Source of the DNA: Takakia lepidozioides
Taxonomy: Eukaryota; Plantae; Bryophyta
Reading direction: 5' to 3'
Length of the DNA stretch: 64,000 bases
Assembly: GCA_030704615.1 (NCBI GenBank)
Contig: CM060734.1
Span: 6,014,001 to 6,078,000, forward strand
Shown: in pieces, positions 1-64,000 of the stretch
Numbering within the stretch: the stretch's first letter is position 1
How the letters are laid out: every line of letters starts with the position of its first letter
Made by a program: the position numbers and the translations under genes
The notes under the pieces: generated by a model
What the model was told of the DNA's origin: nothing
The model's database searches: none
What the model saw: only the letters and a program-made list of their open reading frames with translations

Positions 1-1480
1 TATCTTCATCTATACTTTATCTGCTTCAGCTTGCGGGCAATCTTCTTTGGTAAGTTTATCTTTTGTCTCCATCGGCGTACTCACTGGCTTGCACTGCTCC
101 ATCTTAAATCGATGTAAGACTTCAATTAAGTACTTCTCTTGCACCATCCTTATCCATCCTTCTGCCATATTTCTCCTGATTTGTACTCCAAGACAAAAAT
201 GTATCTCACCAAGGTCTGTCATTTCAAACTTAGATTCAAGCAATTGATGCAGAAATGCCATATTATTACCAGCTAAGATAGTGTCATCCACATAGATGGC
301 CACAATGACATATCTTCCATTTTCTCTTTTGGTGTACACATTAGAATCAGCAAAACAGTTCTAAAACCCAATCCATATTAGGTATGAATCAAACCTTTGA
401 TACCACGCTCTTGGTGATTGCTTGAGACCATAGAGTGCTTTGTTCAGCTGACATACCAGATTAGAATTTCGTCCCTTTTGTACTCCATGTAGATCTCTTC
501 CTATATGATGTCGTTTAAGAAGGCCGTCTTCACATCTAACTGTTGTACTTCTAGGTCGAATTGAGCAGCCAATGCAAGGATAACTCGTATTGAGGCCAAT
601 TTTACTACAAGTGAGAAAGTCTCATTGTAGCCAACTCCTAAGATCTGTGAGAACCCTTTTGCTACAAGTCTCGCTTTGTATCTCTCCACCTCTCCATCAG
701 ATTCAAACTTCACCTTGAACAACCACTTGCACCCGACAGCTTTTCTGTTTGTTGGAAGTGTTGTGATCGTCCACGTCTCGTTTGTTTTCAAAGATTGTAG
801 TTCAGACTCTAAGTTTGGGCGATTCACTTTCTTTGTGCATGCTTTGTACATTTTGTTGTGCATTCTTGTTTGCTGGTCTTGAGAGCTATGGCGCAGGCCT
901 CTCTTCCACAAGCCATCGAGGTATTGGCTTGCATATGCTCTGTTTCCTTTCTGCCCCTGCTTTGTATTGCATGTTGTACAACGATAACAAGCGTGAGACC
1001 TGCGATTCACCCGGGGTTCCACATCCTCTCTAACTTAACTGTTTCTGATTGCATGTGATGGGACCAGGTGAGGGTCCTCACTTAACATGGATTTTAAAGC
1101 TTGAAGTTGATTGGAATCGAGTTGAAGAAGCGACGCCATCTGTATCTTTGGGGGAGAACAATCCTTTCTTCCTCTTTCCTTTCATCTTGATGGCTCCTAT
1201 GTTTAACCTAGTATGGTGGACAATCAATCATTAGGGCGACTATCTCTTGTTTCCTATGGCATACTGATGTGACAATGGAGCAATGATATTAAAGAGATCT
1301 GGTAACATGCTACAATGTAGGGCATACCTGTTTTCATGACCAGACAGTGTTCTTGAATGTACAAGCATTGGAAACTTAGCCTCTTTTAGAAGCTGGTTAC
1401 TTTAGGACACTCGATACCATGCCAAACTGATGTGGATGTGGTTATGCCTTGGTATGTAAGCTGACCAAAAAATAGAGACT
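1..1480 (-). pseudogene. Ty1/Copia retrotransposon pol remnant (reverse transcriptase, degenerate upstream pol sequence)
   Basis: ORFs 501-1022 (ELQSLKTNETW...AVGCKWLFKVK...YKARLVAKGFSQ...QLDVKTAFLN) and 10-339 (IYVDD...FEMTDLGEIHFCLGVQI) are typical Copia RT; broken by stops and frameshifts; runs off the left edge. Confidence 0.93.
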
Positions 1481-2366
1481 TTTTAGCATGCTGAACGATG
1501 GTTTCCTGCTATGAACAGTGTTAATTGAGTCTCTAATTTTTCCCACCCCCCCCCACCCAGAGACTTCATTGACTTTGAAGTCTGGGATTTGTCATAAAGC
1601 TGACTTGTGAATGAAGAATGGTTGACAATGCCTTGTTGTGAGGCTGATTTGTCGTTAATTTTACAGTGACCTTGTCAGGTCTTTGTCCATGTCTCGACAA
1701 GACATAAGTATCTTCCCTCTCTGATTTAGACCAGTGTACTTGGTGGTTCTTGTACACATTATCAACCAATCTCCCTTCTGTTTTCAGTTTTATGTTTGAT
1801 TTACTAACACCTTGGTCTGAGCATGACAAAAGGTTATCAAATATGTTCCTGATTGAAGTGATGAACCCAAGGCAATGGGAAGGCCAAAGCCATGAGATAT
1901 CAGCCTCCTCTCCCGCCATGACCATGGTGTGGAGCAAGCAAGTCGTTCATAAGGTAAGATCTTCTCCAGCAAAAATATGTTGGCTAATTGGGCATGGAGA
2001 GCAAGGCATCCTTGAAGGTACCTGAGATAAGCACAGAACATCTATAGGGCTTCTGAATGCTGAAATTTTGAGCTAGGCCTTGGTAAGACAGCTTGCTGGA
2101 GTAGACGTGTACACCTTATACATGATCCGGTCAATGCACATTACTCTTGTTTGCCGGTCCCTTGTAGCCGATGCCTTATGTCAGATTTAGATACCTTATG
2201 ATAAGAATGAGTTCCATTTCTTTGGCTCAAATCGTTTCTCCTGGTTATGGCTTTGCTCTTTATAGGCACCATAAAAAATACCCAATTCTGATATGTTGTT
2301 GGTAGATGTTTTGTCTGAATACCAGGTGGTAAACCCCTGCCAGACTTCATTACCTAAGTCCCAATA

Positions 2367-2860
2367 CCTGCCCCCCTTTGGTTTTGTACACATGTTTTAC
2401 CCAAAACAAGGGGTGGGTAAACACTAAAAGTTTGATATAAGATTCTTTCCCGATTGTTACTTTATGACCTTGGGAATTGAGGGTTCTTTCACTGGCCTCT
2501 TCTTCCGGTCACCAGAGCTTATATACAAACTAAAAGGTAAAACTCTACATTTTGATGTACATGTGTTGATGGACCTTCGTTTGTCACAACTTGCCAACGT
2601 GGGACATGCCAATGGCAGAAAATTCATTACATAAACCTGCCCCCATTGGTTTTGTACACATGTGGTACCCAAAAACATGGGCTAGGTAGACACTAAAGGG
2701 TTGATAAAAGTTTCTTTCCTGTTTGTTGCTTCATGAATTTCGGAGTTTAAGGTCCCTTCATTGGCCTCATCTTTCCATTACCAGAGCTTATGTGTAGCTA
2801 AAAGGTAAAACTCTACATTCTGATGTAAGTGTTGATGTACCTTTGCTTGTCACGGCTTGT
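2367..2860. repeat. Diverged tandem duplication, unit about 270 bp, two copies
   Basis: cctgccccc..tggttttgtacacatg...acactaaa...ccagagcttat...ctaaaaggtaaaactctacatt..gatgta...ttgtcac occurs from about 2367 and again from about 2636. Confidence 0.8.
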
Positions 2861-3844
2861 TTTGTTTTTTGACCTTGGAGAGTTGAGATTGTAGGCATGT
2901 TTATTTCTATGGTTCCTTTGTAACCAGAAGTAAAAGCTACAAAGAAGAGGGAGGTCATTTATGTGATGGGGTCTGGTATGCACTCCCTTACGGGGTGAGT
3001 GCATACCACACTCACTCCATAAGGAGCTGCCATACCAGGGGATGGTTGGTGGGTTCCCTCTCTCTCCCTCTCTCTCCCTCCCTCCATGGATCTGGCTGGT
3101 TCTTTTAAAACTTGATAGTTTAAGACCAGTGGTACGTTACCTAACCCCTAATTAACCTTCTTGGAATTTGGTTAATTTCGGTTATTTACATTACCCGGAT
3201 TTTTGGTATAAGGTCGGGATCCTAATGGAGCCATCCTATTCTTTAATTTTCTCATCCATAAATGGATGTCATCCTCAGAGGATGACACAGATGAAAAATC
3301 GAGAGACAATTTCATCCAACGCGGATGAAATCACGATAGATTTCATCCTGCGCGGTAGAGTTCATCCCGTGTGATGGATTTCATCCCGAATGGATGAAAT
3401 CGCGGGAAATCGCGCTTCATCTCTTCCCTGCCCTAACCGTGCTTAAGGGATGGCTGGAGCTGAGAGATGGCAGCGGGGGGCGCATGGAGCTCGATTCAGG
3501 CGCCCTTGAATGCCATGGAGCTGCGCCATTAAGGCATTTAGGTGTTCTGGCAAGATTCAGTACCTTCTTCCCCTCTTGGGGTGCGCAATGGCGGCAGTAC
3601 CTGCAATTTCCCTGTGGCGGTTGTCTCTAATGCTTGGCGGGCGATCTACCTACACTCCTTCAGTTCCATGTCACTCTCAAGAGAGGGTGGGGAAGATTTG
3701 ACATGCCGGAAACCGGCGTACCATCCTGTCAGAGATTGCACGTATGCATTAAGTTCTTACATTATTCCTATTATCTTCCATTTTTTCCCCTCCAGAAGGG
3801 CCCGAGCCCACGTTTCCCTATTAAAAATATAAAATACCCTATAG

Positions 3845-5047
3845 GGCCTACACTTCCTGCCAGGAAGAATGTCCCGTTCTTTGCGAGCGCCGACTTCATG
3901 ACGAGCCTGGTGAAGGACTACTCCCTTCCTAGTTATGCAGCTAAACTCGCAAATACAACGATTAGACGATGTGAGAATCCCAGTAAAGTAGAGCAGATTT
4001 TGGAGAGGGCTAGGGAGGACAGAAAGATAAGGAAAGAGTTGGCAACAGCTGAGACAGGTAGACGGGTGCGAAAGTTCATATGTGATTCAGCGGATGAGAG
4101 CGATGCAGACAGGGGGACGACGAGCCAACGGAGGTGAGATGGTCGGTTCCGCAAGGTGAAGATGGGATTTTTGAAAGCCTGGCCAACGAGCAGTCCGCTG
4201 GAGATGAGAAAGGCAATGACGGGGTGGAGGCGGAGCAGGATAGTCAAGGACAGGACGACGATAGTGATGATTTTCAAGATTAATAGAATTTTAATGAACT
4301 CTTTGTACATTTAAATTCTATTCCAAAGTATATAAAGGAAATTCTCCCCGTCCTTCATGTCCCCTCTCCCATGTGCTTCTCAGCGACAACATCGTCCAAA
4401 CCTGGTCCCTCCCAAAATCTGAAATGCGGCACCGCATTTCAATGTCGGAACGGAAATGTGGCAACTGCAAAAACCTCCTTTGGAAATGCGGCACCGCATT
4501 TCCGAAACTGGGGCAAGAACAATTTTCCGTTTCATGGTTTGGACATCAGAAACTGTTCGGACAAACGGAAATGCGGTGCCGCATTTCCGTTTTCGACACG
4601 GCAGTTTTGCCGATTGCCAGCTCTTTCCATGGAGGTAAATGGAAATGCGGAGGTCGAACATGGATATGCGGTGCCGCATTTACCTTTTGGAGATGGACAT
4701 TTTTCCAACTGCAGACCCATCGACGGAAATGCGGCTCCCCATTCCATGATGCTAGACGGGAATGCGGCACTGCATTCCATTGTCCAATAAGAAATTTCGA
4801 TGACGTACATGGAAATACGGCGCCGCATTTCCAAAACGGACATCGTTGTTTGTCCAATTCCAGACCCTTCGACGGAAATGCGGCACCACATTCCATTGTG
4901 CTCTCCGGAAATGCGGTGCCGCATTTCATTGTCCGGTACGAAATTTCGATGACGGACATGGAAATGCGGTGGCGCATTTCAAGTATGGACATGGACAAGC
5001 ATTAGCGATTGGACATGCTCGGACAATTCAAGGTCCAATATGGAAAT
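3845..5047 (+). mobile_element. Fragment D of a C-subfamily ParB-MTase transposon (last exon, 3' region and palindrome array)
   Basis: PTLPARKNVPFFASADFMTSLVKDYSLPSYAAKLAN... closely matches the last exon of copy C (ORF 16362-16871, - strand); 4420-5047 matches the reverse complement of the array at 15.9-16.4 kb; ends abruptly against a Gypsy gag fragment. Confidence 0.85.
4420..4985. repeat. Array of the palindrome GGAAATGCGGCACCGCATTTCC (about 12 copies)
   Basis: Imperfect 22-bp palindromes recur every 30-60 bp. Confidence 0.9.
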
Positions 5048-5520
5048 ACAACTTGTGTCTACAATGGGGTGCCACAGCCAATAGCTGCCCAACTGTAATC
5101 TCAACTTTGGTCTGACATATTACTTCAGCCAAAATCCCTTCATTACCCTGCATCTGTGAAGCCTCTTGCTTCACTTCATCTTCACCTCCTTCATCTTCTC
5201 TTTCAGAATCAGAAGAATTAAAGGGTTCCGTTACCTGCCCTCTGGATGCATTAATGGGCCTGTAATTAGTTTCGGCTGATGTACCGAGTAGATACTTTGA
5301 CGGCCTTGTTTGTCTTTTTGCATGATGGCACCCGCTATTGCAGTACATGCAATGCAGAGTGCTTTGCTCCTTTGGCCACGTGCTTGAATTCAAACGCTCT
5401 ACCGTCTCCCTCTGTCCACGTGGCACATTTTCCGAGTTTGACTTCCAAACTGCCTTTACACTCACCGGCCACTTTCCTGACGTTAACCCGTGTCCACTTG
5501 TCACTGACCCTATGGACTGT
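5048..5520 (-). pseudogene. Gypsy gag C-terminal fragment
   Basis: ORF 5028-5504 has a degenerate zinc knuckle (CMYCNSGCHH) and EITVGQLLAVAPHC, which resembles ISLRQLLAIAPQC upstream of the protease in the Gypsy element at about 58.7 kb. Confidence 0.6.
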
Positions 5521-5525
5521 GCAAC

Positions 5526-5642
5526 CTATGTGGGCTGTAGTTGGGCTGTGATAGGCTGTGTCAAGCTGTGGTGAGCTGTGATATGTTGTGTTAAACTATG
5601 GTGGGCTGTGATATGCTGTGTTAGACTATGGTGGGCTGTGAT
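5526..5642. repeat. 10/30-bp minisatellite (GGGCTGTGAT ATGCTGTGTT AGACTATGGT)
   Basis: 10-bp period CTGTG/CTATG units with a 30-bp higher-order period are visible. Confidence 0.8.
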
Positions 5643-8197
5643 GATGAGGCATGGAGCGATGAGAAGGAACTGCACAGGGAAGTGGCTGATACTATAAGGG
5701 AAATGCAGATACTGATATCCCTATGAACACGTCCGGCAAAGGGGGACCTTTGCCACATGTGCAGTCCTAGTGGGCATTCCAAATTGGAATGTGAATAGAT
5801 AAGGGTAAAATTGAGAAGTTACCCAATGAGGCAACGGCCAATCAAGATCTTGTTGAGGCTTTATGGCATGATGTCATCTCCGACAGTTCAAGAGTTCATG
5901 GAGGAGAATTACTGGAAGTGTGCAAATGTTCAGATGTTTGTCGATAGCCAGGAAGTCTCCCGTCCCTGCTGCGCACCATGAATCTAGAAAGTATACTGAT
6001 TTGTCTCATGGATTGGTTTATTTGTTCCAGTCAAGGCCAAGCGTCGTATGAAGTCAACATCCGACAAGAAGAAGGATGGACGGCCAGGAGGGTCTCTGGA
6101 GGTATATGAGTATTTATGAGGAGGAGATCTGCTGGCGAGCACAACGCCCTCAAACAGATGTAGGGCAAAGGAATGTCTATCTGGGGAGATCTGGGATGAG
6201 AGTAGAATCCGCTACCCGTTCTTACTAGTCGGGTGATAGTCTTCCACCAGTTGGGATATTGTAAATAATGTACATTGACAATGACGCTATTCTCTAAGCG
6301 CAAATTATGAATCCAAATGGTTCATTGTTTTTTATTCATTTCATGTCCAGAGCGATGGATACAATGGTTGTGCTCTGTGTTCTCTGTGTACTCTTTGTTC
6401 GGTTTTGGAATTCATTACTCATGTCGATATGAGAGGTATCACCACGGGAGATCTCCCCTACCTGACTATGTGCATGTTTTGGTTTCGTCATCACACCTGT
6501 CAGACTCTTTTAGACTAGAGAGCGTGAGTAAGGACGGGAGACCTCCCGTCCTCTTTGCCTTTCTATTTGTGTTTGTTCCTGTCAAACCCCTCATTCTCTT
6601 ATGGCTTTGGTGTTGTATCCTGTGCATGTTTACCCCTCAATTTAATTTGACTATGCCTGATGTGTATCGCTAATTGGGAGGGGAGACCTCCCGTCTATCC
6701 TGTCCGCATGTGTTTTGTGCGTGGAGCTATGACTTACATGAATGAAGAATAATCGGTTCACGGCCTTGCCTGTGACCTTGGAATCCGCTAGGTGGTTCTT
6801 ATTTTATGGATGACGCTCTTGAGTAACCGGTCTGAGACTTGAGCACGATGATAGACAGAGATAAACAGTCATGTCGAAGGGCTGATGCATTAGAGCCGAA
6901 CTATTTGAATGAATTGGCTTCTATAGAGACTATGTTCAGTATTGGTTTGCGTCGAAGACTATGGTTTTGGGTCCTATGGGATGGTGATGGTTGATTAGTG
7001 CCCATAGCCAGGGACCTCAATGGTTGTACAAATTTGGTTTGGTAATGCTCTAATAAATTACTCTGGACATTTTGGGACGTATCTCGACGGGATGTCTTTC
7101 TATCTTACTATGTTCTAATCATAGATCGGGAGATCTCCCTTGCCTCAGTGGAGATGTCGAACTTGGGACAACAATCATAATTCTCTTGTTTGGCATTTTT
7201 TTGTAGGCTAATATTAAAAAAATGAAGCAACTGTGATTGACAGGAGGTCTCCCGTGCTGCCCGTGAAATTGTAGAAAACTAGGATTTCAACTCATATTAG
7301 GGATGTGATCATGGTATGGATTCTCTGGGAACAACAATATTTACTAAACATCTACTACAATAAACTTAATAAAATCATTTAAATTTGTTTTTATATTGAA
7401 TTTTTATTCAATTTAATAAATAAATAAATATGTTATTCCTAGACTTTGGAAAGTCTAGATTTACTTAAAATCCAGTTTACTACCAAGAGTGCATACATAG
7501 TAGAAATGGTGGGCTTTGAAGCACACCGTTTCTGCCCCACCCAAAAGGCTCTTTTTGAGGTATCTTCAGACAACAATAGAAAGCATGGAGGGTACTTGAA
7601 ATGGATTAAATACATAGCAGAAACGGTGTGCTTTGAAGCATCTGGAAATGGGGTCAGGCAGGATGGTGTGCGGCGCCGCACACCGTTTTTCCAACCAACC
7701 ACACCACACCACTTTCCTACATTGTTGTGAACCCCAAACAGCAGCCCCCATCACCTGCGTGACCTTGCTTTCGTAGTATGCATCCTCCACATCTTCCTCC
7801 ATGTCCTCCGTCTGGACCTCCTCTGTCTCCACCAGGTGGGTTCTCGACAACCACTCTCTGCATCTTCCCCTGCAATGTTTTGACAGATGGGTCACTATCC
7901 GGACTGCAGAGATGGTATGCGGTGCCACACACCACTTCAAGTTACCTCGCGTGATCGCGCATGCTTATATGAGATGCCTCCGACAGAGGCATCTATGGGT
8001 TGCATCTAATACATGCATCTATGAGATGGTTAATTAGCAACCTTGCGCGATCTCGCGTTCTTCTAATAGATGATTCTATCAGATGCATCTGAGACATGCT
8101 TCCATGAGTTGCTTAATTAGCAACCTCGCGCGATCGCGTGTGCTTCTCTTTAGCTTCATTTAACTCTCCATGTTAATTCAACATTTTCCTCCTCAGG

Positions 8198-11100
8198 AAC
8201 TCGTGGAAGAAATTACTGACCCGGAGTTGAGGGACTACTACGCCGAATGCCTTCAATTATCATCTGGTCAGATAACAATAATCGACTATTTAGTATTTCT
8301 AAATTCCTCAATGACCCAAATAAAGCCCAAAAATTCGACACAACATTCCCGGAGAAAGTTGCACAGGCACGGATGTACTATGAGTTGAAGGGGAATCCCA
8401 GGAAATTCAACAATAACGTTTCGAAATCTGAAATCGTTGAGTGGAAAATATTTAATTTGAGTTTCTATTTTCTTTTAATGTCATGTTCTTTGTCGCGCAC
8501 CTCACTTCGATAAGCTCCCCTTCAAGTCATAGTTACTCGCTTTGATGCGCGCGCCTGACTCCCAACCTGGCCGCCCGGGCCACTTGGAGCTTCGCTGCTC
8601 ACCGGGACATAATGGTCCCCCTTCGCTTCCCACTAAACCCTCCACCTATTTGGGACTAGGAGAATTCCCTTTGGTAGATGGTAGTCCGGAACAGCTCCCC
8701 ACTCTTTGGTCGCTTTCCGGCTCGCTCGCTTACTCACTAGTTTTTGGTCACCAACGGGCTTGCACCGTTCTCGGGGTCGCTACTCCCCTTATATATACTT
8801 CTGTAGCTGTCCGCGGGGGTTTCACAACCAGCCATGCCATTTTATGGCGAACCACCACGAAAACCCTCGACTCCCGGTGATGAGTCGCGGTGAGTCTTGG
8901 CCCACTCACTACGGCCCCTATGGACCGTGATGAGTCCCAAGACTCCCCACGACTCCCACCACGAGGTCTCCGCCCCCATGGTGAGTCCTATGCCACCCCC
9001 CAAGAGTCCCGCTAAGCTACCACCACCCCTTGTGGAGCCACCCCCACCGCAACCCGGTGTGCGGGGCTCCACCTAGTGAGCGCCTCCGCCTCCTTGGGTG
9101 CCTTGGGCACTCAAGGGTGCTTCAGCCCCCCATACCTATCGCTGCCGCTGCCCCCACCACAGGGGCAACCCCTCATGTGTCCCGACCCCCTTGCCCTCAA
9201 GGCAAAGGGCCGCGACATTCTTCATTCACAAGAAAAAGCCTTTACCCGGTGTTTGTTGGTCTGACATGTTGTTCCGGCTGACCAGGAATTTTTGCAAGCC
9301 TCACAACTTAGATTGGAGATGCCTAGCGTTAAGGAGGCCATGACTTTGATCCTATGCGATGACGATGTTTGGGAGAAATAGGTTTTCAGTGAGTGGGAGA
9401 AGGGAAACCTCCTAGATATTAACGGAAAGAAGCACAAGGGTGAACAATCGCAGCTAACAAAGTCTACCGTCTACAAGCTCCAAGGATTGAACCCCCGGCA
9501 AATGAAGAAGGTTGCCCAGAAGATTTTGGACTTGCAGATCTGTGTTCGTGGTCCCTACAAGGGAAATGACCCCAAGATATTGTGCATGTCAGATTACATC
9601 GATCGAATAAAGGACCGGTGGTTTATCATCGACGATGTCATGGTGGTATTGGGGTTTGATGCCAGGAGCAAGCAACACCCAGAGCCATACACAAAAGCAC
9701 AATGGCTCGCAGTGAAGAAGATATACAAGTTCAATAAGTCAGAGTTCGAGACATTCCGATCGAAACTGGGGGCCAAATATATGAAAAGCAAAGTAAATAT
9801 GAACATGAAGACCGAGAAAGTGAATGACGCATTCATCAAGTACGAGCTTTCATGCAAGAAAAGGGTTGAGGACATGGAGAACAAAATGGGCAACCTCAAC
9901 GAGACCTTCAAGTCACATTATCAGAGTTTAGGTGGCAAGCAGAGGTTCACGGACACCAAAACTCAGTTGAAAATTGTGAGAAAGAGGGATTTCGAAAACA
10001 TTGCAATGGTATTCGTCAACACAGTCTGTGACGACGACTCAGTTGTTTTCATGCAAAGGAATTACAAGAATATTTTTGATGCGTTCTTCAAACATCAGCT
10101 AAACCCTAATGCATTTGTCTTCTTCTCGACACAGAGGTCATCTTCCAATCTGGTTTCCTACTTACGGTTTGGCGAGGGCCGGAACAACTATCTTCTACTT
10201 CAGGGTTTGTATCTTCCTGGAGAGTTTGACAATCCTTACCAAAGCAGGCCAAAGTCATTTTCAAGGCCAGTCATGTGCCTTGATTACGTATTTTCTGTAA
10301 CAACTGCCTAGATTGAGAACCACGAGGGGCACCTCCAGGCTGTCTTGATGGTCAGCCCCATTAAACCAGTGATTGAGACTCCGGATACTAAGCTCACGGA
10401 CCAAGAGAAGGAATGTGCCGCCTACAAACACAAGTTGTGGGCAGAGTCTTATGACTACATTGTGTCCTTGTTATGTGGCGAAGGAATGTCGGCTGTCAAT
10501 CTCTTCGGAGGAGTAATGTTGTCGTCAGCTCTTCACGTAAGCATTTCCAATTCTATTCCACAACCCAACTTTCGAACCTCGCACGATCACTCGTGCATCC
10601 TTTTTACTCACTTGTTATCATGTTTTGTAGGCTAGGAATGTCCGAGTCCTTGATATAAACCACCATCAAAAAAAGAAATTATGCGGAAATAAGGTGGCCG
10701 CAAACTTCACACTCCTCCACGCGGAGAATGACGACGCAACCAAGGGTGGTGATGACACAAGGGGGATGCAGGAGACTCGAAGGCACAATGGCGATGGCAA
10801 TGAAAATGACAATGACGATGACGAACAAAGAGATTCAGAGAAAGATGAAAACCAGGGAGAAGATGACGGAAATGAAGAACATGAGGAAGGGGAGGAAGAG
10901 AAAGGCGATGATGATGACGGCCAAAATGACGATGCCGTCAATAATTTCTTGCAAGAGGAGACCGAACAAGTAGAGTATGGGAGAGATCCACCAGCTGAAC
11001 AAGCAGGGAGGTGATACCGCGATTAAGCCCACCATCCACCGGTCGTACAAAATACCAATGAAGGAAACAATCCCGGGACAACAGTACTATCTTCCTCCGC

Positions 11101-12773
11101 TAAAGAAGTGGGCGGCGGCAATGTCCAGGATGACGCTGATTCAACAGACTACTTCGCTAAGGAGATTGCAGATATAGACTCAAGGGTGGGTTTCAGGCCA
11201 GTCGAGGGAGATATGCCATTACGGATGTCACCATATCAAGGTTTAAGTCAACGGATTAGAGATATCGTTGATGGTCAGGCAACTAGGGCACTGAACCGCG
11301 ATAAAGTTACTGTTGACAGAAATCGTATATAAATGGAACTAATAACTTTGTGTTTTATGATTGTCTCATGAATCAATCGAAACTCTTACGCAAGTCTAAT
11401 CACAAGCATTTTTTGTAGATCCGTGAATCAAATACAGAGGAAGTGACACATACAAGAACAAACGACACACAACAGCGTACAATGAAGAAACAATCCGACT
11501 TGATTGTGAGGATTACGTCCCCCACAGTGGAAGTTTCAAGAACCGCAGGCGATCGCGCTATTTCACTTTTGGGAGGATCGAGAAAAACATGGCGGATGGC
11601 GAAAGACCCATCTCCGGGGGAGATGGCGGCGAAACCTCATCCGACTTGCAGCAAGTGCAGCCAAAGCTGGTACTGCATTTTCCGCCTCCTCATTTCCTTC
11701 CAGATCTCCATTACAAAATTTCTAATATATTAATAATTATTTCCTAATGGGCAGGATGATATGATCTGTCCACCACACGATTTTTCCCAAGCTGTCAATC
11801 CTGGGGATTTCTTTGTTCTTCCAATGGGTCCAAATGGATGTCAGCCCGGATATTATGTCCTGGTTCTGGATGTCGGGTTCCTTTGTGAGGTCTACCTTGA
11901 GAAGGGGCCAAAAACCCCTCCCGCAACGCAGCCTTGTATCTCCACGGGAAGATTTAAGCTAGCAATGCGACATGAGGTGGGAGACTTCATCAAATGGGTC
12001 GTGAAGAAGTTCTTCGTCATCCTAAAAGAAGAGACTGTCGTGGATTTGAAAGCAACCTTGTTCGGGAGGAATGCCCACAAAGTCATGCATTACAGTTCCG
12101 ACCAATGTGTGGAACATAGACTTACGTTCAACCAGTATTGGCCTACGCTTCCTACGTCCTCCATTTACTTCAAACGACTTTATGACTTGTTTGTTGACCC
12201 GGACTCTAAAGCCTACAGGTCTAATACCCTGCTTATAGACGTCGTAGGAAACATGTTCAAGTCTTACCTCAATCCTTTGAGCCTGGTCGTCTTCCTCCAT
12301 AAATACGAAGCACTTATAGATCCATACAAGGAAAAAAAAAAAAAAAAAAAAAAAATGGACGCGTTGCCGAAGCAAGCGTAACTTATGGTGTCACTTGACC
12401 CCATAGGGCTACTGCCTTCTGGTGGGAAGGTGGACACCGCAATGACTTCCAACAGGTGGATTGAACCCACAACCACTCGTGAGAGGGTATGTGTCCTTGC
12501 CACTGGGCTACATGCAAGTTGTCTCCCTACAAGGATGATTTTTTGATGGGTCATCTGAAGCCCCACCTGGACAAGTTGAGGCATTAAAAAATGGACACTT
12601 GGGCCTTCAATGAGCATAACCCTTTTGGTATACCTAAGGATATCTACTTTAATGATGCAAGAGTGAAATTCATTCAACGCTGGGACTTTCCATGGCCTAA
12701 GAACAAGGAGGAATGGGATGCACATCTAGTGTACCTAGAGGCCCGTGCCTTGGAACTTGGAATACTAAAGTGA
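8198..12773 (+). pseudogene. Degenerate multi-exon gene, probably transposon-associated, with a possible divergent methyltransferase-like segment
   Basis: One frame runs 9232-10547 with three in-frame stops (includes ORFs 9487-10311 and 10345-); segment YDYIVSLLCGEGMSAVNLFGG; acidic linker 10694-11014; further ORFs 11761-12381 and 12591-12773; GT-AG boundaries; solo LTR inside a probable intron. Confidence 0.5.
8491..9217 (-). mobile_element. Solo LTR of the chromovirus family (727 bp)
   Basis: TGTCGCG...CGCGACA termini, 5-bp TSD TTCTT (8486-8490 and 9218-9222), clearly homologous to the LTRs at 18635 and 39075. Confidence 0.95.
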
Positions 12774-13574
12774 CTCTATTTTGAGAATGAACCGAGAGTG
12801 GGAGGTCAATGAGATCCTTATGTGTTACACAAGCATTTCATTTTAGGTATCTGGAGCTGCATGATGCTTAAGAACTTAAAATGTCGTTCTGGACTTGCTC
12901 CTACGTGGTCTTCCACGGCCCGAGTTCATCATGTTGCAGGAAGATTGTATCATTTGCCCAAGCAATCTGCACCCAAATTACCGACAAGAACAACCTCCCA
13001 TGTTCCTGGAACCACTCATAAAAGTATGGCAGAGTTTTGAAGGTTATTACAATTAGAGTATCACTCTGCTGATTGATGATACGGCTTTGAATGCTGAACC
13101 CTCCTGAATCATGGGGGGCTGCTATTTCCGACCATGAGCCATGAGTAGCATGAGACCATGAGCAAAGTCGTAAGTGGTCAAAAAAACATGAGCAAGACTA
13201 TTTTCCAGAATAAGTGTCCGCGGAATAGGGTTGAGGGTGTCACGGTCATAGGGGAGAAAGACCTCTCGATAGGAGGTTCGGCAATGTTTTTTTTAGAATT
13301 AAATATTGAAAGGCATGTTTCGCGAATGGAGAGGGTGTTACTGGCTCTGTACAATGGGGGCCCATTTCAGCCTACCGGCCATTGCAAATCCACCCCCACT
13401 CCCCAATCCCAAACAAAATGAGGAATGATGCATTCTGGGAACGATGGATACAGAATAGAACAAAAAAGAGGGCACAATGGGGTTTTTATTGATCCACATG
13501 AATTGCATTTGAAGCACGTCTATTGTGCTGATGGTGCAAACAAATCTATAGCCATGTGCCTTCTGAATACAAGT

Positions 13575-13900
13575 CACGTTGTCAACGGGACTTTGACTGC
13601 TCTGAAAACTAGCTCATGAGTCATCGGGCTCCTCTAGGTAAACTGGATTGCAGCCGTTGTACCGCCCTTATTGATGTTCACCACAATGTCGTGCCCTTCA
13701 ATCATACCACCATCGAATATGGAAAGCTTCACGTTTTCGTCGTCCACACCAATGCGAATGTCCCCATCAATGGAGAAGAGGAGCGCACTCCTTCAGGAGT
13801 ATACGTCTCTCCGATGGAGTCCACCCACGTCCACTTGCAGCAGTTCCACCACAACAACATAGCAGTGCGCATTCTTCTACATGGGTGCCCATCGTAGCTG
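13575..13900 (-). pseudogene. Unknown small protein, paralog 1 (element C cargo)
   Basis: Minus-strand frame reads HCYVVVVELLQVDVGGLHRRDVYS*...GDIRIG...LSIFDGGMIEGHDIVVNINKGGTTAAIQFT*RSPMTHELVFRAVKVP; two stops sit where the paralog has Trp. Confidence 0.6.
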
Positions 13901-15124
13901 GAACAATCGGAATCAAGGATGCGCAGGAGCCACAGACTCCTCAGACCAAGATCGTCACCCCGCTCAAAGGCGTATAGTGATCCCTATCCGTTTACTTAGT
14001 GGTACCTATCCATCTGGGAATGCGGTGGCCTTGGGTGTCTTTAATCCATTACAATACCAAGGCTCCTAGTGGAAAATGTGCTATAGTTTTGAGTGCACCT
14101 TTTTTGGGTAAAGGTTTCTTATATATCATTTAAAACCATCAAGGGACCCAGTGGCTTTTTGACATATATGACAATGTTGAATCATAGAAGCCAAATGTGA
14201 CTAAAGGAAAAAAAAAAAAAAAAAAAAAAAAAAAACAAACAAACAGACAGACAGAAAAAACCCTAACATAAAAGCCTTCTTTGCTGGCCTTGCTCAGCGT
14301 TCATGTGGTTATGGGTTCGTCATTCGCCTTCGGGTGTGTAGTTTCTCATGGTTATATTGGGTTTTATTTCATCCCCTATTTATAAAAATCTTGGTTTTTC
14401 TTTAACTTTTATTAAACCTACCTAATCATAATGCCGTAAAGACATATAATTGAGTCATATCCAGAGCTACCTATTCCTCACATGGAAATAATAAATATCT
14501 CATGCAATTATTCTTAAATAAACACTCCGCGTATCACATGCCAAATAGCAAACTTACCCTTGCAAATGGGAATAATTTGTAATCTGCCATCGAAGTCCAT
14601 CCCCCGGATGGAAATTTGGCACCCCATTTACATCAAAGGGGGGATGGACTTCATCGTCTCGAGTGGCTATAGGCCCACCTGGCACTTACGGCCCATAGTT
14701 TGCATGGCACGGAAGGAAACTGAAACGGCTACATTCATGGAGCAACCAATCTTCATCCGTGCAGGTTCCTGTAGGGGGGAAATTTAAATATGCCCTGGAG
14801 TGTTAGTGAGGAATTGCAGCGTTTGCAAACACATTGTCATGTCCTTGAACTACTTCCAGCCACCGCGCTGCTGTCTCCTCCATCCGGGAGCTGCTGTCAT
14901 TGAGCGTACTCCGCTAATCTTTTGCAAGGATGCCGTGCCACCGCAATCCTGCTGACTGCCTTTATCATGGCCACGATTATGCGATGTTCAAACCAAAATG
15001 AGGAGACATCATTGTGTGGCTCTTTGTTTTCACTGGAATCAAGCGGGAGTCTTTGCGCGCAATGGAGTATTTGGAGGGCTATTACCTCTTTGAGCGAGGT
15101 GAGGGCGAGGGTCAATGCGGTCCA

Positions 15125-15499
15125 TGGGTCCTGAAAATTGTTGACCTCGATATACCAATCTAGAATGGGATGCCGGACAGATCACGCACGGCCTTGCTTT
15201 GGCGCTGGAACTGCTGCCAGTGGACCAGGGAGGACGGCACCGGGGAAAACTATATTCGTGGAGTTCACTCCGCTCTTCCAGTGTATGGAGACATTCGGCT
15301 GAGTTGCGAAGACAAATTGCACAGGCACATGAGGCCCACAATGACCTTGTCAATGTATGATGGTGGTATCATTGATGGGCATGACATTGTCGTCAGCTCC
15401 ACCAAGGGCACCAGAACGACCGCATTGCAGTTTACCTGGAGGTGCCGCGTCAATAATGAGCTTGTTTTGAGGGCTATCGAAGTTCCGTCGACTTGGTGA
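15125..15499 (+). pseudogene. Unknown small protein, paralog 2 (element C cargo)
   Basis: HGLALALELLPVDQGGRHRGKLYSW [frameshift] VYGDIRLS...LSMYDGGIIDGHDIVVSSTKGTRTTALQFTWRCRVNNELVLRAIEVP aligns with paralog 1. Confidence 0.6.
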
Positions 15500-15774
15500 C
15501 GCCCATGTAGAAGGCGGAAGGGTTTAGATGTGTTTGGAGTTGCTAAATGTGACACACCGTGTTTGATCAATAAAACAACCCATCATCCCTCACTTCTGTG
15601 TGCTGAGTTTCATTGTATTCAAGAACTGCTGTAATTGGCCCACTGTTTACAATTTGTCGTCTCATTTCTACAATATGTCTGTCCACATCAATATATCAGA
15701 GTCAGCGATATCAGAGTCATGAGGTGTAGGAAATCCATCTATGAGTAAAAGGAAACATGTACATGCCCAAGCTC

Positions 15775-16425
15775 GGAAATGCGGCACCGCATTTCATTTT
15801 TTTCCATGCAGCGATTTTCGGCAGCTCCCACTCCTCCGTTCTGGTCGTAACGGAAATGCGGTACCGCATTTCCTTTCTTGACATGGCATTTCCATACTTC
15901 GAATTCCAAATGCGGCACCGCATTTCCATATTCGACCTTGAATTGTCCAAGCATGTCCAATCGCCAATGCATGTCCATGTCCGTTTTGGAAATGCGGCAC
16001 CGCATTTCCGTGTCCGTCATCGAAATTTTGTATTGGACAATGGAATGCGGCACCGCATTTCCATCCAGCACAATGGAATGCGGTGCCGCATTTCTGTCGA
16101 AGGGTCTGGAATTGGACAAACAACGATGTCCGTTTTGGAAATGCGGCACCGCATTTCCATGTCCGTCATCGAAATTTCGTATTGAACAATGGAATGCGCA
16201 CCGCATTTCCGTCCACCACGATGGAATGCGGTCCCGCATTTCCGTCGAAGGGTCTGGAATTGGACAAACATCCATCTCCAAAATGGAAATGCGGCACCGC
16301 ATTTCCATGTCCGCCATGGGAATAACGTGTTCGACCTCCGAATGCGGCATCGCATTTCCATTTACCTCAATGGAAGGAGCTGACAATCGGCAAAACTTCC
16401 ATGTCGAAAACGGAAATGCGGCTCC
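15775..16425. repeat. Array of the palindrome GGAAATGCGGCACCGCATTTCC (about 13 copies), 3' of the copy C ParB-MTase gene
   Basis: Directly visible; higher-order unit of about 170 bp. Confidence 0.92.
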
Positions 16426-18629
16426 CCTTCCACCCCCTCATTGCCTTTCTCATGTCCAGCGGACTGCTCGTTGGCCAGGCTTTCGAAAATCCCATCTTCC
16501 CCTTGCGGAACTGACCATCTCACCTCCGTTGGGTCGTCCTCCTCCCTGTATGCATCGCTCTCTTCCGCTGAATCACATATATACTTTCGCACCCGTCTAC
16601 CTATCTCAGCTGCTGCTAACTCTTTCCTTATCCTTTTGTCCTCCCTAGCCCTCTCCAAAATCAGCTCTACTTTACTGGGATTCTCACATCGTCTAATCGC
16701 TGTATTTGCAAGTTTAGCTGCATAACTAGGAAGGGAGTAGTCCTTCACCGGGCTCTTCATGAAGTCGGTCCTTGCAAAAAACGGGACATTCTCCCTGGCA
16801 AGAAATGTAGGCGCCACTGGTTTCGACCCAGATCTTGGAATCCTGCACATAACAATCACCCACGAGACCAATGAGAACCACAGTCTGGAAATGCGTGTGA
16901 TAAAAAATCACCCAGAAGGCTTTGCAAACTTACAATGTTTGCACTCACTCGTATTCCGGGTTCTCCTCGGCATCAATGTCCACTGTCTCTTCCTCCGAGT
17001 CCGACAAATCATCCGAGGAATCTTTGGCTTCGATGGGAGCCTTCACATTCCGTTTAAGCCCTCTCAGATGGGATCCCCAGACGGATGTGTCCTCCTCGTA
17101 GGCAAAGAGGTGCCGGTCGGAAAACCGCCCAACCCACATTGAGGCACCTGTTAGAATGGCATCCACTCATGAAAACATGACCCTTCAAATATGGCAAATT
17201 TGAACATAATGAGAATTTGCAGAACAGCATAGTACAAGAATCTGCATACCTGTTCCACAGATGAGGTCCAGCACTCTACCCTCCAGGTCAGTGCATGCCT
17301 CCATAATTGTGTGGATGAAGGCAGGGCTCCGAGTCCATGAATACCGCAGGGGATCCGTTGAAGTGAGGCTATATTGAGGGAGGAGTTCCGTGGGAATGTT
17401 GTTGAACAGGACGTCGTAATCGATGGGGTTGCAGTTCGGGTTAACCAACAATCCATCCTTCCGGAAAGCAAAGGTCGAGTTCTCCTTCACAAAGCAGTAT
17501 GCATCGAACTGCTTTGTCTGCATACACAGTGGGGAACGATTAGAAATCGAATGCAGCACCGCATTTCAAAACAGCTTACAAGATGAAAGGACGATTGCCA
17601 ATGTCGTAATTACCTTCTTCCCTTCCGACCGAAGGCCCAATATGTTGATGCATGTCCACTTCTTCTTCAAAATTGGGACAGCGCTCTTGCGGGTCCACTT
17701 CGCAATTCCTGCCTCCGTGTTTTTGCCTCTGCTCGCCAGGACAACCACACAGCCTTTGTCGTCCAACAACATGCGGGCGAGTCCGAATCTTTTCTTCCAA
17801 AAGTCCTCGGAGTACCTGTTCCAAGATGACAAAGCTTGCAATCCTTCCATAGGCTCTCCATCCAGAATATCCAAGATGATCATATCGCAAGACCACTCGG
17901 TGGCTTTTCCGCCCCTCCTGCAATCCTTCCCTGCACACGCCTTCTCAAAGAACGAGACCATCTTCAGAAACCCAGGGGTGTCGGAAGGCTCTTCGTCAGC
18001 CGCCTTCTTCAGTGCTCTGCCCTTCAGACCCTCCATGGTCTTGATGTATGCCAACTTGGCTGCCCGTCCATCCAAAGCCGCCAAGAAACTCTCATTGACA
18101 CACTGAACTATTGTTTCTGGCTCCACTTTCGGCCTCTTCATTTCCACCGGCTCGAAAGGGTGCCCCCCTGGGGAGTTGAAGAGTGCCTTCTTTGCTGAGC
18201 CTATTCTCGTCCCTTCCGTGACAACAATGGGCACAGGGGATTTTGGCTACGTTTTGGGGGGTGGGCTAGTTGCAAAGTCTCCATCGGAGTCCTCTTCGTC
18301 AACCTCTTCATGTTCTTTCTGTTTCTGCTTCTTTGTCTTCTTGGGTGTCACAACTGCTACTCCTTGCTGGCGAGTCCTCTTCAATGACCCCTTCTATTGA
18401 GCCTACACAGCTGCATCCACCATCTTCCATGCCATCTCAGCTACCTTTCTGGATTGTTCCAGAGTAGCAGCGTCCTTTGCCGACTCAGGCCCAGCAGGGA
18501 CACGTCTTTCCTCTCTCTTCTCCTCCGCTTTCTGTGCAGATCTTTCTCCAATTCGTCAACAAGTCCGCCAGACATGTCCAGGTACCACGGGCATCCAACG
18601 AGATGCGCGGCAAACCAGCCAATGCCAGC
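16400..18629 (-). pseudogene. Copy C ParB-MTase gene, 3' part (MTase-like domain and last exon)
   Basis: WFAAHLVGCPWYLDM; DMIILDILDG; FDAYCFVK; RSPAFIHTIMEACTDLEGRVLDLICGTG|ASMWVGRFSDRHLFAYEED; last exon IPRSG...NVPFFARTDFMKSPVKDYSLPSYAA; intron positions shared with copies A and B. Confidence 0.85.
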
Positions 18630-18634
18630 CAATA

Positions 18635-19360
18635 TGTCACGCACCTCACTTCGGTAAGCTCCCCTTCAAGTCATAGTTACTTGCTTGATGCGCGCGCCTA
18701 ACTCCCAAACTGGCCACCGGGCCAACTCGGAGCTTCGGCTGCTCACCGGGGCATAACGGTCCCCCATTACTCCTCCACTAGACCCTCTCCCAATTTGGGC
18801 CTAGTGGAAATTCCCTTTGGTCGATGGCAGTCTGGAATAGCTCCCCACACCTTGGTCGCTTTCCGGCTCGCATGTTTACTCACTAGTTTTTGGACACCAA
18901 CGGGCTTGCACCGTTCTCGGGGTTACTACTCCCTATATATACTTCTGTGACTGTCCGCGGGGGTTTCACAAACAACACCACCATTTTATGGCAAACCACC
19001 ACGAAAACCCTCGATTCCCGGTGATGAGTCACGGTGAGTCTTGGCCCACCCACCACGGTCCCCTTGGACCGTGCTGAGTCCCAAGACTCCCCACGACTCC
19101 CACCACAAGGTCTCCGCCCCCATGGTGAGTCCTATGCCACCCCCACTAAGTCCCACTAAGCTACCACCACCCCTTGTGGAGCCACCCCCACCGCAACCCG
19201 GTGTGCGGGGCTCCACCTAGTGAGTGCCTCCGCCTCCTCGAGTGCTTTGGGCACTCGAGGTTGCTTCAGCCCCCCGTACCTATTGCTGCCACCGCCCCTA
19301 CCACAGGGGCAGCCCCTCTGCGACCCGACCCCCCTGCCCTCAAGGCAAAGGGCCGTGACA
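18635..19360 (-). repeat. 3' LTR of the chromovirus
   Basis: TG...CA termini; purine-rich PPT-like GGTAGGGGTGTG immediately upstream on the - strand. Confidence 0.95.
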
Positions 19361-19994
19361 CACACCCCTACCAACATGGAGTCGATGTCCTCATCGACTT
19401 GTCCATTTTGTAGAAACGAACATCCAAGTTGTGGCGTCCCACATCAAGGAGTTTGTTTTGGCACCATGGCGTCCCATGGCTAAGAACCAAACCCCCACTT
19501 GACTCTTCTCTCCACTAGCTAGTTCGGCCGACTTCCTCCAAGTCCTGGCCAAGGGTGGAGCTTCTCAAGCTCCTCCCAGTGCACTCTTCTTGACCCACTT
19601 CAGGGCCAAGGATCGATCCTCCCCGAGGATCGAATCGCCTTACTGCAACAACATTTGCTTGCGACCGCTCGTGATGTCGCTTTTGGCATCACCTTGAGCA
19701 AGGGTTCTCCTTGAACCCTTTTTTACTAGGAAGATAACCTTGAACCAACCGTGCGCCTCAATCACTACAATTGGGTCCGCTTTGGGGGGGCTGCTATTTC
19801 ATGAGCGGCATGAGCATGAGCGGGAAAAAAAAAACATGAGCGGGCCATTGTCTGTCCACGGAAATAGGGTTAGGAGGCACGGAAATAGGGTCATGTGGAC
19901 TCGTCATAGCAATGAAATGCAACATTTTATTGCAAATTTGGTGGCAAGCCACGTCTATACAAGTGTGTCCTAAGTGTCATAGCAGGAATGGGAA

Positions 19995-22900
19995 CTACTC
20001 TCCTACACCTTCCGAGGAACTTGGCCCTCCTTCTTCCTCATCCCCCTCATCCCCCCCATCCTCCGAGCTCTGTGATGCATCGGTTGCAGTATGCCTGTCA
20101 AAAATGCCGTCCTCTCCTTGGGGGACTGTCCACCTCACCTCATGGGAATCTTCTGCCTCTTCTCCCCCACTTTCCTCAGTAGAATCCAAGACAAATCTAC
20201 GAGCCCGACGGGCTCTAATAGCTGTTGCCTCCTCCCTCATCTTTATTTTCTTGAGGCTTGCCTCGTCTAAAATCTGCTGTACACGACTAGGTTCGGAACA
20301 CCTCCTAATGGACACCGAAGCAAGCCGGGCAGCATAAGTAGGAAGGATGTAGTCCCTTTCTGGACTAGGCATGAAATCCCCCCTGGCAAAAAAAGGCACG
20401 TTCCTCCTGCCCATGAACTCCGGTGTAGACTTCCCTCCTGCCGTACTTGGCATCCTAAAGTAAGAACAAATCCACTTCAAGAATGTCAATACCAGCAGAA
20501 GTAGAAAGGGTTTTCAATGAAATAAGAGAGCGAAGGGAGGTGCCTCACGAAATCTGGAGGCAACTTACAATGCGACCACTCACTCGTACACCGGGGGCTC
20601 CTCGGCCTCGATCCCAACTTGTTCCTCCCCCTGCTCCTTCTCGGATTTTTCCTCATCCTCCGAGGATGCCTCTTCCTCTTTCGGCAGACGTTCAGCCGCT
20701 GCAAGTTCCGAGTTGTGGAGGGCAGTATCTGGCTTGAAGGCGAACACATGCCTGTCGGACAACGTCCCTGCCCACATTGAAGCACCTGAGGAACAAAGCG
20801 GGCGGTTAATAGCTTACGGCATGCAATTGCAATCGGGCCAGGGGACAAACTGAGCACGTGAAGGCTTACCCGTGCCGCATGTGAGGTCCAGAATCCGCCC
20901 TTGGACATCCGAGCACGTCTCCATGAGGGTTTGGATGAAAGCAGGGCTCCGGGTCCGGCTGTACCGCCACGGTTTGCCTGTGTTTGTGTCCTTCGGCATA
21001 CTGGAGTAGGGCACATAGTTGTAGAGGACATCGTAGGTAACAGGGTCCACAACGGCATCAATAAGACGACCGTCGTTGCGGAATTTGAACGTAGACCCTC
21101 TCTTCACAAAGCAATATGCCTCAAACACCAATGTCTACACATCCAACAAAAGAGGGATCAACTCCGGGATCTTGTTTAGATACACCACAATATGAGGTGA
21201 ATGCAATAGATTGATAACTTACACTTTGGCCCTCTGTTCGCAACCCCTGTGTATTGATGCAAAACCATTTTCTGAGGAGGACCGGGGTGACACTTTTCGG
21301 TGTCCACCTTGCCACCGCATTCTCTGTGGTCTTCCCTCTTGTGGCAAGGACAACCACACATCCACCGTCATCCAGAAGCATCCCCGCCAGCCCAAACCCG
21401 GCTTTCCAGTAGTCCTCAGTAAACCTGTTCCAGGTGGGCACACCATCCAGGCCCTCTAGCAGCTCCCCATCTGGAATGTCGAGGAGAATCATGTCGCAAG
21501 CTCTCTCCACCTCAACCCCCCCCCCCGAGTGCTCTTGCAATCCGTGCTCACAGCCGTGAAGAATTCCATCATGGCTTCAAAACCAGGGGTGTCTTTAGGC
21601 TCTGTACCGGCAGCCCTCTTCTTGGCTTTCCCCTTCTGCTCCGCCAGAGACTTGCTGTGTGCCACCTTCTTTGCCCTGGCAGCGAGAGCGTCAAGGAAGC
21701 TGTCATTGACGCATTGTGATGGTTGGAGGTTCTAGCTTTGGCATGTGCGTAAACGTCACCGCCGAATACCGTTGTGTAGGCTCGCCCTCAAATGCCAACT
21801 TCTTGGCAGAGCCAGTCCCACTCCGAACTGACTTGGGAACCCGGACGACCGGTGACTGGGTAGCAACAACAGCAGTCACAGGACCTTGAACAAAGTCGTC
21901 ATCCGAGTCACTCTCTTGGGTCCCCTCCTGCACCTCCTCCGATGCCCCGATGGTTTTCTGTTTTTTGGGTGTTACTGCACTCACCTGTTTCCTTGTCCTT
22001 TTCCTTTGGCCTTTACTCTTCTCATTCAATTTCTCCTGAATTCCTGCCTTAGCAAGCTCTGCCGCTTTCTTGGAGTTCGCAAGCGCTTTTGCCTCTTTTG
22101 CATCCAGCGGAGGCAGCGGAGCCCGATTTCGTCGGGCCTCCGCATCCAGCTTCAATTGAAACTCGGATGGGTCAAGCGAGCCGGGCGGAAGGTCCACATA
22201 CCAAGGGCAATCAGGCAAATGTTCCAGATGCCACTCCTTCACAATATCGTCAGTGTACATGGAGTCAGCCCCAGGGTTCCTCCATGCCAGGAAGAATGGT
22301 GGCTCGAAAGACAGATGACCTTTCTCCAAAAGGGAGAACTTGCAGTACCTGCATTCATGAAAAACACAATGAGGTCCCTGAACTGCAAATTCGGCACCAT
22401 TTTCCCAGGTTGGGGCGGATCTGAGTGGGCCTAGAAATGGAAAAATGGCGCCGAATTTCGGTTTTCGGTGATTGCCACCCTAGGGACTTAGCCATCTTGG
22501 GAGCCCTGAACTAGAAATTCGGCGCCATTTTTCCCGGTTTGGCCCGAAGATGGCTAAGTCCCAGAACGGCAATAGGGCCTAGAACTGGAAAAATTGTGCC
22601 GAATTTCCAGTTCAGGGCCAGCCATCCTAGGGACTTAGCCATTTTCGGAGCCCTGACTGGAAATTCGGCGCCATTTTCCCAGGTCCGGCCCGAAAATGGC
22701 TAAGTCCCACAAGGGCAATAGGGCCCAGAACTGGAAAAATGGCGCCGAATCTCCAGTTCAGGGCCAGCCACCCTAGGGACTTAGCCATTTTCGGAGCCCT
22801 GACTGGAAATTCGGCTCCATTTTCCCTAGTCCGGCCCGAAAATGGCTAAGTCCCACAAGGGCAATAGGGCCCAGAACTGGAAAAATGGCGCCGAATTTCC

Positions 22901-25900
22901 AGTTTAGGGCCAGCCACCCTAGGGACTTAGCCATTTTCAGAGCCCTGACTGGAAATTCGGCGCCATTTTCCCAGGTCCGGCCCGAAAATGGCTAAGTCTT
23001 AGAACGGCAATAGGGCCCAGAACTGGAAAATGGCGCCGAATTTCCAGTTTAGGGCCAGCCACCCTAGGGACTTAGCCATTTTCGGAGCCCTGACTGAAAA
23101 TTCGGCGCCATTTTCCCAGGTCCGGCCCGAAAATGGCTAAGTCCCATATGGCCTTGACCTGGAAAAATGGCGCCGAATTTCCAGTTCAGGGTCGGCCACC
23201 CTAGGGACTTAGCCATTTTCGGAGCCGTGATCTGGAAATTCGGCAAAAAATGCAAGGACTGAAAGGAAGGCATCGCGTATGTACCTGTACAGAAGGCGCA
23301 TTGTTGCTTTGTCCGCGTTCGGCTGGTCGGTGAACTCGTGGCTCCGGCGGGCATGTGGTATCTCCCGAAAGAATAGGTCGGTTTTGTAGAGCAGAAAGTA
23401 CCTCGTCACATAGTCGTGTAGGCTCTCTGCTGCAGGAGAAATCTCCATCTTGAACTGATGTGCTTGTGTGTCCAGCTGCTCTTGCGCATTTGTCGTCACC
23501 TATGGAGATTCTCCATCAGATCGCATTGCTGAAAAAATACAATGAATCCACCCCCTACAAGAGTAGAAGCGCCAAACGAAGCGTGGGGAAGTACCTGAAA
23601 CCACCATGTCATGCGGTTCATCCACATGTCGAATGTGGGGTCAGACAGTTTGTCCGGTTTGGGGAAGCTCCACATGTCCCTTGTACTTTGGGAACCATTC
23701 CAGATTTGGAGCCACCGGGTCTGTCCAACCACCCAGCATATTCGTAAGCGCCAAACACCACAAAAACGAGTTGTTGCCACCACAATTTGGTTAAGAATGT
23801 ATCACCTTTTCTGCACCATCCACACAGGATGTGGCTAGACGATGGAGCTTCTCCAATGTCATCGTGGGCTTCAGAGCGCGGGAGTAGTGCTTCCCCACCT
23901 CCACCAGAAAGTCGGCACCAAGGGCGGGATCAGCTATGGCCACGTACTTTACCATCTGCGACTTGTACTTTATGCGGGCCCTCACCTCCGCAGCTTTGAG
24001 ATACGATTCGAGTGCCTGGAGGGTTAGATTCTTCTCCTCTAACTCCATGTAGAACCTCCGCGCATGTGCCAAATCCTGCTGAATTTTCTTCTATTGGGGG
24101 AGGAGAGACAGATTAGCTCAACAAAACAGTCAGGATCTTTACCCGAAATATGTAGTCCACCATGGCGTCCATGCTCAGCCTATACCAGGTTCTGTCTGCC
24201 TTTGCCTCCGACTTGCGCAGGAGGTCGGCACTGAGCGAATTGGCAAACTCTTGCACCCCCTGCTTCCCGACATCCTTCACTCGGAAGAGCATATGGGACA
24301 AGTTGGTGGCAATGAAGGCATTCTCAGTCACCCTGCAATGCCACATTTCCATCAAACAATTCTGAAATGGGAATTTACAACAAATATGAGGATTCGCAAT
24401 GAAGGCCCCGCAACCTTCAGCACAACACACTCCACGGCAAAATGCCAATCGAGGTCGTTGGGGTGGGCTTCGGCTATGTGCTCCATCCATGCCAGGAAGC
24501 GATGATTGTCGTCCCACACGTAAAACATCTTTCCGGACAAGTGCTGGAAAAGAGGATCAGTAACAATCGATCTCTCGAACTCCTCATTTCGCCTTTGCCA
24601 ATGGGGACCCCATTTGTCCACCTCATCGGAAGTGTGGGCACGGGAAGCTCCGTGGTCGTTCTCAATGGAAACGTAAAACGCGGCAGACCCCATTCGATAT
24701 CCATCCCGGAAAGAGAATTTCAGCTTGTCGATATCGCCTGGGAGGGCAGGTCTCACCACCTGCAAAGACACCAAGCGGCAAAGGGGAATTCAAAGCTTGG
24801 CCGGGTACACCATGCCCCCCAGCACCCTGCCAATGTTGCTGTGGGTTGCCTCCAACATCTTGGCAGCGGCCAACTTCATATCCGCCTCCGACATGACGTC
24901 TGCTGCAGAGGGGTTCTCCGGCAGCCCACCAGGACCGCCAAATCCAGCCTGTATGCTGCGGGTTTGGGGCCTGGGGATGTCCGGGAGGATGTCATCCTAG
25001 TCAGAAAGCTCAGTGTCGTCCTCCTCAACATGGTGAACCACCGGCGAAACCACCTCGAGCACTCTCCCTGTCTCTACTGCCATCTCCCCGGCTTCACCTT
25101 GAACTTGCACAATCCGTGCTCTTTGTGGTGTTCTTTCCTCTCCTCCACTCTCCACCGTATGGGTAATTGCGGGGCTGCTCTTGTCCGCAATGGTGTAACC
25201 GGTGTGTTACTGCCTCTTTGTGGTGTCTTGGAGGGATCCACCGTCTCTGTGCGTCCCTCGCTTACATTGGCATCTGTCATTTGGGCACCCCTGGCCTCTT
25301 CAGTGGCCTTTTCTCTTTCCTCCTGGCTAGCCTTCTGTCTCGCCTGTTCTTTTGCCCTCTCTTTTGCCCTCTCACTGGCTTTCTGTTTCTTACTAGGGCT
25401 AGCAGCAGGGGAGCCCGGATGGACGACCACCTTTGATTGAGGCGAACTGACACCCTCGCGCGCACTGCTCACTCCCCCCTCCGCAGCCCGTGACGGCTCT
25501 CTCGCCGGGGATTGCATGTGCTTAGCTTTCTTCTTCTTCTTTGCGTGGGCGGGCCCTACTGCATGTGCATCAACAACCTCCATTGCCGGATCTGCTGTCC
25601 TCACGTCCTCACGCCCTTCACCTGCCATGCCGCCTGCACCAACCTCCCCAATGCCTATTCTGTCGTACCCTCGCTGCAGGTCCTCCCGTCCACCAACAAA
25701 AGGTTGAAGTTTGCCCTCTCGCCCCAAGTTGGGCGATTCAAACATGCGATGAGTTGGAGCGGTCGATGATACCATCAGCGTGCCGGGCTCGTCGTCACTT
25801 TTCCCAAAATCGTCAGAACCAACATCGGTGCCAAAACCAGCATCGCAACGAGCAGCGCAACCACCATAGCAACAATCGTGGAACAACAATGAAAACAAAA

Positions 25901-26213
25901 CAAGTTTAGGAAGTATGGAGTGCCATGGAACAACAATGAAAACAAATCCAACCAATGCCTAAGAATGACATGCACAAGCAGCCTTCTCCAGAGCTGCCGG
26001 CTTTGCACAAGCATTGCAAACTATCTAAGGTTCACTCAACCGGTAATATGAAACACGATGAACAAATGATTAGGAATTCCATAAGACAGGAAAACAGGGT
26101 GAAATGTTTTGAAGGCACTTCATCTTCTCAGCTCAGCATGGATTTCCTTAATTTTTAACCACTCAGACCTTGATCATTCTTCGCAACAGCTGCTGCTTTT
26201 GCGATGTAGCCAT
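19995..26213 (-). pseudogene. Copy B ParB-like/N6-N4 methyltransferase-like multi-exon gene (disrupted)
   Basis: IPLCRLVSLQVVRP...FYVWDDNHRFLAW (ORF 24352-24774); middle exons 24250-23280; WHLEHLPDCPWYVDLP; DMILLDIPDG; RSPAFIQTLMETCSDVQGRILDLTCGTG|ASMWAGTLSDRHVFAF; last exon ends at 19995; several stops and frameshifts; start codon tentative. Confidence 0.85.
22380..23245. repeat. Intronic tandem array, unit about 146 bp, about 6 copies, with internal inverted repeats
   Basis: TAGGGACTTAGCC recurs at 22481, 22628, 22774, 22920, 23065 and 23202; each unit holds GGAAATTCGGCGCCATTTTCC and its inverse, and GGGACTTAGCCATTTTCGG and its inverse. Confidence 0.95.
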
Positions 26214-26689
26214 ACGCTTCCAGCAATGCCAGGATGAAGATGCAAAAACAAAGCGAAAGCGAAAGCAAAAGCAAAAGCGAACAAAGCGAAAGCAGAAGTG
26301 GCTTGCCTGAGAGTACTCGGCTTCAGTTGGCGCGGGTTGTGAGCAAGACACTGGAATCTCCTGCTGGAGCTTAAGTTTGGCCATGCGAGAGATTGGTCGT
26401 CGTCCGTAGTACAAAGCTTTCAACTTCCGCGCGGCCTGGATGTGAGGTCTCTCTCAGGAGAGCTACGCCCTTCAGGCGGCATAAGTCCCAGCCAAAATGG
26501 AAAAAGATCTCAGTTTTTTGGGGTACATGCCACGAATAGAAGTTAATCCAAGATTAGCATCAGATTTAGGGTACGTATCGAGGAAGCCATGTGTCGCCAG
26601 CCCGAATAAAAACGGACGGCGGTGGACATTTAATGCCCAACTACGCAATTAAATGTCGGATGAAGCCCTCCCTGTTGGATGAAATATGA

Positions 26690-27600
26690 TGCAACTCGGC
26701 CCGGAATTTCCAACGTAGAGGTAATTCGGAGCGCAGATGGATGGAAATCCGGCGCCAGATTTCCATCCGCCAGGTACGGCGGCGCGCAAAATTTCCGTCA
26801 TGCAGGTAATTCGGAGAGCAGCAGGATGGAAATATAGCGCCGAATTTCCATCCTGCCAGGTAGGGCGTCGCGCGAAATTTCCGTCTCGCAGGTAATTCGG
26901 AGCCGGATGGATGGAAATCCAACGCCGGATTTCATCCTGCCAGGTAGGGCGGCGCGCGAAATTTCCGCCACACAGGTAATTCGGAGCCGGATGGATGGAA
27001 ATCCGGCGCCGGATTTCCATCCGCCAGGTTGGTCGGAGTGCGGATGGATGGAAATTCGGCGCCGGATTTCCATCCTGCCAAGTAGGGCAACGTGCGAAAT
27101 TTCCGCCACGCAGGTAATTCGGAGCCGGATGGATGGAAATCCGGCGCCGGATTTCCATCCTGCCAGGTAGGGCGGCACGCGAAATTTCCGCCACGCAGGT
27201 AATTCGGAGCGGATGGATGGAAATCCGGCGCCGGATTTCCATCCGCCAGGTTGGTTGGAGAGCGGATGGATGGAAATTCGGCGCCGGATTTCCATCCTGC
27301 CAGGTAGGGCGGCGGGCGAAATGTCCGCCACGCAGGTAATTCGGAGCCGGATGGATGGAAATCCGGCGCCGGATTTCCATCCTGCCAGGTAGGGCGGCGC
27401 ACGAAATTTCCGCCACGTAGGTAATTCGGAGCGGATGGATGGATTTCCATCCGCCAGGTTGGTCGGAGAGCGGATGGATGGAAATTCGGCGCCGAATTTC
27501 CATCCTGCAGGTAGGGCGGCGCGCAAAATTTCCGTCATGCAGGTAATTCGGAGCGGATCGGGATGGAAATTCGGCGCCGAATTTCCATTTGCCAGGTAAA
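26690..27600. repeat. Tandem array (85-bp and 53-bp subunits) built around the palindrome GGATGGAAATCCGGCGCCGGATTTCCATCC
   Basis: Directly visible; lies between the two divergent genes of element B. Confidence 0.95.
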
Positions 27601-27759
27601 TCGAATCGCCGAATTACCTTCCTGCGGGTAATTCTGAGCATGGCCGCTTGGTTTTTCGGAGAAAAACAAACTAAACTGTTAGTTTTGTGGCTGAATTCCA
27701 CTTTTAGACACGTTTTTCATGGAATCCTTGACTGCTAGAGGGAAATCCGAACGGCCTCG

Positions 27760-29450
27760 GACGGAAATTCGGCGCCGTTTTTCCATCCTGGGAGGTTTTT
27801 AAATCGTCCAGTTTTGGGCCTCACCACCCGACCGGACTTCCTTTGAGGGGGCCCGGATGGAAATTCGGCGGCGAATTTCCATCCGGGGGATGGTCTCTGT
27901 CGGACAGGTGCCGGCCTCTACGCCCGAGGCGACTTCGTCCGGGCGTCCTCTGTTGGATATTCGGTGCTGAATTTCCATCCGGGGGTTGAAATGTGACGGC
28001 CAGGTGCCGGCCACTCCCCCCTCCCCGACTGCATCCGAACCACCCCGCACGGAAATTCAGCGCCGTTTTTCCATCCTGGGAGGTTTTTATATCGTCCAGT
28101 TTTGGGCCTCACCACCCGACCGGACTTCCTTTGAGGGGGCCCGGATGGTCTCTGTCGGACAGGTGCCGGCCTCTACGCCCGAGGCGACTTCGTCCGGGCG
28201 TCCCCTGTTGGATATCCGGTGCCGAATTTCCGTCCGGGGGTTGAAATGTGACGGCCAGGTGCCGGCCTCTCCCCCTCCCCGACTGCATCCGAACCGCTCC
28301 GCACGGAAATTCGGCGCCGTTTTTCCATCCTGGGTTATATCGTCCAGTTTTGGGCCTCACCACCCGACCGGACTTCCTTTGAGGGGGCTCGGATGGAAAT
28401 TCGGCGGCGAATTTCCATCCGGGGGATGCTCTCTGTCGGACAGGTGCCGGCCTCTACGCCCGAGGTGACTTCATCCGGGCGTCCTCTGTTGGATATTCAA
28501 TGCCGAATTTCCGTCCGGGGGTTGAAATGTGACGGCCAGGTGCCGGCCTCTCCCCCCTCCCCGACTGCATCCGAACCGCCCCGCACGGAAATTCAGCGCC
28601 GTTTTTCCATCCTGGGCGGTTTTTATATCGTCCAGTTTTGGGCCTCACCACCCGACCGGATTTCCTTTGAAGGGGGCTGGATGGAAATTCGGCGGCGAAT
28701 TTCCATCCGGGGGATGGTCTCTGTCGGACAGGTGCCGGCCTCTACGCCCGAGGCGACTTCGTCCGGGCGTCCCCTGTTGGATATTCGGTGCCGAATTTCC
28801 GTCCGGGGGTTGAAATGTGACGGCCAGGTGCCGGCCTCTCCCCTCTCCCCGACTACATCCGAACGGCCCTGGATGGAAATTCAATGCCGTTTTCCCATCT
28901 GGGGAGGTTTTTATGTCGGCCAGTTTTCGGCCTGCCCCCCCGACATGACTTCGTTTGGGGGGGCCTGGATGGAAATTCGGCGCCGAATCTCCATCCAGGG
29001 GATGCTCTCTGTCGAACACGCGCCGGCCTCTACGCCCGAGGCGACTTCATCCGGGCTTCCCATGTTGGATATTCGGTGCCGAATTTCTGTCCGGGGGTTG
29101 TAATGTGAGGGCCAGGTGGCGGCCTTTCCCCCGAGCCGACTGCATCCGAACGGCCTCGGATGGAAATTCGGCACCGTTTTTCCATCCGGGGAGGTTTTTA
29201 TGTCGGCCAGTTTTCGGCCTGACCCCCCGACACGACTTCCTTAGGGGGGATCCGAATGGAAATTCGGCGCTGAATTTCCATCCGGGGGTTGTTCTCTGTC
29301 GGGCAGGTTCCGGCCTCTCTGCCCGAGGCGACTTCATAGGTGCGGCCCCTGCTGGATATTCGGTGCCGAATTTTCATCCGGGGGTAGTAATGCGACGGCA
29401 CGGTGCCGGCTTCTCCCCTTCAGCCGACATCATCCGGACGGCCCCCCACT
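27760..29450. repeat. Tandem array, unit about 288 bp, about 6 copies, each with about 3 GGAAATTCGGCGCCGAATTTCC-type palindromes
   Basis: Units start near 27761, 28049, 28303, 28586, 28873 and 29160. Confidence 0.93.
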
Positions 29451-29681
29451 TTCTGACTGCATACCGTTGGCAGTTATTGCGCAAAGACCAGGGGCCGCAT
29501 TCCTGAGACAAGGTTCATTAACACTTTGACTGTGGATTTTTGAGATAGTTGGCTCCCTGGATTTGGATCAGGCTTCGTCGCTCGGACAAATCGGCACCAC
29601 ATTCCTTCCCATCGCTGCATCCCCCTTCTACCAGGGAGCTTGCCCGCACGCCATCCTGGGAGTCTTGTGTGCACATCTCCC

Positions 29682-32600
29682 ATGGTGGAAAACCCGAGCG
29701 CTACAGTGTACTGCCCTCCTCACGAGCATAGAGCTTCATTTCCGTGCAGAGGGGACATCTGCCGGGTGATGGAGAAATATCTGTGCGTTCGATACCACCT
29801 GAAACCGGGGTCGGTTTTTTTGGAGGAGGAAAGGAAGGACTCAAACGGCGTTGTTGTCGAGAGTATTGTTGTGCTCCACGATGATTTTGGCGATGGCAGG
29901 GAATGACGAGTTCCACCATCAGACAGCGTCATATACAGGGCTGTTGGGGACTTCATTTGCCCGCCAAATGCACCTTCTATCCTGGCGCCTTCCACGAAAC
30001 AATCCGCGAATCAAAGAGTGTCTACCTCAAAGAGAGAAGTCCGCAACGAAGTAAATCCAGAGCCGAACCCATCCATGAAGACGAGCGAGAACCGGGTTGT
30101 TCACAACCTGTCCGACTCAGACGAGGTCATGGAAGTTTCGAGGTCGTCCTGGAGATCAGGCAAGTCCTCAATGGACGTCAATGGACGAGGGAGTCATATT
30201 CCCAGCACGAGCACCGCAGTTCGATCTATTCTTGAAATTCTGCGAGGGCTTCACATGGAGGGACACCACTCGGAGCTGGCCGGGCTGGACTACAGCAAGT
30301 TTGCAATTAAATCGGTTACATGCCTTCCCGCAGACGTCGACGGTAATATCTTCTTTGAGTTCCCTCCTCGGACGGACTACTCGAGGGCGTCCGGAATGTT
30401 GACAGATATGGATAGAAAACATGATGGTCATCCTTGGTGCGTCACCAAAACCACCAGCATGAAGATGCTCGATGGTGTGCGGGTGCGCTACGTTGTTTGT
30501 GCGGGTGCGTTGCGGTGTTTCTCCCCAACTTGCTTCCACTTTAAATCCAGAGGTCACAGGAATGAGACCGATTGGACAGGCACAGCTCATCAACCATTTC
30601 GTGATCAGGTGAAGGTTCCGAACTCCACATTTAAGTGTGCGCATTGCCAAGAACCACCACACTGCATGTCTGTTTGTAATGCCAAGCAGTTCTATGTGTT
30701 GCACCGTTTCCCTGACCTCACCCGAGCTTGCATACACGTTGGTTCCCATTGTTACAAATTGGCGAGGGGGAACTCGCGGGAGGCTGCCCACGAGGCAGAG
30801 CAGCTCGTTCAGGAAGAGGTTAAGTTGAGACCGGGTGCCAAACTCAAACAGATACAGCTCCAAGCCGCCCATAAGATGGCCTTGGCCAGAATTATGTCGG
30901 AAGACAGCTCCGATAGAGTTCCTCTCGATGAGAAGGAAATGGAGGCATTGCTGGAGTCGGTGTCCCACGTATGTTCACCGAATGTCCGAAACCACATTGT
31001 CTCATGCAAACAGAAAATTGGGCGTGGCTCGGATATGCACTCCATTCTGGAGATGAAGCGACGATGTGGATATGACTACATTCATGGAAGTAGGTTTCCA
31101 GGACAAGGGACTGAGGCAGATCGTTGTTTCGTATTCAAAATGTCCACGTGTGGACCTGGCAGTGGCGTTGAACTGGTCGACAGGATGACGAGTGGGGACT
31201 TGTCAAACAGTTGGGTCATGTTCGACCATATCAAGCAAATTACAAATCACCAGTGGGTGACAATGGGTGCACATGTCTACGACACCCACTGCAGGATGCT
31301 AATAACAATTGCTATTTGTGAGATAAAACGAGAGGACACACAATCGGAGATGCTTCTTTGGCAGGGAATAAACGAACAGATGGCCAAGGCGGGATTGCCC
31401 CCTCCCAATTTCCGTGGTTTCATGGCGGACAACGCACAAGCAAATTGGGCTGCCATTCGAAGGGTGTACGGGCAAGACCGCAATGTTCCCATGGAAGGCA
31501 AGGAGAGATCTTGTGGGTTCCATTTTCTGCAGAGCCTTTCACAGTACACAACCAGGCTTGTGGCGCCAGATTTCAGAGAGGAGCACCGTTCCATGTGTCT
31601 TGCGTGGAAGCGCCCTCCCACCTTGGATGATGCAGAGACACAGTTTGCATGTATACGGGCTTGGTGGACATCGTCAGGTGCTGTAAGGAAATCAGACGAG
31701 GGAGCAATGGTCAGTTGGCTTGCATGGTGGCATTATCGTTTCCTCTAGTTCGGTGACTATATGCGGGAGGTGAGTTGCACGAATTCGCGTCCCGTTGAAT
31801 ATTATTCTTGGCATTATTTGTAACTTGCTTGTAACCTCAACATGTGCTTGTGCAGGAAATGTGTCTCGACTCCGACACCAACATGCCCACGACAAACATG
31901 GCCGAATCAGTGCATTCTTCCTGGCGTGCCTTCTCTGCGGCGCATCTGCTGGACATCCTCACTGCCACAACGGAGGACATTGTGAGGTCAATTATGCAGC
32001 AATGCAGGTACAACGAGTTCTTGAAAGGGAAACAGTGGGGCTTGGGGCCGGACACGCAGGAAATGCTGATGCGGACTGCCTCCAGATCGAAGAATCCTCG
32101 GAAGTGGGCGGCGGCCTTGCGAGAGGGCCTTCGGGACACGCCATTGCTTCGAAGATGCCAACATTTGGAATGAGATGTTCATACCCGTCCAGTGAGACAA
32201 AGACTTGACGAGGCACCTGGCGGGGAAGAGGATTCATGGCGAGCTAACAAGAATATTCGCACGCTCCCTCGTGGTCCCGTGATGTTGCCCGAGGAGGTCT
32301 CGTCGAGCACCGCAAGTCCTGCACGTTCAAGATTGTCATCTCCTTTGAGCACAGGGCACGTGCCCGAGGAACATAACAAGCCATCTGTAATAACGCAGTA
32401 CAACATACCCATTGTGGAGACAAGAGTGTCGGAGTCACACTGGAGAATTGCAAGGACATTGCCGGCATTTCGAGGGAAGTGTTGCGCCATTTGGGTGGAT
32501 ACGAGAGCACGCTGTGGTGAGATGATTCGGAGGAACCCACACGGTGCTGTACCTGTACCTTGTTTCAGCGGCAGATTTTTTACTCCCACATTTGCTCACG

Positions 32601-33274
32601 CCACAACGCAGACGTTTTGGTTCTGTAGGCACGACATAATGACCTGTGTATTTGACAAGCCCAAGTACGGGATTCAGGGAATGCCGAAGCCTCCGGGCGT
32701 CTGGCCTGTTGCACCGGGTTGCAGCCTCTCTCAGAATGAGGCGGATGCTCTATCTGCAGCAGGATTTCGAATGGTGCAACGCACAGACGTCCCAGCCCAC
32801 GCATTTCCAGTTCCTCAGACCCAGCCATTGCAGACTGGTCGGTCCAGTAGAGACGGATTGGACAATTCTGCACATCCCACAATGCGATTCGGAAGAGTGA
32901 AGAGACGACACCTTCCCAACAAGTTGAATGAGACTCGGATTGCCAATGCTCTTGGGATGGCTTGCACTATTCAGAGCTCCGTGGACGTACCTCCACCCGG
33001 CCTTGGGCGTGTTTATCGGATGGCAACGGCCGGCTCGGCTGTACGCGACGATGTATACACAATTAAGATTGGAGTGGAGCCGACTTGCAATTGTACGGAC
33101 TTCTCGTTGATGGAAGCAAAGAAGGGTTCAAAGTATTATCCGTGCAAGCATCTGTATTACATTTACCTGAAGAGGTTGAGGATGAACGTGACTATTGATG
33201 ACTTTATTTATGCACCGGCGTTGAGCGTGAACGAGCTGCACAAACTCCTCCTTAGGGATTCCAGAAATCATTGA
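29682..33274 (+). pseudogene. Element B Mutator-like transposase (GCM-like Zn domain, DDE, SWIM) with three premature stops
   Basis: DRKHDGHPWC...VCAGALRC...CAHC...GSHC (GCM-like); VMFDHIK, FMADNAQAN, CGFH, NMAESVH (DDE with CxxH); CNCTDF...CKHLYY (SWIM); intron 31770-31855; stops at 29904, 31746 and 32171. Confidence 0.88.
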
Positions 33275-33419
33275 TGGGGCAAAGGGAATCCTCCATATGG
33301 ATATTTTCAATTGCATTTTCATGTATCAGACTTTTTTTTGCAGTGTAATGAAATGCACCCCAAAACTCTTGGAATGAGGCAATATTCCATTCAAACTGAG
33401 ATCCAACAGAAGCAGTTGT

Positions 33420-33830
33420 GGGGCCATTTCTGGAAAAATGGCGCCAAATTTCTCTATTTTGGGCCGAAAACTGGCTAAGTCCCAACATGCACTGGTACCC
33501 CTGTGTCTGGAAAAATGGCGCCAAATTTCCCTATTTTGGGCCGAAAACTGGCTAAGTCCGAACATGCTCGGGAACGGTGTCTGGAAAAATGGCGCCGAAT
33601 TTCCAGTTACATGGCCCAGAACTGCCCAACATCTGTGCAATCCCCGGCACCATGTACCGAAATTCGGCGTCACATTTCCAAATTTTGGGCTTACACACCT
33701 GTCATGAGGGGACCTATAGCCGCGGAATTCGGCACCATTTTTCGCTAGAGAGACCTATTACCGTGAAATACGTCGCGATTCTTTCCGGTTACGGACCCTA
33801 TTACCGCAAAATTCGGCGCCATTTTTGCAC
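33420..33830. repeat. B-type palindrome cluster in the 3' subterminal region of element B
   Basis: GGAAAAATGGCGCC(A/G)AATTTC and GGCTAAGTCC motifs are shared with the intron array at 22.4-23.2 kb. Confidence 0.8.
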
Positions 33831-34545
33831 ATGTCGTTGGGAATTGGCATGAGCGGAAGACGAAATATCATGAGCACAACTCTCAAAACTACAATTTCCC
33901 CTTCAAGGTGCCGAATAATATATATTTTTTCTGACACATTCCATTAAATTAATGTTTTATAATGTTTTTTATTTTCGAAATTTGTACTTCTGCTCATGAA
34001 AACCGATTGTCTTGCTGCTCCGCTCATGCCGCTCATGCTCATGAAATAGCTAACCTCCGCTTTGGAATGCTGGCCTGAGGTACGGGAACACGCCGAAACC
34101 GCACTATGACTTTGTCCCGAGGCTACACAATTATAGTACGTGAACGGAAGCACGTAGCTTCCGCATTAGCCCGCACTACAAGGCAACCCCCTCGGTAGCG
34201 CACTTATAGTACGCGCACGCGCCAGGTGCGCACTAGCACGTGAACTCCCAACGAAGGTGCAAGTTTCCTTGCCCCTTGGGTGGGAGTCACCCGATTTCGG
34301 CACTACACAAACACACGATTAATCCAATTTACCTCTCCCACTTTGTAAGCTTAGCATGCATTCTACACACTAGCCAACCATACCATGCATCACCATTCCA
34401 AACAAAATAGGACGCACAACATTTGGAAACCATTTCTTTTATAACAAAATTTGTACAATACAAGTTTTTGCAATTGGATTCCTGAGCTAGCTAAACCGGG
34501 CTAAGCATGCATTTCCTCCCCCACGCTCTAAGGTTGATGTCCCCA

Positions 34546-37500
34546 TCAACGCTTTTTCCGCTTTTGAGGTCGCCCTTCGAAAGCTGCAACCGCCTCGAAT
34601 GCATTTCCCATTTCTGAGGCACGCAACCAAGATGCCTCCACATGATGATAGCCCTTCCATTTCACGAGATACTCCGTTTCTCGATTCTTGAACCTCCTCG
34701 ACTTAAGCACTGCCTCCACCTCGTACTCAAGTTCATTTTCATGATCCAACAACACAGGTGGCGGACGCAACACTTGAGGCCGATTCGGACGCGCTTCATC
34801 TTTCAAGTAAGGCTTCAAAAGGGAGACGTGGAATACCGGATGCACCTTGCTGTTTGCCGGCAGCTCCAATTCATACACATCCTCATTCATAACCTTCCGG
34901 ATGCGAAAGGGTCCCGCATACGGAGGTACGAACTTTGGACTCACTTCCGGAGGTAGTCGAAATTTTTTGATGTTCAACCAGACCTCCGTGCCTGCCTCAA
35001 ACTTAACCTCCCTCCGCTTCGATTTGCTTGCCGTTCATACCATTTCCTAGTTTTGGCAATGTTGTACTTTGCGAGCTTCAACAAACGCTCGCGTTCTTCC
35101 AGCACTGCCGCTGCTGCCGGTTCCTCAACGTCTTGGGCGGCCCAACTTGTCGGCACCAGAGGTGCTTTTCCATAGACCAATACGAAAGGGGAAACTCCTG
35201 TTGCAGATTGTTTTGTGTTATTATAACAGAACTCTGCCGCATCCAAATGCTCCACCCAGTCCGATTGGTCTGCCGACACGTAATTCCGCAAGATCTACTT
35301 CACCACGGAATTCGCCCTTTCCGTTTGGCCGTCCGTCGTAGGTCGGAAGGCGGTGCTCATTTTGAGCCTCGTCCCCATTTTCTTCCAAAGTACCCTCCAA
35401 AATTTACTAGTAAACTTTGGATCGCGGTCCGAGACAATATCCTTCGGGAGTCCATGATGCTTGAAGACGTGGGCGAAGTAAAGTCGCCCCGTCTCCTGCG
35501 CCGTTGCTGCCTCCTTGGTGGGGATGAAATGACCCATTTTACTGAACCTATCCACCACCACCATGATTGCGTCGAATCCTTTTGACAGCGGCATAGCAGT
35601 CATGAAGTCCATCGAGAGACTTTCCCAAGACCCCTCTGGAATCGGCAAGGGTTGTAACAGCCCCGCTTGCTTTATGTACTCGCTCCGGTTTTGTTGGCAT
35701 GTGGTGCATGTCTTGACATACTCCTCGGCCTCCTCCCTCAGTTTGGGCCAGAAATACTTTTTCTTCAGGAGTGCCGCGGTGCGCTTGGCTCCGCCGTGGC
35801 CCGCAAGCGGGCCATCATGGCATTCTCTTGACTATCTCTGATCCCTCCCATCGGCACATAGAGACGTTTTTGCTTATACCGGAGCAGTCCATTTTGCAAG
35901 TGGAACTGTGATTTAATCCCCATCCTCAAGTCCCGCGTCACGGACTTCGCCATCTCATCCTTCCGGTAAGCCTTTCGAATCTTCTTTTGGAGCGCCGTCT
36001 CGCCCCTGTACACCATCATGAGCTGCTGCTTTCTACTTAAAGCATCGGCCACCACATTGTCCCGTCCCGGTTTGTACTGGATATCCACGTCGAACAGTGC
36101 CAAAGTGTCTTGCCACCTAATTTGTTTTGGGGACAACTTAGGCTGCGTGGCAAAATACTTCACCGTGACATTGTCCGTGAACACCTTCACCGGGTTGGAG
36201 CCAATATAGTGGCACCAAAGCTCAAGGCAATGCACCACCGCCTTCATTTCTTTCTCGTGCGTTGGCCACCGCCGCTCCACTTCATTCAATTTCTTACTTT
36301 CGTAAGCCACTGGACGTCCCTCCTGCATGAGTACACCTCCAATCGCGAAGTCCGACGCATCCGTATGAATCTCAAATGGGCGGTCGAACTCCGGGATTTT
36401 CAGGACTGGAGCTTCCGCCATCCGCTGCTTCAACTCGGCAAAAGCTTGGCCACAAAAGGTGTTCCATACCCAGACTTTGGATTTACACAGGAGGTCTGAC
36501 AGCGGCCCCGCAATCTTGGCAAAATTTCTCACATACTTTCGGTAATAGGAGGCGAGTCCTAAGAAGGATTGCACTCCTGGGATCGAAGTCGGAGGCTCCC
36601 AGTCCAAGATTGCTCTCACCTTTCTGTCATCCATTTTGATCCCATCTAGTGTAATCACATGCCCCAAGAACTCCACTTTTGTGACCCCGAATTCGCACTT
36701 TGAAGCTTTGGCATATAGCTTCTCTTCCCGTAATTTCTGGAATACCCTTTTGAGGTGCTCCAGGTGCTCTTCCTTTGTTTTCGAGTACACCGAGATGTCG
36801 TCGATGTACAAAGTTGTCCAACCACTCCTGGAAAAGGCTGTTCATTAGCGTGCTAAAGGTTGCGGGTGCGTTGGTGAGCCCAAAGGGCATCACTAAGAAC
36901 TCATAGGAACCATACCTTGTCCTGCACGCGGTCTTTTCTTCATCTCCTTCCGCCACTCGAATTTGATGATATCCGGAGCGCAAATCGATCCGGCTGAAAT
37001 ACTTCGCTCCTGCCAACCGATCGAAGAGGTCATCGATCCTTGGCAAAGGGTATCGGTTTTTGATAGTCACCTTATTTAGAGCCCTGTAATCGACACACAT
37101 CCGCAGCGTCCCATCCTTCTTGTCTGCGAATAGCACCGGGGCTCCGTAAGGTGACTTACTCAGCCGAATGTACCCCTTTGACATTAGATCCTTGAGTTGA
37201 GTCTTCAGCTCGACCAACTCTCTGTGGCTCAACCGGTAGGGTGCCTTGGCAGGCGGCTCCGATCCCGGTATTACCTCAATTTTGTGGTCAACTCCTCTTC
37301 GCGGTGGCAAGCCGCTTGGTAAATCCTCCGGTTGTCTTACGTAAAGCAAAAACTGGGGCTCGTGTGGCTCCTCCACGGCCCACTCCCTTGCTGACAAAAG
37401 GTTTATTCGCCCTCCCACGGGGTTGGGCGTTTCCGACACTCGTAAAACTTCGCCACCATTCCCACACGGTAGCGTGACTACTCTTTTGCGGCCATCTATG

Positions 37501-39073
37501 ACCGCTCCGAATCTGCTCAAAAAGGTCATTCCCAAAATGAGATCCACTCCATCGATCTCGCAAATGGTGAAGTTCTCACGTCCCTCCCAACTCCCGAACT
37601 GAAGAGGAACATCGAACGCCAACCTCGTCGCCAATTGTGGTTCTCCTTTAGAAGAGCGCACCTCAATCGAGGCCCCCACATCACTTGTCGGGAGTCCCAG
37701 CTTCCGTGCCGTTGCCGGTGTCATGAAGGAGTGCGACGCTCCTGTGTCCACCAACAACGATACGTTAGTTCCGGAGTTTATCCCACTCACAAACATTAAC
37801 TGACTCCCTTTACGCAAGGCGTCAGTTTCCTGATACAACTCACAAGAGTAGTTGCCTACCTTGCAAGTCTTGGCGACCACCGCCTCCACCAAGCGGCTGA
37901 TGGAGGCTTCGGATAACTCCGTGGTTGCCCGAGTCATGTTCAATTATCGGGGATTTGTACACTTCTTGGCCATGTGCCCGGGCTTCCCGCAATTAAAGCA
38001 CACTCCATCGAAGGTCGCCTTCTGTCCGCCATAAGCCGCCGCACCTGGTTTCCCTTTCGGGGCACCGGGTGTCGTCTTGATGTGTGAGGGCCCTCCCTTC
38101 GATTTCCATGTGCCATTGTTGCCGCGTGGCCTATCCCACTTCTTTTCCGGTCGGAAGGAGTCACCTTCCCGCTGGACCTTCTTGTGGTTCAGCTCCGTAC
38201 GGCCTTGTCTTTCGCCCCTAGGGACATCCGAAAAACATTCAGCCCTTTCAATTGCCTTGTTCAAAGTCTTAGGTGGCTTCTTCTCCAACTTCCGTCTGGC
38301 CATGGGGCCAGTCCCGCCACAAAGTTGAAGACCATTTCTGGTTCTACCATGTCCGCAATTTTGAGCAACAGCACATTGAAAGCCTGAACATATCCCCGAA
38401 TGTCATCCGTTTGCTTCAAATTCCTCATCTTGTCTCGGGCAAGCCAAGACGCGTTGAGGGGCACAAACTGTTTCTTCATGAGTTCCTTGAACCCACTCCA
38501 GTTCAAGGTCTCCGGGTTTGGACCTCGGTCGTGAAGGCGTTTCTGCCACCATTGTTGAGCATAGCCCCTCAAATAGGTGGGAGCCAATTCCACCCGATCC
38601 TCGTCATCCAACTTGGCCGCCCGGAAGTACTGCTCTAGCTCCAAGAGCTAGGTGTTGAGTGCCTTCCGATTTTGGACGCCCTCGAAGGTGTCGGGTTCCT
38701 TAGGCTTCACCTTAAACTTTGCCTTAGTGGAAGTGGCATTAGTCGCCTTTAACACGTCTTTCAACGTCCCACCAAACTGCGCCAACAACCCTTCCCAAAA
38801 GGCTGCTGGCATGGGAGGCATCTGTTGGTCTGTCGGAGCTCTCAGAGATTCCTCGGGCTCCGACTCCTCAGATTCCTCCCGTCCTTGAGCGGCCTCGTTT
38901 CCAAAGGCATGCATCGCTTCCTCAAATGGCCGCTTCGGTGACACGTCGCCCCCATCGGGCTCACCAGGATCATCATCTTTTGGGCCGTTCCGCTTTCGCT
39001 TTGGCTTGCTCGACCCCATGATGAGGCCGATCCCAAGGACGATCGCGTACTGAACTCTAAGCTCTGATACCAA
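34546..39073 (-). pseudogene. Chromovirus gag-pol (gag, CCHC, protease, RT, RNase H, integrase, chromodomain), disrupted
   Basis: CFNCGKPGHMAKKC; [10 protein letters not shown]; [11 protein letters not shown]...YIDD; HTDASDFAIG; SMDFMT...DRDPKF...DGQTERAN; YAGPFRI; YEVEAVLKSR...YLVKWKGY..EASW; several frameshifts and stops. Confidence 0.95.
39061..39072 (-). promoter_or_regulatory. Primer-binding site, initiator tRNA-Met type
   Basis: TGGTATCAGAGC on the - strand, 2 bp from the 5' LTR. Confidence 0.9.
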
Positions 39074-39074
39074 G

Positions 39075-39801
39075 TGTCGCGCACCTCACTTCGGTAAGCT
39101 CCCCTTCAAGTCATAGTTACTCGCTTGATGCGCGCACCTAACTCCCAAACTGGCCACCGGGCCAACTCGGAGCTTCGACTGCTCACCGGGGCATAACGGT
39201 CCCCCTTTACTCCTCCACTAGACCCTCTCCCAATTTGGGCCTAGTGGAAATTCCTTTTGGTTGATGGCAGTCCGGAATAGCTCCCCACACCTTGGTCACT
39301 TTCCGGCTCGCACGCTTACTCACTAGTTTTTGGACACCAACGGGCTTGCACCGTTCTCGGGGTTACTACTCCCTATATATACTTCTGTGACTGTCCGCGG
39401 GTGTTTCACAAACAACACCACCATTTTATGGCGAACCACCACGAAAACCCTCGATTCCCGGTGATGAGTCGCGGTGAGTCTTGGCCCACCCACCACGGTC
39501 CCCTTGGACCGTGCTGAGTCCCAAGACTCCCCACGACTCCCACCACAAGGTCTCCGCCCCCATGGTGAGTCCTATGCCATCCCCACTAAGTCCCACTAAG
39601 CTACCACCACCCCTTGTGGAGCCACCCCCACCGCAACCCGGTGTGCGGGGCTCCACCTAGTGAGTGCCTCCACCTCCTCGAGTGCTTTGGGCACTCGAGG
39701 TTGCTTCAGCCCCCCGTACCTATTGCTGCCACTGCCCCTACCACAGGGGCAGCCCCTCTGCGACCCGACCCCCCCTGCCCTCAAGGCAAATGGCCGCGAC
39801 C
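39075..39801 (-). repeat. 5' LTR of the chromovirus
   Basis: Near-identical to 18635-19360; the base at 39801 is C instead of A; followed by TSD CAATA. Confidence 0.93.
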
Positions 39802-39806
39802 CAATA

Positions 39807-41190
39807 TGCTTGGCATGGTTTTGCTTGATGTACTCCCACCAGGCAAGAAGTCGGTGATTCCCGTCCCACACAAAAAACATTTTGCCCGACATATGGCCGA
39901 AGTCTGGATCACCCTTCAGCATTGTCTCGAATTCGTCGTTGCGAGTGTGCCAGTGGGTATCCCATGTTAACAATTCATCCGCAGTGGGTCCACGAGTTTC
40001 GCCGTCCTCATTCTCAATGGAAACGTAGAAGGCTAGCAAACCTAGATGATACCCTTCTCGAAATGCGAACTTGAGCTTATCCACATCTCCTGGAAGAGTC
40101 TGCCTGACGATGGGAAGGGAGACCATGCGACAGAGTGGAATTCGAAGAGTCCGCTGGAATACCTTGCTACCCAGAACTCTGCCAATGCTACTGTGTGTCT
40201 CCTCCAACATTGTATCCGCTGCACTTTGGAATTCCTCCGGAGACATTTCTGCAGGTGGCGGTAGGGGCTGAGCAGCTGGAGCATCCCCAACTGCAGCTGT
40301 ACTCTGGGGAATCTTTGCGGGCAGTTCTCGCATTGCAGAGGCCTCCTCCGGGCCTGTAGTATTCTGAAAATCTTCCTCAACGGTGGTGAAGTCCTGCTGC
40401 GAACGTTGAGCAGTAGCACCCTCCTCCGCTGACAGATCGACAAAATCGGTCGATCCTGTTGTCTTCGCTGCAGCAGAGACGCCCCCAACATCGCCTGGCT
40501 GGAAATCAAGCAGGAACTGGGCTTCAAGTCGTGGAATCGGTTTTGCGGGAGACTGCTCCGCCCTCCCCCTGATTGCCTTATGTTTCTTGATTCTTGCAGG
40601 TAAAGGTGTCTGTTGCATTTGAATCTACACTACACCCTTTTGCTTCATTCTCTTGGGGGGGGGGGGGGGTTTGGCGAAAACGGCCTGGTCCAGTTCAAAA
40701 ACCAGTTCAAAGACGGGCTGCTTCTTCTTCGTCTTTGCTGGAGAAGGGCCCGACCCCTGTTGGCGATTCTCCATGACCTTCAAACGCAAGTATTTCTCTG
40801 GGGTTTTGAACTGCAAAGACTTGCCTTTCCAAGCCGCGTCCTTGAAACGCACAGGGCTAGGCCCGGCAGGAAGACCCGTGCTCGTGGATCGGCTGGGTGT
40901 GCGTACTGCAGCTAGCTCCACGGATTCTTCCTGCGGCTCTTCGGATTCCTGCGATCCCTCCACCACCTCCACCTTTCGAGTTAGGCATGCAAACATCTTT
41001 TGCATTCAAGTGTCCTATCATACAGTCTAAGAATTGCACAACAAAAATGAGGGAGGGTTTCGGTGCTCGATCAGCTGCACACATCCCGATAGCACGGAGC
41101 TCTCACTGGGGGCTGGGTTGCCTGCGTTGCCTGCTGCTGCGAGATGACCATCTCCTCCTGAAGACGCATTTGCTTCCTCCCCTTCGGCAT
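39807..41190 (-). pseudogene. Copy C ParB-MTase gene, 5' part (N-terminal linker and ParB-like domain)
   Basis: ORF 39596-40618 contains IPLCRMVSLPIVRQ...GYHLG...FYVS...FFVWDGNHRLLAWWEYI; cut by the LTR at KHI; probable frameshift in the G-run at about 40654-40669; start tentative. Confidence 0.85.
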
Positions 41191-41539
41191 TGGCCTACGT
41201 CCAAAGTACAACTTGCAGAGCTTGCGACGATGTCTCTTCTCAAGTGCACGAACTTCCTCCCTCTCGGGTTGGAGCATAAAAAGAACGCAGACACGGAAAA
41301 GAGTGCAGATGGAAAGGGCGCGAGAGGGGTGACTGAGTAGACACGACAAAAAAAGATGAAACGGCGGTGATGCACCACTTGGCTTCGAAAGGCTCGGATG
41401 GAAGTGTCTCCTCATGGACTATGCGTCATTACAAAATTCGAATCGTCAAAGGTACGCCTGCCATCCGCCAAACAAACATCATTAACCCACGGTCAGGCCG
41501 TGCCGTCTCCTACCACTTCAGCCAGCATGAGTGCAGACA

Positions 41540-41735
41540 TCAAAATGCGGTGCCGCATTTCCGTTGGTCTACGTGTTCACATATTCATGGCATTTGCGTC
41601 CCAGCGTCTCATGAGTTAGAGTGAAAACGGAAATGCGGTGCCGCATTTCCGTTAAGGCAGCTTTGAGTTGCATCTTGAACGGAAATGCGGTTTCATGCTT
41701 GACATGCAAACCGGAAATGCGGCGACGCATTTCCA
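41540..41735. repeat. C-type palindrome cluster (AAATGCGGTGCCGCATTTCC, 4 copies) upstream of the copy C gene
   Basis: Directly visible; ends just before the putative LTR start at 41756. Confidence 0.85.
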
Positions 41736-42439
41736 TTCCACTATTGCATGGATGATGTAGACTAATAGGAATTTCTGACTTAATGACAATTTTCAAAACT
41801 TTTTAATATCTTTCTCATCGATATAGCCTGCGATACCTTCGATATTGCTGCGATAGGGCAATGTTCTTCGATATCTTGTATACAGTCGATAGTCTATCTT
41901 GGACTGAATGATAGAAGAGATGGATGAATAATTGTAAAGGATGGATGAAGGAGTTTGAGCGGTTATTACAATTATTGAAGCGCCCTGCTATATAATGCGT
42001 TCCTGAGAAGCAGAAAGTGTCAATTGAGCCAGAGAGCCGTGACCGGGAGTAGGGAGAGCAGAGTGAGTAGAAGATAAACTATAGAGTTATTCTGCAATGG
42101 TAGATTTAGTACTGCGTTCTTGCAGTGTTGTGATTTATGAATGAGAGGAAAAGAAAAAAGAAGTGCAATTCACTTTGTGTATGTGTGAAGAATGGAGTGA
42201 TGGAATGAGAAGGTGTTTCTGTGTGTAAGAACTGAAGAACCATAACTATATGAGATGGTGAGAATGAGCATAAATGAAACAGATAAGAATTTGATGTGAG
42301 AATTAGTTTATGGTCTATCAAGAGAAATATCGATAGAGAGATATTCAAAGCTCAAGAAGGAGCAGATTAAGGAAACAAAGATAGAAAGAGTTCAATTGGA
42401 TTCAGGGTAGGAGTATAACAGTGAATTAAAATCATTTGC

Positions 42440-42748
42440 ATGGCAGAGAGCCATGGTGAGGGAATAAAGGAAGTGTCGGAGTTGATCACTAGATTACCAG
42501 ACCATTTATCGATAACAATCTTTCAGAAGCTTTGTTGTAGTGATAAAGAAGTATTCTTATTGCAATTGGTCAATAAAGGATGGTGTAGGGAAATATCCAT
42601 CCTATACTGGAGTTGTTATTGGAAGCATAGTTGGTTGCAGAAGTGGTATAGACCATTTAAAGGCTATCCTGAACTTATGAGAGAATGGAATCATAATTTT
42701 GGTGAGGGAAAATCCCTGGAGCGACTGGAGAAACAGAATTGGTGGTGA
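42440..42748 (+). CDS. F-box-like mini-ORF 1 inside the putative LTR
   Basis: ELITRLPDHLSITIFQKL...FLLQLVNKGW fits the plant F-box pattern L-x-x-LP-D-x-L...I-F-x-x-L...V-x-K-x-W. Confidence 0.6.
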   Translation: MAESHGEGIKEVSELITRLPDHLSITIFQKLCCSDKEVFLLQLVNKGWCREISILYWSCYWKHSWLQKWYRPFKGYPELMREWNHNFGEGKSLERLEKQNWW

Positions 42749-42764
42749 AGAATAATCACTAGCG

Positions 42765-43067
42765 ATGTGTGAAGGAGAACAGATAGCATATCCTGTAGAA
42801 CTAATTACCGGACTGCCTAATAGTTTGTCTCTAGATATCTTTAAAAGATTACAATGTAGTGACAAAGAGATAATCAATCTATGGTTAGTTAATAAAGAAT
42901 GGTATCGAGAGCTGTTGACTTTGTATCAAAGAGAATATTGGAGGAAAAACATAGTGGAGCAATGGTATTTGGTTTCAGCCGATGGAGCAGAGTTAATAGA
43001 AGATGGAGAGAATATTTATGAATCTGGAAGAATGATGATCGTGTTAGATGAAGATGACTGTTGGTAG
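42765..43067 (+). CDS. F-box-like mini-ORF 2, tandem paralog
   Basis: ELITGLPNSLSLDIFKRL...LWLVNKEW; clearly paralogous to ORF 1 (CSDKE, YW..., WY). Confidence 0.6.
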   Translation: MCEGEQIAYPVELITGLPNSLSLDIFKRLQCSDKEIINLWLVNKEWYRELLTLYQREYWRKNIVEQWYLVSADGAELIEDGENIYESGRMMIVLDEDDCW

Positions 43068-43212
43068 AAGTTATTTCAAAGAAGGGATAGAGAGAGATAG
43101 AATAGTCTGGCATCATTATGTATTAGTCGTATAGTGCTTTCCCCAGCGAAAGAACTCTAGACTAATTGATCTTTTCTTTTAGGATTGATCTTAGTTTTAT
43201 TCTACATCTTTT

Positions 43213-43230
43213 TGGCGCCGCTACCGGGGA
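43213..43230 (+). promoter_or_regulatory. Primer-binding site 1 (Athila-type, tRNA-Asp-like)
   Basis: TGGCGCCGCTACCGGGGA, 6 bp after ...TTCTACA. Confidence 0.8.
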
Positions 43231-43435
43231 AAGGCCAATCGAGTGGGCTATTTTAGAACATTATATTATTGGTAAAAGAAACGTTGGATCAAAAGAGAAA
43301 CTGAATTATGAAGCTTGTGAGGTTAGGGTTTTGAAAAAAACATTGTCGGGGATTTTGTTTTCTTATACTTTTGTTTTTCTTTGGTTTCAATTTTTCAATT
43401 TTCTTGGATGTGAAACAATTACATAACAATTCGAG

Positions 43436-44383
43436 ATGGAGCAATTTGTTTCTACAACCCCTAGGGAAGCATATCTTTATAATTATTATGTGAACTTTCA
43501 GAGTGTGATTCAGCAACTTCAAAGAGAGAATTGTGGTCTTCATAGTGAAGTAAATAGGTTGCAGGAGGAAAACTTAAATCTTTCACGGTCTGTAGAGGCA
43601 AATTCCTGGATGACACCTATTGAGACAGATCTTGTACTTCAAATTGGTGATTTAGGCATGGATATTTTGAACTTGGAGGCCAAACTCAAAGAGTTGGAGG
43701 GAAGGAATCATGATCTGACTATTCAATTGAATTTGGCTCAAACGACAAATTTGGAAGAGATCCGGGCAAAAGATCTTGAAGCCGAAGCTTTGCTGCAAAG
43801 AAATGAGGAGCATTTTCAAAGTGAGATTTCGACCTTGAAGGCAAAGTTAGATACAATCTCAATTAAGAAAGAGAAATCATTACTGGATAATGAAATTTTG
43901 CAAGAAGAAAATCAACTCTTATACATGAAGATGCAATTTCTTGATGATCAAGTTGCCACTCTCTTATCTGAGAAAGTAAGTTTTGAGCAAGATAATGCAA
44001 TGACTATTGAACAATGTAAAGAAATTGCTTTGGAGGTCGTGCAAATAAGGGACCAATTCATTCAATTGAGGAATTCGCAAGAAAACACAATTTTTGAGGC
44101 AAAGCTAAATTCTTGCAATTATCAAAAATCGCAAATTTCTTTGGAGGAGATCAATTTGGATGTGTGTTCAAATTTTGATACATTGAAGGCCATTGAGGAA
44201 AACTCAAGTTGGAATGGTGATTGTGACAATTTGCTTCAATTGTGCTTACAAACAACAATGCAAGTGTATTACCATGGAGGTGATGATATTTTCCTTTCTT
44301 TTGAAATTGATACAATTGTGAAAGTCATGACCACAAAGAAGACCAAGAAAATGGTTAATAATTATCGAGATGTTGGAGTTTAA
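43436..44383 (+). CDS. Open 315-aa coiled-coil ORF of unknown function, upstream of gag
   Basis: Uninterrupted ORF, rich in L/E/Q/K heptads, lying between two PBS copies. Confidence 0.6.
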   Translation: MEQFVSTTPREAYLYNYYVNFQSVIQQLQRENCGLHSEVNRLQEENLNLSRSVEANSWMTPIETDLVLQIGDLGMDILNLEAKLKELEGRNHDLTIQLNLAQTTNLEEIRAKDLEAEALLQRNEEHFQSEISTLKAKLDTISIKKEKSLLDNEILQEENQLLYMKMQFLDDQVATLLSEKVSFEQDNAMTIEQCKEIALEVVQIRDQFIQLRNSQENTIFEAKLNSCNYQKSQISLEEINLDVCSNFDTLKAIEENSSWNGDCDNLLQLCLQTTMQVYYHGGDDIFLSFEIDTIVKVMTTKKTKKMVNNYRDVGV

Positions 44384-44624
44384 TGGGAAGAATTTTGTGT
44401 GAAAGAAAAAGATGAGGATTATTTGATGAAGTGTGCAGATCAATACGAGAGGAATTTAATTGAGATGAATATTAAGACATTTATTGTTGGGAGACAATTA
44501 GAAGTAGATATAGTGTTCTAATCACGACATAGCAATTCAATTGTGTGCTTTCCCTGCGAACGAACCTCGAAACTGATTGATCCTCATTTTAGGATTGATT
44601 CTAGTTTTTATTCTACATATTTTT

Positions 44625-44642
44625 TGGCGCCGCTGCCGGGGA
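44625..44642 (+). promoter_or_regulatory. Primer-binding site 2, preceded by a second copy of the LTR 3' end
   Basis: ...TTTTAGGATTGATTCTAGTTTTTATTCTACA TATTTTT TGGCGCCGCTGCCGGGGA repeats 43135-43230. Confidence 0.8.
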
Positions 44643-44885
44643 AAGACGATGCGGTTTGCTATAGTGATGCTTTACTAAAATTTCAAGATAATTACTTTCT
44701 GTTGAGGAATTACGAGATGATGGGGGAAGTCATTCGTAATAGTAAGGTTTCCCCACCTGGTTTCAAACTATGTCCTTATTGTAGTTTATGTAAGCAGCAT
44801 AAAAAGGCAGAGATTCCGGAATGTTTTTGGACTCAGAAGAAGGCGTGGGAGACGGATGAGCCTCCTTGTTCTCAGTTAACAAAAA

Positions 44886-47175
44886 GTGGAGATGCTAGCT
44901 CTGGCGATAGCGCAGGAGGAGCAGATTCAACTATTGCCTGAACAAGAAGAAACGTCAAGAACACTTGAATTGACTGTTGCAAGAAATCGAGGAGATCATC
45001 TTGTATTGTCAATCAAGAAGAAGGGGTTATGGGGTATGAGGGAATCTCCCGTAACCGCCGAACATAAGGCTAAAGCCAGATCTGATCGATTGGCAGTCAG
45101 GATAGCACGACGAGCATTATTAGCCGCACAGGCAGCTGCATCGGCACCACCTATCGCGTCCCCTGCACCACCTATTGTACCACCTATTGTACTAGTACCA
45201 ATGGCGGCAGTACCAATGGCGGCTGCTCTCCAATCAATTCCAGTGGTGGTAAATGTGGGAACACCCAACGATAGAACTGTCAATGAATCGCCCCTGCCAC
45301 AGTTTACGGGGCTGCAAGGGTCAGATCCTGACTGCCATTTGGCTCAATTTATGACAGCTTGTATTGCTAATAATGCCAGGACGGAATTCTGTTGGTTGAC
45401 AATGTTCCCTGCCACTTTGCGAGACTTAGCATTTCAGTGGTATGATCGACAACAGCATGGAGCATTTCCTGATTGGAACACATTAAAAACAGCTTTCTTA
45501 ACTCAGTTTTGACCCTTGGGATTTACCGATCGTCTACGGGAGCAATTGACAAAACTCCATATGGTGAAAGGCGAGTCGGTCGATTCATTTGCAGGCCGTC
45601 TCGAGGATATTCTTCGGCGATGGAATAATCATAATATTTCTAACCATATGCAGATGGGCCTATTTGTAGAAGGGTTGGTTCCAGCAGAACTGAAACGTTT
45701 TGTTAAAGAAGGTATTCCGGCCGATTTACAGGCAGCAATTAATCGGGCTAAGTTATGGGAGACTATTAATATCACTACTTATTCAGTTGGGCCCACGACA
45801 ATGTTTGATACTGATTCCTGGGCCCCACAAGCATCGTCAGCTCCACTGACTATGTCTCCTTCTTCAAATCAGTCTACTTGGGAATGTATGCCCTTGTATC
45901 CTTGCAAAATCAACTACCAGCTGGTGTAGTAGTTGACCCGCAAGAAGGGCAGATTGCTGCATTAACTAAGAAAATGGAGGAACTCTCCGTCCAATTGGCT
46001 TCTAGATGAGAAGGGAGACCCAAGCCAAGTAATCAGCGATCCAATATGTGGTGTTCTAATTGTCAGGTTCATGGACATCTTGCTAAGGAGTGCCCAGTGG
46101 GCCCAGTGACCAATCCCATTAATGGAGCTGCTGCTAAATGTGGTAAAACAGGACATGTGATATTACAATGTTGGCATTTACAATCGGCTATGGGTCTAAC
46201 TCCAATAAAGAATAAATCAAGGACGGGTTGGGATGTCAATCAAATCAGGTTGGCCCCACCATCTGCTAACCAACATGTGGCTGCTCAATGGTCTGACCAA
46301 CCTCCCCAGACTCAGCAACCCTGGAGACCAACTCGAGGACCCCAGAGCTGGTACCAGTCGGCTAATCAGCCTACTCGACAGCAAGTGCGGGGGATACCAC
46401 CTCAGGGAGCTTATGGTCAAACCTATGGGGGCGGAGGAGGCCAACAACAGCAGATGTATCCACAACAGACCAATACTCCTTATCGGCCACCGGCTCGACG
46501 ATTGAGGATTGGCCAATATCTGATTTGCTATCGTTGTCATGAGATGGGACATATTGCCAGCGAATGCCCTAATCCGAAAGCCCCGGTTGATTATATCCCG
46601 CTTTGTGGGCATTGTGGAGGTCAGGGACATACTGCCAAACAATGTGAGAGTCCATACCCCCAAAATCCCATCCATCAGCAAACTTCATCAACCCCTACAC
46701 TTCCTGGTTCAGGACCAGTACCACCAATTGCAGGGCCGTCACATTCTTTTGGAAACACTAATACCAATCGAGTTGTGAACCGAGTAAAGTGCAAGAATGT
46801 GTGAGTGATATGAATTTGGCTGATAAGATAGCCACCTTGAAAGGCAAAGGCAAGATGGAAGCAGCCGATACCCCTTTGCAATCTTATTATTTTAATGCTG
46901 AGACAGATAAGCCCATGGTTAAAGGGGTTACCACCAGAGCTCGTAAGTTATTGCCGATGGATCCTATCGTGGAAAATTCTGCCTTAAAAACCCCCGATAG
47001 CATGAAGTCCAAGCCAATTGAGGAGGTACAACGATCTTTGCCCATTATGCCCAATATTCATCCGATACCAATGATGATATCGCCTAGTTTGGTTGTTCAT
47101 CCACCTTCCACTATCGTGGACTCTATCGATCCGGATCCTATCATCTCAGTTGCGATACCCCAATCCAGAACGGAG
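44886..47175 (+). pseudogene. Athila-like gag (retrotransposon gag domain and several CCHC knuckles), disrupted
   Basis: LPQFTG...DPDCHLAQF...FPATLRDLAFQWY...WNTLKTAFL; CSNCQVHGHLAKEC, CYRCHEMGHIASEC, CGHCGGQGHTAKQC; stops and frameshifts; cut by element A. Confidence 0.9.
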
Positions 47176-47793
47176 CAACGACGCAATGGCGTGAGCGTTG
47201 CACGTGAGCGCGCGAGCGTACGCTCACGCCAGCTGACGTGGCGTGAGCCTGCACACATGCTGACGTGGCGTGAGCGTCATGTCAGCATGCTGATGTGGCG
47301 GTAAATGATGACGTGGCACTGTCCGTCAACTGCCACGTCAGCATTAACATGCGCCGCCTATAACCGTGGATGGTCCTATGACCGTGGAATTAATGCAGGG
47401 AATCTTGCCTAAATAGAATCAAGACGAGCGTTGAGGCCTACAATTGCAGCATCCAACATTGTGCAATTACAAATGTTTGTTTCACTTTTACAATTACGAA
47501 GACGACAAAATATCCTCACAAAGTGTGCGCCATAAAGGCTGCCACGAGAAGACTTCCTCCCTCCTCAAATAACAATGAGAGTTATGATCATCTTCAAAAG
47601 ATGATTGTAGTGCATAGCGACAGCAAGACATGTAGACTTCGAACGGTGCAATGACAAATGTGCACTACCTAAAAGTTGTCACTCAGACCTCACTCCGTAT
47701 AGTTGGAGGCCATATCATTGCACAGCCGACGAATTGATGTGAATTACACATTTCAAATCATGGTCATCCACATACCACATTACATAGTTCATG

Positions 47794-50700
47794 CTACCCA
47801 TGTGTTGTATCCCGCTGCAAAAGAGTATCGACCTCGTTGAAACTCATAGTGGCCTGGTGAATGAAGTTGTCACGTTTGGGATCGCAAACCATCCTCCTCA
47901 AAAATATGAAATACAAATGTTTGCAGGGTATGAATTTACCTCTCTTGCCCAAACTGGTTGATAGCATATTCACAAAATCAGGACATGTGCAATTGGGGAA
48001 ATTGGAAACCGTGATGTCGTAGGTCCTGTCATGAACAGCAGATGTGGAAGTGATGATTGTGAATACCCGACCATATCCTGGATCGGGTACTTCCGTGGTG
48101 CTTCCGACACGAGCTTGGAGCATTCTTGCGGACTCCACTTTGCCAAAGTGTTCAGCGGTTGGAGGGAAACGCCGAACGAGCTTTCCATCTCGTTTGGTTG
48201 GCCACAAGTCAGGATTTGCCGGGGGGACCCGGGAGGACGCAGGAGTAGTAGCACATGCATGGAGTTGGGGTTGTCTCGCAAGGGAAAAACCTGCCTCCTC
48301 CAGCATTTCAATCTCCTGAAAGCTGAGATGTGTTCCCACCTTCACGGGCCAAACGGTTGGAGGAGATGGCTTCATCACTACGGAAGGACGCACAGTTCCA
48401 TGCACACATCTGGCACAATCATCTGCGCAGAACCAGAACTTGTGGTTCTTGGCTTCTGGTTGACCGTATGGACGCATCAAGCCCGTGAAAGTCGGAGCAG
48501 GAGTTCGGGCACCACCTCTGGATATAGATGAAGTGCACTTCTCGAAATTAGTTGCCCTGATCGCTGTACATTTCACACGAGACCCGACACTTGTGCGTTC
48601 TATGTGCCAAACGTGGTCGGGGCATGCGGACTCAAGCACATCAAGGGGGTTGTTTCTCTCCTGCACCATTTCAGTGGCACGGTTTGATGCTGGAGCTTGC
48701 CGTCGTGTTGGAGGTTCCTCCACAATGGAGGTTCCGGACACGGAGCTGTCATGCAGGGGAACACGAGGCTTCGAGAAGTTATCACGGTCTGCCCTGTGGG
48801 AATCTGAATCCGAACCAGGTGGAGTGTTCAATTTCCTCTTACAGGAGCCGAATCTCTCCTCCCCTTCAAGATGTGGAACTCTAGAAACAAGTGGCGTTCC
48901 CTGGGCATACATGCTCACCGCCCGTGCTATCTTGATTGGATCCCCAGATCTGTTTGCAGCACGCAACATCAACTCCGATTTGTCCGGACCCTTGCCACCA
49001 ACCCCACCTCGTAAGAAATCACGGTATCGGGTTTGTTGTTGCAAGGCACGTATCAAATCATCTGTTGTTGCCACATACAAATCCCGACCTCGTTTCCCAG
49101 ACTGCTGCAACCATGCATTGTGCACAGTTTCTGCCAAATTGCAAGATGGCATGTCTGCCATTTCCTCAATGGACATGTTCTGCAAAGAGGATAACCACAC
49201 TTCAGAATAGTGCACAGGAAACAACATAAAGAAAGCAATGAGTCAAAAATATGGAAAGCAAATGTATGAATAAAGCATGAAATAGAAGCCTCGTACCATT
49301 GTCATGGCTGCTCCCCACTGTCTATACCGGAAGTGCCAAAACGCCAGCCAATCTTCCAATGCTCTCATACTCTCAAGTGATGCAGCTCCAGAAGAGAACC
49401 ACCAGGCACGAATTGTCTGGAACAAAGTGTCCGCCTCCTTCATTGTTCTAGCATCTTTGTACTCTTTGCACAATTTACGGTGCTGAGTCTGCATCTCTGG
49501 TTTGATGTCCGACTTTGTATGTTTTTCCAGAGATTGTGTCCAATGGAATAGACATGTACGCTCTCTTCCTGGCATAGGCACTTTTGGGTCGCCCGATCCG
49601 AAGACAATACGAATAGCATTGAAATTTGCTTGAGCACTATCCGCCATGAAACCTGCGAAATTTGGAGATGGCAGCCCATGGCAGCCCATGACACGTATCA
49701 GGGAATTCCACATGAGCTTCTGGGATTCCGTATCCTCGGATTGCATGTCACAAACTGCAATTGTCATAACTCGTTGGTACACTGGATCGTAGACATGACA
49801 AGCCATTGTCGTCCAATCCTTCACTCGTTTCACATGATCAAACATAAGAAAACAGTTCTGCAAGTCCCCAGTCTTTGCATCCGCTTCACGAGGCTAACCC
49901 CACTGCCCTCCCCAACAGTCGACATTTTGAAAAGAAAAACTTTGATGGCACCTTGACCTGGGAATACATTGTCCTGGATGTAATCGTACTTGCTCAGTCG
50001 TTTCAATTCCAAAATATTGTCTATGTAGCCTCTGATCCCAGAGCCCATTCTCAATGCATTGATCTGATGCCGAATGTTAGGTGAACTTAAAGTGGAGAAA
50101 TGATCCATGACCAGGTCCAATGCTGCACCGTCAAGTTTAGTCCCCACAGAATCTCCTTCACTCAAAATATGGCTTTCCAAGAAGGACTTGCTTGCGCCAA
50201 GAGCAATTGCAGATGTTGTTGCGGATGGGTTTCTCCCGAACTCCTGTTTGATCAACCTCGATACTGTCTCAACACTCTCCCTGTAATCCCCCTTCGAGAC
50301 AGGATGGTTATGGAATCCAAAATGCACACAAGCTCTCGTCATTGTATTCAAACGGTGGACAACATAGTACATTCTTGCTCCGCAGAGCGCCAAGCAGGAT
50401 GGCACAAGTTTGCAGAATTTGCAGACGAAAGTGTTTGCCGGTGGAGGGGCAGTCCCAGGCTGAAATGGATTCTCCGCCAGACCCTCCCATTCGCTTTGAT
50501 TATGAACTCCAGACTGAAGAAAGTGTCTGCAATTCAAATTATCACACCTAAGGTGTCCATTGCAAACTGTCCTCCTGAAAACAAGCTTGTCATCATTCTG
50601 AATATTGGATGTTTTTGTTCTGCACCACGGGTGCCCGTCGTGTTTCTTGTCCATTCCATGCATCATGATTGTTACACCTCCAACTCGCGGAGGAGGAGGC

Positions 50701-51308
50701 AGCTCGAATAGGATATCGCCATCAAAAGTCTCCGGCAAGAACTTCACAGGCACCTGCTTCAAAGATTCCCAATCAATTCCCCGCAACTCACTTTTGAATC
50801 CAGCCATTCCTCCCATCGCCCGCAATTTTGGAATGACACTACAAATCTCTTCTTCATCAGCTTCTGCAACCACAGTAGGAAGGACTGGATTTGGAATTTC
50901 ACTTATGTCATCATCGGAAGAATCCGAAAGCTCAACGATTGGAGTGGAGGAAGTCTGTTCTTTTTTCACCACCACCTCCCTCTTGTCTTCAACGACCGAA
51001 GCAGCAGTCCCGGGCGTCACATATGACCCAAGGGACTTTCGCCGAGGCTCTCCAAGTACTCTGTATCGACCAGGACGCACTCTCCACTGGCTGATATGAG
51101 CCGTCTCATCACGGTTTTGGAAAGAATATTTCACCAACTTCCCTTTCAGATCGTAAACCTCTTTCTCCAAAAAGATGGAGCCATTCTGCAGCTGAAAACG
51201 GGTAGCCAAGACATGTTCCAGAACAATTGCAAATCCATTGTCAAGGACTTCCTGGGAGAACGGCACTGGTTTGTCGTCTGAGAAGAACTCCGCTTCAGAG
51301 GAAGCCAT
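47794..51308 (-). pseudogene. Element A Mutator-like transposase (GCM-like, DDE, SWIM) with one frameshift
   Basis: DKKHDGHPWC...VCNGHLRC...CKFC...HFGFHNHP; LMFDHVK, FMADSAQAN, CLFH, NLAETVH; CTCPDF...CKHLYF; GT-AG intron 49296-49180 at the same position as in B; frameshift near 49870. Confidence 0.9.
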
Positions 51309-52163
51309 CTTCCTTCCTCGAGTATGTTTGTACCTTGCTATCGCAGATCTAGTGTAAATCGGTTTACTGCTGTCTCCAGAACACAGTTGAAGAATGAGCA
51401 GAGCATATGGCGGAGGAAGCTCAGATAACGACTGTGCATATTCTGTTATTCATTCCAGATATGCAGCCGTCCATTTTAATTACTTTTCTTGTGGGCCCAG
51501 TGGTCAGAGAATCCATAGGGGCAGTGTCGGCAACTGTTAAACCGTTAATCAGAACCTCATCAATAAACCCAATAACAAAGCCGACTTCCTGGAAGCATGC
51601 CACAGGATCCGAGAATGGGATTGCAGATTAAGTAAATGTATCTATATACTACTACCAATGATCATGCGCACCTGGAAAGTTCCAAATGTGCAACGAATGT
51701 GGGGTTTGGATAACAAGGATGACCGTGTATGATATTCCAAAATTTGTCATCAAACTCTCGTTCATTTATATTTATTTGTTTAAGACTGCGCATCAATTTC
51801 TGGGATTCGCTGTTCTTTTTAAATATTGAACCAGTTATAATTTAGAACACGCCGTTTTGTTTTGGGCGGCACACGTCAGACATCCATAACTGAATACGAA
51901 CAGCTGTACACCAATTGCTGGCATGTGCACTAATAACGAAACGACTATGTGTAACGGTCACGCGGGAGGGAATCCGATGCTTCTAGAGACACGCAAGAAC
52001 ACAGGCAATCCCGCAAGAAATCGAGAGTCACTGCGTTTTTCTACTTTTCGCGCTTAGAGGGAGAGTGGTAGTCAAGCTGGAGAGGGTTCCTTCTAGAATA
52101 CGAAAGAGAAGAAAGTCTCTTTATTTTACTTCCCTTAGAGAGAGACGCAGAGCAAGAGAGAAA

Positions 52164-55100
52164 ATGACGAGGCGTCGTTTGTTGGAGAACACAGGGCCAA
52201 GGCAGCAGGTGAACGCGGAGACTGATTCACAAGAGCAGACGGAGACTGAGGCAGCGGCTGCGACACAGTCGGCGATAAGAGTGCGCCAGCCTGTGGAGGC
52301 AGAGATGAATCGCAGGGACACTGAAGAAGGTGGAAGCACGCGGAACGCCGAACCTGAAGAAGGTCAAGAAACCCTTGCGCAGACAGAAACTCCAGCAGAT
52401 GTGAGAGGGAAGAGGAAAGCTGCAGAAGGGGATCAAATTTCAAAACCTAAGAAGGTGCCAGTAAGTTTTATCATATAGTCTGTGTGATTGCCTTTCAAGG
52501 AGTCCTTCCTCTTCCATTCTTTAGCAGGAACTACTGAATCGCGAGCGTCGTTAACGCCATTCGATTCTGCTCATGAGATTTATGTACCTATGTGTTTGAA
52601 GAGAGAGTCTGCACTTACTATTCTCCCTAAACTACACTGAATGTCGTTGCCGCCAATCAGTTGCACATATATGTCATTACACAACACCGATCCGGCAGGT
52701 TGTTATCTTTTGTGATTGTCGTTAACGCCGTTCGCTATCGCTCTCACTTTTGTTTTGAATACGGCAGTCTCGGCTTTGCATGTGTAGATTGTGCTGAATT
52801 CTTTCACACCATTCATGGTGAGTTTCCTTGATACAGAGTGATTGTCGTTACCGCCATTCACTATTTGCAAATCACTTAGTCAGAACTGAATGGCATCGTG
52901 CAGAAAACTGTGAGGTCGAAGCCTACAGGATCAGAGGGGAAAGGATCTGGAGATGGGGACGAGTCCGCAAAAAGCTCAGAGAATACAGATGAAGCAGATG
53001 AATCCGAAGTGCACTACCTTGACAAGGTGAAAGAACTCATGTCATTCCAGAAGGTAAACTCTCAGGAGGTTATAAGGGACATGCTCGTATCTGGAGGGCG
53101 TCTGGACATACCTCTGTGCCGGATGATATCAATGCCTGTTGTGCGTCCACCTCTTTCCCATGACATAACAAAATTGGAGAGTGATTTTGTGCATGGATAT
53201 AGACTTGGTGCACAAGTTTTTTATGTGTCACTGACGGATATAAATGGGAAAAGCACATTAGTTTCTCCAGAGATCAGTGATAACTGGGATGAGTGCTGGA
53301 AAGATGCCAATGAGGAGTTCGAGCTGGGCCTCATGATGGGAAAGAACACCCAGCAATTTTGCAACCACATGTTCTACGTCTGGGACGGCAACCACCGATT
53401 GCTGGCATGGATGGGATACATTCAGAAACACCATTCGAAAGACAAAGACAAGCATGTTGCTGTGGAGGCAATGGTTTTGGATCCAGGAAACGACATCGCT
53501 AGGCTTCTTACAGCTATGCACGACGTGAACAAGTAAGTCATCCAGGAGATTTCATTCCCTCTGTAGTGTCTTGTTGATCCTCAAAAAACAGTGTTAAGGA
53601 ATGCAATGTTTTCAATGTTTTTGCAGATCGACAGAGAAATCGCATGTGACAACAAGCTTGGTTCACACACTATTCCGAATTCAGAGGATTGGTCTGATGA
53701 AGCTGGATGATTTTCGGACAGTACTACCACCCAATATCATCAAGAAGTGCGAAACAGGAAGAGCTGCAGGCACTTGGTATTCTTTGACACGAGAGGCGTT
53801 TCTGGAGTACATGTATGCGGTAAGCCCGAGTCTGTAATCTGTTTACTTTTCGAATACATGTTTAGAGTCCCTTCGGAGCTAATCACTACTTGAATGAATG
53901 CAGCAAGAACTGGCAGAGGCAGCTGAGAAGGGAAAATCCGAATATTACCGCACTACACCAGAGGAACTAAGGACATCAAAGGGTGTGGAAGCTGCAATAA
54001 AGAAGGAGTTTGAGATGCGAAGAACCAAATTGATGTCAGCCTTCGGAAAGCAGCTTAGAATAGTAGATCCTGGACTTGGTCCTGAGTTCCTTCAGCAGAT
54101 CAAAACACACTATGACAAGCATGTGCATCCGGAGATGCAGCAGGAGAAATTGCACCGGCTGGCCATATCGATGGTCGACCCACAAACAAAAATAAGGTGG
54201 CTGGAGATATGGAACTCAGATCAAACAGTAAAGGACTTGAATCAGTTCCCAAAGAGCACCATACAGCCTGGCACAAAGGTGGAAGGAATCAGTGATTTGG
54301 TGTTTGATAACTGGCTCCACAAGGCTACATTTTGGAGTCAGGTGTGTATTCGAACATGCTGTTTCTTCTCTTCAAGTATGTGATGTGTTTCTTTTTTGCA
54401 ATTCTGACAAATATACTATTTGCAGCTCGAAAAGCGCGCCGTCATTGTGCTGGATCAGACTTTGAAGGACCTGAACATTGCGATTGTTTCCCCTCCCCAA
54501 ATGTCATTGGAGGCATACATAAGGAAGTGGAGAGGTCTCACCTGGAGATACTGTTTTTTCCGGGAGTTCTCCAAAGATGGTAACATTTTACGGTCCAACG
54601 ACTTTGACAGTCAGGTTGGAGGAGAGTGGGCCATGATGCGAGTTGTGTACAGGTGAAATGTCATACTTGAAACTCTACTGTTTTTTTGGGAAAAATTGTG
54701 GCTTCATATGGATTGCAATCTTAGATCCAGATTGAATGTCGTTGACGACATTCACTTCTTTGTCTGAGTCATTCTAAGCGAGTATATGAATTCACCTGGT
54801 TAGGATCTAAGGGTGCAATTATATTGTCCCTGATTAGAATTGATAATGTCCTTGAATGGCGTTGACGACATTCACATACGGAGTTGTTGTGTGGTCCTCA
54901 AGGTTATTTAAATTTTTGTAATGTCCATAGAGGTTACAATGAGGGTTGATCACTTCATTTTGCTGAATGTCAATGCAGACATTCAGTTGTTCTGCATTGT
55001 TTTTCCTCTTGCGATGAATATGGAGGCTTGATAAGCTCTGTTTTAAGAAATCCAAAGTGAATGTCGTTGACGACATTCACAGCTGTGTCTGTATTATTCA

Positions 55101-57796
55101 AAAACGACAAATTCAATTTTCATGGATTGGGGAGCTAAGTAATTGGTTTCTTTTTTGTATTTTTGTGAATGGCGTTGACGCCATTCACATACAGTGATGT
55201 TGTGAGGTCCTCAGTGATAGGTTCGTTATGAATGTGCATTGAGTTTTCCTGGATGGTTCCTTACTCAATTTTTTTATTTCCATCCTGTGATTTTGCTTCA
55301 TTTCAGTAATAATTTGGCTTCATTCTTGAATGTCGTTGACGACATTCACTTCTATTCTGTGTCATTTCTAATCGCTTATTTGCATTCACCTGGATTAGGA
55401 TGTATTTACAGTGTCATGGAATGGAATGTTCTGAATGGCGTTGACGACATTCATATCTGGAGCAGTAGTGTGGTCCTGAAAGGTCCTTGGAGCAGTTGTC
55501 AGAGCCATTTCAATCCATGTTTTATTCTTTCTGTTCTACTTGCATCTTACTCACTGAGCGCTTTTGTGGGTTGGGATTCATCTCCTTTTTTCAGGTACAC
55601 GAAATATGTGCTTATGGAAGGAAATCACCTGAGCGGAATTCCCGACTATCTTGACATGTGGTCGGACCCTGCAAACGATCCAACCATGTATACTGCAGGG
55701 ATATTGAAGGACTGGAGTCCTTCTCACTTCAGAGACTGTGGGTGGTACCTTGACTGCCCACCTGAGCACACGACCTTTCAAGAACAGCATATGAAATACT
55801 TGAACAATAACGCTGAGATGCTGGCGCCTTTGACTGACGAAGAGTATCAACGAAACATAGCAACCTTGGCTGCCAAGGAGCCTGATGCTCAGGGAACGCC
55901 GCAGAAGGGAAAGAAGGCGGGCCGCAAACCAAAAGACAAGGCTGTTGATGTCATAGCCATCTCACCAGCAAAGCCAAAGGACAAAGACAAGTCCAAAGAG
56001 AAGGAAAAGGACAAGGGGAAGGAGAATGAAAAGGAGATGGAGAGTGGGCAGGACTTTAGTGCTGGAAGATATACCCGCACTCTTCAGTGCGTGTTCGATG
56101 CCAAGCCACACCCTTCCCGTTCTGATTCAGCAGGAGAGATGAAAATTGTTAATGAGGGTTGGCTTTCGATGATGCAGAGTCGAAAGAGAGGATACACTGG
56201 GGTGCCATCCCCTACCTGGGACAATATAATCTCATTCCTCAATCTGGTGAGAATTCCACTTTCTTTCCTTTTTCTCTGAATGTTTCGTTGGCAGTATTTC
56301 AGTCTCGTTCTTTGAAAACATTCTTGCCATCGTTCTTATAAAAAACATGTCTGTTGCAGGTGAGCACAGGTCCCACCTTCGTGTGCGGTGTGCAGAAAAC
56401 TTATGCGGCCGACATTGTCATTCTCGACATTCCGGATGGCCAGGCTGTGCCAGAAGTTCTTCCAAAGGGCAAGACGCCAGGGTGGAACAAATTCGAGGAC
56501 AACTACTGGAGTTGGGTATTCGGGTTCTGTAACAATTTCCTCTCTGATGCAGGGACACTTCTGCTTTTTCAGTCATGTGACAATGATAGTCGTCGGGCAT
56601 TGGCATCATACCTCAAGTCTTCAGGGTTTGAAGTTTTGCGCACATGGAATTATGTGAACAGCCTCTACCTTGTGAAAGGGGGTTTCCCTGGTCAGCTGGT
56701 ATGCCGTCTGCCTTCTGCTTATGCTTGATCATGAGTTTTAATTTTCTCTGCAGCTCCACTCTAGTAGAATGTTTTATGATCGACACCGATCATCAACGAT
56801 TCATGGTTTTTTGGTGTCAGAGTTCTGAATAGCCGATGTACACACTTCCACTTTAGATTGTGTTTACCACACTAACCTGCTATCTTTGGCAGACGAGGAT
56901 GTTCGAGGCGATCTGCCTGCGGAGGATTCGCACATCAAAGACACCATCCTCCATCCGCAGCTTTGAGATTTCTGACCAGGGTTGTTTCGTCAACCCCCCC
57001 TATGAGCCCCATGTCGATGACATTTTGTACAACTTCATGCAGTCCAGTCAGACTCTGAAGAGACCAGATGGCACTCCCTGGAGAGGTGTAAAGGAAAAGT
57101 CACCAGCATTCATGCAAATACTGCTGGAGTCATGCAGCCACCGCTCTGCACGGGTGGTCGATCTTTCTGTGTCCACAGGTTCGTTTTCTCCCTTCCGAAT
57201 TGGTTTCCTTTCAACAGTTTCATCTGCTTAAATCCCCTCCTCCAAACTGCTTATGTTCTCCTGTCTGGTGCAGGAGCAACTTACCACGCATGCAAGGCAG
57301 GCGGAAGAAGCCTTTTTGGTATGGAGGGTGATTCTGACCTCTACAACACAGTGCTCCTCCCCCTTTTGTCTGGCTCCACTTCAGGCACACAGACTGATCG
57401 GATTCATATTCAAATGATGACGATCCCGAAGATAAGCAGGTCGACAACGACTTTTCATGTGAGTAAGTACTAAACCCTCTTTGGGAGTCATACTCAATTT
57501 CTCGATAACATCAAAGTTACAGTAATAACTTTTTCAGGCTGTCTTTCAGGAAAGCCAGCGGTGGATCTTCAGGAGATACAGTCATTTCTGGCGAGTCTGT
57601 TTTCGACAGCCCCCTTTCCAATTTTTTGCTCCCTGTTTATGCCGAAGCAATGACACTTCACGCGTCCGAGTCCCTATCCCCTGACTTTTTAGTGGCCAGC
57701 CGTAGGTGTATCCAGCGTGGATCCGGTGTTCTAAAATACTTAGACTTAGATGCAGAGGAAGAGGGGATACATTGTACTGACTCTGAGTCAGACTGA
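52164..57796 (+). CDS. ParB/Srx-like plus beta-class N6A/N4C DNA methyltransferase-like fusion protein, 10 predicted exons
   Basis: Phase-compatible GT-AG exons 52164-52460, 52904-53532, 53627-53819, 53904-54341, 54426-54652, 55595-56246, 56360-56698, 56893-57178, 57274-57462, 57538-57796; open through the whole MTase-like domain; a probable 1-bp deletion near 57397 diverts the frame to a stop at 57473 (1086 aa as is, about 1169 aa if repaired). Confidence 0.85.
54734..55452. repeat. Intronic array of the 20-bp palindrome GAATGTCGTTGACGACATTC (7 copies)
   Basis: Copies start at 54734, 54854, 54965, 55059, 55167, 55328 and 55433; four more degenerate copies lie in intron 1 (52543, 52639, 52714, 52840). 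Confidence 0.9.
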
Positions 57797-58503
57797 ACTG
57801 TATTCTTTTAATATTCATTTTCATATTATCTGGAAAACGTTGAATCCCCTTACTCTACCGTAGTTGTTCCTTTAGAACAAATAATAATCACAGAATCAAC
57901 TTTCGTTTAAATTGCTATATGTATGAATCCATCTCACAAACCTTCCTGACTCTTCTCATATCCATTGTGCATTCATCTACACTGTATTCATGCGTGCTCC
58001 ATTCATGAAAGCTTCCTTTGTACAACATCCATTGTACATTCATCCTCTGTACTCTTTAATCCACCCCACAAACCTTCCACACTCATTTCATATACTTTGT
58101 GCATTCGTCAAAAGATTTGGTCATGCATCTTCCTGTCATGAATTTTTGTCATTGCTCAACATCCATTATACATTCATCCATTTTACTCTTATCCATCCGT
58201 CATTCATCCATCTACATAGATTTTTCAAACTCATCCATCTGTTTATCATCCAACTGTACATTCATCCATCATTTATTCAATGCCTTTTATTATGTCGTCC
58301 AGCTTGTTTCCGCGGTAAAGGGTGCCAATCCGCGGGAATACACTCCACTTCTTTCTGGGTGCGTGGTGACTCGGCCTCCACGTGTGATGACGTGGACTGA
58401 GCCCCGTGACGTGGCATTTGCGCAAGGTGACGTGGCGTGAGCGCAGTCGCGCTCACGCGCTCACGTGACCAGGCTCACGCCGAGGCATCCCTGCAGAACG
58501 GAG

Positions 58504-61500
58504 CCAGTCCAGCGGAGAAATAGAGGGAAGTATACTGGTCCGAAAATGGGCAATGGCAAGATAGGACACCCCAAGGGGTCTCGACGGAGAAGGGTCATGG
58601 CACTGACTAAGGGCTTGGTTCATTATGATATACTTAAGGACCTGGACACGTTGCAACCTATTATTTCTTTGCGGCAGCTGTTGGCTATCGCACCTCAATG
58701 CTGGGCTTCTTTGTAGTCATCTCTAGTGCGGAAACAGACAACAAATAACGACGTCCATGAAGTGAGTATATCCACACTCAATCTGGATCCAGGTGCCCCC
58801 GTCCTTGATGTGACAATAGATGGCGTTGTTATTACTGGAGTTCAAATTGACGGTGGTTCTAGAGTCAATTTAATGAGTTCCGACACAATGAAAGAGCTAG
58901 GACTTGGTGGTTTACAGAACACTTGATTGGTGTTACGGATGGCCGATCAAAGCCGTGTCAAACCAATGGGCGTCCTGACTGCCGTTCCAACTATAATTGC
59001 TGCTATTGAGTATTCCATTGATTATGTTGTCTTCCGACTAAATGTCTCGGCCTATTCTTACCTCATCTTATTAGGACGACCATGGTTGTTCCAATCTAAA
59101 GCTAAAAATGATTGGGGGAAAGGCACTTTGACTCTGGGAAAAGGAGAACAAAAGATGGTGTTGCAAATGTACCCAGTAGCATATCATGGGGAGACACAGG
59201 AGATAGAATCTGAGTTTACCTCTGAAGCTGACGAGAGGACCAATGACACCGATAGTGATCTTCAAGTCCTACCATTGTCACCTAAACATACACGGAGCCG
59301 GCGGATCTACCGCTGTGCTAATCTAGGAGAGTACCCCTGGCATGGTGATTTTGATAGTGACTCTGATGATGCTATCTTGCGATGGGAGGGAGCCCGATCT
59401 TCTTATATGGTGCAGCATGAATCTGAGTAGGAAGAGGCCACCACGTCGGAAGATATCACGTGGTATGATTCGGCTGATGATAACCGTGCTTCATTGATAA
59501 AGAAGGACCCTTATCAAACCTTGAATTTGAATACAGCTGCTGAGCCCAATGACATTATAATTTCTGCAGCAATCCCATCAAATGAATTGTCTATGTGGAA
59601 GGAGTTTTTCCAGAAACATCGTACGGCTTTTGCATGGACCTATACTGATCTTCAGGGTGTGCCCCCAGAAATTTGCCAGTATCGCATTATTCTGGAGGAA
59701 AGAGCAATATCAGTACAGCAACGCCAACATTGATTGAATCCTAAATATTCTCTGTTGGTTAAAGAAGAGTTGGACAAATTGTTAGTTGTTGGATTCATTT
59801 CTCATGTACCTTATAGCGATTGGGTATCGCCTATAGTGGTCGTGCCCAAGAAACAATTGGGCAAAGTACAAATCTGTCAAGATTTCCGGAAACTTAATGT
59901 TGTGACTCGAAAGGATTATTTTCCATTACATTTCACTGATACTATTCTGGATGCAGTAGCGGGCCATGAGTGTTATTCTTTCCTCGATGGTTTTTCTGGT
60001 TATAATCAGATCACAATCGCAGAAGAGGATCGGCCTAAGACTACTTTTACCACTGATTGGGGCACTTATGCCTATAAAAGTCATGCCCTTCGGACTTTGC
60101 AATGCTCCTGCTACGTTTCAACAAGTAATAACTGCCGCTTTTCAGGATTACTTGCGCCTATTTATGGAGATCTTCTTGGATGATTTTTGTGTCTATAGCA
60201 ACAAAGCAACACATGCTGAGATGTTGGAGCTGTGTTTTCAAAAATGTAAGGAGTATGGAATCTCTCTGAATGCCGGAAAATGTCAATTTCTGGTTACCAA
60301 GGGGAAGCTTTTAGGCCATATTGTATCAATTCGAGGGATATCGACTGACCCCACTAAGATTGAGATTATTGTCCAATTACCTATCCCCATGACGGTGACA
60401 GAGGTGCGCGCCTTCCTGGGCCATGTGGGGTACTATCGCCGTTTTATCCGTCGATATGCTGAGATTGCCCTACCATTGACGCAATTATTGAAACACGATG
60501 CCGAGCAACAGTGGACAAGGGAGTGTCAACATTCTTTTCAAGAATTAAAAGGATGATTGATAAAGGCACCTATCTTGATTTCCCCCGATTGGACTAAGGA
60601 GTTTCAGGTCTATGTGGATGCTTCAAACTATGCTATTGGTAGCGTTTTGAGTCAGAAGGATGAAAAGTTGTTTGATCATCCGATATATTTTGTGAGTCGT
60701 CAATTGGCTGCGGCGGAGAAAAATTATACTACCGCTGAACGAGAAGGTTTGGGCATGATTTATTCGGTTTAGAAGTATCGCCATTATTTATTGGGTTATC
60801 CATTTGTTTTTCATGTTGATCATGATGCACTAAAATATCTCATTAATAAACCTCAGCTGAGTGGCAGAGTGGCCCGGTGGGTTATTTTATTGCAAGAGTT
60901 TACTTTTAAAATTGTGGTTCGCCCTGGGCGCAAGCATGCCATTGCTGATCATTTAAGTCGTCTATCGAAGGAAGTCGGCGAAGAGCCGATAGATGATTCT
61001 CTCCCAGATGCTGCCATTTTTGTGGTTGATGTGCTGACAGGAGAGTATGCTCTTATTTTTAATTACCTATCGTTACAACAATTTCCGGAGGGTTATACTG
61101 AGAAGCAGAAGCGTCGGCTGGTAGAGAAGACTGCGCCTTATACAATTATTGGCGACACATTATACAAGCTAGGGAATGATGGTATATTGCGCCGTTGCAT
61201 CTTGGAAGCTGAGGTTCCAACGATACTTGAGGGGTGTCATGCCGATTCTTGTGGTGGTCATTTTGCAGGGGATGCCACCGGACGGAAGGTATTATTGGCA
61301 TGTTATTGGTGACATACCCTATTTAAAGATGTTTTTGCTTATGTGCGTCGTTGTGATGTCTGCCAACGTATTGGTAGACCTGCGCGATCGAGTTCTATGC
61401 CCCTGGTTCCCATCCTTGCACAGGCACCTTTCGAGAAGTGGGGTATTGATTTTGTTGGACCTATCGCCCCTGTTTCTCGCAATGGTCAGAAACGATATAT

Positions 61501-62291
61501 TCTTGTTGCACTGAATATGTCACTAAGTGGGCTGAAGCTATGGCCTCTCGCACCGATACGGCCAAGGTTGTGGCGCAGTTTCTTTATGAGAATATCATTA
61601 CTCGATTTGGTTGTCCTCGAGAGCTTGTGAGCGACCGTGGTACCCATTTTTTAAATTCTATTATTGAACAGATGACTGCCAAATATGTCATTAAACATAG
61701 AAAGACTACTCCTTATCACCCACGGGCTAATGGTCAGACGGAGAAGACCAATGGGTTGCTCTGTGGTATTCTAACAAAGACAATTTCTGGTACTGGCAAC
61801 GATTGGGATACTAAATTATTTTCTGCATTATGGGCCTATCGGACTGCATTTAAAGTTACTACCGGATTTACTCCCTTCCAGTTGGTTTATGGACAAGAGG
61901 CAATATTGCCTATCGGGCTTGAAATTCCTTCCCTACGCATAGCTATCGAGGAACAGTTGGGCGATGTTCCATCCCTACCGGCTCGTCTGTTGCAATTGGT
62001 TAAGATGGATGAACTTCGTCGGCAGACGTTACAGAACATTGAAGTCACCCAACTGCGGCGGAAGGATTATTATGATAGCCGCCTTAAGCCCAAGATCTTT
62101 AAAGCTCAAGATTTGATCCTTCTTTATGATAGCCGTTTTCAAAAATTTCCTAGTAAATTGAAGATGAGGTGGCTCGGGCCCTATCGGGTGGTGGAAGCTT
62201 TTCCAAATGGCTCTATTCAATTGGCTACCATAATGGCGACCCATTGCTGACCCGCATCAACGGCGATCATCTTAAGTTGTACTTGACCTAA
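58504..62291 (+). pseudogene. Athila-like pol (protease, RT, RNase H, integrase), disrupted
   Basis: VQIDGGSRVNLM, LLGRPWL; WVSPIVVVPKK..ICQDFRKLN, FLDGFSGYNQI, FLDDF; YVDASNYAIG; WGIDFVGP, SDRGTHF, YHPRANGQTE, WLGPY. Confidence 0.95.
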
Positions 62292-62650
62292 TGTTTATGT
62301 GGGCAAAATTTAGGTTAAGTGGGAGGGGGTGTCAATACGTATGTGTCTGTCAGCATTGTCATTATGAGTATATTTGCGCCGTCGGCCGTACAATCTGTTA
62401 CAATGTTGGGGTGGCGGTTAGGTTTTAATCATTGACTCCATATTTGCCAGTTGTTAAGACAGGTTACCCTGAGCGATAGATAGGAGTGGGGCTCTTCTTG
62501 CCATTCTTCTGGTTATCCTTCTTGTTCTCTGCCAGTGTTCTTGCAATTCGCAAAGTATGTCACAGTGAGAAGTGAGAGTACTAAGCGACAGAGAGTATTG
62601 AGTGTAGTGAGTGTTGGGGAGCAAATTAGTGTTCCAAGTCAATCCGTCAC

Positions 62651-64000
62651 GATGGTGAAGAAAGCTGTGCAGCAACCATTGCCACCGCCGGTTTCTATGA
62701 TGGCAGAAGAATTAAGGAGTTGTGACATTTCTATGATTTTGGGTGAACGAGAGCAGAAAGCATTGTGGAGACAGGCGCAGATGATGGAGTTTTTGATTCT
62801 TTGTTTGAAGGGGCTGCCGAAGCCTAGCATGTCATTAGTGATGCAGTTTTACAATTCTTATGATCCTAGCTCAAAGAGTGGAATAGTGAAGGGCTCGCCG
62901 ATAGTTGTTGATGCCCGCACTGTAACAGAGGTCTTGCTATTACCCTCAGCAGGGATTGAAGTTGATGGCTTTAAAGATGAATCTTTTGTTCCTGCAAGCC
63001 ATTTTAAGGAGAGTGCTTTCAATCGAACGGGGGGTTGGGCAGTTGCTAAAGCAGCGAATCCTGAAATGATGGAGTGGATGAAATTTGCAGTGAGCTGGTT
63101 AGCCCTGAAGAAGGCTGCTACTTATGTCGCGTCATCGCAACTCAATGCAGTGGTAGCGACATTCATGGGTCTGCAAATTGATTGGGCAGGATTTGTGTGT
63201 GGAAAGATCCATGAGGAGAGAATAGCAAAGAGGAAGGCTGGTAAGACCGATACTTTGTTTTGTGCAACTTATTTGTCTATGATTTTGCAGCATCGATTGA
63301 AGGTGCCACCTTCTGTCAATACAAATGTTACGGAGACTATTGACAGACCGGAGCAGGGCGAATGAAAAGGCCTCAATATTGGTGACTGATACTACCACTG
63401 TTGCATTGATAGAGCCGGGAGGCAAAAATGTAGGCAGTCAATCGTCTTTTGCGACGAAGCTCCGTGATTTGGTTGAGGGATTGCAATTGGTAGCAGCAGA
63501 AGCCCTAGATCACGTGGATTTGCAGAAATAATTGGCTGATTTGAGGAGTGTGCATACTGCTATCTTATCGCGGAATCAACAGTTGCAACTTGCGTGGGAT
63601 GATGCGAAGAAGAGAATAGAAGCAGATGTAAAGGAACTCCACAAATTCCAGGATCAGTGGAAGATGAAAGAGGCTCGTCAGCAACAGGCTATTGTTGAAA
63701 ATGATGCAGTCATTGCTACACAGGCAGAGCAGATAAGGTCAAAAGAGGCTCGTGTTAGTGAATTGGAGAGGCAGTTGGCAGAGATTACCAAACAAGTAGC
63801 AGAGATGGGGAAACAACCTGCCACCATAGTCAATCTTGAGGAACAATATGTAGCTTTGCAGCAGGAATTTGTTTCTTATCGCGCTGAGAAGCAAGGGGAG
63901 ATGGATGTGATGGAACAAACCATGAAGGCACAAATGTCTGAGTTACAACAGTTCAGAGAGACGATAAGACCTGCAGAAATTGTTGGACTCAGTGTTTTGC
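62651..64000 (+). pseudogene. Extra 3' ORF of the Athila-like element (plant-transposon or 'env-like' type) followed by a coiled-coil segment
   Basis: LVMQFYNSY...IVKGSPIVVDARTVTEVLLLP...IDWAGFV...ATYLSMIL resembles the 3' accessory ORFs of Athila/Tat elements; frameshift near 63362 and stop at 63529-63531. Confidence 0.6.

Follow-up and report, generated by a model that had tools for sequence, protein, structure and literature searches.

Accessory proteins that combine a ParB-like domain with a DNA methyltransferase are already published for algal transposons. In the brown alga Ectocarpus, the giant DNA transposon Sola1-1_Ec32 encodes, on the strand opposite to its transposase, a protein of about 1,100 aa with ParB-like and N4/N6 methyltransferase parts, for which the authors propose self-binding and self-modification; the available text of that paper describes no target palindrome (PMC12477816). 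In the red alga Bostrychia, PAG2 and PAG3 of the CACTA-type Plavaka elements contain a ParB-like domain and a PF01555 methylase, as ParB-2OG oxygenase and methylase-SET fusions within a three-gene cassette, and tandem arrays of inverted repeats lie by the ParB gene. Homologues of PAG2/PAG3 ride Mutator elements of Chondrus, and a self-modifying role was proposed (bioRxiv 10.1101/2025.02.11.637652). Both of these recent algal genome papers propose that ParB-like accessory proteins bind and modify their own transposons, and the available text of the two reports no test.

The VANDAL elements of Arabidopsis are Mutator-type and carry an accessory gene, VANC; family-specific short motifs are repeated in tandem within their introns and upstream regions. 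VANC has DUF1985 and DUF287, no ParB or methylase according to the available description, a 9-bp non-palindromic motif (YAGTATTAY) and a function that was shown (PMC5735166). Among bacterial proteins of the ParB/Noc/KorB/VirB group, KorB represses and VirB counters silencing, both at a distance (bioRxiv 10.1101/2024.02.16.579611). In the bryophyte Marchantia, the beta-class amino-methyltransferase MpDN4MT1 is encoded by host genes, has the canonical TSPPY motif and showed 4mC activity (bioRxiv 10.1101/2021.02.12.428880).

We analysed a window of 64,000 nucleotides from the moss Takakia lepidozioides (contig CM060734.1, positions 6,014,001 to 6,078,000), in which element B is a Mutator-like transposon with an accessory (cargo) gene. 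Compared by architecture only, this cargo fits the algal pattern of a ParB-like and N4/N6 methylase fusion opposite to a transposase (PMC12477816). Because such genes are already published for algae, B is a new land-plant variant and no wholly new kind. Its backbone is Mutator-like and bryophyte, whereas that of Ectocarpus is Sola1 and brown algal; B and its relatives A and C have candidate target palindromes, which the available description of Sola1-1 does not mention; and the single fusion differs from the split genes of Bostrychia.

The cargo of A, B and C may have a VANC-like function and has family motifs in tandem repeats, but the VANC domains are absent (no Pfam match to DUF1985 or DUF287 in window exons or homologues). 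With the bacterial clamps it shares a predicted ParB/Srx fold, GxxRxxA and comparably long palindromes as candidate loading sites, but it is eukaryotic, contains introns, is fused to a methyltransferase fold and has no ParA, and its clamp behaviour is only predicted. The likeness to MpDN4MT1 is by description only, since the B cargo is a transposon gene with DxP[D/E/T/F]. By Atlas features the ParB-like exon also looks like fungal DUF3723 (0.94), a lead only, with fewer than 170 shared features and the family on less than half of the cluster members. DUF3723 is a conserved cargo of Starships, giant mobile elements which use a tyrosine recombinase (PMC9156397), unlike the DDE transposase of B.

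Limits and nested position of element B

Element B is 14,272 bp long (19786..34057), with a pair of terminal inverted repeats (TIRs) and a flanking direct repeat.

19778..19785, plus strand: left target-site duplication (TSD) CGCTTTGG, 8 bp best, 7-10 possible
19786..19841, plus strand: left TIR with four inward CATGAGC subterminal repeats
33992..34057, minus strand: right TIR with four inward CATGAGC repeats
34058..34065, plus strand: right TSD CGCTTTGG

The left end reads GGGGGCTGCTATTTCATGAGC from 19786, and the right end reads GAGGTTAGCTATTTCATGAGC as reverse complement from 34057. A 7-base terminus with 3/7 matches is followed by 14 identical bases, which gives imperfect TIRs of about 21 bp in all. 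When the window was scanned for exact 14-bp inverted pairs flanked by a direct repeat of 8 bp, 12 rows were obtained at two places (the ends of B and one internal C/D repeat), against 0 in five shuffles. The empty B site with a single target copy was found in loose contig ends of public runs X2, X5 and X7 (in X2, 31 contigs from the right and 25 from the left). The match of other B copies ends on the right at 34057 (X5 piece 22, X7 piece 31 and two X7 loose ends) or at 34058 (two further X7 loose ends), and begins on the left at 19785, one base outside B (two in X7, one in X13). Because of these limits the TSD is most likely 8 bp, with 7-10 bp possible. This length is that of B, as no credible element ends were found in metagenome loci scanned for TIR-plus-TSD pairs.

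B was inserted in a Ty3 LTR element, which is itself located inside C, a third relative of A and B.

3846..5047, plus strand: fragment D, an inverted copy (84-92% identity) of the last cargo exon of C with a palindrome array
13114..41734, minus strand: element C, split by the LTR element, with a B-like left terminus at 13114
18635..39803, minus strand: Ty3-type LTR retrotransposon hosting B, with LTRs and a CAATA target duplication
47188..58481: element A, 11,294 bp, with its transposase on the minus and its cargo on the plus strand

Of 729 sites compared between the two LTRs (18635-19362 and 39075-39803), 20 are mismatched. C has its own palindrome arrays and internally deleted cargo exons at 16365-18630 and 39815-41005; its transposase and right end were searched for and not found within the window. 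In A, the transposase has one frameshift near 49880, the cargo splices to 991 codons with no stop, the palindrome is GAATGTCGTTGACGACATTC, and the target duplication is degenerate (5/8 positions agree). The ORFs at 9382-12381, methylase-like by eye, matched none of five family profiles and were rejected.

The first-pass annotation had described B as a complete element with the same head-to-head pair of genes as A, and both points are confirmed here. Its claim that every subfamily has its own termini was overstated, because B and C share the first 15 terminal bases. The CATGAG repeats which it took as specific to B do occur, four per end, and yet a single motif, CRTGAGC, accounts for the subterminal repeats in both A and B, which differ by at most one transition; 21 of the 28 window matches to CRTGAGC are within five 200-bp element ends (1.6% of the window). 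Nesting and the identity of the cargo gene, the most informative parts of the locus, were both unrecognised there.

The Mutator-like transposase

29682..33274, plus strand: B transposase, about 1,168 codons, with GCM-like domain, DDE core and C-terminal SWIM-like finger
31770..31855, plus strand: its GT-AG intron, phase 0, at the same position as the A intron 49296-49180

The DDE-core motifs MFDH, FMAD and CxxH align across homologues, with NxAE in exon 2, and the ORFs of homologues also end at the B/A intron position. An invariant Cys/His pattern in the alignment suits an N-terminal WRKY-GCM1 domain and a C-terminal SWIM finger, both of them tentative. Foldseek with the transposase model gave ISCth4, an IS256 family member, in the top four rows (E 1.7e-4 to 1.3e-3), followed by Hermes, P element and GCM 1odh (E 0.033). 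VIA also placed ISCth4 first (Z 8.3, rmsd 3.5, 169 aligned; for GCM Z 5.4, rmsd 5.8, 132 aligned), and a wider VIA search of the PDB gave mostly helical bundles with ISCth4 fifth. In this model the RNase H-like DDE core is closest to the IS256/Mutator type. Pfam on 30 window ORFs showed sub-cutoff SWIM (E 0.015 and 0.007) and F-box matches only. Pfam MULE was not found in the transposase family, the single match in 16 rows being the distant P0026 (E 0.18), and PDB sequence searches were uninformative.

MULE TIRs are typically long, though short or absent in some groups, whereas those of B are very short and accompanied by subterminal repeats; groups with short TIRs are tabulated in PMC6446971 (Table 1). 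Such TIRs, the 8-bp TSD, the Hermes and P-element rows close behind ISCth4 and the absent MULE match would suit a DDE superfamily other than Mutator that makes 8-bp duplications, be it hAT, P or a new one. We regard this as very unlikely: ISCth4 tops both the Foldseek and the VIA list, the order GCM-like, DDE and SWIM is the architecture of MULE transposases (PMC1702500), and the TSD fits the MULE range of 8-11 bp (PMC6446971). The B transposase is Mutator-like.

Over 510 alignment columns the A and B transposases share 42% identity, and A is nearer to P0001 from another sample (60% identity, 99/94 support) than to B, in a tree which covers the A/B family and one distant animal-like protein and in which B is a long branch of unsure place. 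Among genome contigs one of 36 was a relative, a 4.1-kb piece of a cyanobacterial MAG. The tree places its transposase within the plant family, and we read the contig as probable contamination and not as transfer. In viral contigs 45 stretches fitted a pattern and 0 were true relatives. No RNA data set was listed as containing the transposase stretch, which weighs neither for nor against transcription.

The ParB-like/methyltransferase-fold cargo gene and the family palindromes

19998..25960, minus strand: B accessory gene (ParB-like, helical region, beta-class methyltransferase fold), 5' end approximate
24409..24801, minus strand: ParB/Srx-like exon, DGNHR-type motif, DDNHR in the window copy
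22349..23284, minus strand: 936-bp intron with a 146-bp tandem array containing the B palindrome
20577..21521, minus strand: methyltransferase exons, motif IV DIPD, motif I DLTCGTG
26719..29449: spacer arrays of 85-bp and 96-bp units, where the majority of GGAAATTCGGCGCCGAATTTCC palindromes are found
33429..33680: small palindrome array behind the transposase

Transposase (plus) and cargo (minus) are head-to-head. Introns 21222-21135 and 20869-20786 are spliced out in one X13 contig, and the 936-bp intron, whose counterpart is A 54653-55594, is skipped in one X13 contig. Homologues of the cargo are annotated in Ceratodon (P0110) and Riccia (P0193); the spliced A cargo aligns with P0110 over about 910 residues (31%, E 7e-130). 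P0110 contains Pfam N6_N4_Mtase (PF01555; E 4.9e-7, residues 903-1119) above the cutoff, while PF01555 was under the cutoff in six of 21 further homologues (E up to 0.022) and did not match single window exons. For the methyltransferase part, 10 of 10 Atlas rows among those listed are N6_N4_Mtase clusters.

The domain has a permuted order, with motif IV ahead of motif I. The catalytic consensus of beta-class N4/N6 DNA methyltransferases is (D/N/S)PP(Y/F/W). This is absent from the cargo of A, B and C, where motif IV is DIPD (A and B) or DILD (C) and motif I is also non-canonical; other members have DVPE, DAPE or DLPT, and only a minority of homologues have DTPF, DQPF or DIPW. Since most members carry a motif IV with no aromatic residue, and motif I also departs from the canonical form, the predicted methyltransferase fold may be catalytically dead.

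The ParB region was studied on a model of the N-terminal half of P0193 (pLDDT mostly 75-97 at residues 160-320). The first seven Foldseek rows were Noc, ParB or sulfiredoxin, with no E under 0.001. VIA gave KorB (Z 7.8, rmsd 2.7, 95 aligned), PadC (Z 7.5, rmsd 3.1, 99 aligned), Pnob8 ParB (Z 6.2) and Srx (Z 6.1), and a profile search of the PDB found no ParB. GxxRxxA with flanking R and N is the ParB/Srx nucleotide-binding motif. In 42 cargo rows its G, R and A are kept in 40, 40 and 37, the upstream R in 40 and the downstream N in 38; B itself has D in place of G. The N-terminal half of P0193 is predicted to carry a ParB/Srx fold, the matches being weak (Z under 8). The middle region is helical, with a weak match to the ParB DNA-binding domain 6s6h (Z 5.3, rmsd 5.9, 123 aligned), and no helix-turn-helix was identified in it.

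A, B and C each have their own palindrome, built on a common CG-N-CG-N-CG core and arrayed both in the spacer and within one cargo intron. Allowing two mismatches, 16 of 17 B-type sites are within B, 17 of 17 C-type sites in C or D, and 6 of 6 A-type sites in A; no site lies outside the elements in the window. B/C-type sites number 45 in the window against 0 in 100 shuffles. In other samples 82 related sites occur at 20 of 44 loci (0-1 in each of 20 shuffles, an enrichment which is partly by construction, as the pattern was built from the same 44 loci), and the other 24 loci had no match to the tested palindrome. Of these 82 sites, 49 lie upstream of the ParB exon at no more than 2 kb from it, and 31 at +1 to +3 kb. 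A search with an unconstrained core gave 49 sites, which show almost solely CGGCGCCG or its C>T/G>A products. A transposase is upstream on the opposite strand at six of 21 independent cargo loci with at least 6 kb upstream, and none is within reach at the other 15.

The window copy of B has transposase stops at 29904, 31746 and 32171. Its cargo is interrupted by a stop (24790-24792) and by frameshifts near 21716 and 21516, and the splice donor that should follow the ParB exon has been lost. The B family has many near-identical copies in the runs. About 99% of contig depth in X1 and X2 lacks the stop at 32171 (depth being no copy number), two lesions are absent from other copies, and spliced cargo contigs exist. 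Both genes are thus broken in the window copy only, and B is one damaged member of a multi-copy family; the earlier statement that both are pseudogenes holds for this copy and fails for the family. The other first-pass claims stood well: intron positions are shared (six in the cargo, of which one agrees by its acceptor only, and one in the transposase), the cargo genes of A and B are homologous, the lineage is old and diversified, and the palindromes are family-specific.

Proposed role of the cargo protein and its meaning

We speculate, at about an even chance, that the cargo protein binds the palindrome arrays of its own family to mark or shield the element from host silencing. The transposase would bind the CRTGAGC end repeats, excise the element and insert it. 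The accessory protein would dimerise on an 18-22 bp palindrome, bind a nucleotide, probably CTP, and spread along the element like ParB, KorB and VirB, and the methyltransferase domain would write 4mC or 6mA, or block host 5mC at the three core CpGs. The outcome would be a family-specific anti-silencing akin to VANDAL VANC, in which palindrome and protein diverge together. The complete form, a CTP-dependent ParB-like clamp which loads at a parS-like palindrome, slides and writes 4mC/6mA by a non-canonical beta-methyltransferase, we consider unlikely. Where the window B copy departs from the majority in X1, it does so mostly by C>T/G>A (108 of 240 listed places), and the palindromes in old copies show C>T/G>A decay of the kind seen in methylated DNA; therefore any protection is not lasting.

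A dead methyltransferase domain in a palindrome-binding protein, which as binder or scaffold blocks host methylation or helps transpososome assembly, is a possibility we hold only tentatively. The fourth residue of motif IV is unconserved and rarely aromatic, motif I is variable, and inactive methyltransferase domains have a transposon precedent in DIRS1 (PMC4738411). But cargo families of mosses and liverworts, at about 20-40% identity, have for the most part preserved the motif IV residues D and P, the WN downstream, the acidic motif II residue and the order of strands, and P0110 with its DTPF clears the Pfam cutoff. It is doubtful that the protein is a KorB-like self-repressor, loading between the two promoters to limit its own transposase, with any methyl mark repressive. 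KorB, a CTP clamp silencing at long range, is the best VIA match, the largest B arrays lie between the two divergent genes, and 4mC is reportedly tied to repeat silencing in bdelloid rotifers. On the other side, arrays are also found in the intron and behind the transposase, as for VANC targets (PMC5735166), and the high copy number of B makes promotion likelier than restraint.

The palindromes could also be unrelated to the cargo protein, as sites of the GCM-like domain of the transposase or as mere products of tandem duplication. Cognate copies can be activated by a Mutator transposase on its own (bioRxiv 10.64898/2026.08.24.746577), and with no C transposase in the window, co-variation of the palindrome with cargo or with transposase is inseparable. 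We find this distinctly improbable, because the ends carry the separate repeat CRTGAGC, a natural transposase site, the palindrome is at the same two cargo-relative places in loci with no transposase nearby, and inverted-repeat arrays accompany ParB-like accessory genes on the unrelated CACTA backbone (bioRxiv 10.1101/2025.02.11.637652).

For tests of binding of palindromes by the cargo protein, the window supplies an intact A cargo ORF and three diverged families, each with its own candidate target palindrome, together with the conserved CG-N-CG-N-CG core, conserved positions in distant samples and the annotated homologues of Ceratodon and Riccia. If shielding by the cargo protein is true, it would be a second anti-silencing chemistry, unrelated to VANC, and 4mC/6mA signals in bryophyte genomes may stem from transposons. 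If the clamp reading is also true, the plant nucleus would contain a sliding-clamp regulator with its target specificity set by a palindrome, and land plants would have a transposon-borne source of non-5mC DNA methylation.

Termini and surroundings of element B

Element B (19786-34057) starts with GGGGGCTGCTATTTCATGAGC at 19786 and carries GAGGTTAGCTATTTCATGAGC at its right end, inward from 34057, and CGCTTTGG adjoins it at both ends, in agreement with the first-pass annotation. Exact inverted pairs of 14 bp that are flanked by an 8-bp repeat occurred at two places in the whole window, the ends of B and one internal C/D repeat, and at none in five shuffled windows. Public contigs matched to both ends showed the empty site in three sequencing runs (X2, X5, X7), and also other B copies with other flanks. 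Because the match in these other copies ends at 34057 or 34058 and begins at 19785, a target duplication of 8 bp fits best, while 7-10 bp is possible. The features of the window are as follows.

10-1034: Copia-type reverse transcriptase fragments
3846-5047: D, inverted copy of the last cargo exon of C with a palindrome array
6444-7126: a further short palindrome (ACGGGAGATCTCCCCT type) in four copies, not within any named element
8491-9217: solo LTR, sharing 89% identity with the LTRs of B's host element, flanked by a short TTCTT repeat
13114-18634 and 39804-41734: C, third family member, absent from the first-pass annotation
18635-39803: Ty3-type LTR element containing B; 20 differences between its LTRs over 729 sites; target duplication CAATA
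23805-23721: cargo intron private to B, read directly in the sequence
29682-33274: B transposase gene; one intron, position and phase as in A; three stops
47188-58481: A, inside a second Ty3 element
56247-56359: cargo intron private to A

The Ty3-type element around B splits C, whose cargo exons lie on either side, and about 2 kb of the C cargo gene is missing where it sits. At 13114, the left end of C has the same terminal 15 bases as B and shares more of the subterminal sequence with it. The transposase gene of C could be outside the window, on the far side of the second Ty3 element. Within the left part of C, 13537-13869 and 15185-15536 form an inverted pair (66% identical), which may represent an inverted gene fragment that has diverged, or else a nested element. 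At 9382-12381, successive ORF fragments on the plus strand, which include an acidic stretch of low complexity, gave no informative Pfam hit and matched none of five family profiles; they are perhaps cargo of another element. Two short F-box-like ORFs and a coiled-coil ORF at 42425-44383, ahead of the second Ty3 gag, are perhaps carried by that retroelement; the first F-box-like ORF reached Pfam E 0.006, under the cutoff.

Transposase and its relationship

There were 26 transposase homologues among 5,505 candidates. The A and B transposases showed 42% identity over 510 columns. Identity between B and each of the 16 other family rows is 34-42%, and the tree puts A beside P0001, a protein from another sample (60% identity, support 99/94). 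The A/B split is therefore deep; the B branch is long and of unsure placement. This is congruent with the old, diversified lineage proposed at first reading.

The transposase model (pLDDT 64.6) matched ISCth4 first, then RAG1, Hermes, a GCM domain and P transposase. These matches, together with a sub-cutoff SWIM match in Pfam, point to the GCM-DDE-SWIM architecture that PMC1702500 reports in MULE transposases, and the duplication of B falls inside the 8-11 bp reported for MULEs (PMC6446971). Membership in Mutator/MULE is likely rather than proven, because no family member matched Pfam MULE and the tree covers the family and one distant animal-like protein. A distant transposase, P0026 (21-26%), which lacks the shared intron break and matches MULE weakly, suggests relatives outside plants. 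A family transposase at L001:518-2059, from a cyanobacterial MAG (contig of 4.1 kb), clusters among plant-type rows and is a probable contamination.

Accessory gene and family-specific palindromes

After splicing of seven GT-AG introns, the second (cargo) gene of A gave 991 codons without stop, and about 910 residues aligned with the Ceratodon homologue P0110 (31%, E 7e-130). P0110 matched N6_N4_Mtase above the Pfam cutoff, and 856 proteins matched it at E <= 0.001 (150 of them listed). In the model of the Riccia homologue P0193, residues 163-328 adopt a ParB/Srx fold; KorB and PadC are the top matches, at modest scores, and the GxxRxxA residues are kept in 37-40 of 42 rows. The claim of shared intron positions was borne out by the transposase intron and five cargo introns common to A and B in full; a sixth is common by its acceptor only, because the donor is lost in B.

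Homologues with a species name came only from Ceratodon purpureus and Riccia sorocarpa, which makes a bryophyte host probable. P0191, P0202 and P0263 (R. sorocarpa) and P0173 and P0260 (C. purpureus) are members of the transposon cargo family; many such members are annotated as "hypothetical" or "trimethylguanosine synthase" host genes, and several have the C-terminal (Y/F)SLPxYA motif of B, C and D. In language-model features, the ParB-like exon 52880-53533 is similar to DUF3723 of fungi, which is conserved as cargo of Starship elements.

Scanning metagenome contigs with the ParB alignment gave 181 relatives, of which 80 were kept and collapsed to 44 loci. Of the 21 loci whose upstream sequence extends for at least 6 kb, six carry the transposase in it, in every case head-to-head (an internal piece is inverted in one of them); the other 15 do not. 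The cargo exon order was conserved; no element ends were found in these older copies across the 44 loci.

The end motif CRTGAGC, a likely transposase site by prediction, is common to A and B and mostly points inward; 21 of its 28 hits fall within 1.6% of the window. The internal palindromes are GGAAATTCGGCGCCGAATTTCC in B, GGAAATGCGGCACCGCATTTCC in C/D and GAATGTCGTTGACGACATTC in A, each almost restricted to its own family in the window. B and C differ mainly at one symmetric position pair and A is more divergent; the cargo proteins follow the same order (identity of the ParB exon 61% for B-C, 46% for A-B). Thus the earlier view that each subfamily has its own termini and palindrome holds for the palindromes but is overstated for the termini, as CRTGAGC is common to A and B and the first 15 bases to B and C. 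B has its palindrome sites in the 936-bp intron, in the spacer and past the end of the transposase gene, whereas A has them in the equivalent intron and upstream of the ParB exon. The loci from other samples contain a palindrome of 18 bp (core CGGCGCCG) at 82 sites in 20 of the 44 loci, a count inflated because the pattern was derived from the same loci. Its clustering is unaffected by this: measured from the start of the ParB exon, 80 of the 82 sites fall in the first 2 kb upstream or at 1-3 kb downstream. When the core was unconstrained, 49 sites were found, nearly only CGGCGCCG or its deamination products.

State of the family and proposed role of the accessory protein

Of the two end stretches compared with public contigs, the right-hand one matched 50,311 pieces from X1 (40,849 at least 95% alike) and 32,137 from X2, two runs of one sample, and the stop at 32171 was replaced in about 99% of their depth. 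Two bases absent at 21716 in B were present in X5, X7, X13 and about half of the X2 depth; these two lesions are the ones that the listed rows cover. A contig from X13 (kind "RNA?", one study) joined three methyltransferase exons over two GT-AG introns, and another skipped the 936-bp cargo intron. Because they differ from B by 2-4%, these contigs come from sister copies. Both genes are pseudogenes in this copy of B, as first annotated, a verdict that need not extend to the family, given the replaced stop and the spliced contigs.

Most likely, the accessory protein would recognise the palindrome of its own family, as ParB-family clamps do theirs, then spread across the element and alter its methylation state, so that the element stays usable. 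Precedents are VANC, reported to target intronic and upstream tandem repeats (PMC5735166), and VirB and KorB, described as clamps countering or imposing silencing (bioRxiv 10.1101/2024.02.16.579611). The main argument against an active enzyme is that motif IV, with D and P retained, usually has no aromatic residue and motif I is irregular, which would fit a dead methyltransferase domain. Alternatively, the accessory protein might be a self-repressor, or the palindromes might be bound by the transposase. Methylation change after palindrome recognition is preferred to these three.

Algal transposons with ParB/methyltransferase accessory genes are already known. Like the window family, Ectocarpus Sola1-1_Ec32 is described with a ParB-methyltransferase gene (1,104 aa) opposite the transposase (PMC12477816). 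Red-algal Plavaka elements are reported with ParB and methylase accessory genes, the ParB gene adjoined by inverted-repeat arrays, and with accessory homologues on Chondrus Mutator elements (bioRxiv 10.1101/2025.02.11.637652). For land plants, a literature search, with Repbase and most subscription journals outside its coverage, found no description of such elements. What is new is the Mutator backbone in a bryophyte, the single ParB-methyltransferase fusion conserved across mosses and liverworts, and a defined candidate target specific to each family.

Follow-up and report, generated by a model that had tools for sequence, protein, structure and literature searches.

CG-containing dyad arrays with subfamily-specific arms as candidate self-recognition sites of Mutator-like transposons in Takakia lepidozioides

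Two complete Mutator-like transposons, A and B, each with a divergent accessory gene, lie in the 64-kb stretch of Takakia lepidozioides DNA analysed here (the window). The CG-containing dyads that they carry in arrays are under selection in element A, recur with the same geometry in related loci and differ in their arms by subfamily. We propose that a predicted dimer of the accessory protein may well bind these arrays and would thereby keep its subfamily active in the face of host CG methylation, a proposal that we hold to be about evenly balanced. Altogether, the best reading appears to be a self-recognition system resembling those of VANC and TnpA and built on a putative ParB-type binder.

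Element A is flanked by the 11-bp direct repeat CAGAACGGAGC (47166-47176 and 58494-58504) and element B by the 10-bp TSD TCCGCTTTGG (19776-19785 and 34056-34065), both lengths falling inside the 9- to 11-bp MULE range; the inverted ends of A are degenerate and the TIRs of B are clear (Table 1). The two transposases share 37% identity. A DDE-like core and a CxxH motif were read by eye, and profile searches matched a SWIM finger at E values of 0.007 (A) and 0.015, both below the cut-off, while no Pfam match to MULE, ParB or MTase families was obtained on the window exons. The accessory gene of A is open and spliced: three introns are skipped in contigs of run X8, whose RNA status is a guess, and one of these contigs omits exactly the intron at 54653-55594, with GT..AG ends. 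The accessory gene of B has an in-frame stop ahead of its ParB motif, where DGNHR has become DDNHR, and that of D is devoid of its middle exons, with the break at a gypsy insertion.

Table 1. Coordinates of elements A to D, their genes and their dyad arrays in the window
Feature	Position	Strand	Content or basis
C accessory-gene 3' stub, then dyad array	3846..4997	+	Stub 92% identical to D
D array of GGAAATGCGGCACCGCATTTCC	15775..16360	.	3' of D accessory gene
D accessory gene, 3' part	16421..18630	-	5' part ~39803-41000
Element B, complete Mutator-like transposon within gypsy element	19786..34055	.	TSD and TIRs
B accessory gene (ends approximate)	20100..25958	-	
B orthologous intron	22349..23284 (936 bp)	-	Homogeneous 146-bp repeat; 12 one-sided motif copies, orientation alternating
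B intergenic arrays	26719..29443	.	84/85-bp and 96/288-bp units; full dyad GGAAAT(T/C)CGGCGCCG(A/G)ATTTCC
B transposase-like gene	29907..33274	+	Divergent from accessory gene
B subterminal one-sided motif copies	33429..33830	.	77-bp unit
Three D-type dyads	41541..41734	.	5' of D accessory gene
Element A, complete Mutator-like transposon within gypsy-type retroelement	47177..58493	.	Direct repeats and inverted ends
A transposase-like gene	47794..51449	-	ORFs; Cys/His-rich N-terminal part, DDE-like core, SWIM finger
A accessory gene	52164..57473	+	9 exons (open model, 1074 aa): ParB/Srx fold, then a helical middle and an amino-MTase-like domain
Four further A-type dyads, intron 1	52543..52859	+	52543, 52639, 52714, 52840; flanks unrelated
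Exon 2, ParB/Srx-fold domain	52904..53532	+	R44, DGNHR, C-terminal N; AF2, structure matches, conservation
Exon 3, candidate DNA-reading module	53627..53819	+	Conserved helix-helix-basic loop-WY-helix
A intron 5 array	54653..55594 (942 bp)	+	Dyads 54734, 54854, 54965 (degenerate), 55059, 55167, 55328, 55433
Exons 7-9, beta-class amino-MTase-like domain	56396..57473	+	Motif IV DIPD, motif I VVDLSVSTG

The dyads share the geometry N6-CG-N4-CG-N6 around the core CGGCACCG, and a scan of the window found them restricted to the elements. Intron 5 of A carries six copies of GAATGKCGTTGACGMCATTC plus a degenerate seventh, and the motif has 19 strand matches at 10 places in the window, for 0.03 expected from shuffles. 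All dyads of element A are located inside its accessory gene, at a distance of 3-5 kb from the element ends, which carry other repeats (GCGTGAGC/TGACGTGG). The array is an alpha-beta dimer present three times. As previously suggested, its palindromes persist and are far more conserved than the spacers, although the latter, described as strongly diverged, are still homologous (matching spacers 64-82% identical). In the triplicated dimer 39/40 motif columns are invariant versus 64/161 ungapped spacer columns (Fisher p=2e-12, for a motif chosen after it had been seen). Across family copies from two samples (three of the four runs being one sample), none of 40 listed variable sites, out of 54 variable, and none of 5 indels fell inside the motifs, which make up 140 of the 811 bases (p=4e-4 in a hypergeometric test and 0.0024 in a control with random windows), in contigs where paralogous units may be misplaced. 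The dyads of A are thus under selection, being more conserved than their spacers both within the element and across family copies, one of the comparisons that the earlier note had set as a test. The CG is intact in all A half-sites (18/18), the spacers carrying 7 CG per 802 bp, and the A core, TTGA/TTAA, deviates from the GYRC core. By contrast, the copy at 55167 does not have the paired changes ascribed to it: its T>G at position 6 is common to all three beta copies, two of which are still asymmetric. A compensatory pair was rejected, as the beta class was asymmetric to begin with and the 55167 copy regained symmetry through one additional substitution, A>C.

The introns of A and B are indeed orthologous, with the same phase, TACAG/GTAC context and position in the protein alignment, a comparison confined to these two elements because D is devoid of the flanking exons and C is a 3' stub. 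That each intron array has its own palindrome holds for A, with GAATGKCGTTGACGMCATTC, but the B intron contains a one-sided variant (GAAATT-CG-GCGC-CA-TTTT(T/C)C-like; 0/12 copies with both CGs). The 22-mer palindrome attributed to it is 3-4 mismatches away from the closest of these copies, and the perfect dyad is located in the intergenic arrays at 26.7-29.4 kb. As the B intron repeat is young and homogeneous, it is uninformative on selection. C and D carry the third motif reported earlier, GGAAATGCGGCACCGCATTTCC. Nor is this intron special: A has four copies in intron 1, and B, C, D and the related loci use other non-coding regions, namely promoters, other introns and 3' regions.

Dyad arrays are more widespread in the family than first noted. 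Families of CG-N4-CG dyads with at least 4 copies were found de novo in 18/47 related loci, 15 of them with intact CG; over the 47 non-redundant loci, dyads with intact CG numbered 54 versus 8.5 after shuffling. Scans at spacings 2, 3 and 5-9 gave at most one locus with intact CG, and spacings 0 and 1 gave families in 26/47 and 18/47 loci (10 and 8 with CG). Many of the 29/47 loci with fewer than 4 copies are short or decayed, yet L009, L079 and L080 are long. A central GCAC predominates in the related loci and in D. In the INDEPENDENCE context, copies from different regions of one element have the motif in common but not the flanks: pairs of such copies with flank z>4 were 0/18 in A, 1/39 in B, 0/28 in D, 0/20 in L006, 0/11 in L013, 0/6 in L020 and 0/15 in L038. 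Related flanks between regions were seen in L073 (7/14), L027 (3/8), L044 (2/4) and L066 (2/7). There are at least 8 arm types in the family, and they track the protein phylogeny (a Mantel test gave rho 0.77 over 20 elements and 0.64 over 17 loci, computed without L053, a tandem repeat with a different core and no CG, on a tree without L068 and L069, which have short coverage). The grouping of A, B and D is weakly supported (93/58). Motif type tracks protein phylogeny as had been inferred, but shared descent alone predicts the same agreement, and since transposase and accessory gene co-descend, it cannot identify the binder.

The designation of the accessory gene as a ParB-MTase gene is supported for both folds. 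A ParB/Srx-type N-terminal fold is supported by the predicted structure of exon 2 (AF2 pLDDT 94): all 12 matches in a structure comparison (VIA) are ParB/Srx-type (best Z 8.0, rmsd 2.5, 90 aligned), and the best Foldseek matches listed are Noc/ParB (E 0.007-0.04). For a full-length relative, the best structural match is KorB, with a middling Z of 7.5 and a high rmsd of 5.7 over 176 aligned residues, extending beyond the N-terminal domain into the helical region. At the pocket, DGNHRLLAW (G 78/86, N 86/86, H 80/86, R 74/86) replaces the GERRxR phosphate-binding motif (PMC11790492), which is absent from the accessory family. Neither a 16-bp parS site nor, among the scanned element ORFs, a ParA-like family was found. 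Profiles gave no HTH match after the ParB domain, where the exon 3 helices are conserved; PDB sequence searches with the ParB and MTase exons returned nothing meaningful. A dimer prediction with two copies of residues 90-455 of a liverwort relative, run with the alignment unused, scored 0.00 and returned no verdict.

The C-terminal part is supported as a beta-class amino-MTase-like domain with a degenerate catalytic motif. As in beta-class amino-MTases, motif IV comes before motif I and a SAM-binding loop is present; 7/12 liverwort relatives match the C-terminal part of PF01555 (best E 9e-6, under the gathering cut-off), a profile match to M1.HpyAVI was obtained (E 0.002), and A exon 7 has an atlas score of 0.90. 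No Pfam family scored above cut-off for the accessory protein, and a homolog search with the MTase-exon alignment found none among longer proteins and one near-length match. Motif IV consists of D (20/21), then M/L/I, P (21/21), T (13/21) or S (6/21) and G (20/21), with the variants DIPD (A, B), DILD (D) and DVPF (one fern protein). The catalytic (D/N/S)PP(Y/F/W) motif is absent, and the aromatic residue of DPPY is missing.

We propose that an accessory-protein dimer would read the two half-sites, whose arms would distinguish one subfamily from another while the CG-G(C/T) core is common to all; the putative reader is the helical module encoded by exon 3, which follows the ParB domain. Local tandem duplication would multiply sites in any non-coding stretch, spacers drifting while sites are retained. 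The bound protein may then shield the element from silencing or license transcription, as VANC and TnpA do, and its degenerate MTase domain would more probably engage SAM or the CG cytosine than act as a standard DPPY enzyme. A bolder and rather unlikely version is that a ParB-MTase fusion of prokaryote type was captured by a clade of Mutator-like elements in seed-free land plants and became a putative nucleotide-gated clamp, which would load at the parS-like CG dyads of its own element, spread along that element, and mark or shield CG cytosines (by non-canonical amino-methylation or base capping), so that host 5mC silencing would be blocked per subfamily. If true, this clamp would be a bacterial-centromere-like self-recognition module in eukaryotic chromatin.

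The dyads could instead be bound by the Cys/His-rich N-terminal domain of the transposase, the accessory gene being a passenger or cofactor, which we judge unlikely. The C/D half-site includes ATGCGG, which we take to resemble a GCM site, element B has copies 200-600 bp from one end, and the transposase co-descends with the accessory gene; nevertheless, profile searches gave no GCM or WRKY match, the ends of element A are without dyads, and the dyads cluster within and upstream of the accessory gene. MULE transposases do have WRKY-GCM1-type DNA-binding domains (PMC1702500), and the AtMu1 transposase alone activates cognate copies, although its peaks are located at TIRs (10.64898/2026.08.24.746577). 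It is quite unlikely that the accessory protein binds the dyads not as an anti-silencer but to repress its own gene in the manner of KorB or DndB, or to assist transposition by spreading or bridging. Its closest structure, KorB, is a long-range repressor (PMC11790492); DndB, which the DGNHR motif matches weakly (3/86 members, best E 0.066), represses in an ATP-dependent way according to PMC10853773; and sites lie between the divergent promoters and in the introns of the accessory gene. Against both roles, amplified and subfamily-divergent motif clusters are the signature of known anti-silencing systems, and element A, with its open and spliced gene, has kept its CGs, most of which are deaminated in decayed relatives (47/232 half-sites intact).

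It seems very improbable that the dyads are maintained without an element-encoded reader, whether through a host factor, through gene conversion among tandem repeats or through intramolecular repair of hairpins or cruciforms. Perfect copies do have the capacity to fold (-8 to -10 kcal/mol), all arrays arise via tandem duplication, and AT-rich repeats yield dyad families at other spacings too. However, mismatched dyads are kept in 2/3 beta and 4/4 intron-1 copies, and the unpaired 4-bp centre is itself conserved. Moreover, the two A half-site variants join freely and folding of the intron-1 and B-intron copies is weak (-2 to -3 kcal/mol), arguing for duplex reading rather than a hairpin. The fixed CG-N4-CG spacing in elements ~40% identical in protein, with arms varying by subfamily, and the restriction of the motif to the elements in this window also speak for a reader encoded by the element.

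The proposed self-recognition by the accessory protein compares with VANDAL/VANC, where a MULE likewise carries an accessory gene and VANC binds short motifs tandemly amplified in introns and intergenic parts (PMC5735166). Here too, introns, intergenic and terminal regions are used, and motifs vary among subfamilies in step with element phylogeny, shared descent confounding this likeness. The VANC motifs YAGTATTAY and AGTTGTMC are words of 8-9 bp, and "palindrom" is absent from the main text of that report, whereas here a 20-bp dyad has two fixed CGs. The accessory protein here has ParB and amino-MTase-like folds, and its named relatives are from a liverwort and ferns. Spm/CACTA TnpA and AtMu1 also gain subfamily specificity from dense motif clusters, and TnpA motif groups mirror Spm phylogeny (10.64898/2026.08.24.746577). 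Unlike the candidate binder here, with prokaryote-type folds and sites internal to A, TnpA goes back to a transposase HTH and has its binding sites at the element termini; "ParB" is absent from that text. With the ParB, KorB and Noc CTP clamps, the system shares the ParB/Srx fold, conserved pocket residues, an adjoining helical domain and clustered palindromic sites on the encoding element (PMC11790492, PMC8494293); it differs by GNHRLL instead of GERRxR, a 20-bp rather than 16-bp site, no ParA-like ORF seen, a fused MTase-like domain and a spliced eukaryotic gene. The beta-class DNA amino-MTases M1.HpyAVI and CcrM and the eukaryotic 4mC enzymes MpDN4MT1 and rotifer N4CMT resemble the C-terminal part in motif order and in profile and structure matches, but motif IV here, D-[ILMV]-P-[TSDE]-G, lacks the aromatic residue of DPPY or TSPPY and lies in a transposon-borne, ParB-fused protein. 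Identity with MpDN4MT1 was rejected, as its motif is TSPPY (10.1101/2021.02.12.428880).

In the sources available, transposon-encoded sequence-specific counter-silencing has so far been characterised only in flowering-plant systems (VANC, TnpA, AtMu1). If true, the present reading would mean that this strategy arose a further time, independently, out of ParB and methyltransferase folds of prokaryote type. The natural series of matched protein-site pairs opens specificity and co-evolution, as well as the part played by a eukaryotic ParB-type domain, to direct tests, and the family might provide orthogonal 20-bp binders for epigenome engineering.

ParB-HTH-Dam fusions are listed for chlorophytes and chytrids in PMC4738411, which describes N6A-MTases as few in land plants; the family of the A and B accessory genes did not appear in the passages concerned, though the supplement may list it, and searches of the openly accessible literature found no description. 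Exact-pattern seeds, of low sensitivity, detected no relatives in viral or prokaryote genome contigs, and a viral fold search gave no match at E<=0.001, its best matches being phage MTases and ParB-named proteins. The family comprises 769 clusters at 50% identity, with relatives in a liverwort and in ferns.

The dyad of element A, a 20-bp near-palindrome of the form N6-CG-N4-CG-N6 (arms N6, centre N4), is a real, selected, and widely conserved feature. On both strands together, the window has 19 matches to the A pattern, falling at 10 places, versus 0.03 by chance; four of these places lie in intron 1 of A, and the A array intron, built from an alpha-beta dimer repeated three times, holds six good dyads and one degenerate copy. 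In a three-way alignment of the A dimers, 39 of 40 motif columns were invariant versus 64 of 161 spacer columns, with the motif picked post hoc, after inspection; an independent variant test was therefore carried out, for which contigs from four sequencing runs (two samples) were placed on 54690-55500. Among the 40 listed variable sites on which this test rests (14 further sites lie outside the listing), none fell within the 140 motif bases, nor did any of five indels (p=4e-4; random-window control, 0.0024). Both comparisons bear out an earlier note, which had proposed that A dyads are kept better than their spacers. Its description of the spacers as strongly diverged is right insofar as they differ, but matching spacers are still homologous (64-82% identity). 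Paired symmetric changes had also been claimed for the copy at 55167; this does not hold, since a single base separates 55167 from the asymmetric beta copies, and the position-6 G is common to all three A beta copies, two of them asymmetric. The CG is intact in 18/18 A half-sites (nine copies scored), and in an element whose accessory gene is open and spliced; the 802 bp of spacer contain 7 CG, roughly one quarter of the number expected. Within 54690-55500, contigs from runs X1, X3, and X4 join 54775 to 55378 and make similar unit-sized skips, which suggests unit-number variation between family copies or mislaid paralogous units.

Beyond the window, 769 protein clusters matched a profile built from the ParB exon; among the named relatives, 41 proteins come from Riccia sorocarpa and several from Adiantum. 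Scanning metagenomes yielded 113 relatives; 80 loci were retained, and removing redundancy brought these down to 47, whose DNA is AT-rich, contains introns, and is mostly decayed. Repeated dyads were first found by an unguided dyad search, and once decayed CG is allowed (TG, CA, and TA being counted as such in the geometry scan), the N6-CG-N4-CG-N6 layout is common to A, B, and C/D. Over spacings 0-10, intact-CG dyads peaked at spacing 4 (54 versus 8.5 shuffled), the runner-up being spacing 1 (25 versus 10.5). Spacing-4 families of at least four copies occur in 18 of the 47 loci, 15 with intact CG, the other 29 loci having fewer than four dyad copies; spacings 2, 3, and 5-9 yielded an intact-CG family in at most one locus each. 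Families at spacings 0 and 1 were found in 26 and 18 loci (10 and 8 with CG), so the family scan is not noise-free. Arms in the related loci are of the types TACTTT, AACTTT, TTCTTT, TTCTCT, TACTCT, AGCATT, and AAAGTT, around a centre that, like that of D, is in most cases GCAC or a deaminated derivative of it, and only 47/232 half-sites in decayed relatives keep the CG.

The array introns of A and B are indeed orthologous, with position, phase, and junction context in common. The palindrome array reported for the B intron is there only as a repeated motif: its 12 copies, alternating in orientation within a 90%-homogeneous repeat unit of 146 bp, are one-sided (both CGs in 0/12), and the full dyad is found in the B intergenic arrays instead. 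The 96-bp intergenic array of B is made of three kinds of unit that have diverged (65% matches) within a 288-bp higher order, with the dyad kept as in the A intron. For C and D, arrays are found on the downstream and upstream sides of the accessory gene, most related loci have theirs upstream of this gene or in intron 1, and others use intron 4 (L038) or intron 6 (L006, L015, L020). In the seven loci with both flanking exon matches (L013, L015, L021, L026, L063, L069, L070), the orthologous intron measures ~70-180 bp, leaving no room for an A-like array. Flanks of copies from different regions are unrelated in A, B, D, L006, L013, L015, L020, L038, and L049, and partly related in L027, L044, L066, and L073. 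Altogether, the site belongs to the element's non-coding DNA and not to one intron, contrary to the special place first given to the orthologous intron.

That motif type tracks protein phylogeny holds as a description: arm types group by clade on a protein tree of 48 rows (without L068 and L069), with Mantel rho at 0.77 (20 elements) or 0.64 (17 loci), L053 being dropped. Co-evolution is not thereby established, because kin share arm labels.

Exon 2 of the accessory gene was modelled with a pLDDT of 94, and its structural matches were of ParB/Srx type in 12/12 cases (KorB: Z 8.0, rmsd 2.5, 90 aligned); Foldseek ranked Noc and ParB top, with weak E-values. The conserved pocket residues are R44, GNHR, and N172, and the motif differs from GERRxR as given in the available part of PMC11790492. 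A full-length liverwort relative was modelled with a mean pLDDT of 63, high for residues 91-450, and its KorB match of 176 residues (Z 7.5, rmsd 5.7) reaches the helical region. Exon 3, a candidate dyad reader by inference, encodes a helix-helix-basic loop-WY-helix that is conserved except that its first helical turn differs between subfamilies. At the C terminus lies a beta-class amino-MTase-like domain that retains the motif I loop; its motif IV reads D-[ILMV]-P-[TSDE]-G without an aromatic residue, which departs from the DPPY consensus, and judged by these residues standard catalysis is doubtful.

We propose as most likely that a predicted accessory-protein dimer would bind the dyad, that clusters would be seeded by tandem duplication and sites persist as spacers decay, and that arms would change in step with the reader, giving every subfamily its own self-recognition. 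By analogy with VANC and TnpA, the most likely outcome would be protection against CG-methylation silencing. An element-encoded protein very probably binds the dyad, and the accessory protein is its probable binder; the whole reading, in which the accessory protein binds with an anti-silencing or activating outcome, is about as likely as not. The transposase as binder is a rather unlikely reading. A KorB/DndB-like repressor or a transposition cofactor is an unlikely role for the accessory protein. A host factor, a hairpin, or neutral conversion is improbable. The two A half-site variants combine freely and mismatched copies fold poorly, which we infer to fit a duplex-reading protein better than a hairpin.

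The system resembles VANDAL/VANC (available part of PMC5735166) and TnpA (available part of 10.64898/2026.08.24.746577), membership in either going beyond the evidence here. It departs from classical ParB-parS in both GERRxR and the 16-bp parS. Other ParB-linked MTases are described in the accessible portion of PMC4738411; "ParB" and "methyltransferase" are absent from the main text of PMC6446971, a term search of the available text of PMC10398659 gave no match, and full-text literature searches (Repbase, subscription journals, and supplements outside their scope) gave, among the matches listed, no description of a ParB-MTase MULE. There is a modest chance that the mechanism is categorically new.

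The window itself is plant DNA with transposons nested in one another. In both A and B, the accessory gene runs divergently from a transposase-like gene whose SWIM match is weak. The spliced model of the A accessory gene is open over 1074 aa, and single contigs of run X8 (RNA status a guess; small share) skip three introns of this gene, among them the array intron, with GT..AG ends. The B gene has an in-frame stop and an altered DGNHR, the broken D gene lacks its middle exons, and C is a 3' stub with 92% identity to D across 392 bp.

Features of the window, with arms and centres of the dyads
Feature	Coordinates	Arm / centre	Remarks
Element A	47177-58493	GAATGT / TTGA	11-bp direct repeats on either side; host, gypsy-type element
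A array intron	54653-55594		
A ends	47180-47350, 58370-58490		Repeated GCGTGAGC and TGACGTGG words, inverted arrangement; candidate transposase sites, distinct from intron dyad
Element B	19786-34055	GAAATT / GCGC	TIRs and 10-bp TSD; host, another gypsy element
B array intron	22349-23284		
B intergenic region	26719-29443		Two unrelated tandem arrays
Elements C/D		GAAATG / GCAC	
LTR pair	18635-19362, 39075-39803		97% identity; gypsy element breaking D accessory gene and holding B
Solo LTR	8491-9216		Same family as B-hosting gypsy element, 89%
B-type TIR start	13114-13260		GGGGGCTGCTATTTC then CATGAGC repeats; candidate far end of D
ORFs	9382-10311, 11737-12381, 15164-15499		No Pfam family; possibly further element-borne genes
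Inverted relatives	13537-13869, 15185-15536		66%
Small dyad cluster	3253-3401		Upstream of C stub; GGATGAAATC...GATTTCATCC type, geometry unlike main dyad

Among the relatives, a transposase is visible in 8/47 loci, many contigs being too short to show it; seven have the same divergent layout as A and B, whereas in L080 (10731-13529) the transposase is downstream of the accessory gene and convergent. The liverwort proteins P0162, P0192, P0194, and P0195 carry the UniRef label "Trimethylguanosine synthase", yet matched the N6/N4 DNA methylase profile; the label is probably a misannotation.

Follow-up and report, generated by a model that had tools for sequence, protein, structure and literature searches.

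Predicted ParB-methyltransferase accessory proteins of Mutator-like elements in Takakia lepidozioides and other land plants mostly lack the motif IV aromatic

Results

Nested transposons and their accessory genes

The window analysed is a stretch of 64,000 nucleotides from Takakia lepidozioides (GenBank assembly GCA_030704615.1, contig CM060734.1, positions 6,014,001 to 6,078,000, forward strand), and all coordinates are positions within it. Its features are as follows.

47176..58493, no strand assigned: element A, an 11.3-kb Mutator-like DNA transposon sitting inside a Ty3 retroelement
47794..51308, minus: transposase of A, with Cys/His-rich N-terminus, conserved Asp...Asp, CxxH and SWIM finger
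52065..57795, plus: multi-exon accessory gene of A, traced by tblastn, collinear with homologs including Ceratodon P0010; start exon predicted
52542..52860, no strand assigned: four degenerate A palindromes in the predicted first intron
53051..53533, plus: ParB/Srx-fold exon, DGNHR motif at 53384
54733..55453, no strand assigned: seven A palindromes, TGAATGTCGT-TG-ACGACATTCA, in intron 54652-55594
56396..56698, plus: MTase exon 1, with motif IV DIPDG (56426) and family-invariant P-x-W-N (Trp 56483)
56893..57178, plus: MTase exon 2, with WRGVKEK (57079) and motif I DLSVST-G (57160)
57274..57466, plus: MTase exon 3, with motif II Glu (57324)
57629..57795, plus: last exon, with conserved LPxYA ... 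[FY]xDxxAEE-like tail
19786..34055, no strand assigned: element B, 14.3 kb, between 10-bp direct repeats 19776-19785 and 34056-34065
24801-24418 (ParB) and 21480 (motif IV), minus: dead ParB-MTase gene of B
29907-33274, plus: divergent transposase of B
Within element B: 46 palindromes, GGAAATTCGG-CG-CCGAATTTCC-like
15775..41734, minus: element C
40147-39773, minus: ParB exon of C, interrupted by a Ty3 element
18246-17000, minus: MTase part of C
Both sides of that Ty3 insertion: 15 C palindromes, GGAAATGCGG-CA-CCGCATTTCC-like
3634..5047, plus: remnant D of a C-like element, with last exon and 10 C-type palindromes

Element A is bounded by a 10-bp direct repeat (47166-47175 and 58494-58503, alternatively readable as 11 bp) and by terminal inverted repeats that are imperfect and span about 70 bp; it is covered by contigs from four public runs, end to end in three. 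Both A and B combine 10-bp target duplications with short imperfect terminal inverted repeats, as expected of MULEs, whose target-site duplications range from 8 to 11 bp (PMC6446971). The Ty3 element cutting C has LTRs (39075-39803 and 18635-19362) that are 97% identical, and it hosts B within. Tandem duplication of B and C was considered and rejected, B being a separate element nested in the Ty3 element that interrupts C. The ends of C were looked for and not found, and no transposase was found beside C in the window.

The transposase gene of A carries a 1-bp frameshift near 49875, where other copies have one extra base. Homologs conserve D357, D425 and C453xxH456; there is a candidate Glu, and the SWIM match (E 0.007) lies under the cut-off. 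None of 27 transposase homologs matched a Pfam MULE model, and a search with the transposase profile found no solved relative.

The accessory gene of A, encoded opposite the transposase, is predicted to yield a protein of about 1,100 residues with an acidic N-terminus, a ParB-fold domain, a helical middle, a beta-MTase fold and an acidic tail. Contigs of run X8, which is guessed to be RNA, skip three GT..AG introns; joints in contigs of this run open MTase exon 1 (56246>56396) and link it to exon 2 (56698>56893). Intron 57179-57273 was placed by its GT/AG ends and by homology, and is retained in the sole X8 contig spanning it. Exon 3 lacks 1 bp near 57411 that other copies have, and the acidic tail is shifted as a result. 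The last exon recurs in B, C, remnant D and the Ceratodon and Riccia homologs. The accessory genes of B (frameshift near 21522, plus stops) and C (stop near 18247, plus the Ty3 insertion) are pseudogenes.

Loss of an aromatic rather than gain of an acid

The original prediction held that motif IV reads DIPDG in A and B and DILDG in C, and a six-frame scan with codon read-out located these motifs at 56426-56440 (A, plus), 21480-21466 (B, minus) and 17871-17857 (C, minus). The codons likewise confirmed the non-canonical motif I that it described: DLSVSTG at 57160 in A, where a predicted intron splits the last Gly codon, DLTCGTG at 20888 in B and DLICGTG at 17268 in C. The Leu of DILDG, whose CTG codon is a single C>T step from the CCG of A, probably reflects CpG decay, C being a dead copy. 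At 56992, A also has an NPPY, which was tried as a relocated motif IV and rejected, as it lies outside motif IV and is unconserved in B or C. There are indeed three diverged copies, as predicted, but they amount to about two independent lineages, since B and C are nearer each other (57-61% amino acid identity) than either is to A (25-36%).

Pfam and PDB searches with single exons of the window gave zero matches, so assignment of the MTase motifs depends on homologs. Family-built profiles align D-x-P-D on the DPPY of CcrM (E 1.3e-6) and the second motif on DPFFGVG (E 3.8e-9), in agreement with the predicted labels, and motif IV precedes motif I in the window, as in the beta class. Homologs P0010 and P0037 match Pfam over cut-off. 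An AF2 model of Ceratodon homolog P0051 (motif DAPEG; pLDDT 88) matches CcrM with Foldseek E 2e-12 (Z 18.2, rmsd 3.2, 213 aligned); in this homolog model the domain has the beta-class N6/N4 amino-methyltransferase (PF01555) fold. Word-seeded homolog searching with the motif IV exons returned nothing, while the ParB exon succeeded as an anchor; Atlas matches for the motif IV exon, all below 0.9, are leads only, and no relative was found in viral_contigs.

Motifs were tallied in 99 relatives from mosses, liverworts, lycophytes, ferns and conifers, taken from the best 150 of 1,854 matches to a profile made from non-canonical members. At motif IV position 4 these best matches have Thr (31), Glu (21), Asp (16), Ser (15), Phe (7) or Asn (5), and never Tyr, so the relatives are not mostly canonical: the stacking aromatic of [DNS]PP[YFW] occurs in 7 of 99 and in none of the window copies (DIPD, DIPD, DILD). 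Two ParB-anchored sets free of the profile bias concur (aromatic in 1 of 8 proteins and 0 of 11 locus clusters); mostly decayed ParB-anchored loci also show Met, Arg, Leu and Gly there. The (T)SPPY motif of MpDN4MT1/N4CMT-type N4C MTases is absent, position 1 being Asp in 85 of the 99 best matches and Ser in one. Motif I is eroded as well, with Phe in 10, the first Gly in 40 (Ser in 24) and the last Gly in 56 of 75 sequences; among 35 proteins with both motifs, none is canonical in both.

Other features persist. Among the same best 150 of 1,854 matches, Pro3 is kept in 91 of 99, the loop Trp (its equivalence drawn from the CcrM alignment) in 99% and a motif II Glu/Asp in 84%, and the position of CcrM K193 is Lys or Arg in 89% of relatives. 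In N4CMT and M1.HpyAVI, by the available accounts, the SAM pocket is lined by equivalents of Asp1, Pro3, Trp and the motif II acid (PMC10406627, PMC5173035). An enzyme, too, would need the conserved residues, among them the catalytic Asp, Pro3, the Lys and much of the SAM pocket, an observation that counts against the dead-enzyme reading. The family adds signatures of its own, PxWN and WRGxxE[KR].

The residue at position 4 changes over and over on a quick tree of 105 columns, from which we claim no root or donor because 44 of 101 forks are open. Phe cases are nested in non-aromatic clades (3 changes). By tree path among the best 150 of 1,854 matches, two of the three nearest relatives of A have Glu, and those of B and C have Ser, Thr or Asn. 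Such repeated switching means that the signal is loss of the aromatic and not gain of Asp; to judge from the sequences, the conserved trait is a missing base-stacking aromatic with several SAM-pocket residues kept. The argument from a shared Asp does not hold, given Asp in just 16, and Thr, Glu, Asp, Ser or Asn in 88, of the 99 best matches.

A modified-base reader in which the acidic position 4 itself is the specificity switch, the original lead, becomes improbable with this result. Asp and Glu do form one large group on the quick tree (31 of 36 rows, support 94), and the CG-centred sites described below could be read in a methylation-dependent manner; but Thr and Ser are commoner than Asp and Glu (46 vs 37 of 99, best 150 of 1,854 matches), and Asp and Glu swap among near relatives. 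Methyl-group readers, moreover, usually gain aromatics rather than lose them.

Selection on the MTase-like domain

Variants at 10-90% frequency among A-family copies comprise 10 synonymous and 2 non-synonymous changes (binomial p 2e-5), giving pN/pS of 0.06, based on the 40 best supported of 102 variant rows and on frequencies in a single sample; at frequencies of at least 10%, the counts are 12 and 4. B and C differ by dN 0.34 with dS saturated. The MTase-like domain is held by purifying selection, with dN/dS far below 1 and not near 1, in support of the prediction that a retained but altered role outweighs random decay.

Neutral decay of a captured methylase is accordingly barely credible for the family. 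It has on its side that B and C are pseudogenes and that A bears private replacements (Y86C and V167A in spliced-domain numbering) and the tail frameshift. It is already refuted: copies differ with pN/pS of about 0.06-0.10, dS is saturated between families, and W/N/G/D columns are near-invariant from liverworts to conifers.

The ParB half and the palindromes

A model of a ParB homolog matches ParB/Noc proteins (E 0.036, probability 0.96), which fill the top nine Foldseek rows (E 0.036-0.29), and superposes on KorB (Z 7.5, rmsd 3.0, 95 aligned) and PadC (Z 6.9); Atlas matches are DUF3723 (0.96) and ParB_N (0.91). D-G-N-H-R is retained in 43-47 of the aligned rows, and phmmer with a ParB homolog found nothing in PDB. 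By modest scores, then, the model points to a ParB-N fold with a GxxR motif. A helical region follows, and in this middle region no clear helix-turn-helix match was identified. The modest match (Z 7.5, E 0.036) and the missing helix-turn-helix both weigh against the reading favoured in the Discussion.

Each element has its own 22-bp palindrome in non-coding DNA, with 11 copies in A, 46 in B and 15 in C, confined to that element (chance expectation at most 0.6). Such family-specific repeated motifs resemble those targeted in VANC-like systems. In A, 20 of the 22 half-sites in all 11 copies have CG at their positions 8-9, against a CpG o/e of 0.32 in the remainder of intron 54652-55594; in B, CG is lost in 29 of 92 half-sites. 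Among 33 related locus clusters of at least 2.4 kb, 14 have a 22-bp palindrome in at least four copies, a number reached in shuffles of 1 of 33, and 19 have no such array. Positions 8-9 are CG, TG or CA in 81-100% of half-sites in 10 of these 14, vs a background of 14-18%, and the CG register is missing from the other four. Of 16 clusters with at least 5 kb upstream, 7 have a transposase homolog there on the opposite strand (all 22 matches divergent), and nine of these long clusters show none.

Palindromes of B and C are also found close to the ends of their elements, and their binder could thus be the transposase. The accessory protein might then be a structural co-factor like mudrB, its MTase fold a dimer or scaffold, with no link to methylation. 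Beta-class MTase domains are described as dimers (PMC6787082, PMC10406627), and AtMu1 transposase alone can reportedly activate and hypomethylate cognate copies (10.64898/2026.08.24.746577). We consider this distinctly unlikely: all 11 A palindromes lie in predicted introns of the accessory gene, more than 2.9 kb from either element end, related-locus arrays cluster directly upstream of or within the ParB-MTase gene, and inverted-repeat arrays are said to accompany ParB accessory genes in the unrelated Plavaka elements (10.1101/2025.02.11.637652).

Discussion

Starting from the observed fold, architecture, selection, family-wide motif pattern and element-specific palindromes with a fixed CG, we favour, while judging the case evenly balanced, a beta-class MTase fold under purifying selection that lost its aromatic family-wide and is probably dead, in a ParB-fold protein that would load on the element's own CG-containing palindromes and counter host silencing. 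Methyl transfer onto DNA bases would be absent. The ParB-fold half would bind palindromes as a dimer, in parS-like fashion, and may spread as a clamp. The MTase fold would contribute dimerisation, SAM binding or coverage of CG, thereby shielding the element from host 5mC, in a role analogous to that of VANC for VANDAL elements. The x-P-[DEST]-G sequence may be retained as a tight turn, as residue preferences for such turns suggest, which would account for the Asp with no need of a chemical function. The original interpretation is thus partly supported: among its suggested functions, a shield (or scaffold) would fit better than a reader dependent on Asp.

An active enzyme is the main rival, and an unlikely one: a slow or re-wired amino-MTase writing 4mC or another SAM-derived group on the palindrome CG or across the element, so blocking 5mC. 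Conservation of Asp1, Pro3, loop Trp, Lys and the motif II acid speaks for it, as does the fixed CG register of the palindromes. According to the available accounts, the eukaryotic beta-class N4CMT and MpDN4MT1 act on CG, and 4,5-dimethyl-C was not detected in Marchantia sperm (PMC10406627, 10.1101/2021.02.12.428880); algal ParB-MTase accessory proteins have been proposed to modify their own element (PMC12477816). Yet 92 of 99 relatives (best 150 of 1,854 matches) lack the aromatic and 65 of 75 lack the motif I Phe, and Ser replaces the first Gly of motif I in A and in 24 of 75. Characterised relatives lose activity through changes of this kind (PMC3036652, PMC5173035). In CcrM the flipped adenine is stacked by Tyr34 (PMC6787082), Y107G inactivates HP0593 (PMC3036652), SPPY>APPA abolishes N4CMT activity (PMC8885841), and G197 and F195 matter for SAM binding by M1.HpyAVI (PMC5173035); copy A has Ser at the equivalents of both. 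Beta-class N4C enzymes are also described as having S-P-P-Y, not D-x-P-x (PMC8885841).

A close parallel is Sola1-1_Ec32 of Ectocarpus, where a ParB-like and amino-MTase fusion of about 1,100 residues lies on the strand opposite a DDE transposase and is proposed to bind and modify its own element; it differs in belonging to a brown alga and to a Sola transposon with 4-bp target-site duplications, the comparison being by description, and the available sections of that source state no motif IV sequence for it and mention no palindromes (PMC12477816). Red-algal Plavaka elements, and also Chondrus Mutators, are reported to carry PAG2 (N6A-MTase and SET) and PAG3 (ParB and 2OG oxygenase). A ParB-fold protein there adjoins inverted-repeat arrays, with the same self-targeting hypothesis, but the fusion partner of ParB is an oxygenase and the MTase has a gene of its own (10.1101/2025.02.11.637652), whereas the land-plant family joins ParB and a degenerate MTase in one protein. 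Arabidopsis VANDAL elements are likewise Mutator-like, with a second gene and family-specific repeated non-coding motifs; VANC activity has been demonstrated by experiment (PMC5735166), while the Takakia role is drawn by analogy, and we claim no homology to VANC. The accessory proteins share with bacterial ParB, Noc and KorB CTP clamps a ParB-N fold, as modelled, and repeated palindromes near the gene (parS-type in bacteria), but lack ParA and an identified helix-turn-helix. Their GxxRxxA-like motif we take to be the ParB motif. To our knowledge, VANC has no ParB or MTase domain.

CcrM, the DpnA-like M1.HpyAVI, N4CMT and MpDN4MT1 (Pfam N6_N4_Mtase) resemble the MTase part in fold, in motif order (IV before X-I-II) and in the Asp, Pro, Trp, Lys and acidic SAM contacts. 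Unlike these enzymes, the Takakia copies have no Tyr, Phe or Trp at motif IV position 4 and an eroded FxGxG, and the land-plant family has PxWN, WRGxxE[KR] and the ParB fusion. METTL14 is a precedent for a beta-like fold that selection maintained once the stacking aromatic had gone, with a scaffold and nucleic-acid binding role; it has lost D/N and SAM binding too and works with an active METTL3 partner (PMC8287941), whereas the land-plant family retains the Asp, and its element supplies no active partner. DIRS1-type retroelements also carry N6A-MTase domains, predicted inactive in all copies, but PCIF1-derived, of another MTase group and within a retroelement polyprotein (PMC4738411).

We found no literature report of ParB-MTase MULEs in land plants, of their degenerate motif or of their palindromes, though Iyer et al. 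2011, said to cover green-algal versions of ParB-MTase proteins, may mention the land-plant proteins. ParB-MTase accessory genes were already known in algal transposons and were assumed to be writers; what is new is a self-owned 22-bp palindrome per element. Annotation of land-plant members of this family as 'N6_N4_Mtase' should not be equated with 4mC or 6mA writing.

Recognition and de-silencing by a transposon of its own DNA is known in few cases, of which VANDAL/VANC is the main one tested. The present pattern suggests that land plants dropped the methylase chemistry early and kept the fold. Because matched protein-palindrome pairs occur across several families with a common CG register, specificity and mechanism can be tested by swaps. 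We tentatively propose, as a possibility that is itself rather doubtful, that MULEs of non-flowering land plants may use a ParB/parS-style nucleotide-gated clamp that loads on CG-centred 22-bp palindromes and spreads, with a SAM-binding pseudo-methylase (or non-canonical 4mC writer) excluding 5mC. If true, plants ranging from liverworts and mosses to ferns and conifers would share a conserved anti-silencing device that is programmable and sequence-specific.

A methyltransferase fold joined to a ParB fold

Because the window exons had no match in Pfam or the PDB when searched on their own, the label "methyltransferase" required testing. A homolog search anchored on the upstream exon, which carries the DGNHR motif of the ParB domain (near-invariant among homologs), returned 46 longer proteins. 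Two of these, P0010 from Ceratodon and P0037 from Diphasiastrum, are ParB and N6_N4_Mtase fusions above the Pfam cut-off; the set also includes Riccia, Adiantum, Selaginella and Calypogeia proteins, further look-ups added Taxus and Cryptomeria, and no flowering-plant name occurs among 30 proteins looked up. Domain profiles match structures of CcrM and of the DpnA type, placing D-x-P-D over DPPY, and the AlphaFold model of another Ceratodon homolog, P0051 (pLDDT 88), has CcrM as its best structural match (E 2e-12; Z 18.2, rmsd 3.2 over 213). The fold is thus that of the P0051 model; spliced copy A is collinear with P0010 by tblastn, and its methyltransferase domain runs 242 codons without a stop. 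In a predicted model, the N-terminal half of a Riccia homolog contains a ParB-N fold: ParB/Noc entries fill the first nine Foldseek rows (E 0.036-0.29), KorB scores Z 7.5, and no HTH was identified alongside that domain.

Among named clusters of the Atlas, the ParB-fold region of P0010 (residues 230-400) lies closest to fungal DUF3723 proteins (score 0.96); an unnamed eukaryotic cluster in which Cnidaria are commonest is also near, and related accessory proteins may exist in fungal and animal elements. The conserved last exon encodes LPxYA and, some 40-55 residues on, an [FY]-x-D-x-x-A-E-E-like acidic motif that may, at a guess, be a short docking motif for a host protein. It is also present in P0045, P0051 and P0056, and lies in the window at:

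57629-57795, last exon with LPxYA
20345-20140 (-), last exon with LPxYA
16733-16530 (-), last exon with LPxYA
3925-4130, last exon with LPxYA

Loss of the motif IV aromatic

Catalytic motif IV (canonically [DNS]PP[YF], with the base-stacking aromatic at position 4) and, downstream of it, SAM motif I (FxGxG) lie where the original prediction placed them:

56426 (+), copy A: motif IV DIPDG; motif I DLSVSTG
21480 (-), copy B: motif IV DIPDG; motif I DLTCGTG
17871 (-), copy C: motif IV DILDG; motif I DLICGTG

A profile built from non-canonical members, searched against 1.84 billion representatives, gave 1,854 matches, of which the best 150 were pooled with the 46 ParB-anchored proteins. One misaligned row was dropped, as were eight canonical D-x-P-Y rows that a branch with support 94 sets apart, so that the tally covers 99 rows. 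Among these, Asp is found at position 1 in 85, Pro at position 3 in 91 and Gly at position 5 in 68, while position 4 is Thr in 31, Glu in 21, Asp in 16, Ser in 15, Phe in 7, Asn in 5, Lys in 2, and Ile and Ala in one each. The argument first made from an Asp shared by three copies is thus not supported, with Thr, Glu and Ser also frequent, and a reader dependent on that Asp is very unlikely. Nor are the relatives mostly canonical, since Tyr is absent from the 99 rows once the eight D-x-P-Y rows are excluded. Sets chosen by ParB only, with an aromatic at position 4 in one of eight proteins and none of 11 locus clusters, agree with this tally, though the profile came from non-canonical members. 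In a quick tree, one large group is mostly Asp/Glu and the others mostly Thr/Ser; the Phe rows take three changes and are placed inside non-aromatic groups. What is constant across the family is loss of the aromatic, and Asp itself is not special. We take x-P-[DEST]-G to resemble a tight turn.

The seven Phe relatives (P0010, P0189; P0139, P0178, P0185, P0187; P0070), in which Phe was apparently regained in about three lineages, are natural controls for an activity assay.

Enzyme or pseudo-enzyme

In CcrM, Tyr34 stacks the flipped adenine, with further contacts from Asp31, Pro32 and Lys193 (PMC6787082); HP0593 is inactive once the Tyr is removed (PMC3036652), as is N4CMT with SPPY>APPA (PMC8885841). 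Key SAM contacts in M1.HpyAVI are D29 and E216, with G197 crucial and F195 stacking on SAM (PMC5173035), and in N4CMT the SAM adenine is enclosed by Pro109, Trp142 and Phe280 (PMC10406627). The family keeps the Asp and the Pro, and likewise a Trp in the loop (99%), a Lys or Arg (89%) and the acid of motif II (84%). The motif I Phe is present in 10/75 and the first Gly in 40/75, and none of the 35 proteins having both motifs is canonical at both. This residue pattern is that of a pseudo-enzyme in which part of the cofactor pocket survives, and does not prove inactivity; pseudo-enzyme precedents are METTL14 (PMC8287941) and the DIRS1 MTases (PMC4738411). A writer re-wired, for instance, to place 4mC on the CG of the palindromes described below is unlikely.

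Selection on the domain

The methyltransferase region has 102 variant rows, of which the 40 with the best support were used. A-family coding variants at 10-90% frequency comprise 10 synonymous and 2 non-synonymous changes (pN/pS 0.06, p 2e-5), against 12 and 4 for all those at 10% or above; the sole DIPD change listed is synonymous. Between B and C, dN is 0.34 and dS is saturated. The domain is not decaying: retention rather than random decay, as originally proposed, is borne out, the pN/pS being far below 1, and decay as an explanation is extremely improbable. Single copies do show damage, with stops and frameshifts in B and C; in A there are two private replacements, and one base pair has been lost at each of ~49875 and ~57411. 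The Leu in motif IV of C is one C>T step from Pro, at a CpG, and is probably post-insertion decay.

Elements and expression

The window is plant-like DNA with introns, rich in LTR and DNA transposons. Copy A belongs to element A (47176-58493; 11,318 bp), which lies inside a Ty3 element; a 10-bp duplication flanks it, and its inverted repeats are short and imperfect. Its transposase-like gene, opposite in orientation to the accessory gene, combines CxxH and a SWIM finger with conserved Asp residues. A second such element, B (19786-34055), also with a 10-bp duplication, is nested in a Ty3 that breaks the ParB exon of C. Duplications of 8-11 bp and SWIM fit MULEs (PMC6446971), yet none of 27 transposase homologs matches Pfam MULE models, and we therefore call the element only "Mutator-like". 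Of 39 clusters formed by 80 related metagenome loci, 16 reach at least 5 kb upstream, and 7 of these have a transposase homolog there on the opposite strand; all 22 transposase matches are divergent. In the A-family gene, three predicted GT..AG introns that DNA runs keep are missing from contigs of X8, a public sequencing run that we guess to be RNA, and the one contig across a fourth inferred intron (57179-57273) retains it; this single run suggests expression.

Other features of the window are:

18635-39803, Ty3 with 97%-identical LTRs that splits C's ParB exon and in turn hosts B (three-level nesting)
8491-9217, another LTR of this Ty3 family, the third and more diverged
57926-58269, block of ATCCAT-rich tandem repeats lying past the end of accessory gene A and before the right terminal repeat
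9382-10311 and 11737-12381, long ORFs without convincing Pfam match
43436-44383, a further such ORF, coiled-coil-like

Element-specific palindromes

A distinct 22-bp palindrome, built from 10-bp arms around a 2-bp centre, recurs in the non-coding DNA of each element; Markov shuffles give at most 0.6 copies.

Palindromes by element, with CG at half-site positions 8-9
A: 11 copies, none outside predicted introns of the accessory gene; CG 20/22
B: 46 copies, all within element ends; CG 63/92
C: 15 copies, on either side of the Ty3 insertion; CG 28/30
D, a C-like remnant: 10 copies; CG 17/20

CpG observed/expected is 0.32 in the remainder of A's large intron. Among related clusters of at least 2.4 kb, 14 of 33 have a 22-bp palindrome in at least four copies, a number reached by shuffles in 1 of 33. 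CG, or TG/CA as its products of decay, falls at the same register in 10 of these 14 (81-100% of half-sites, against a 14-18% background) and the register is absent in four. Repeated palindromes lacking this register are seen at L001:8-194, L034:113-258, L059 and L070. The L001 and L034 palindromes, at contig starts and spaced 31-35 bp, may belong to another, terminal class of repeat. Those of A are dispersed (spacing ~100-160 bp), and those of B are amplified within larger tandem units of 146, 85/222 and 96/288 bp (blocks at 22376-23245, 26681-27673 and 27745-29478), recalling the tandem-repeat evolution of VANC targets. That the palindromes are bound by the transposase, with the accessory protein a transposition co-factor, is quite unlikely.

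A proposed role for the accessory protein

In red algae, Plavaka elements have two genes, one MTase-SET and one ParB-oxygenase, beside inverted-repeat arrays (10.1101/2025.02.11.637652), and VANC is an experimentally tested self-targeting factor (PMC5735166); the general kind is therefore already known. The land-plant Mutator-like ParB-MTase form is a variant of it, itself without account in the literature searched, where family-wide loss of the aromatic and the CG palindromes were likewise not found; Iyer et al. 2011 may mention the proteins. The analysis shows the protein's architecture and fold, the selection on the domain, the motif pattern and the CG palindromes specific to each element. 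We infer, in what we regard as an evenly balanced proposition, that the protein binds its own family's palindromes and that a non-catalytic methyltransferase fold keeps the element unsilenced. The ParB half would mediate binding, with the protein in dimeric form, and the protein may then spread; the methyltransferase fold would serve, without catalysis, to dimerise, to bind SAM or to cover the CG, so that the element would stay unsilenced.
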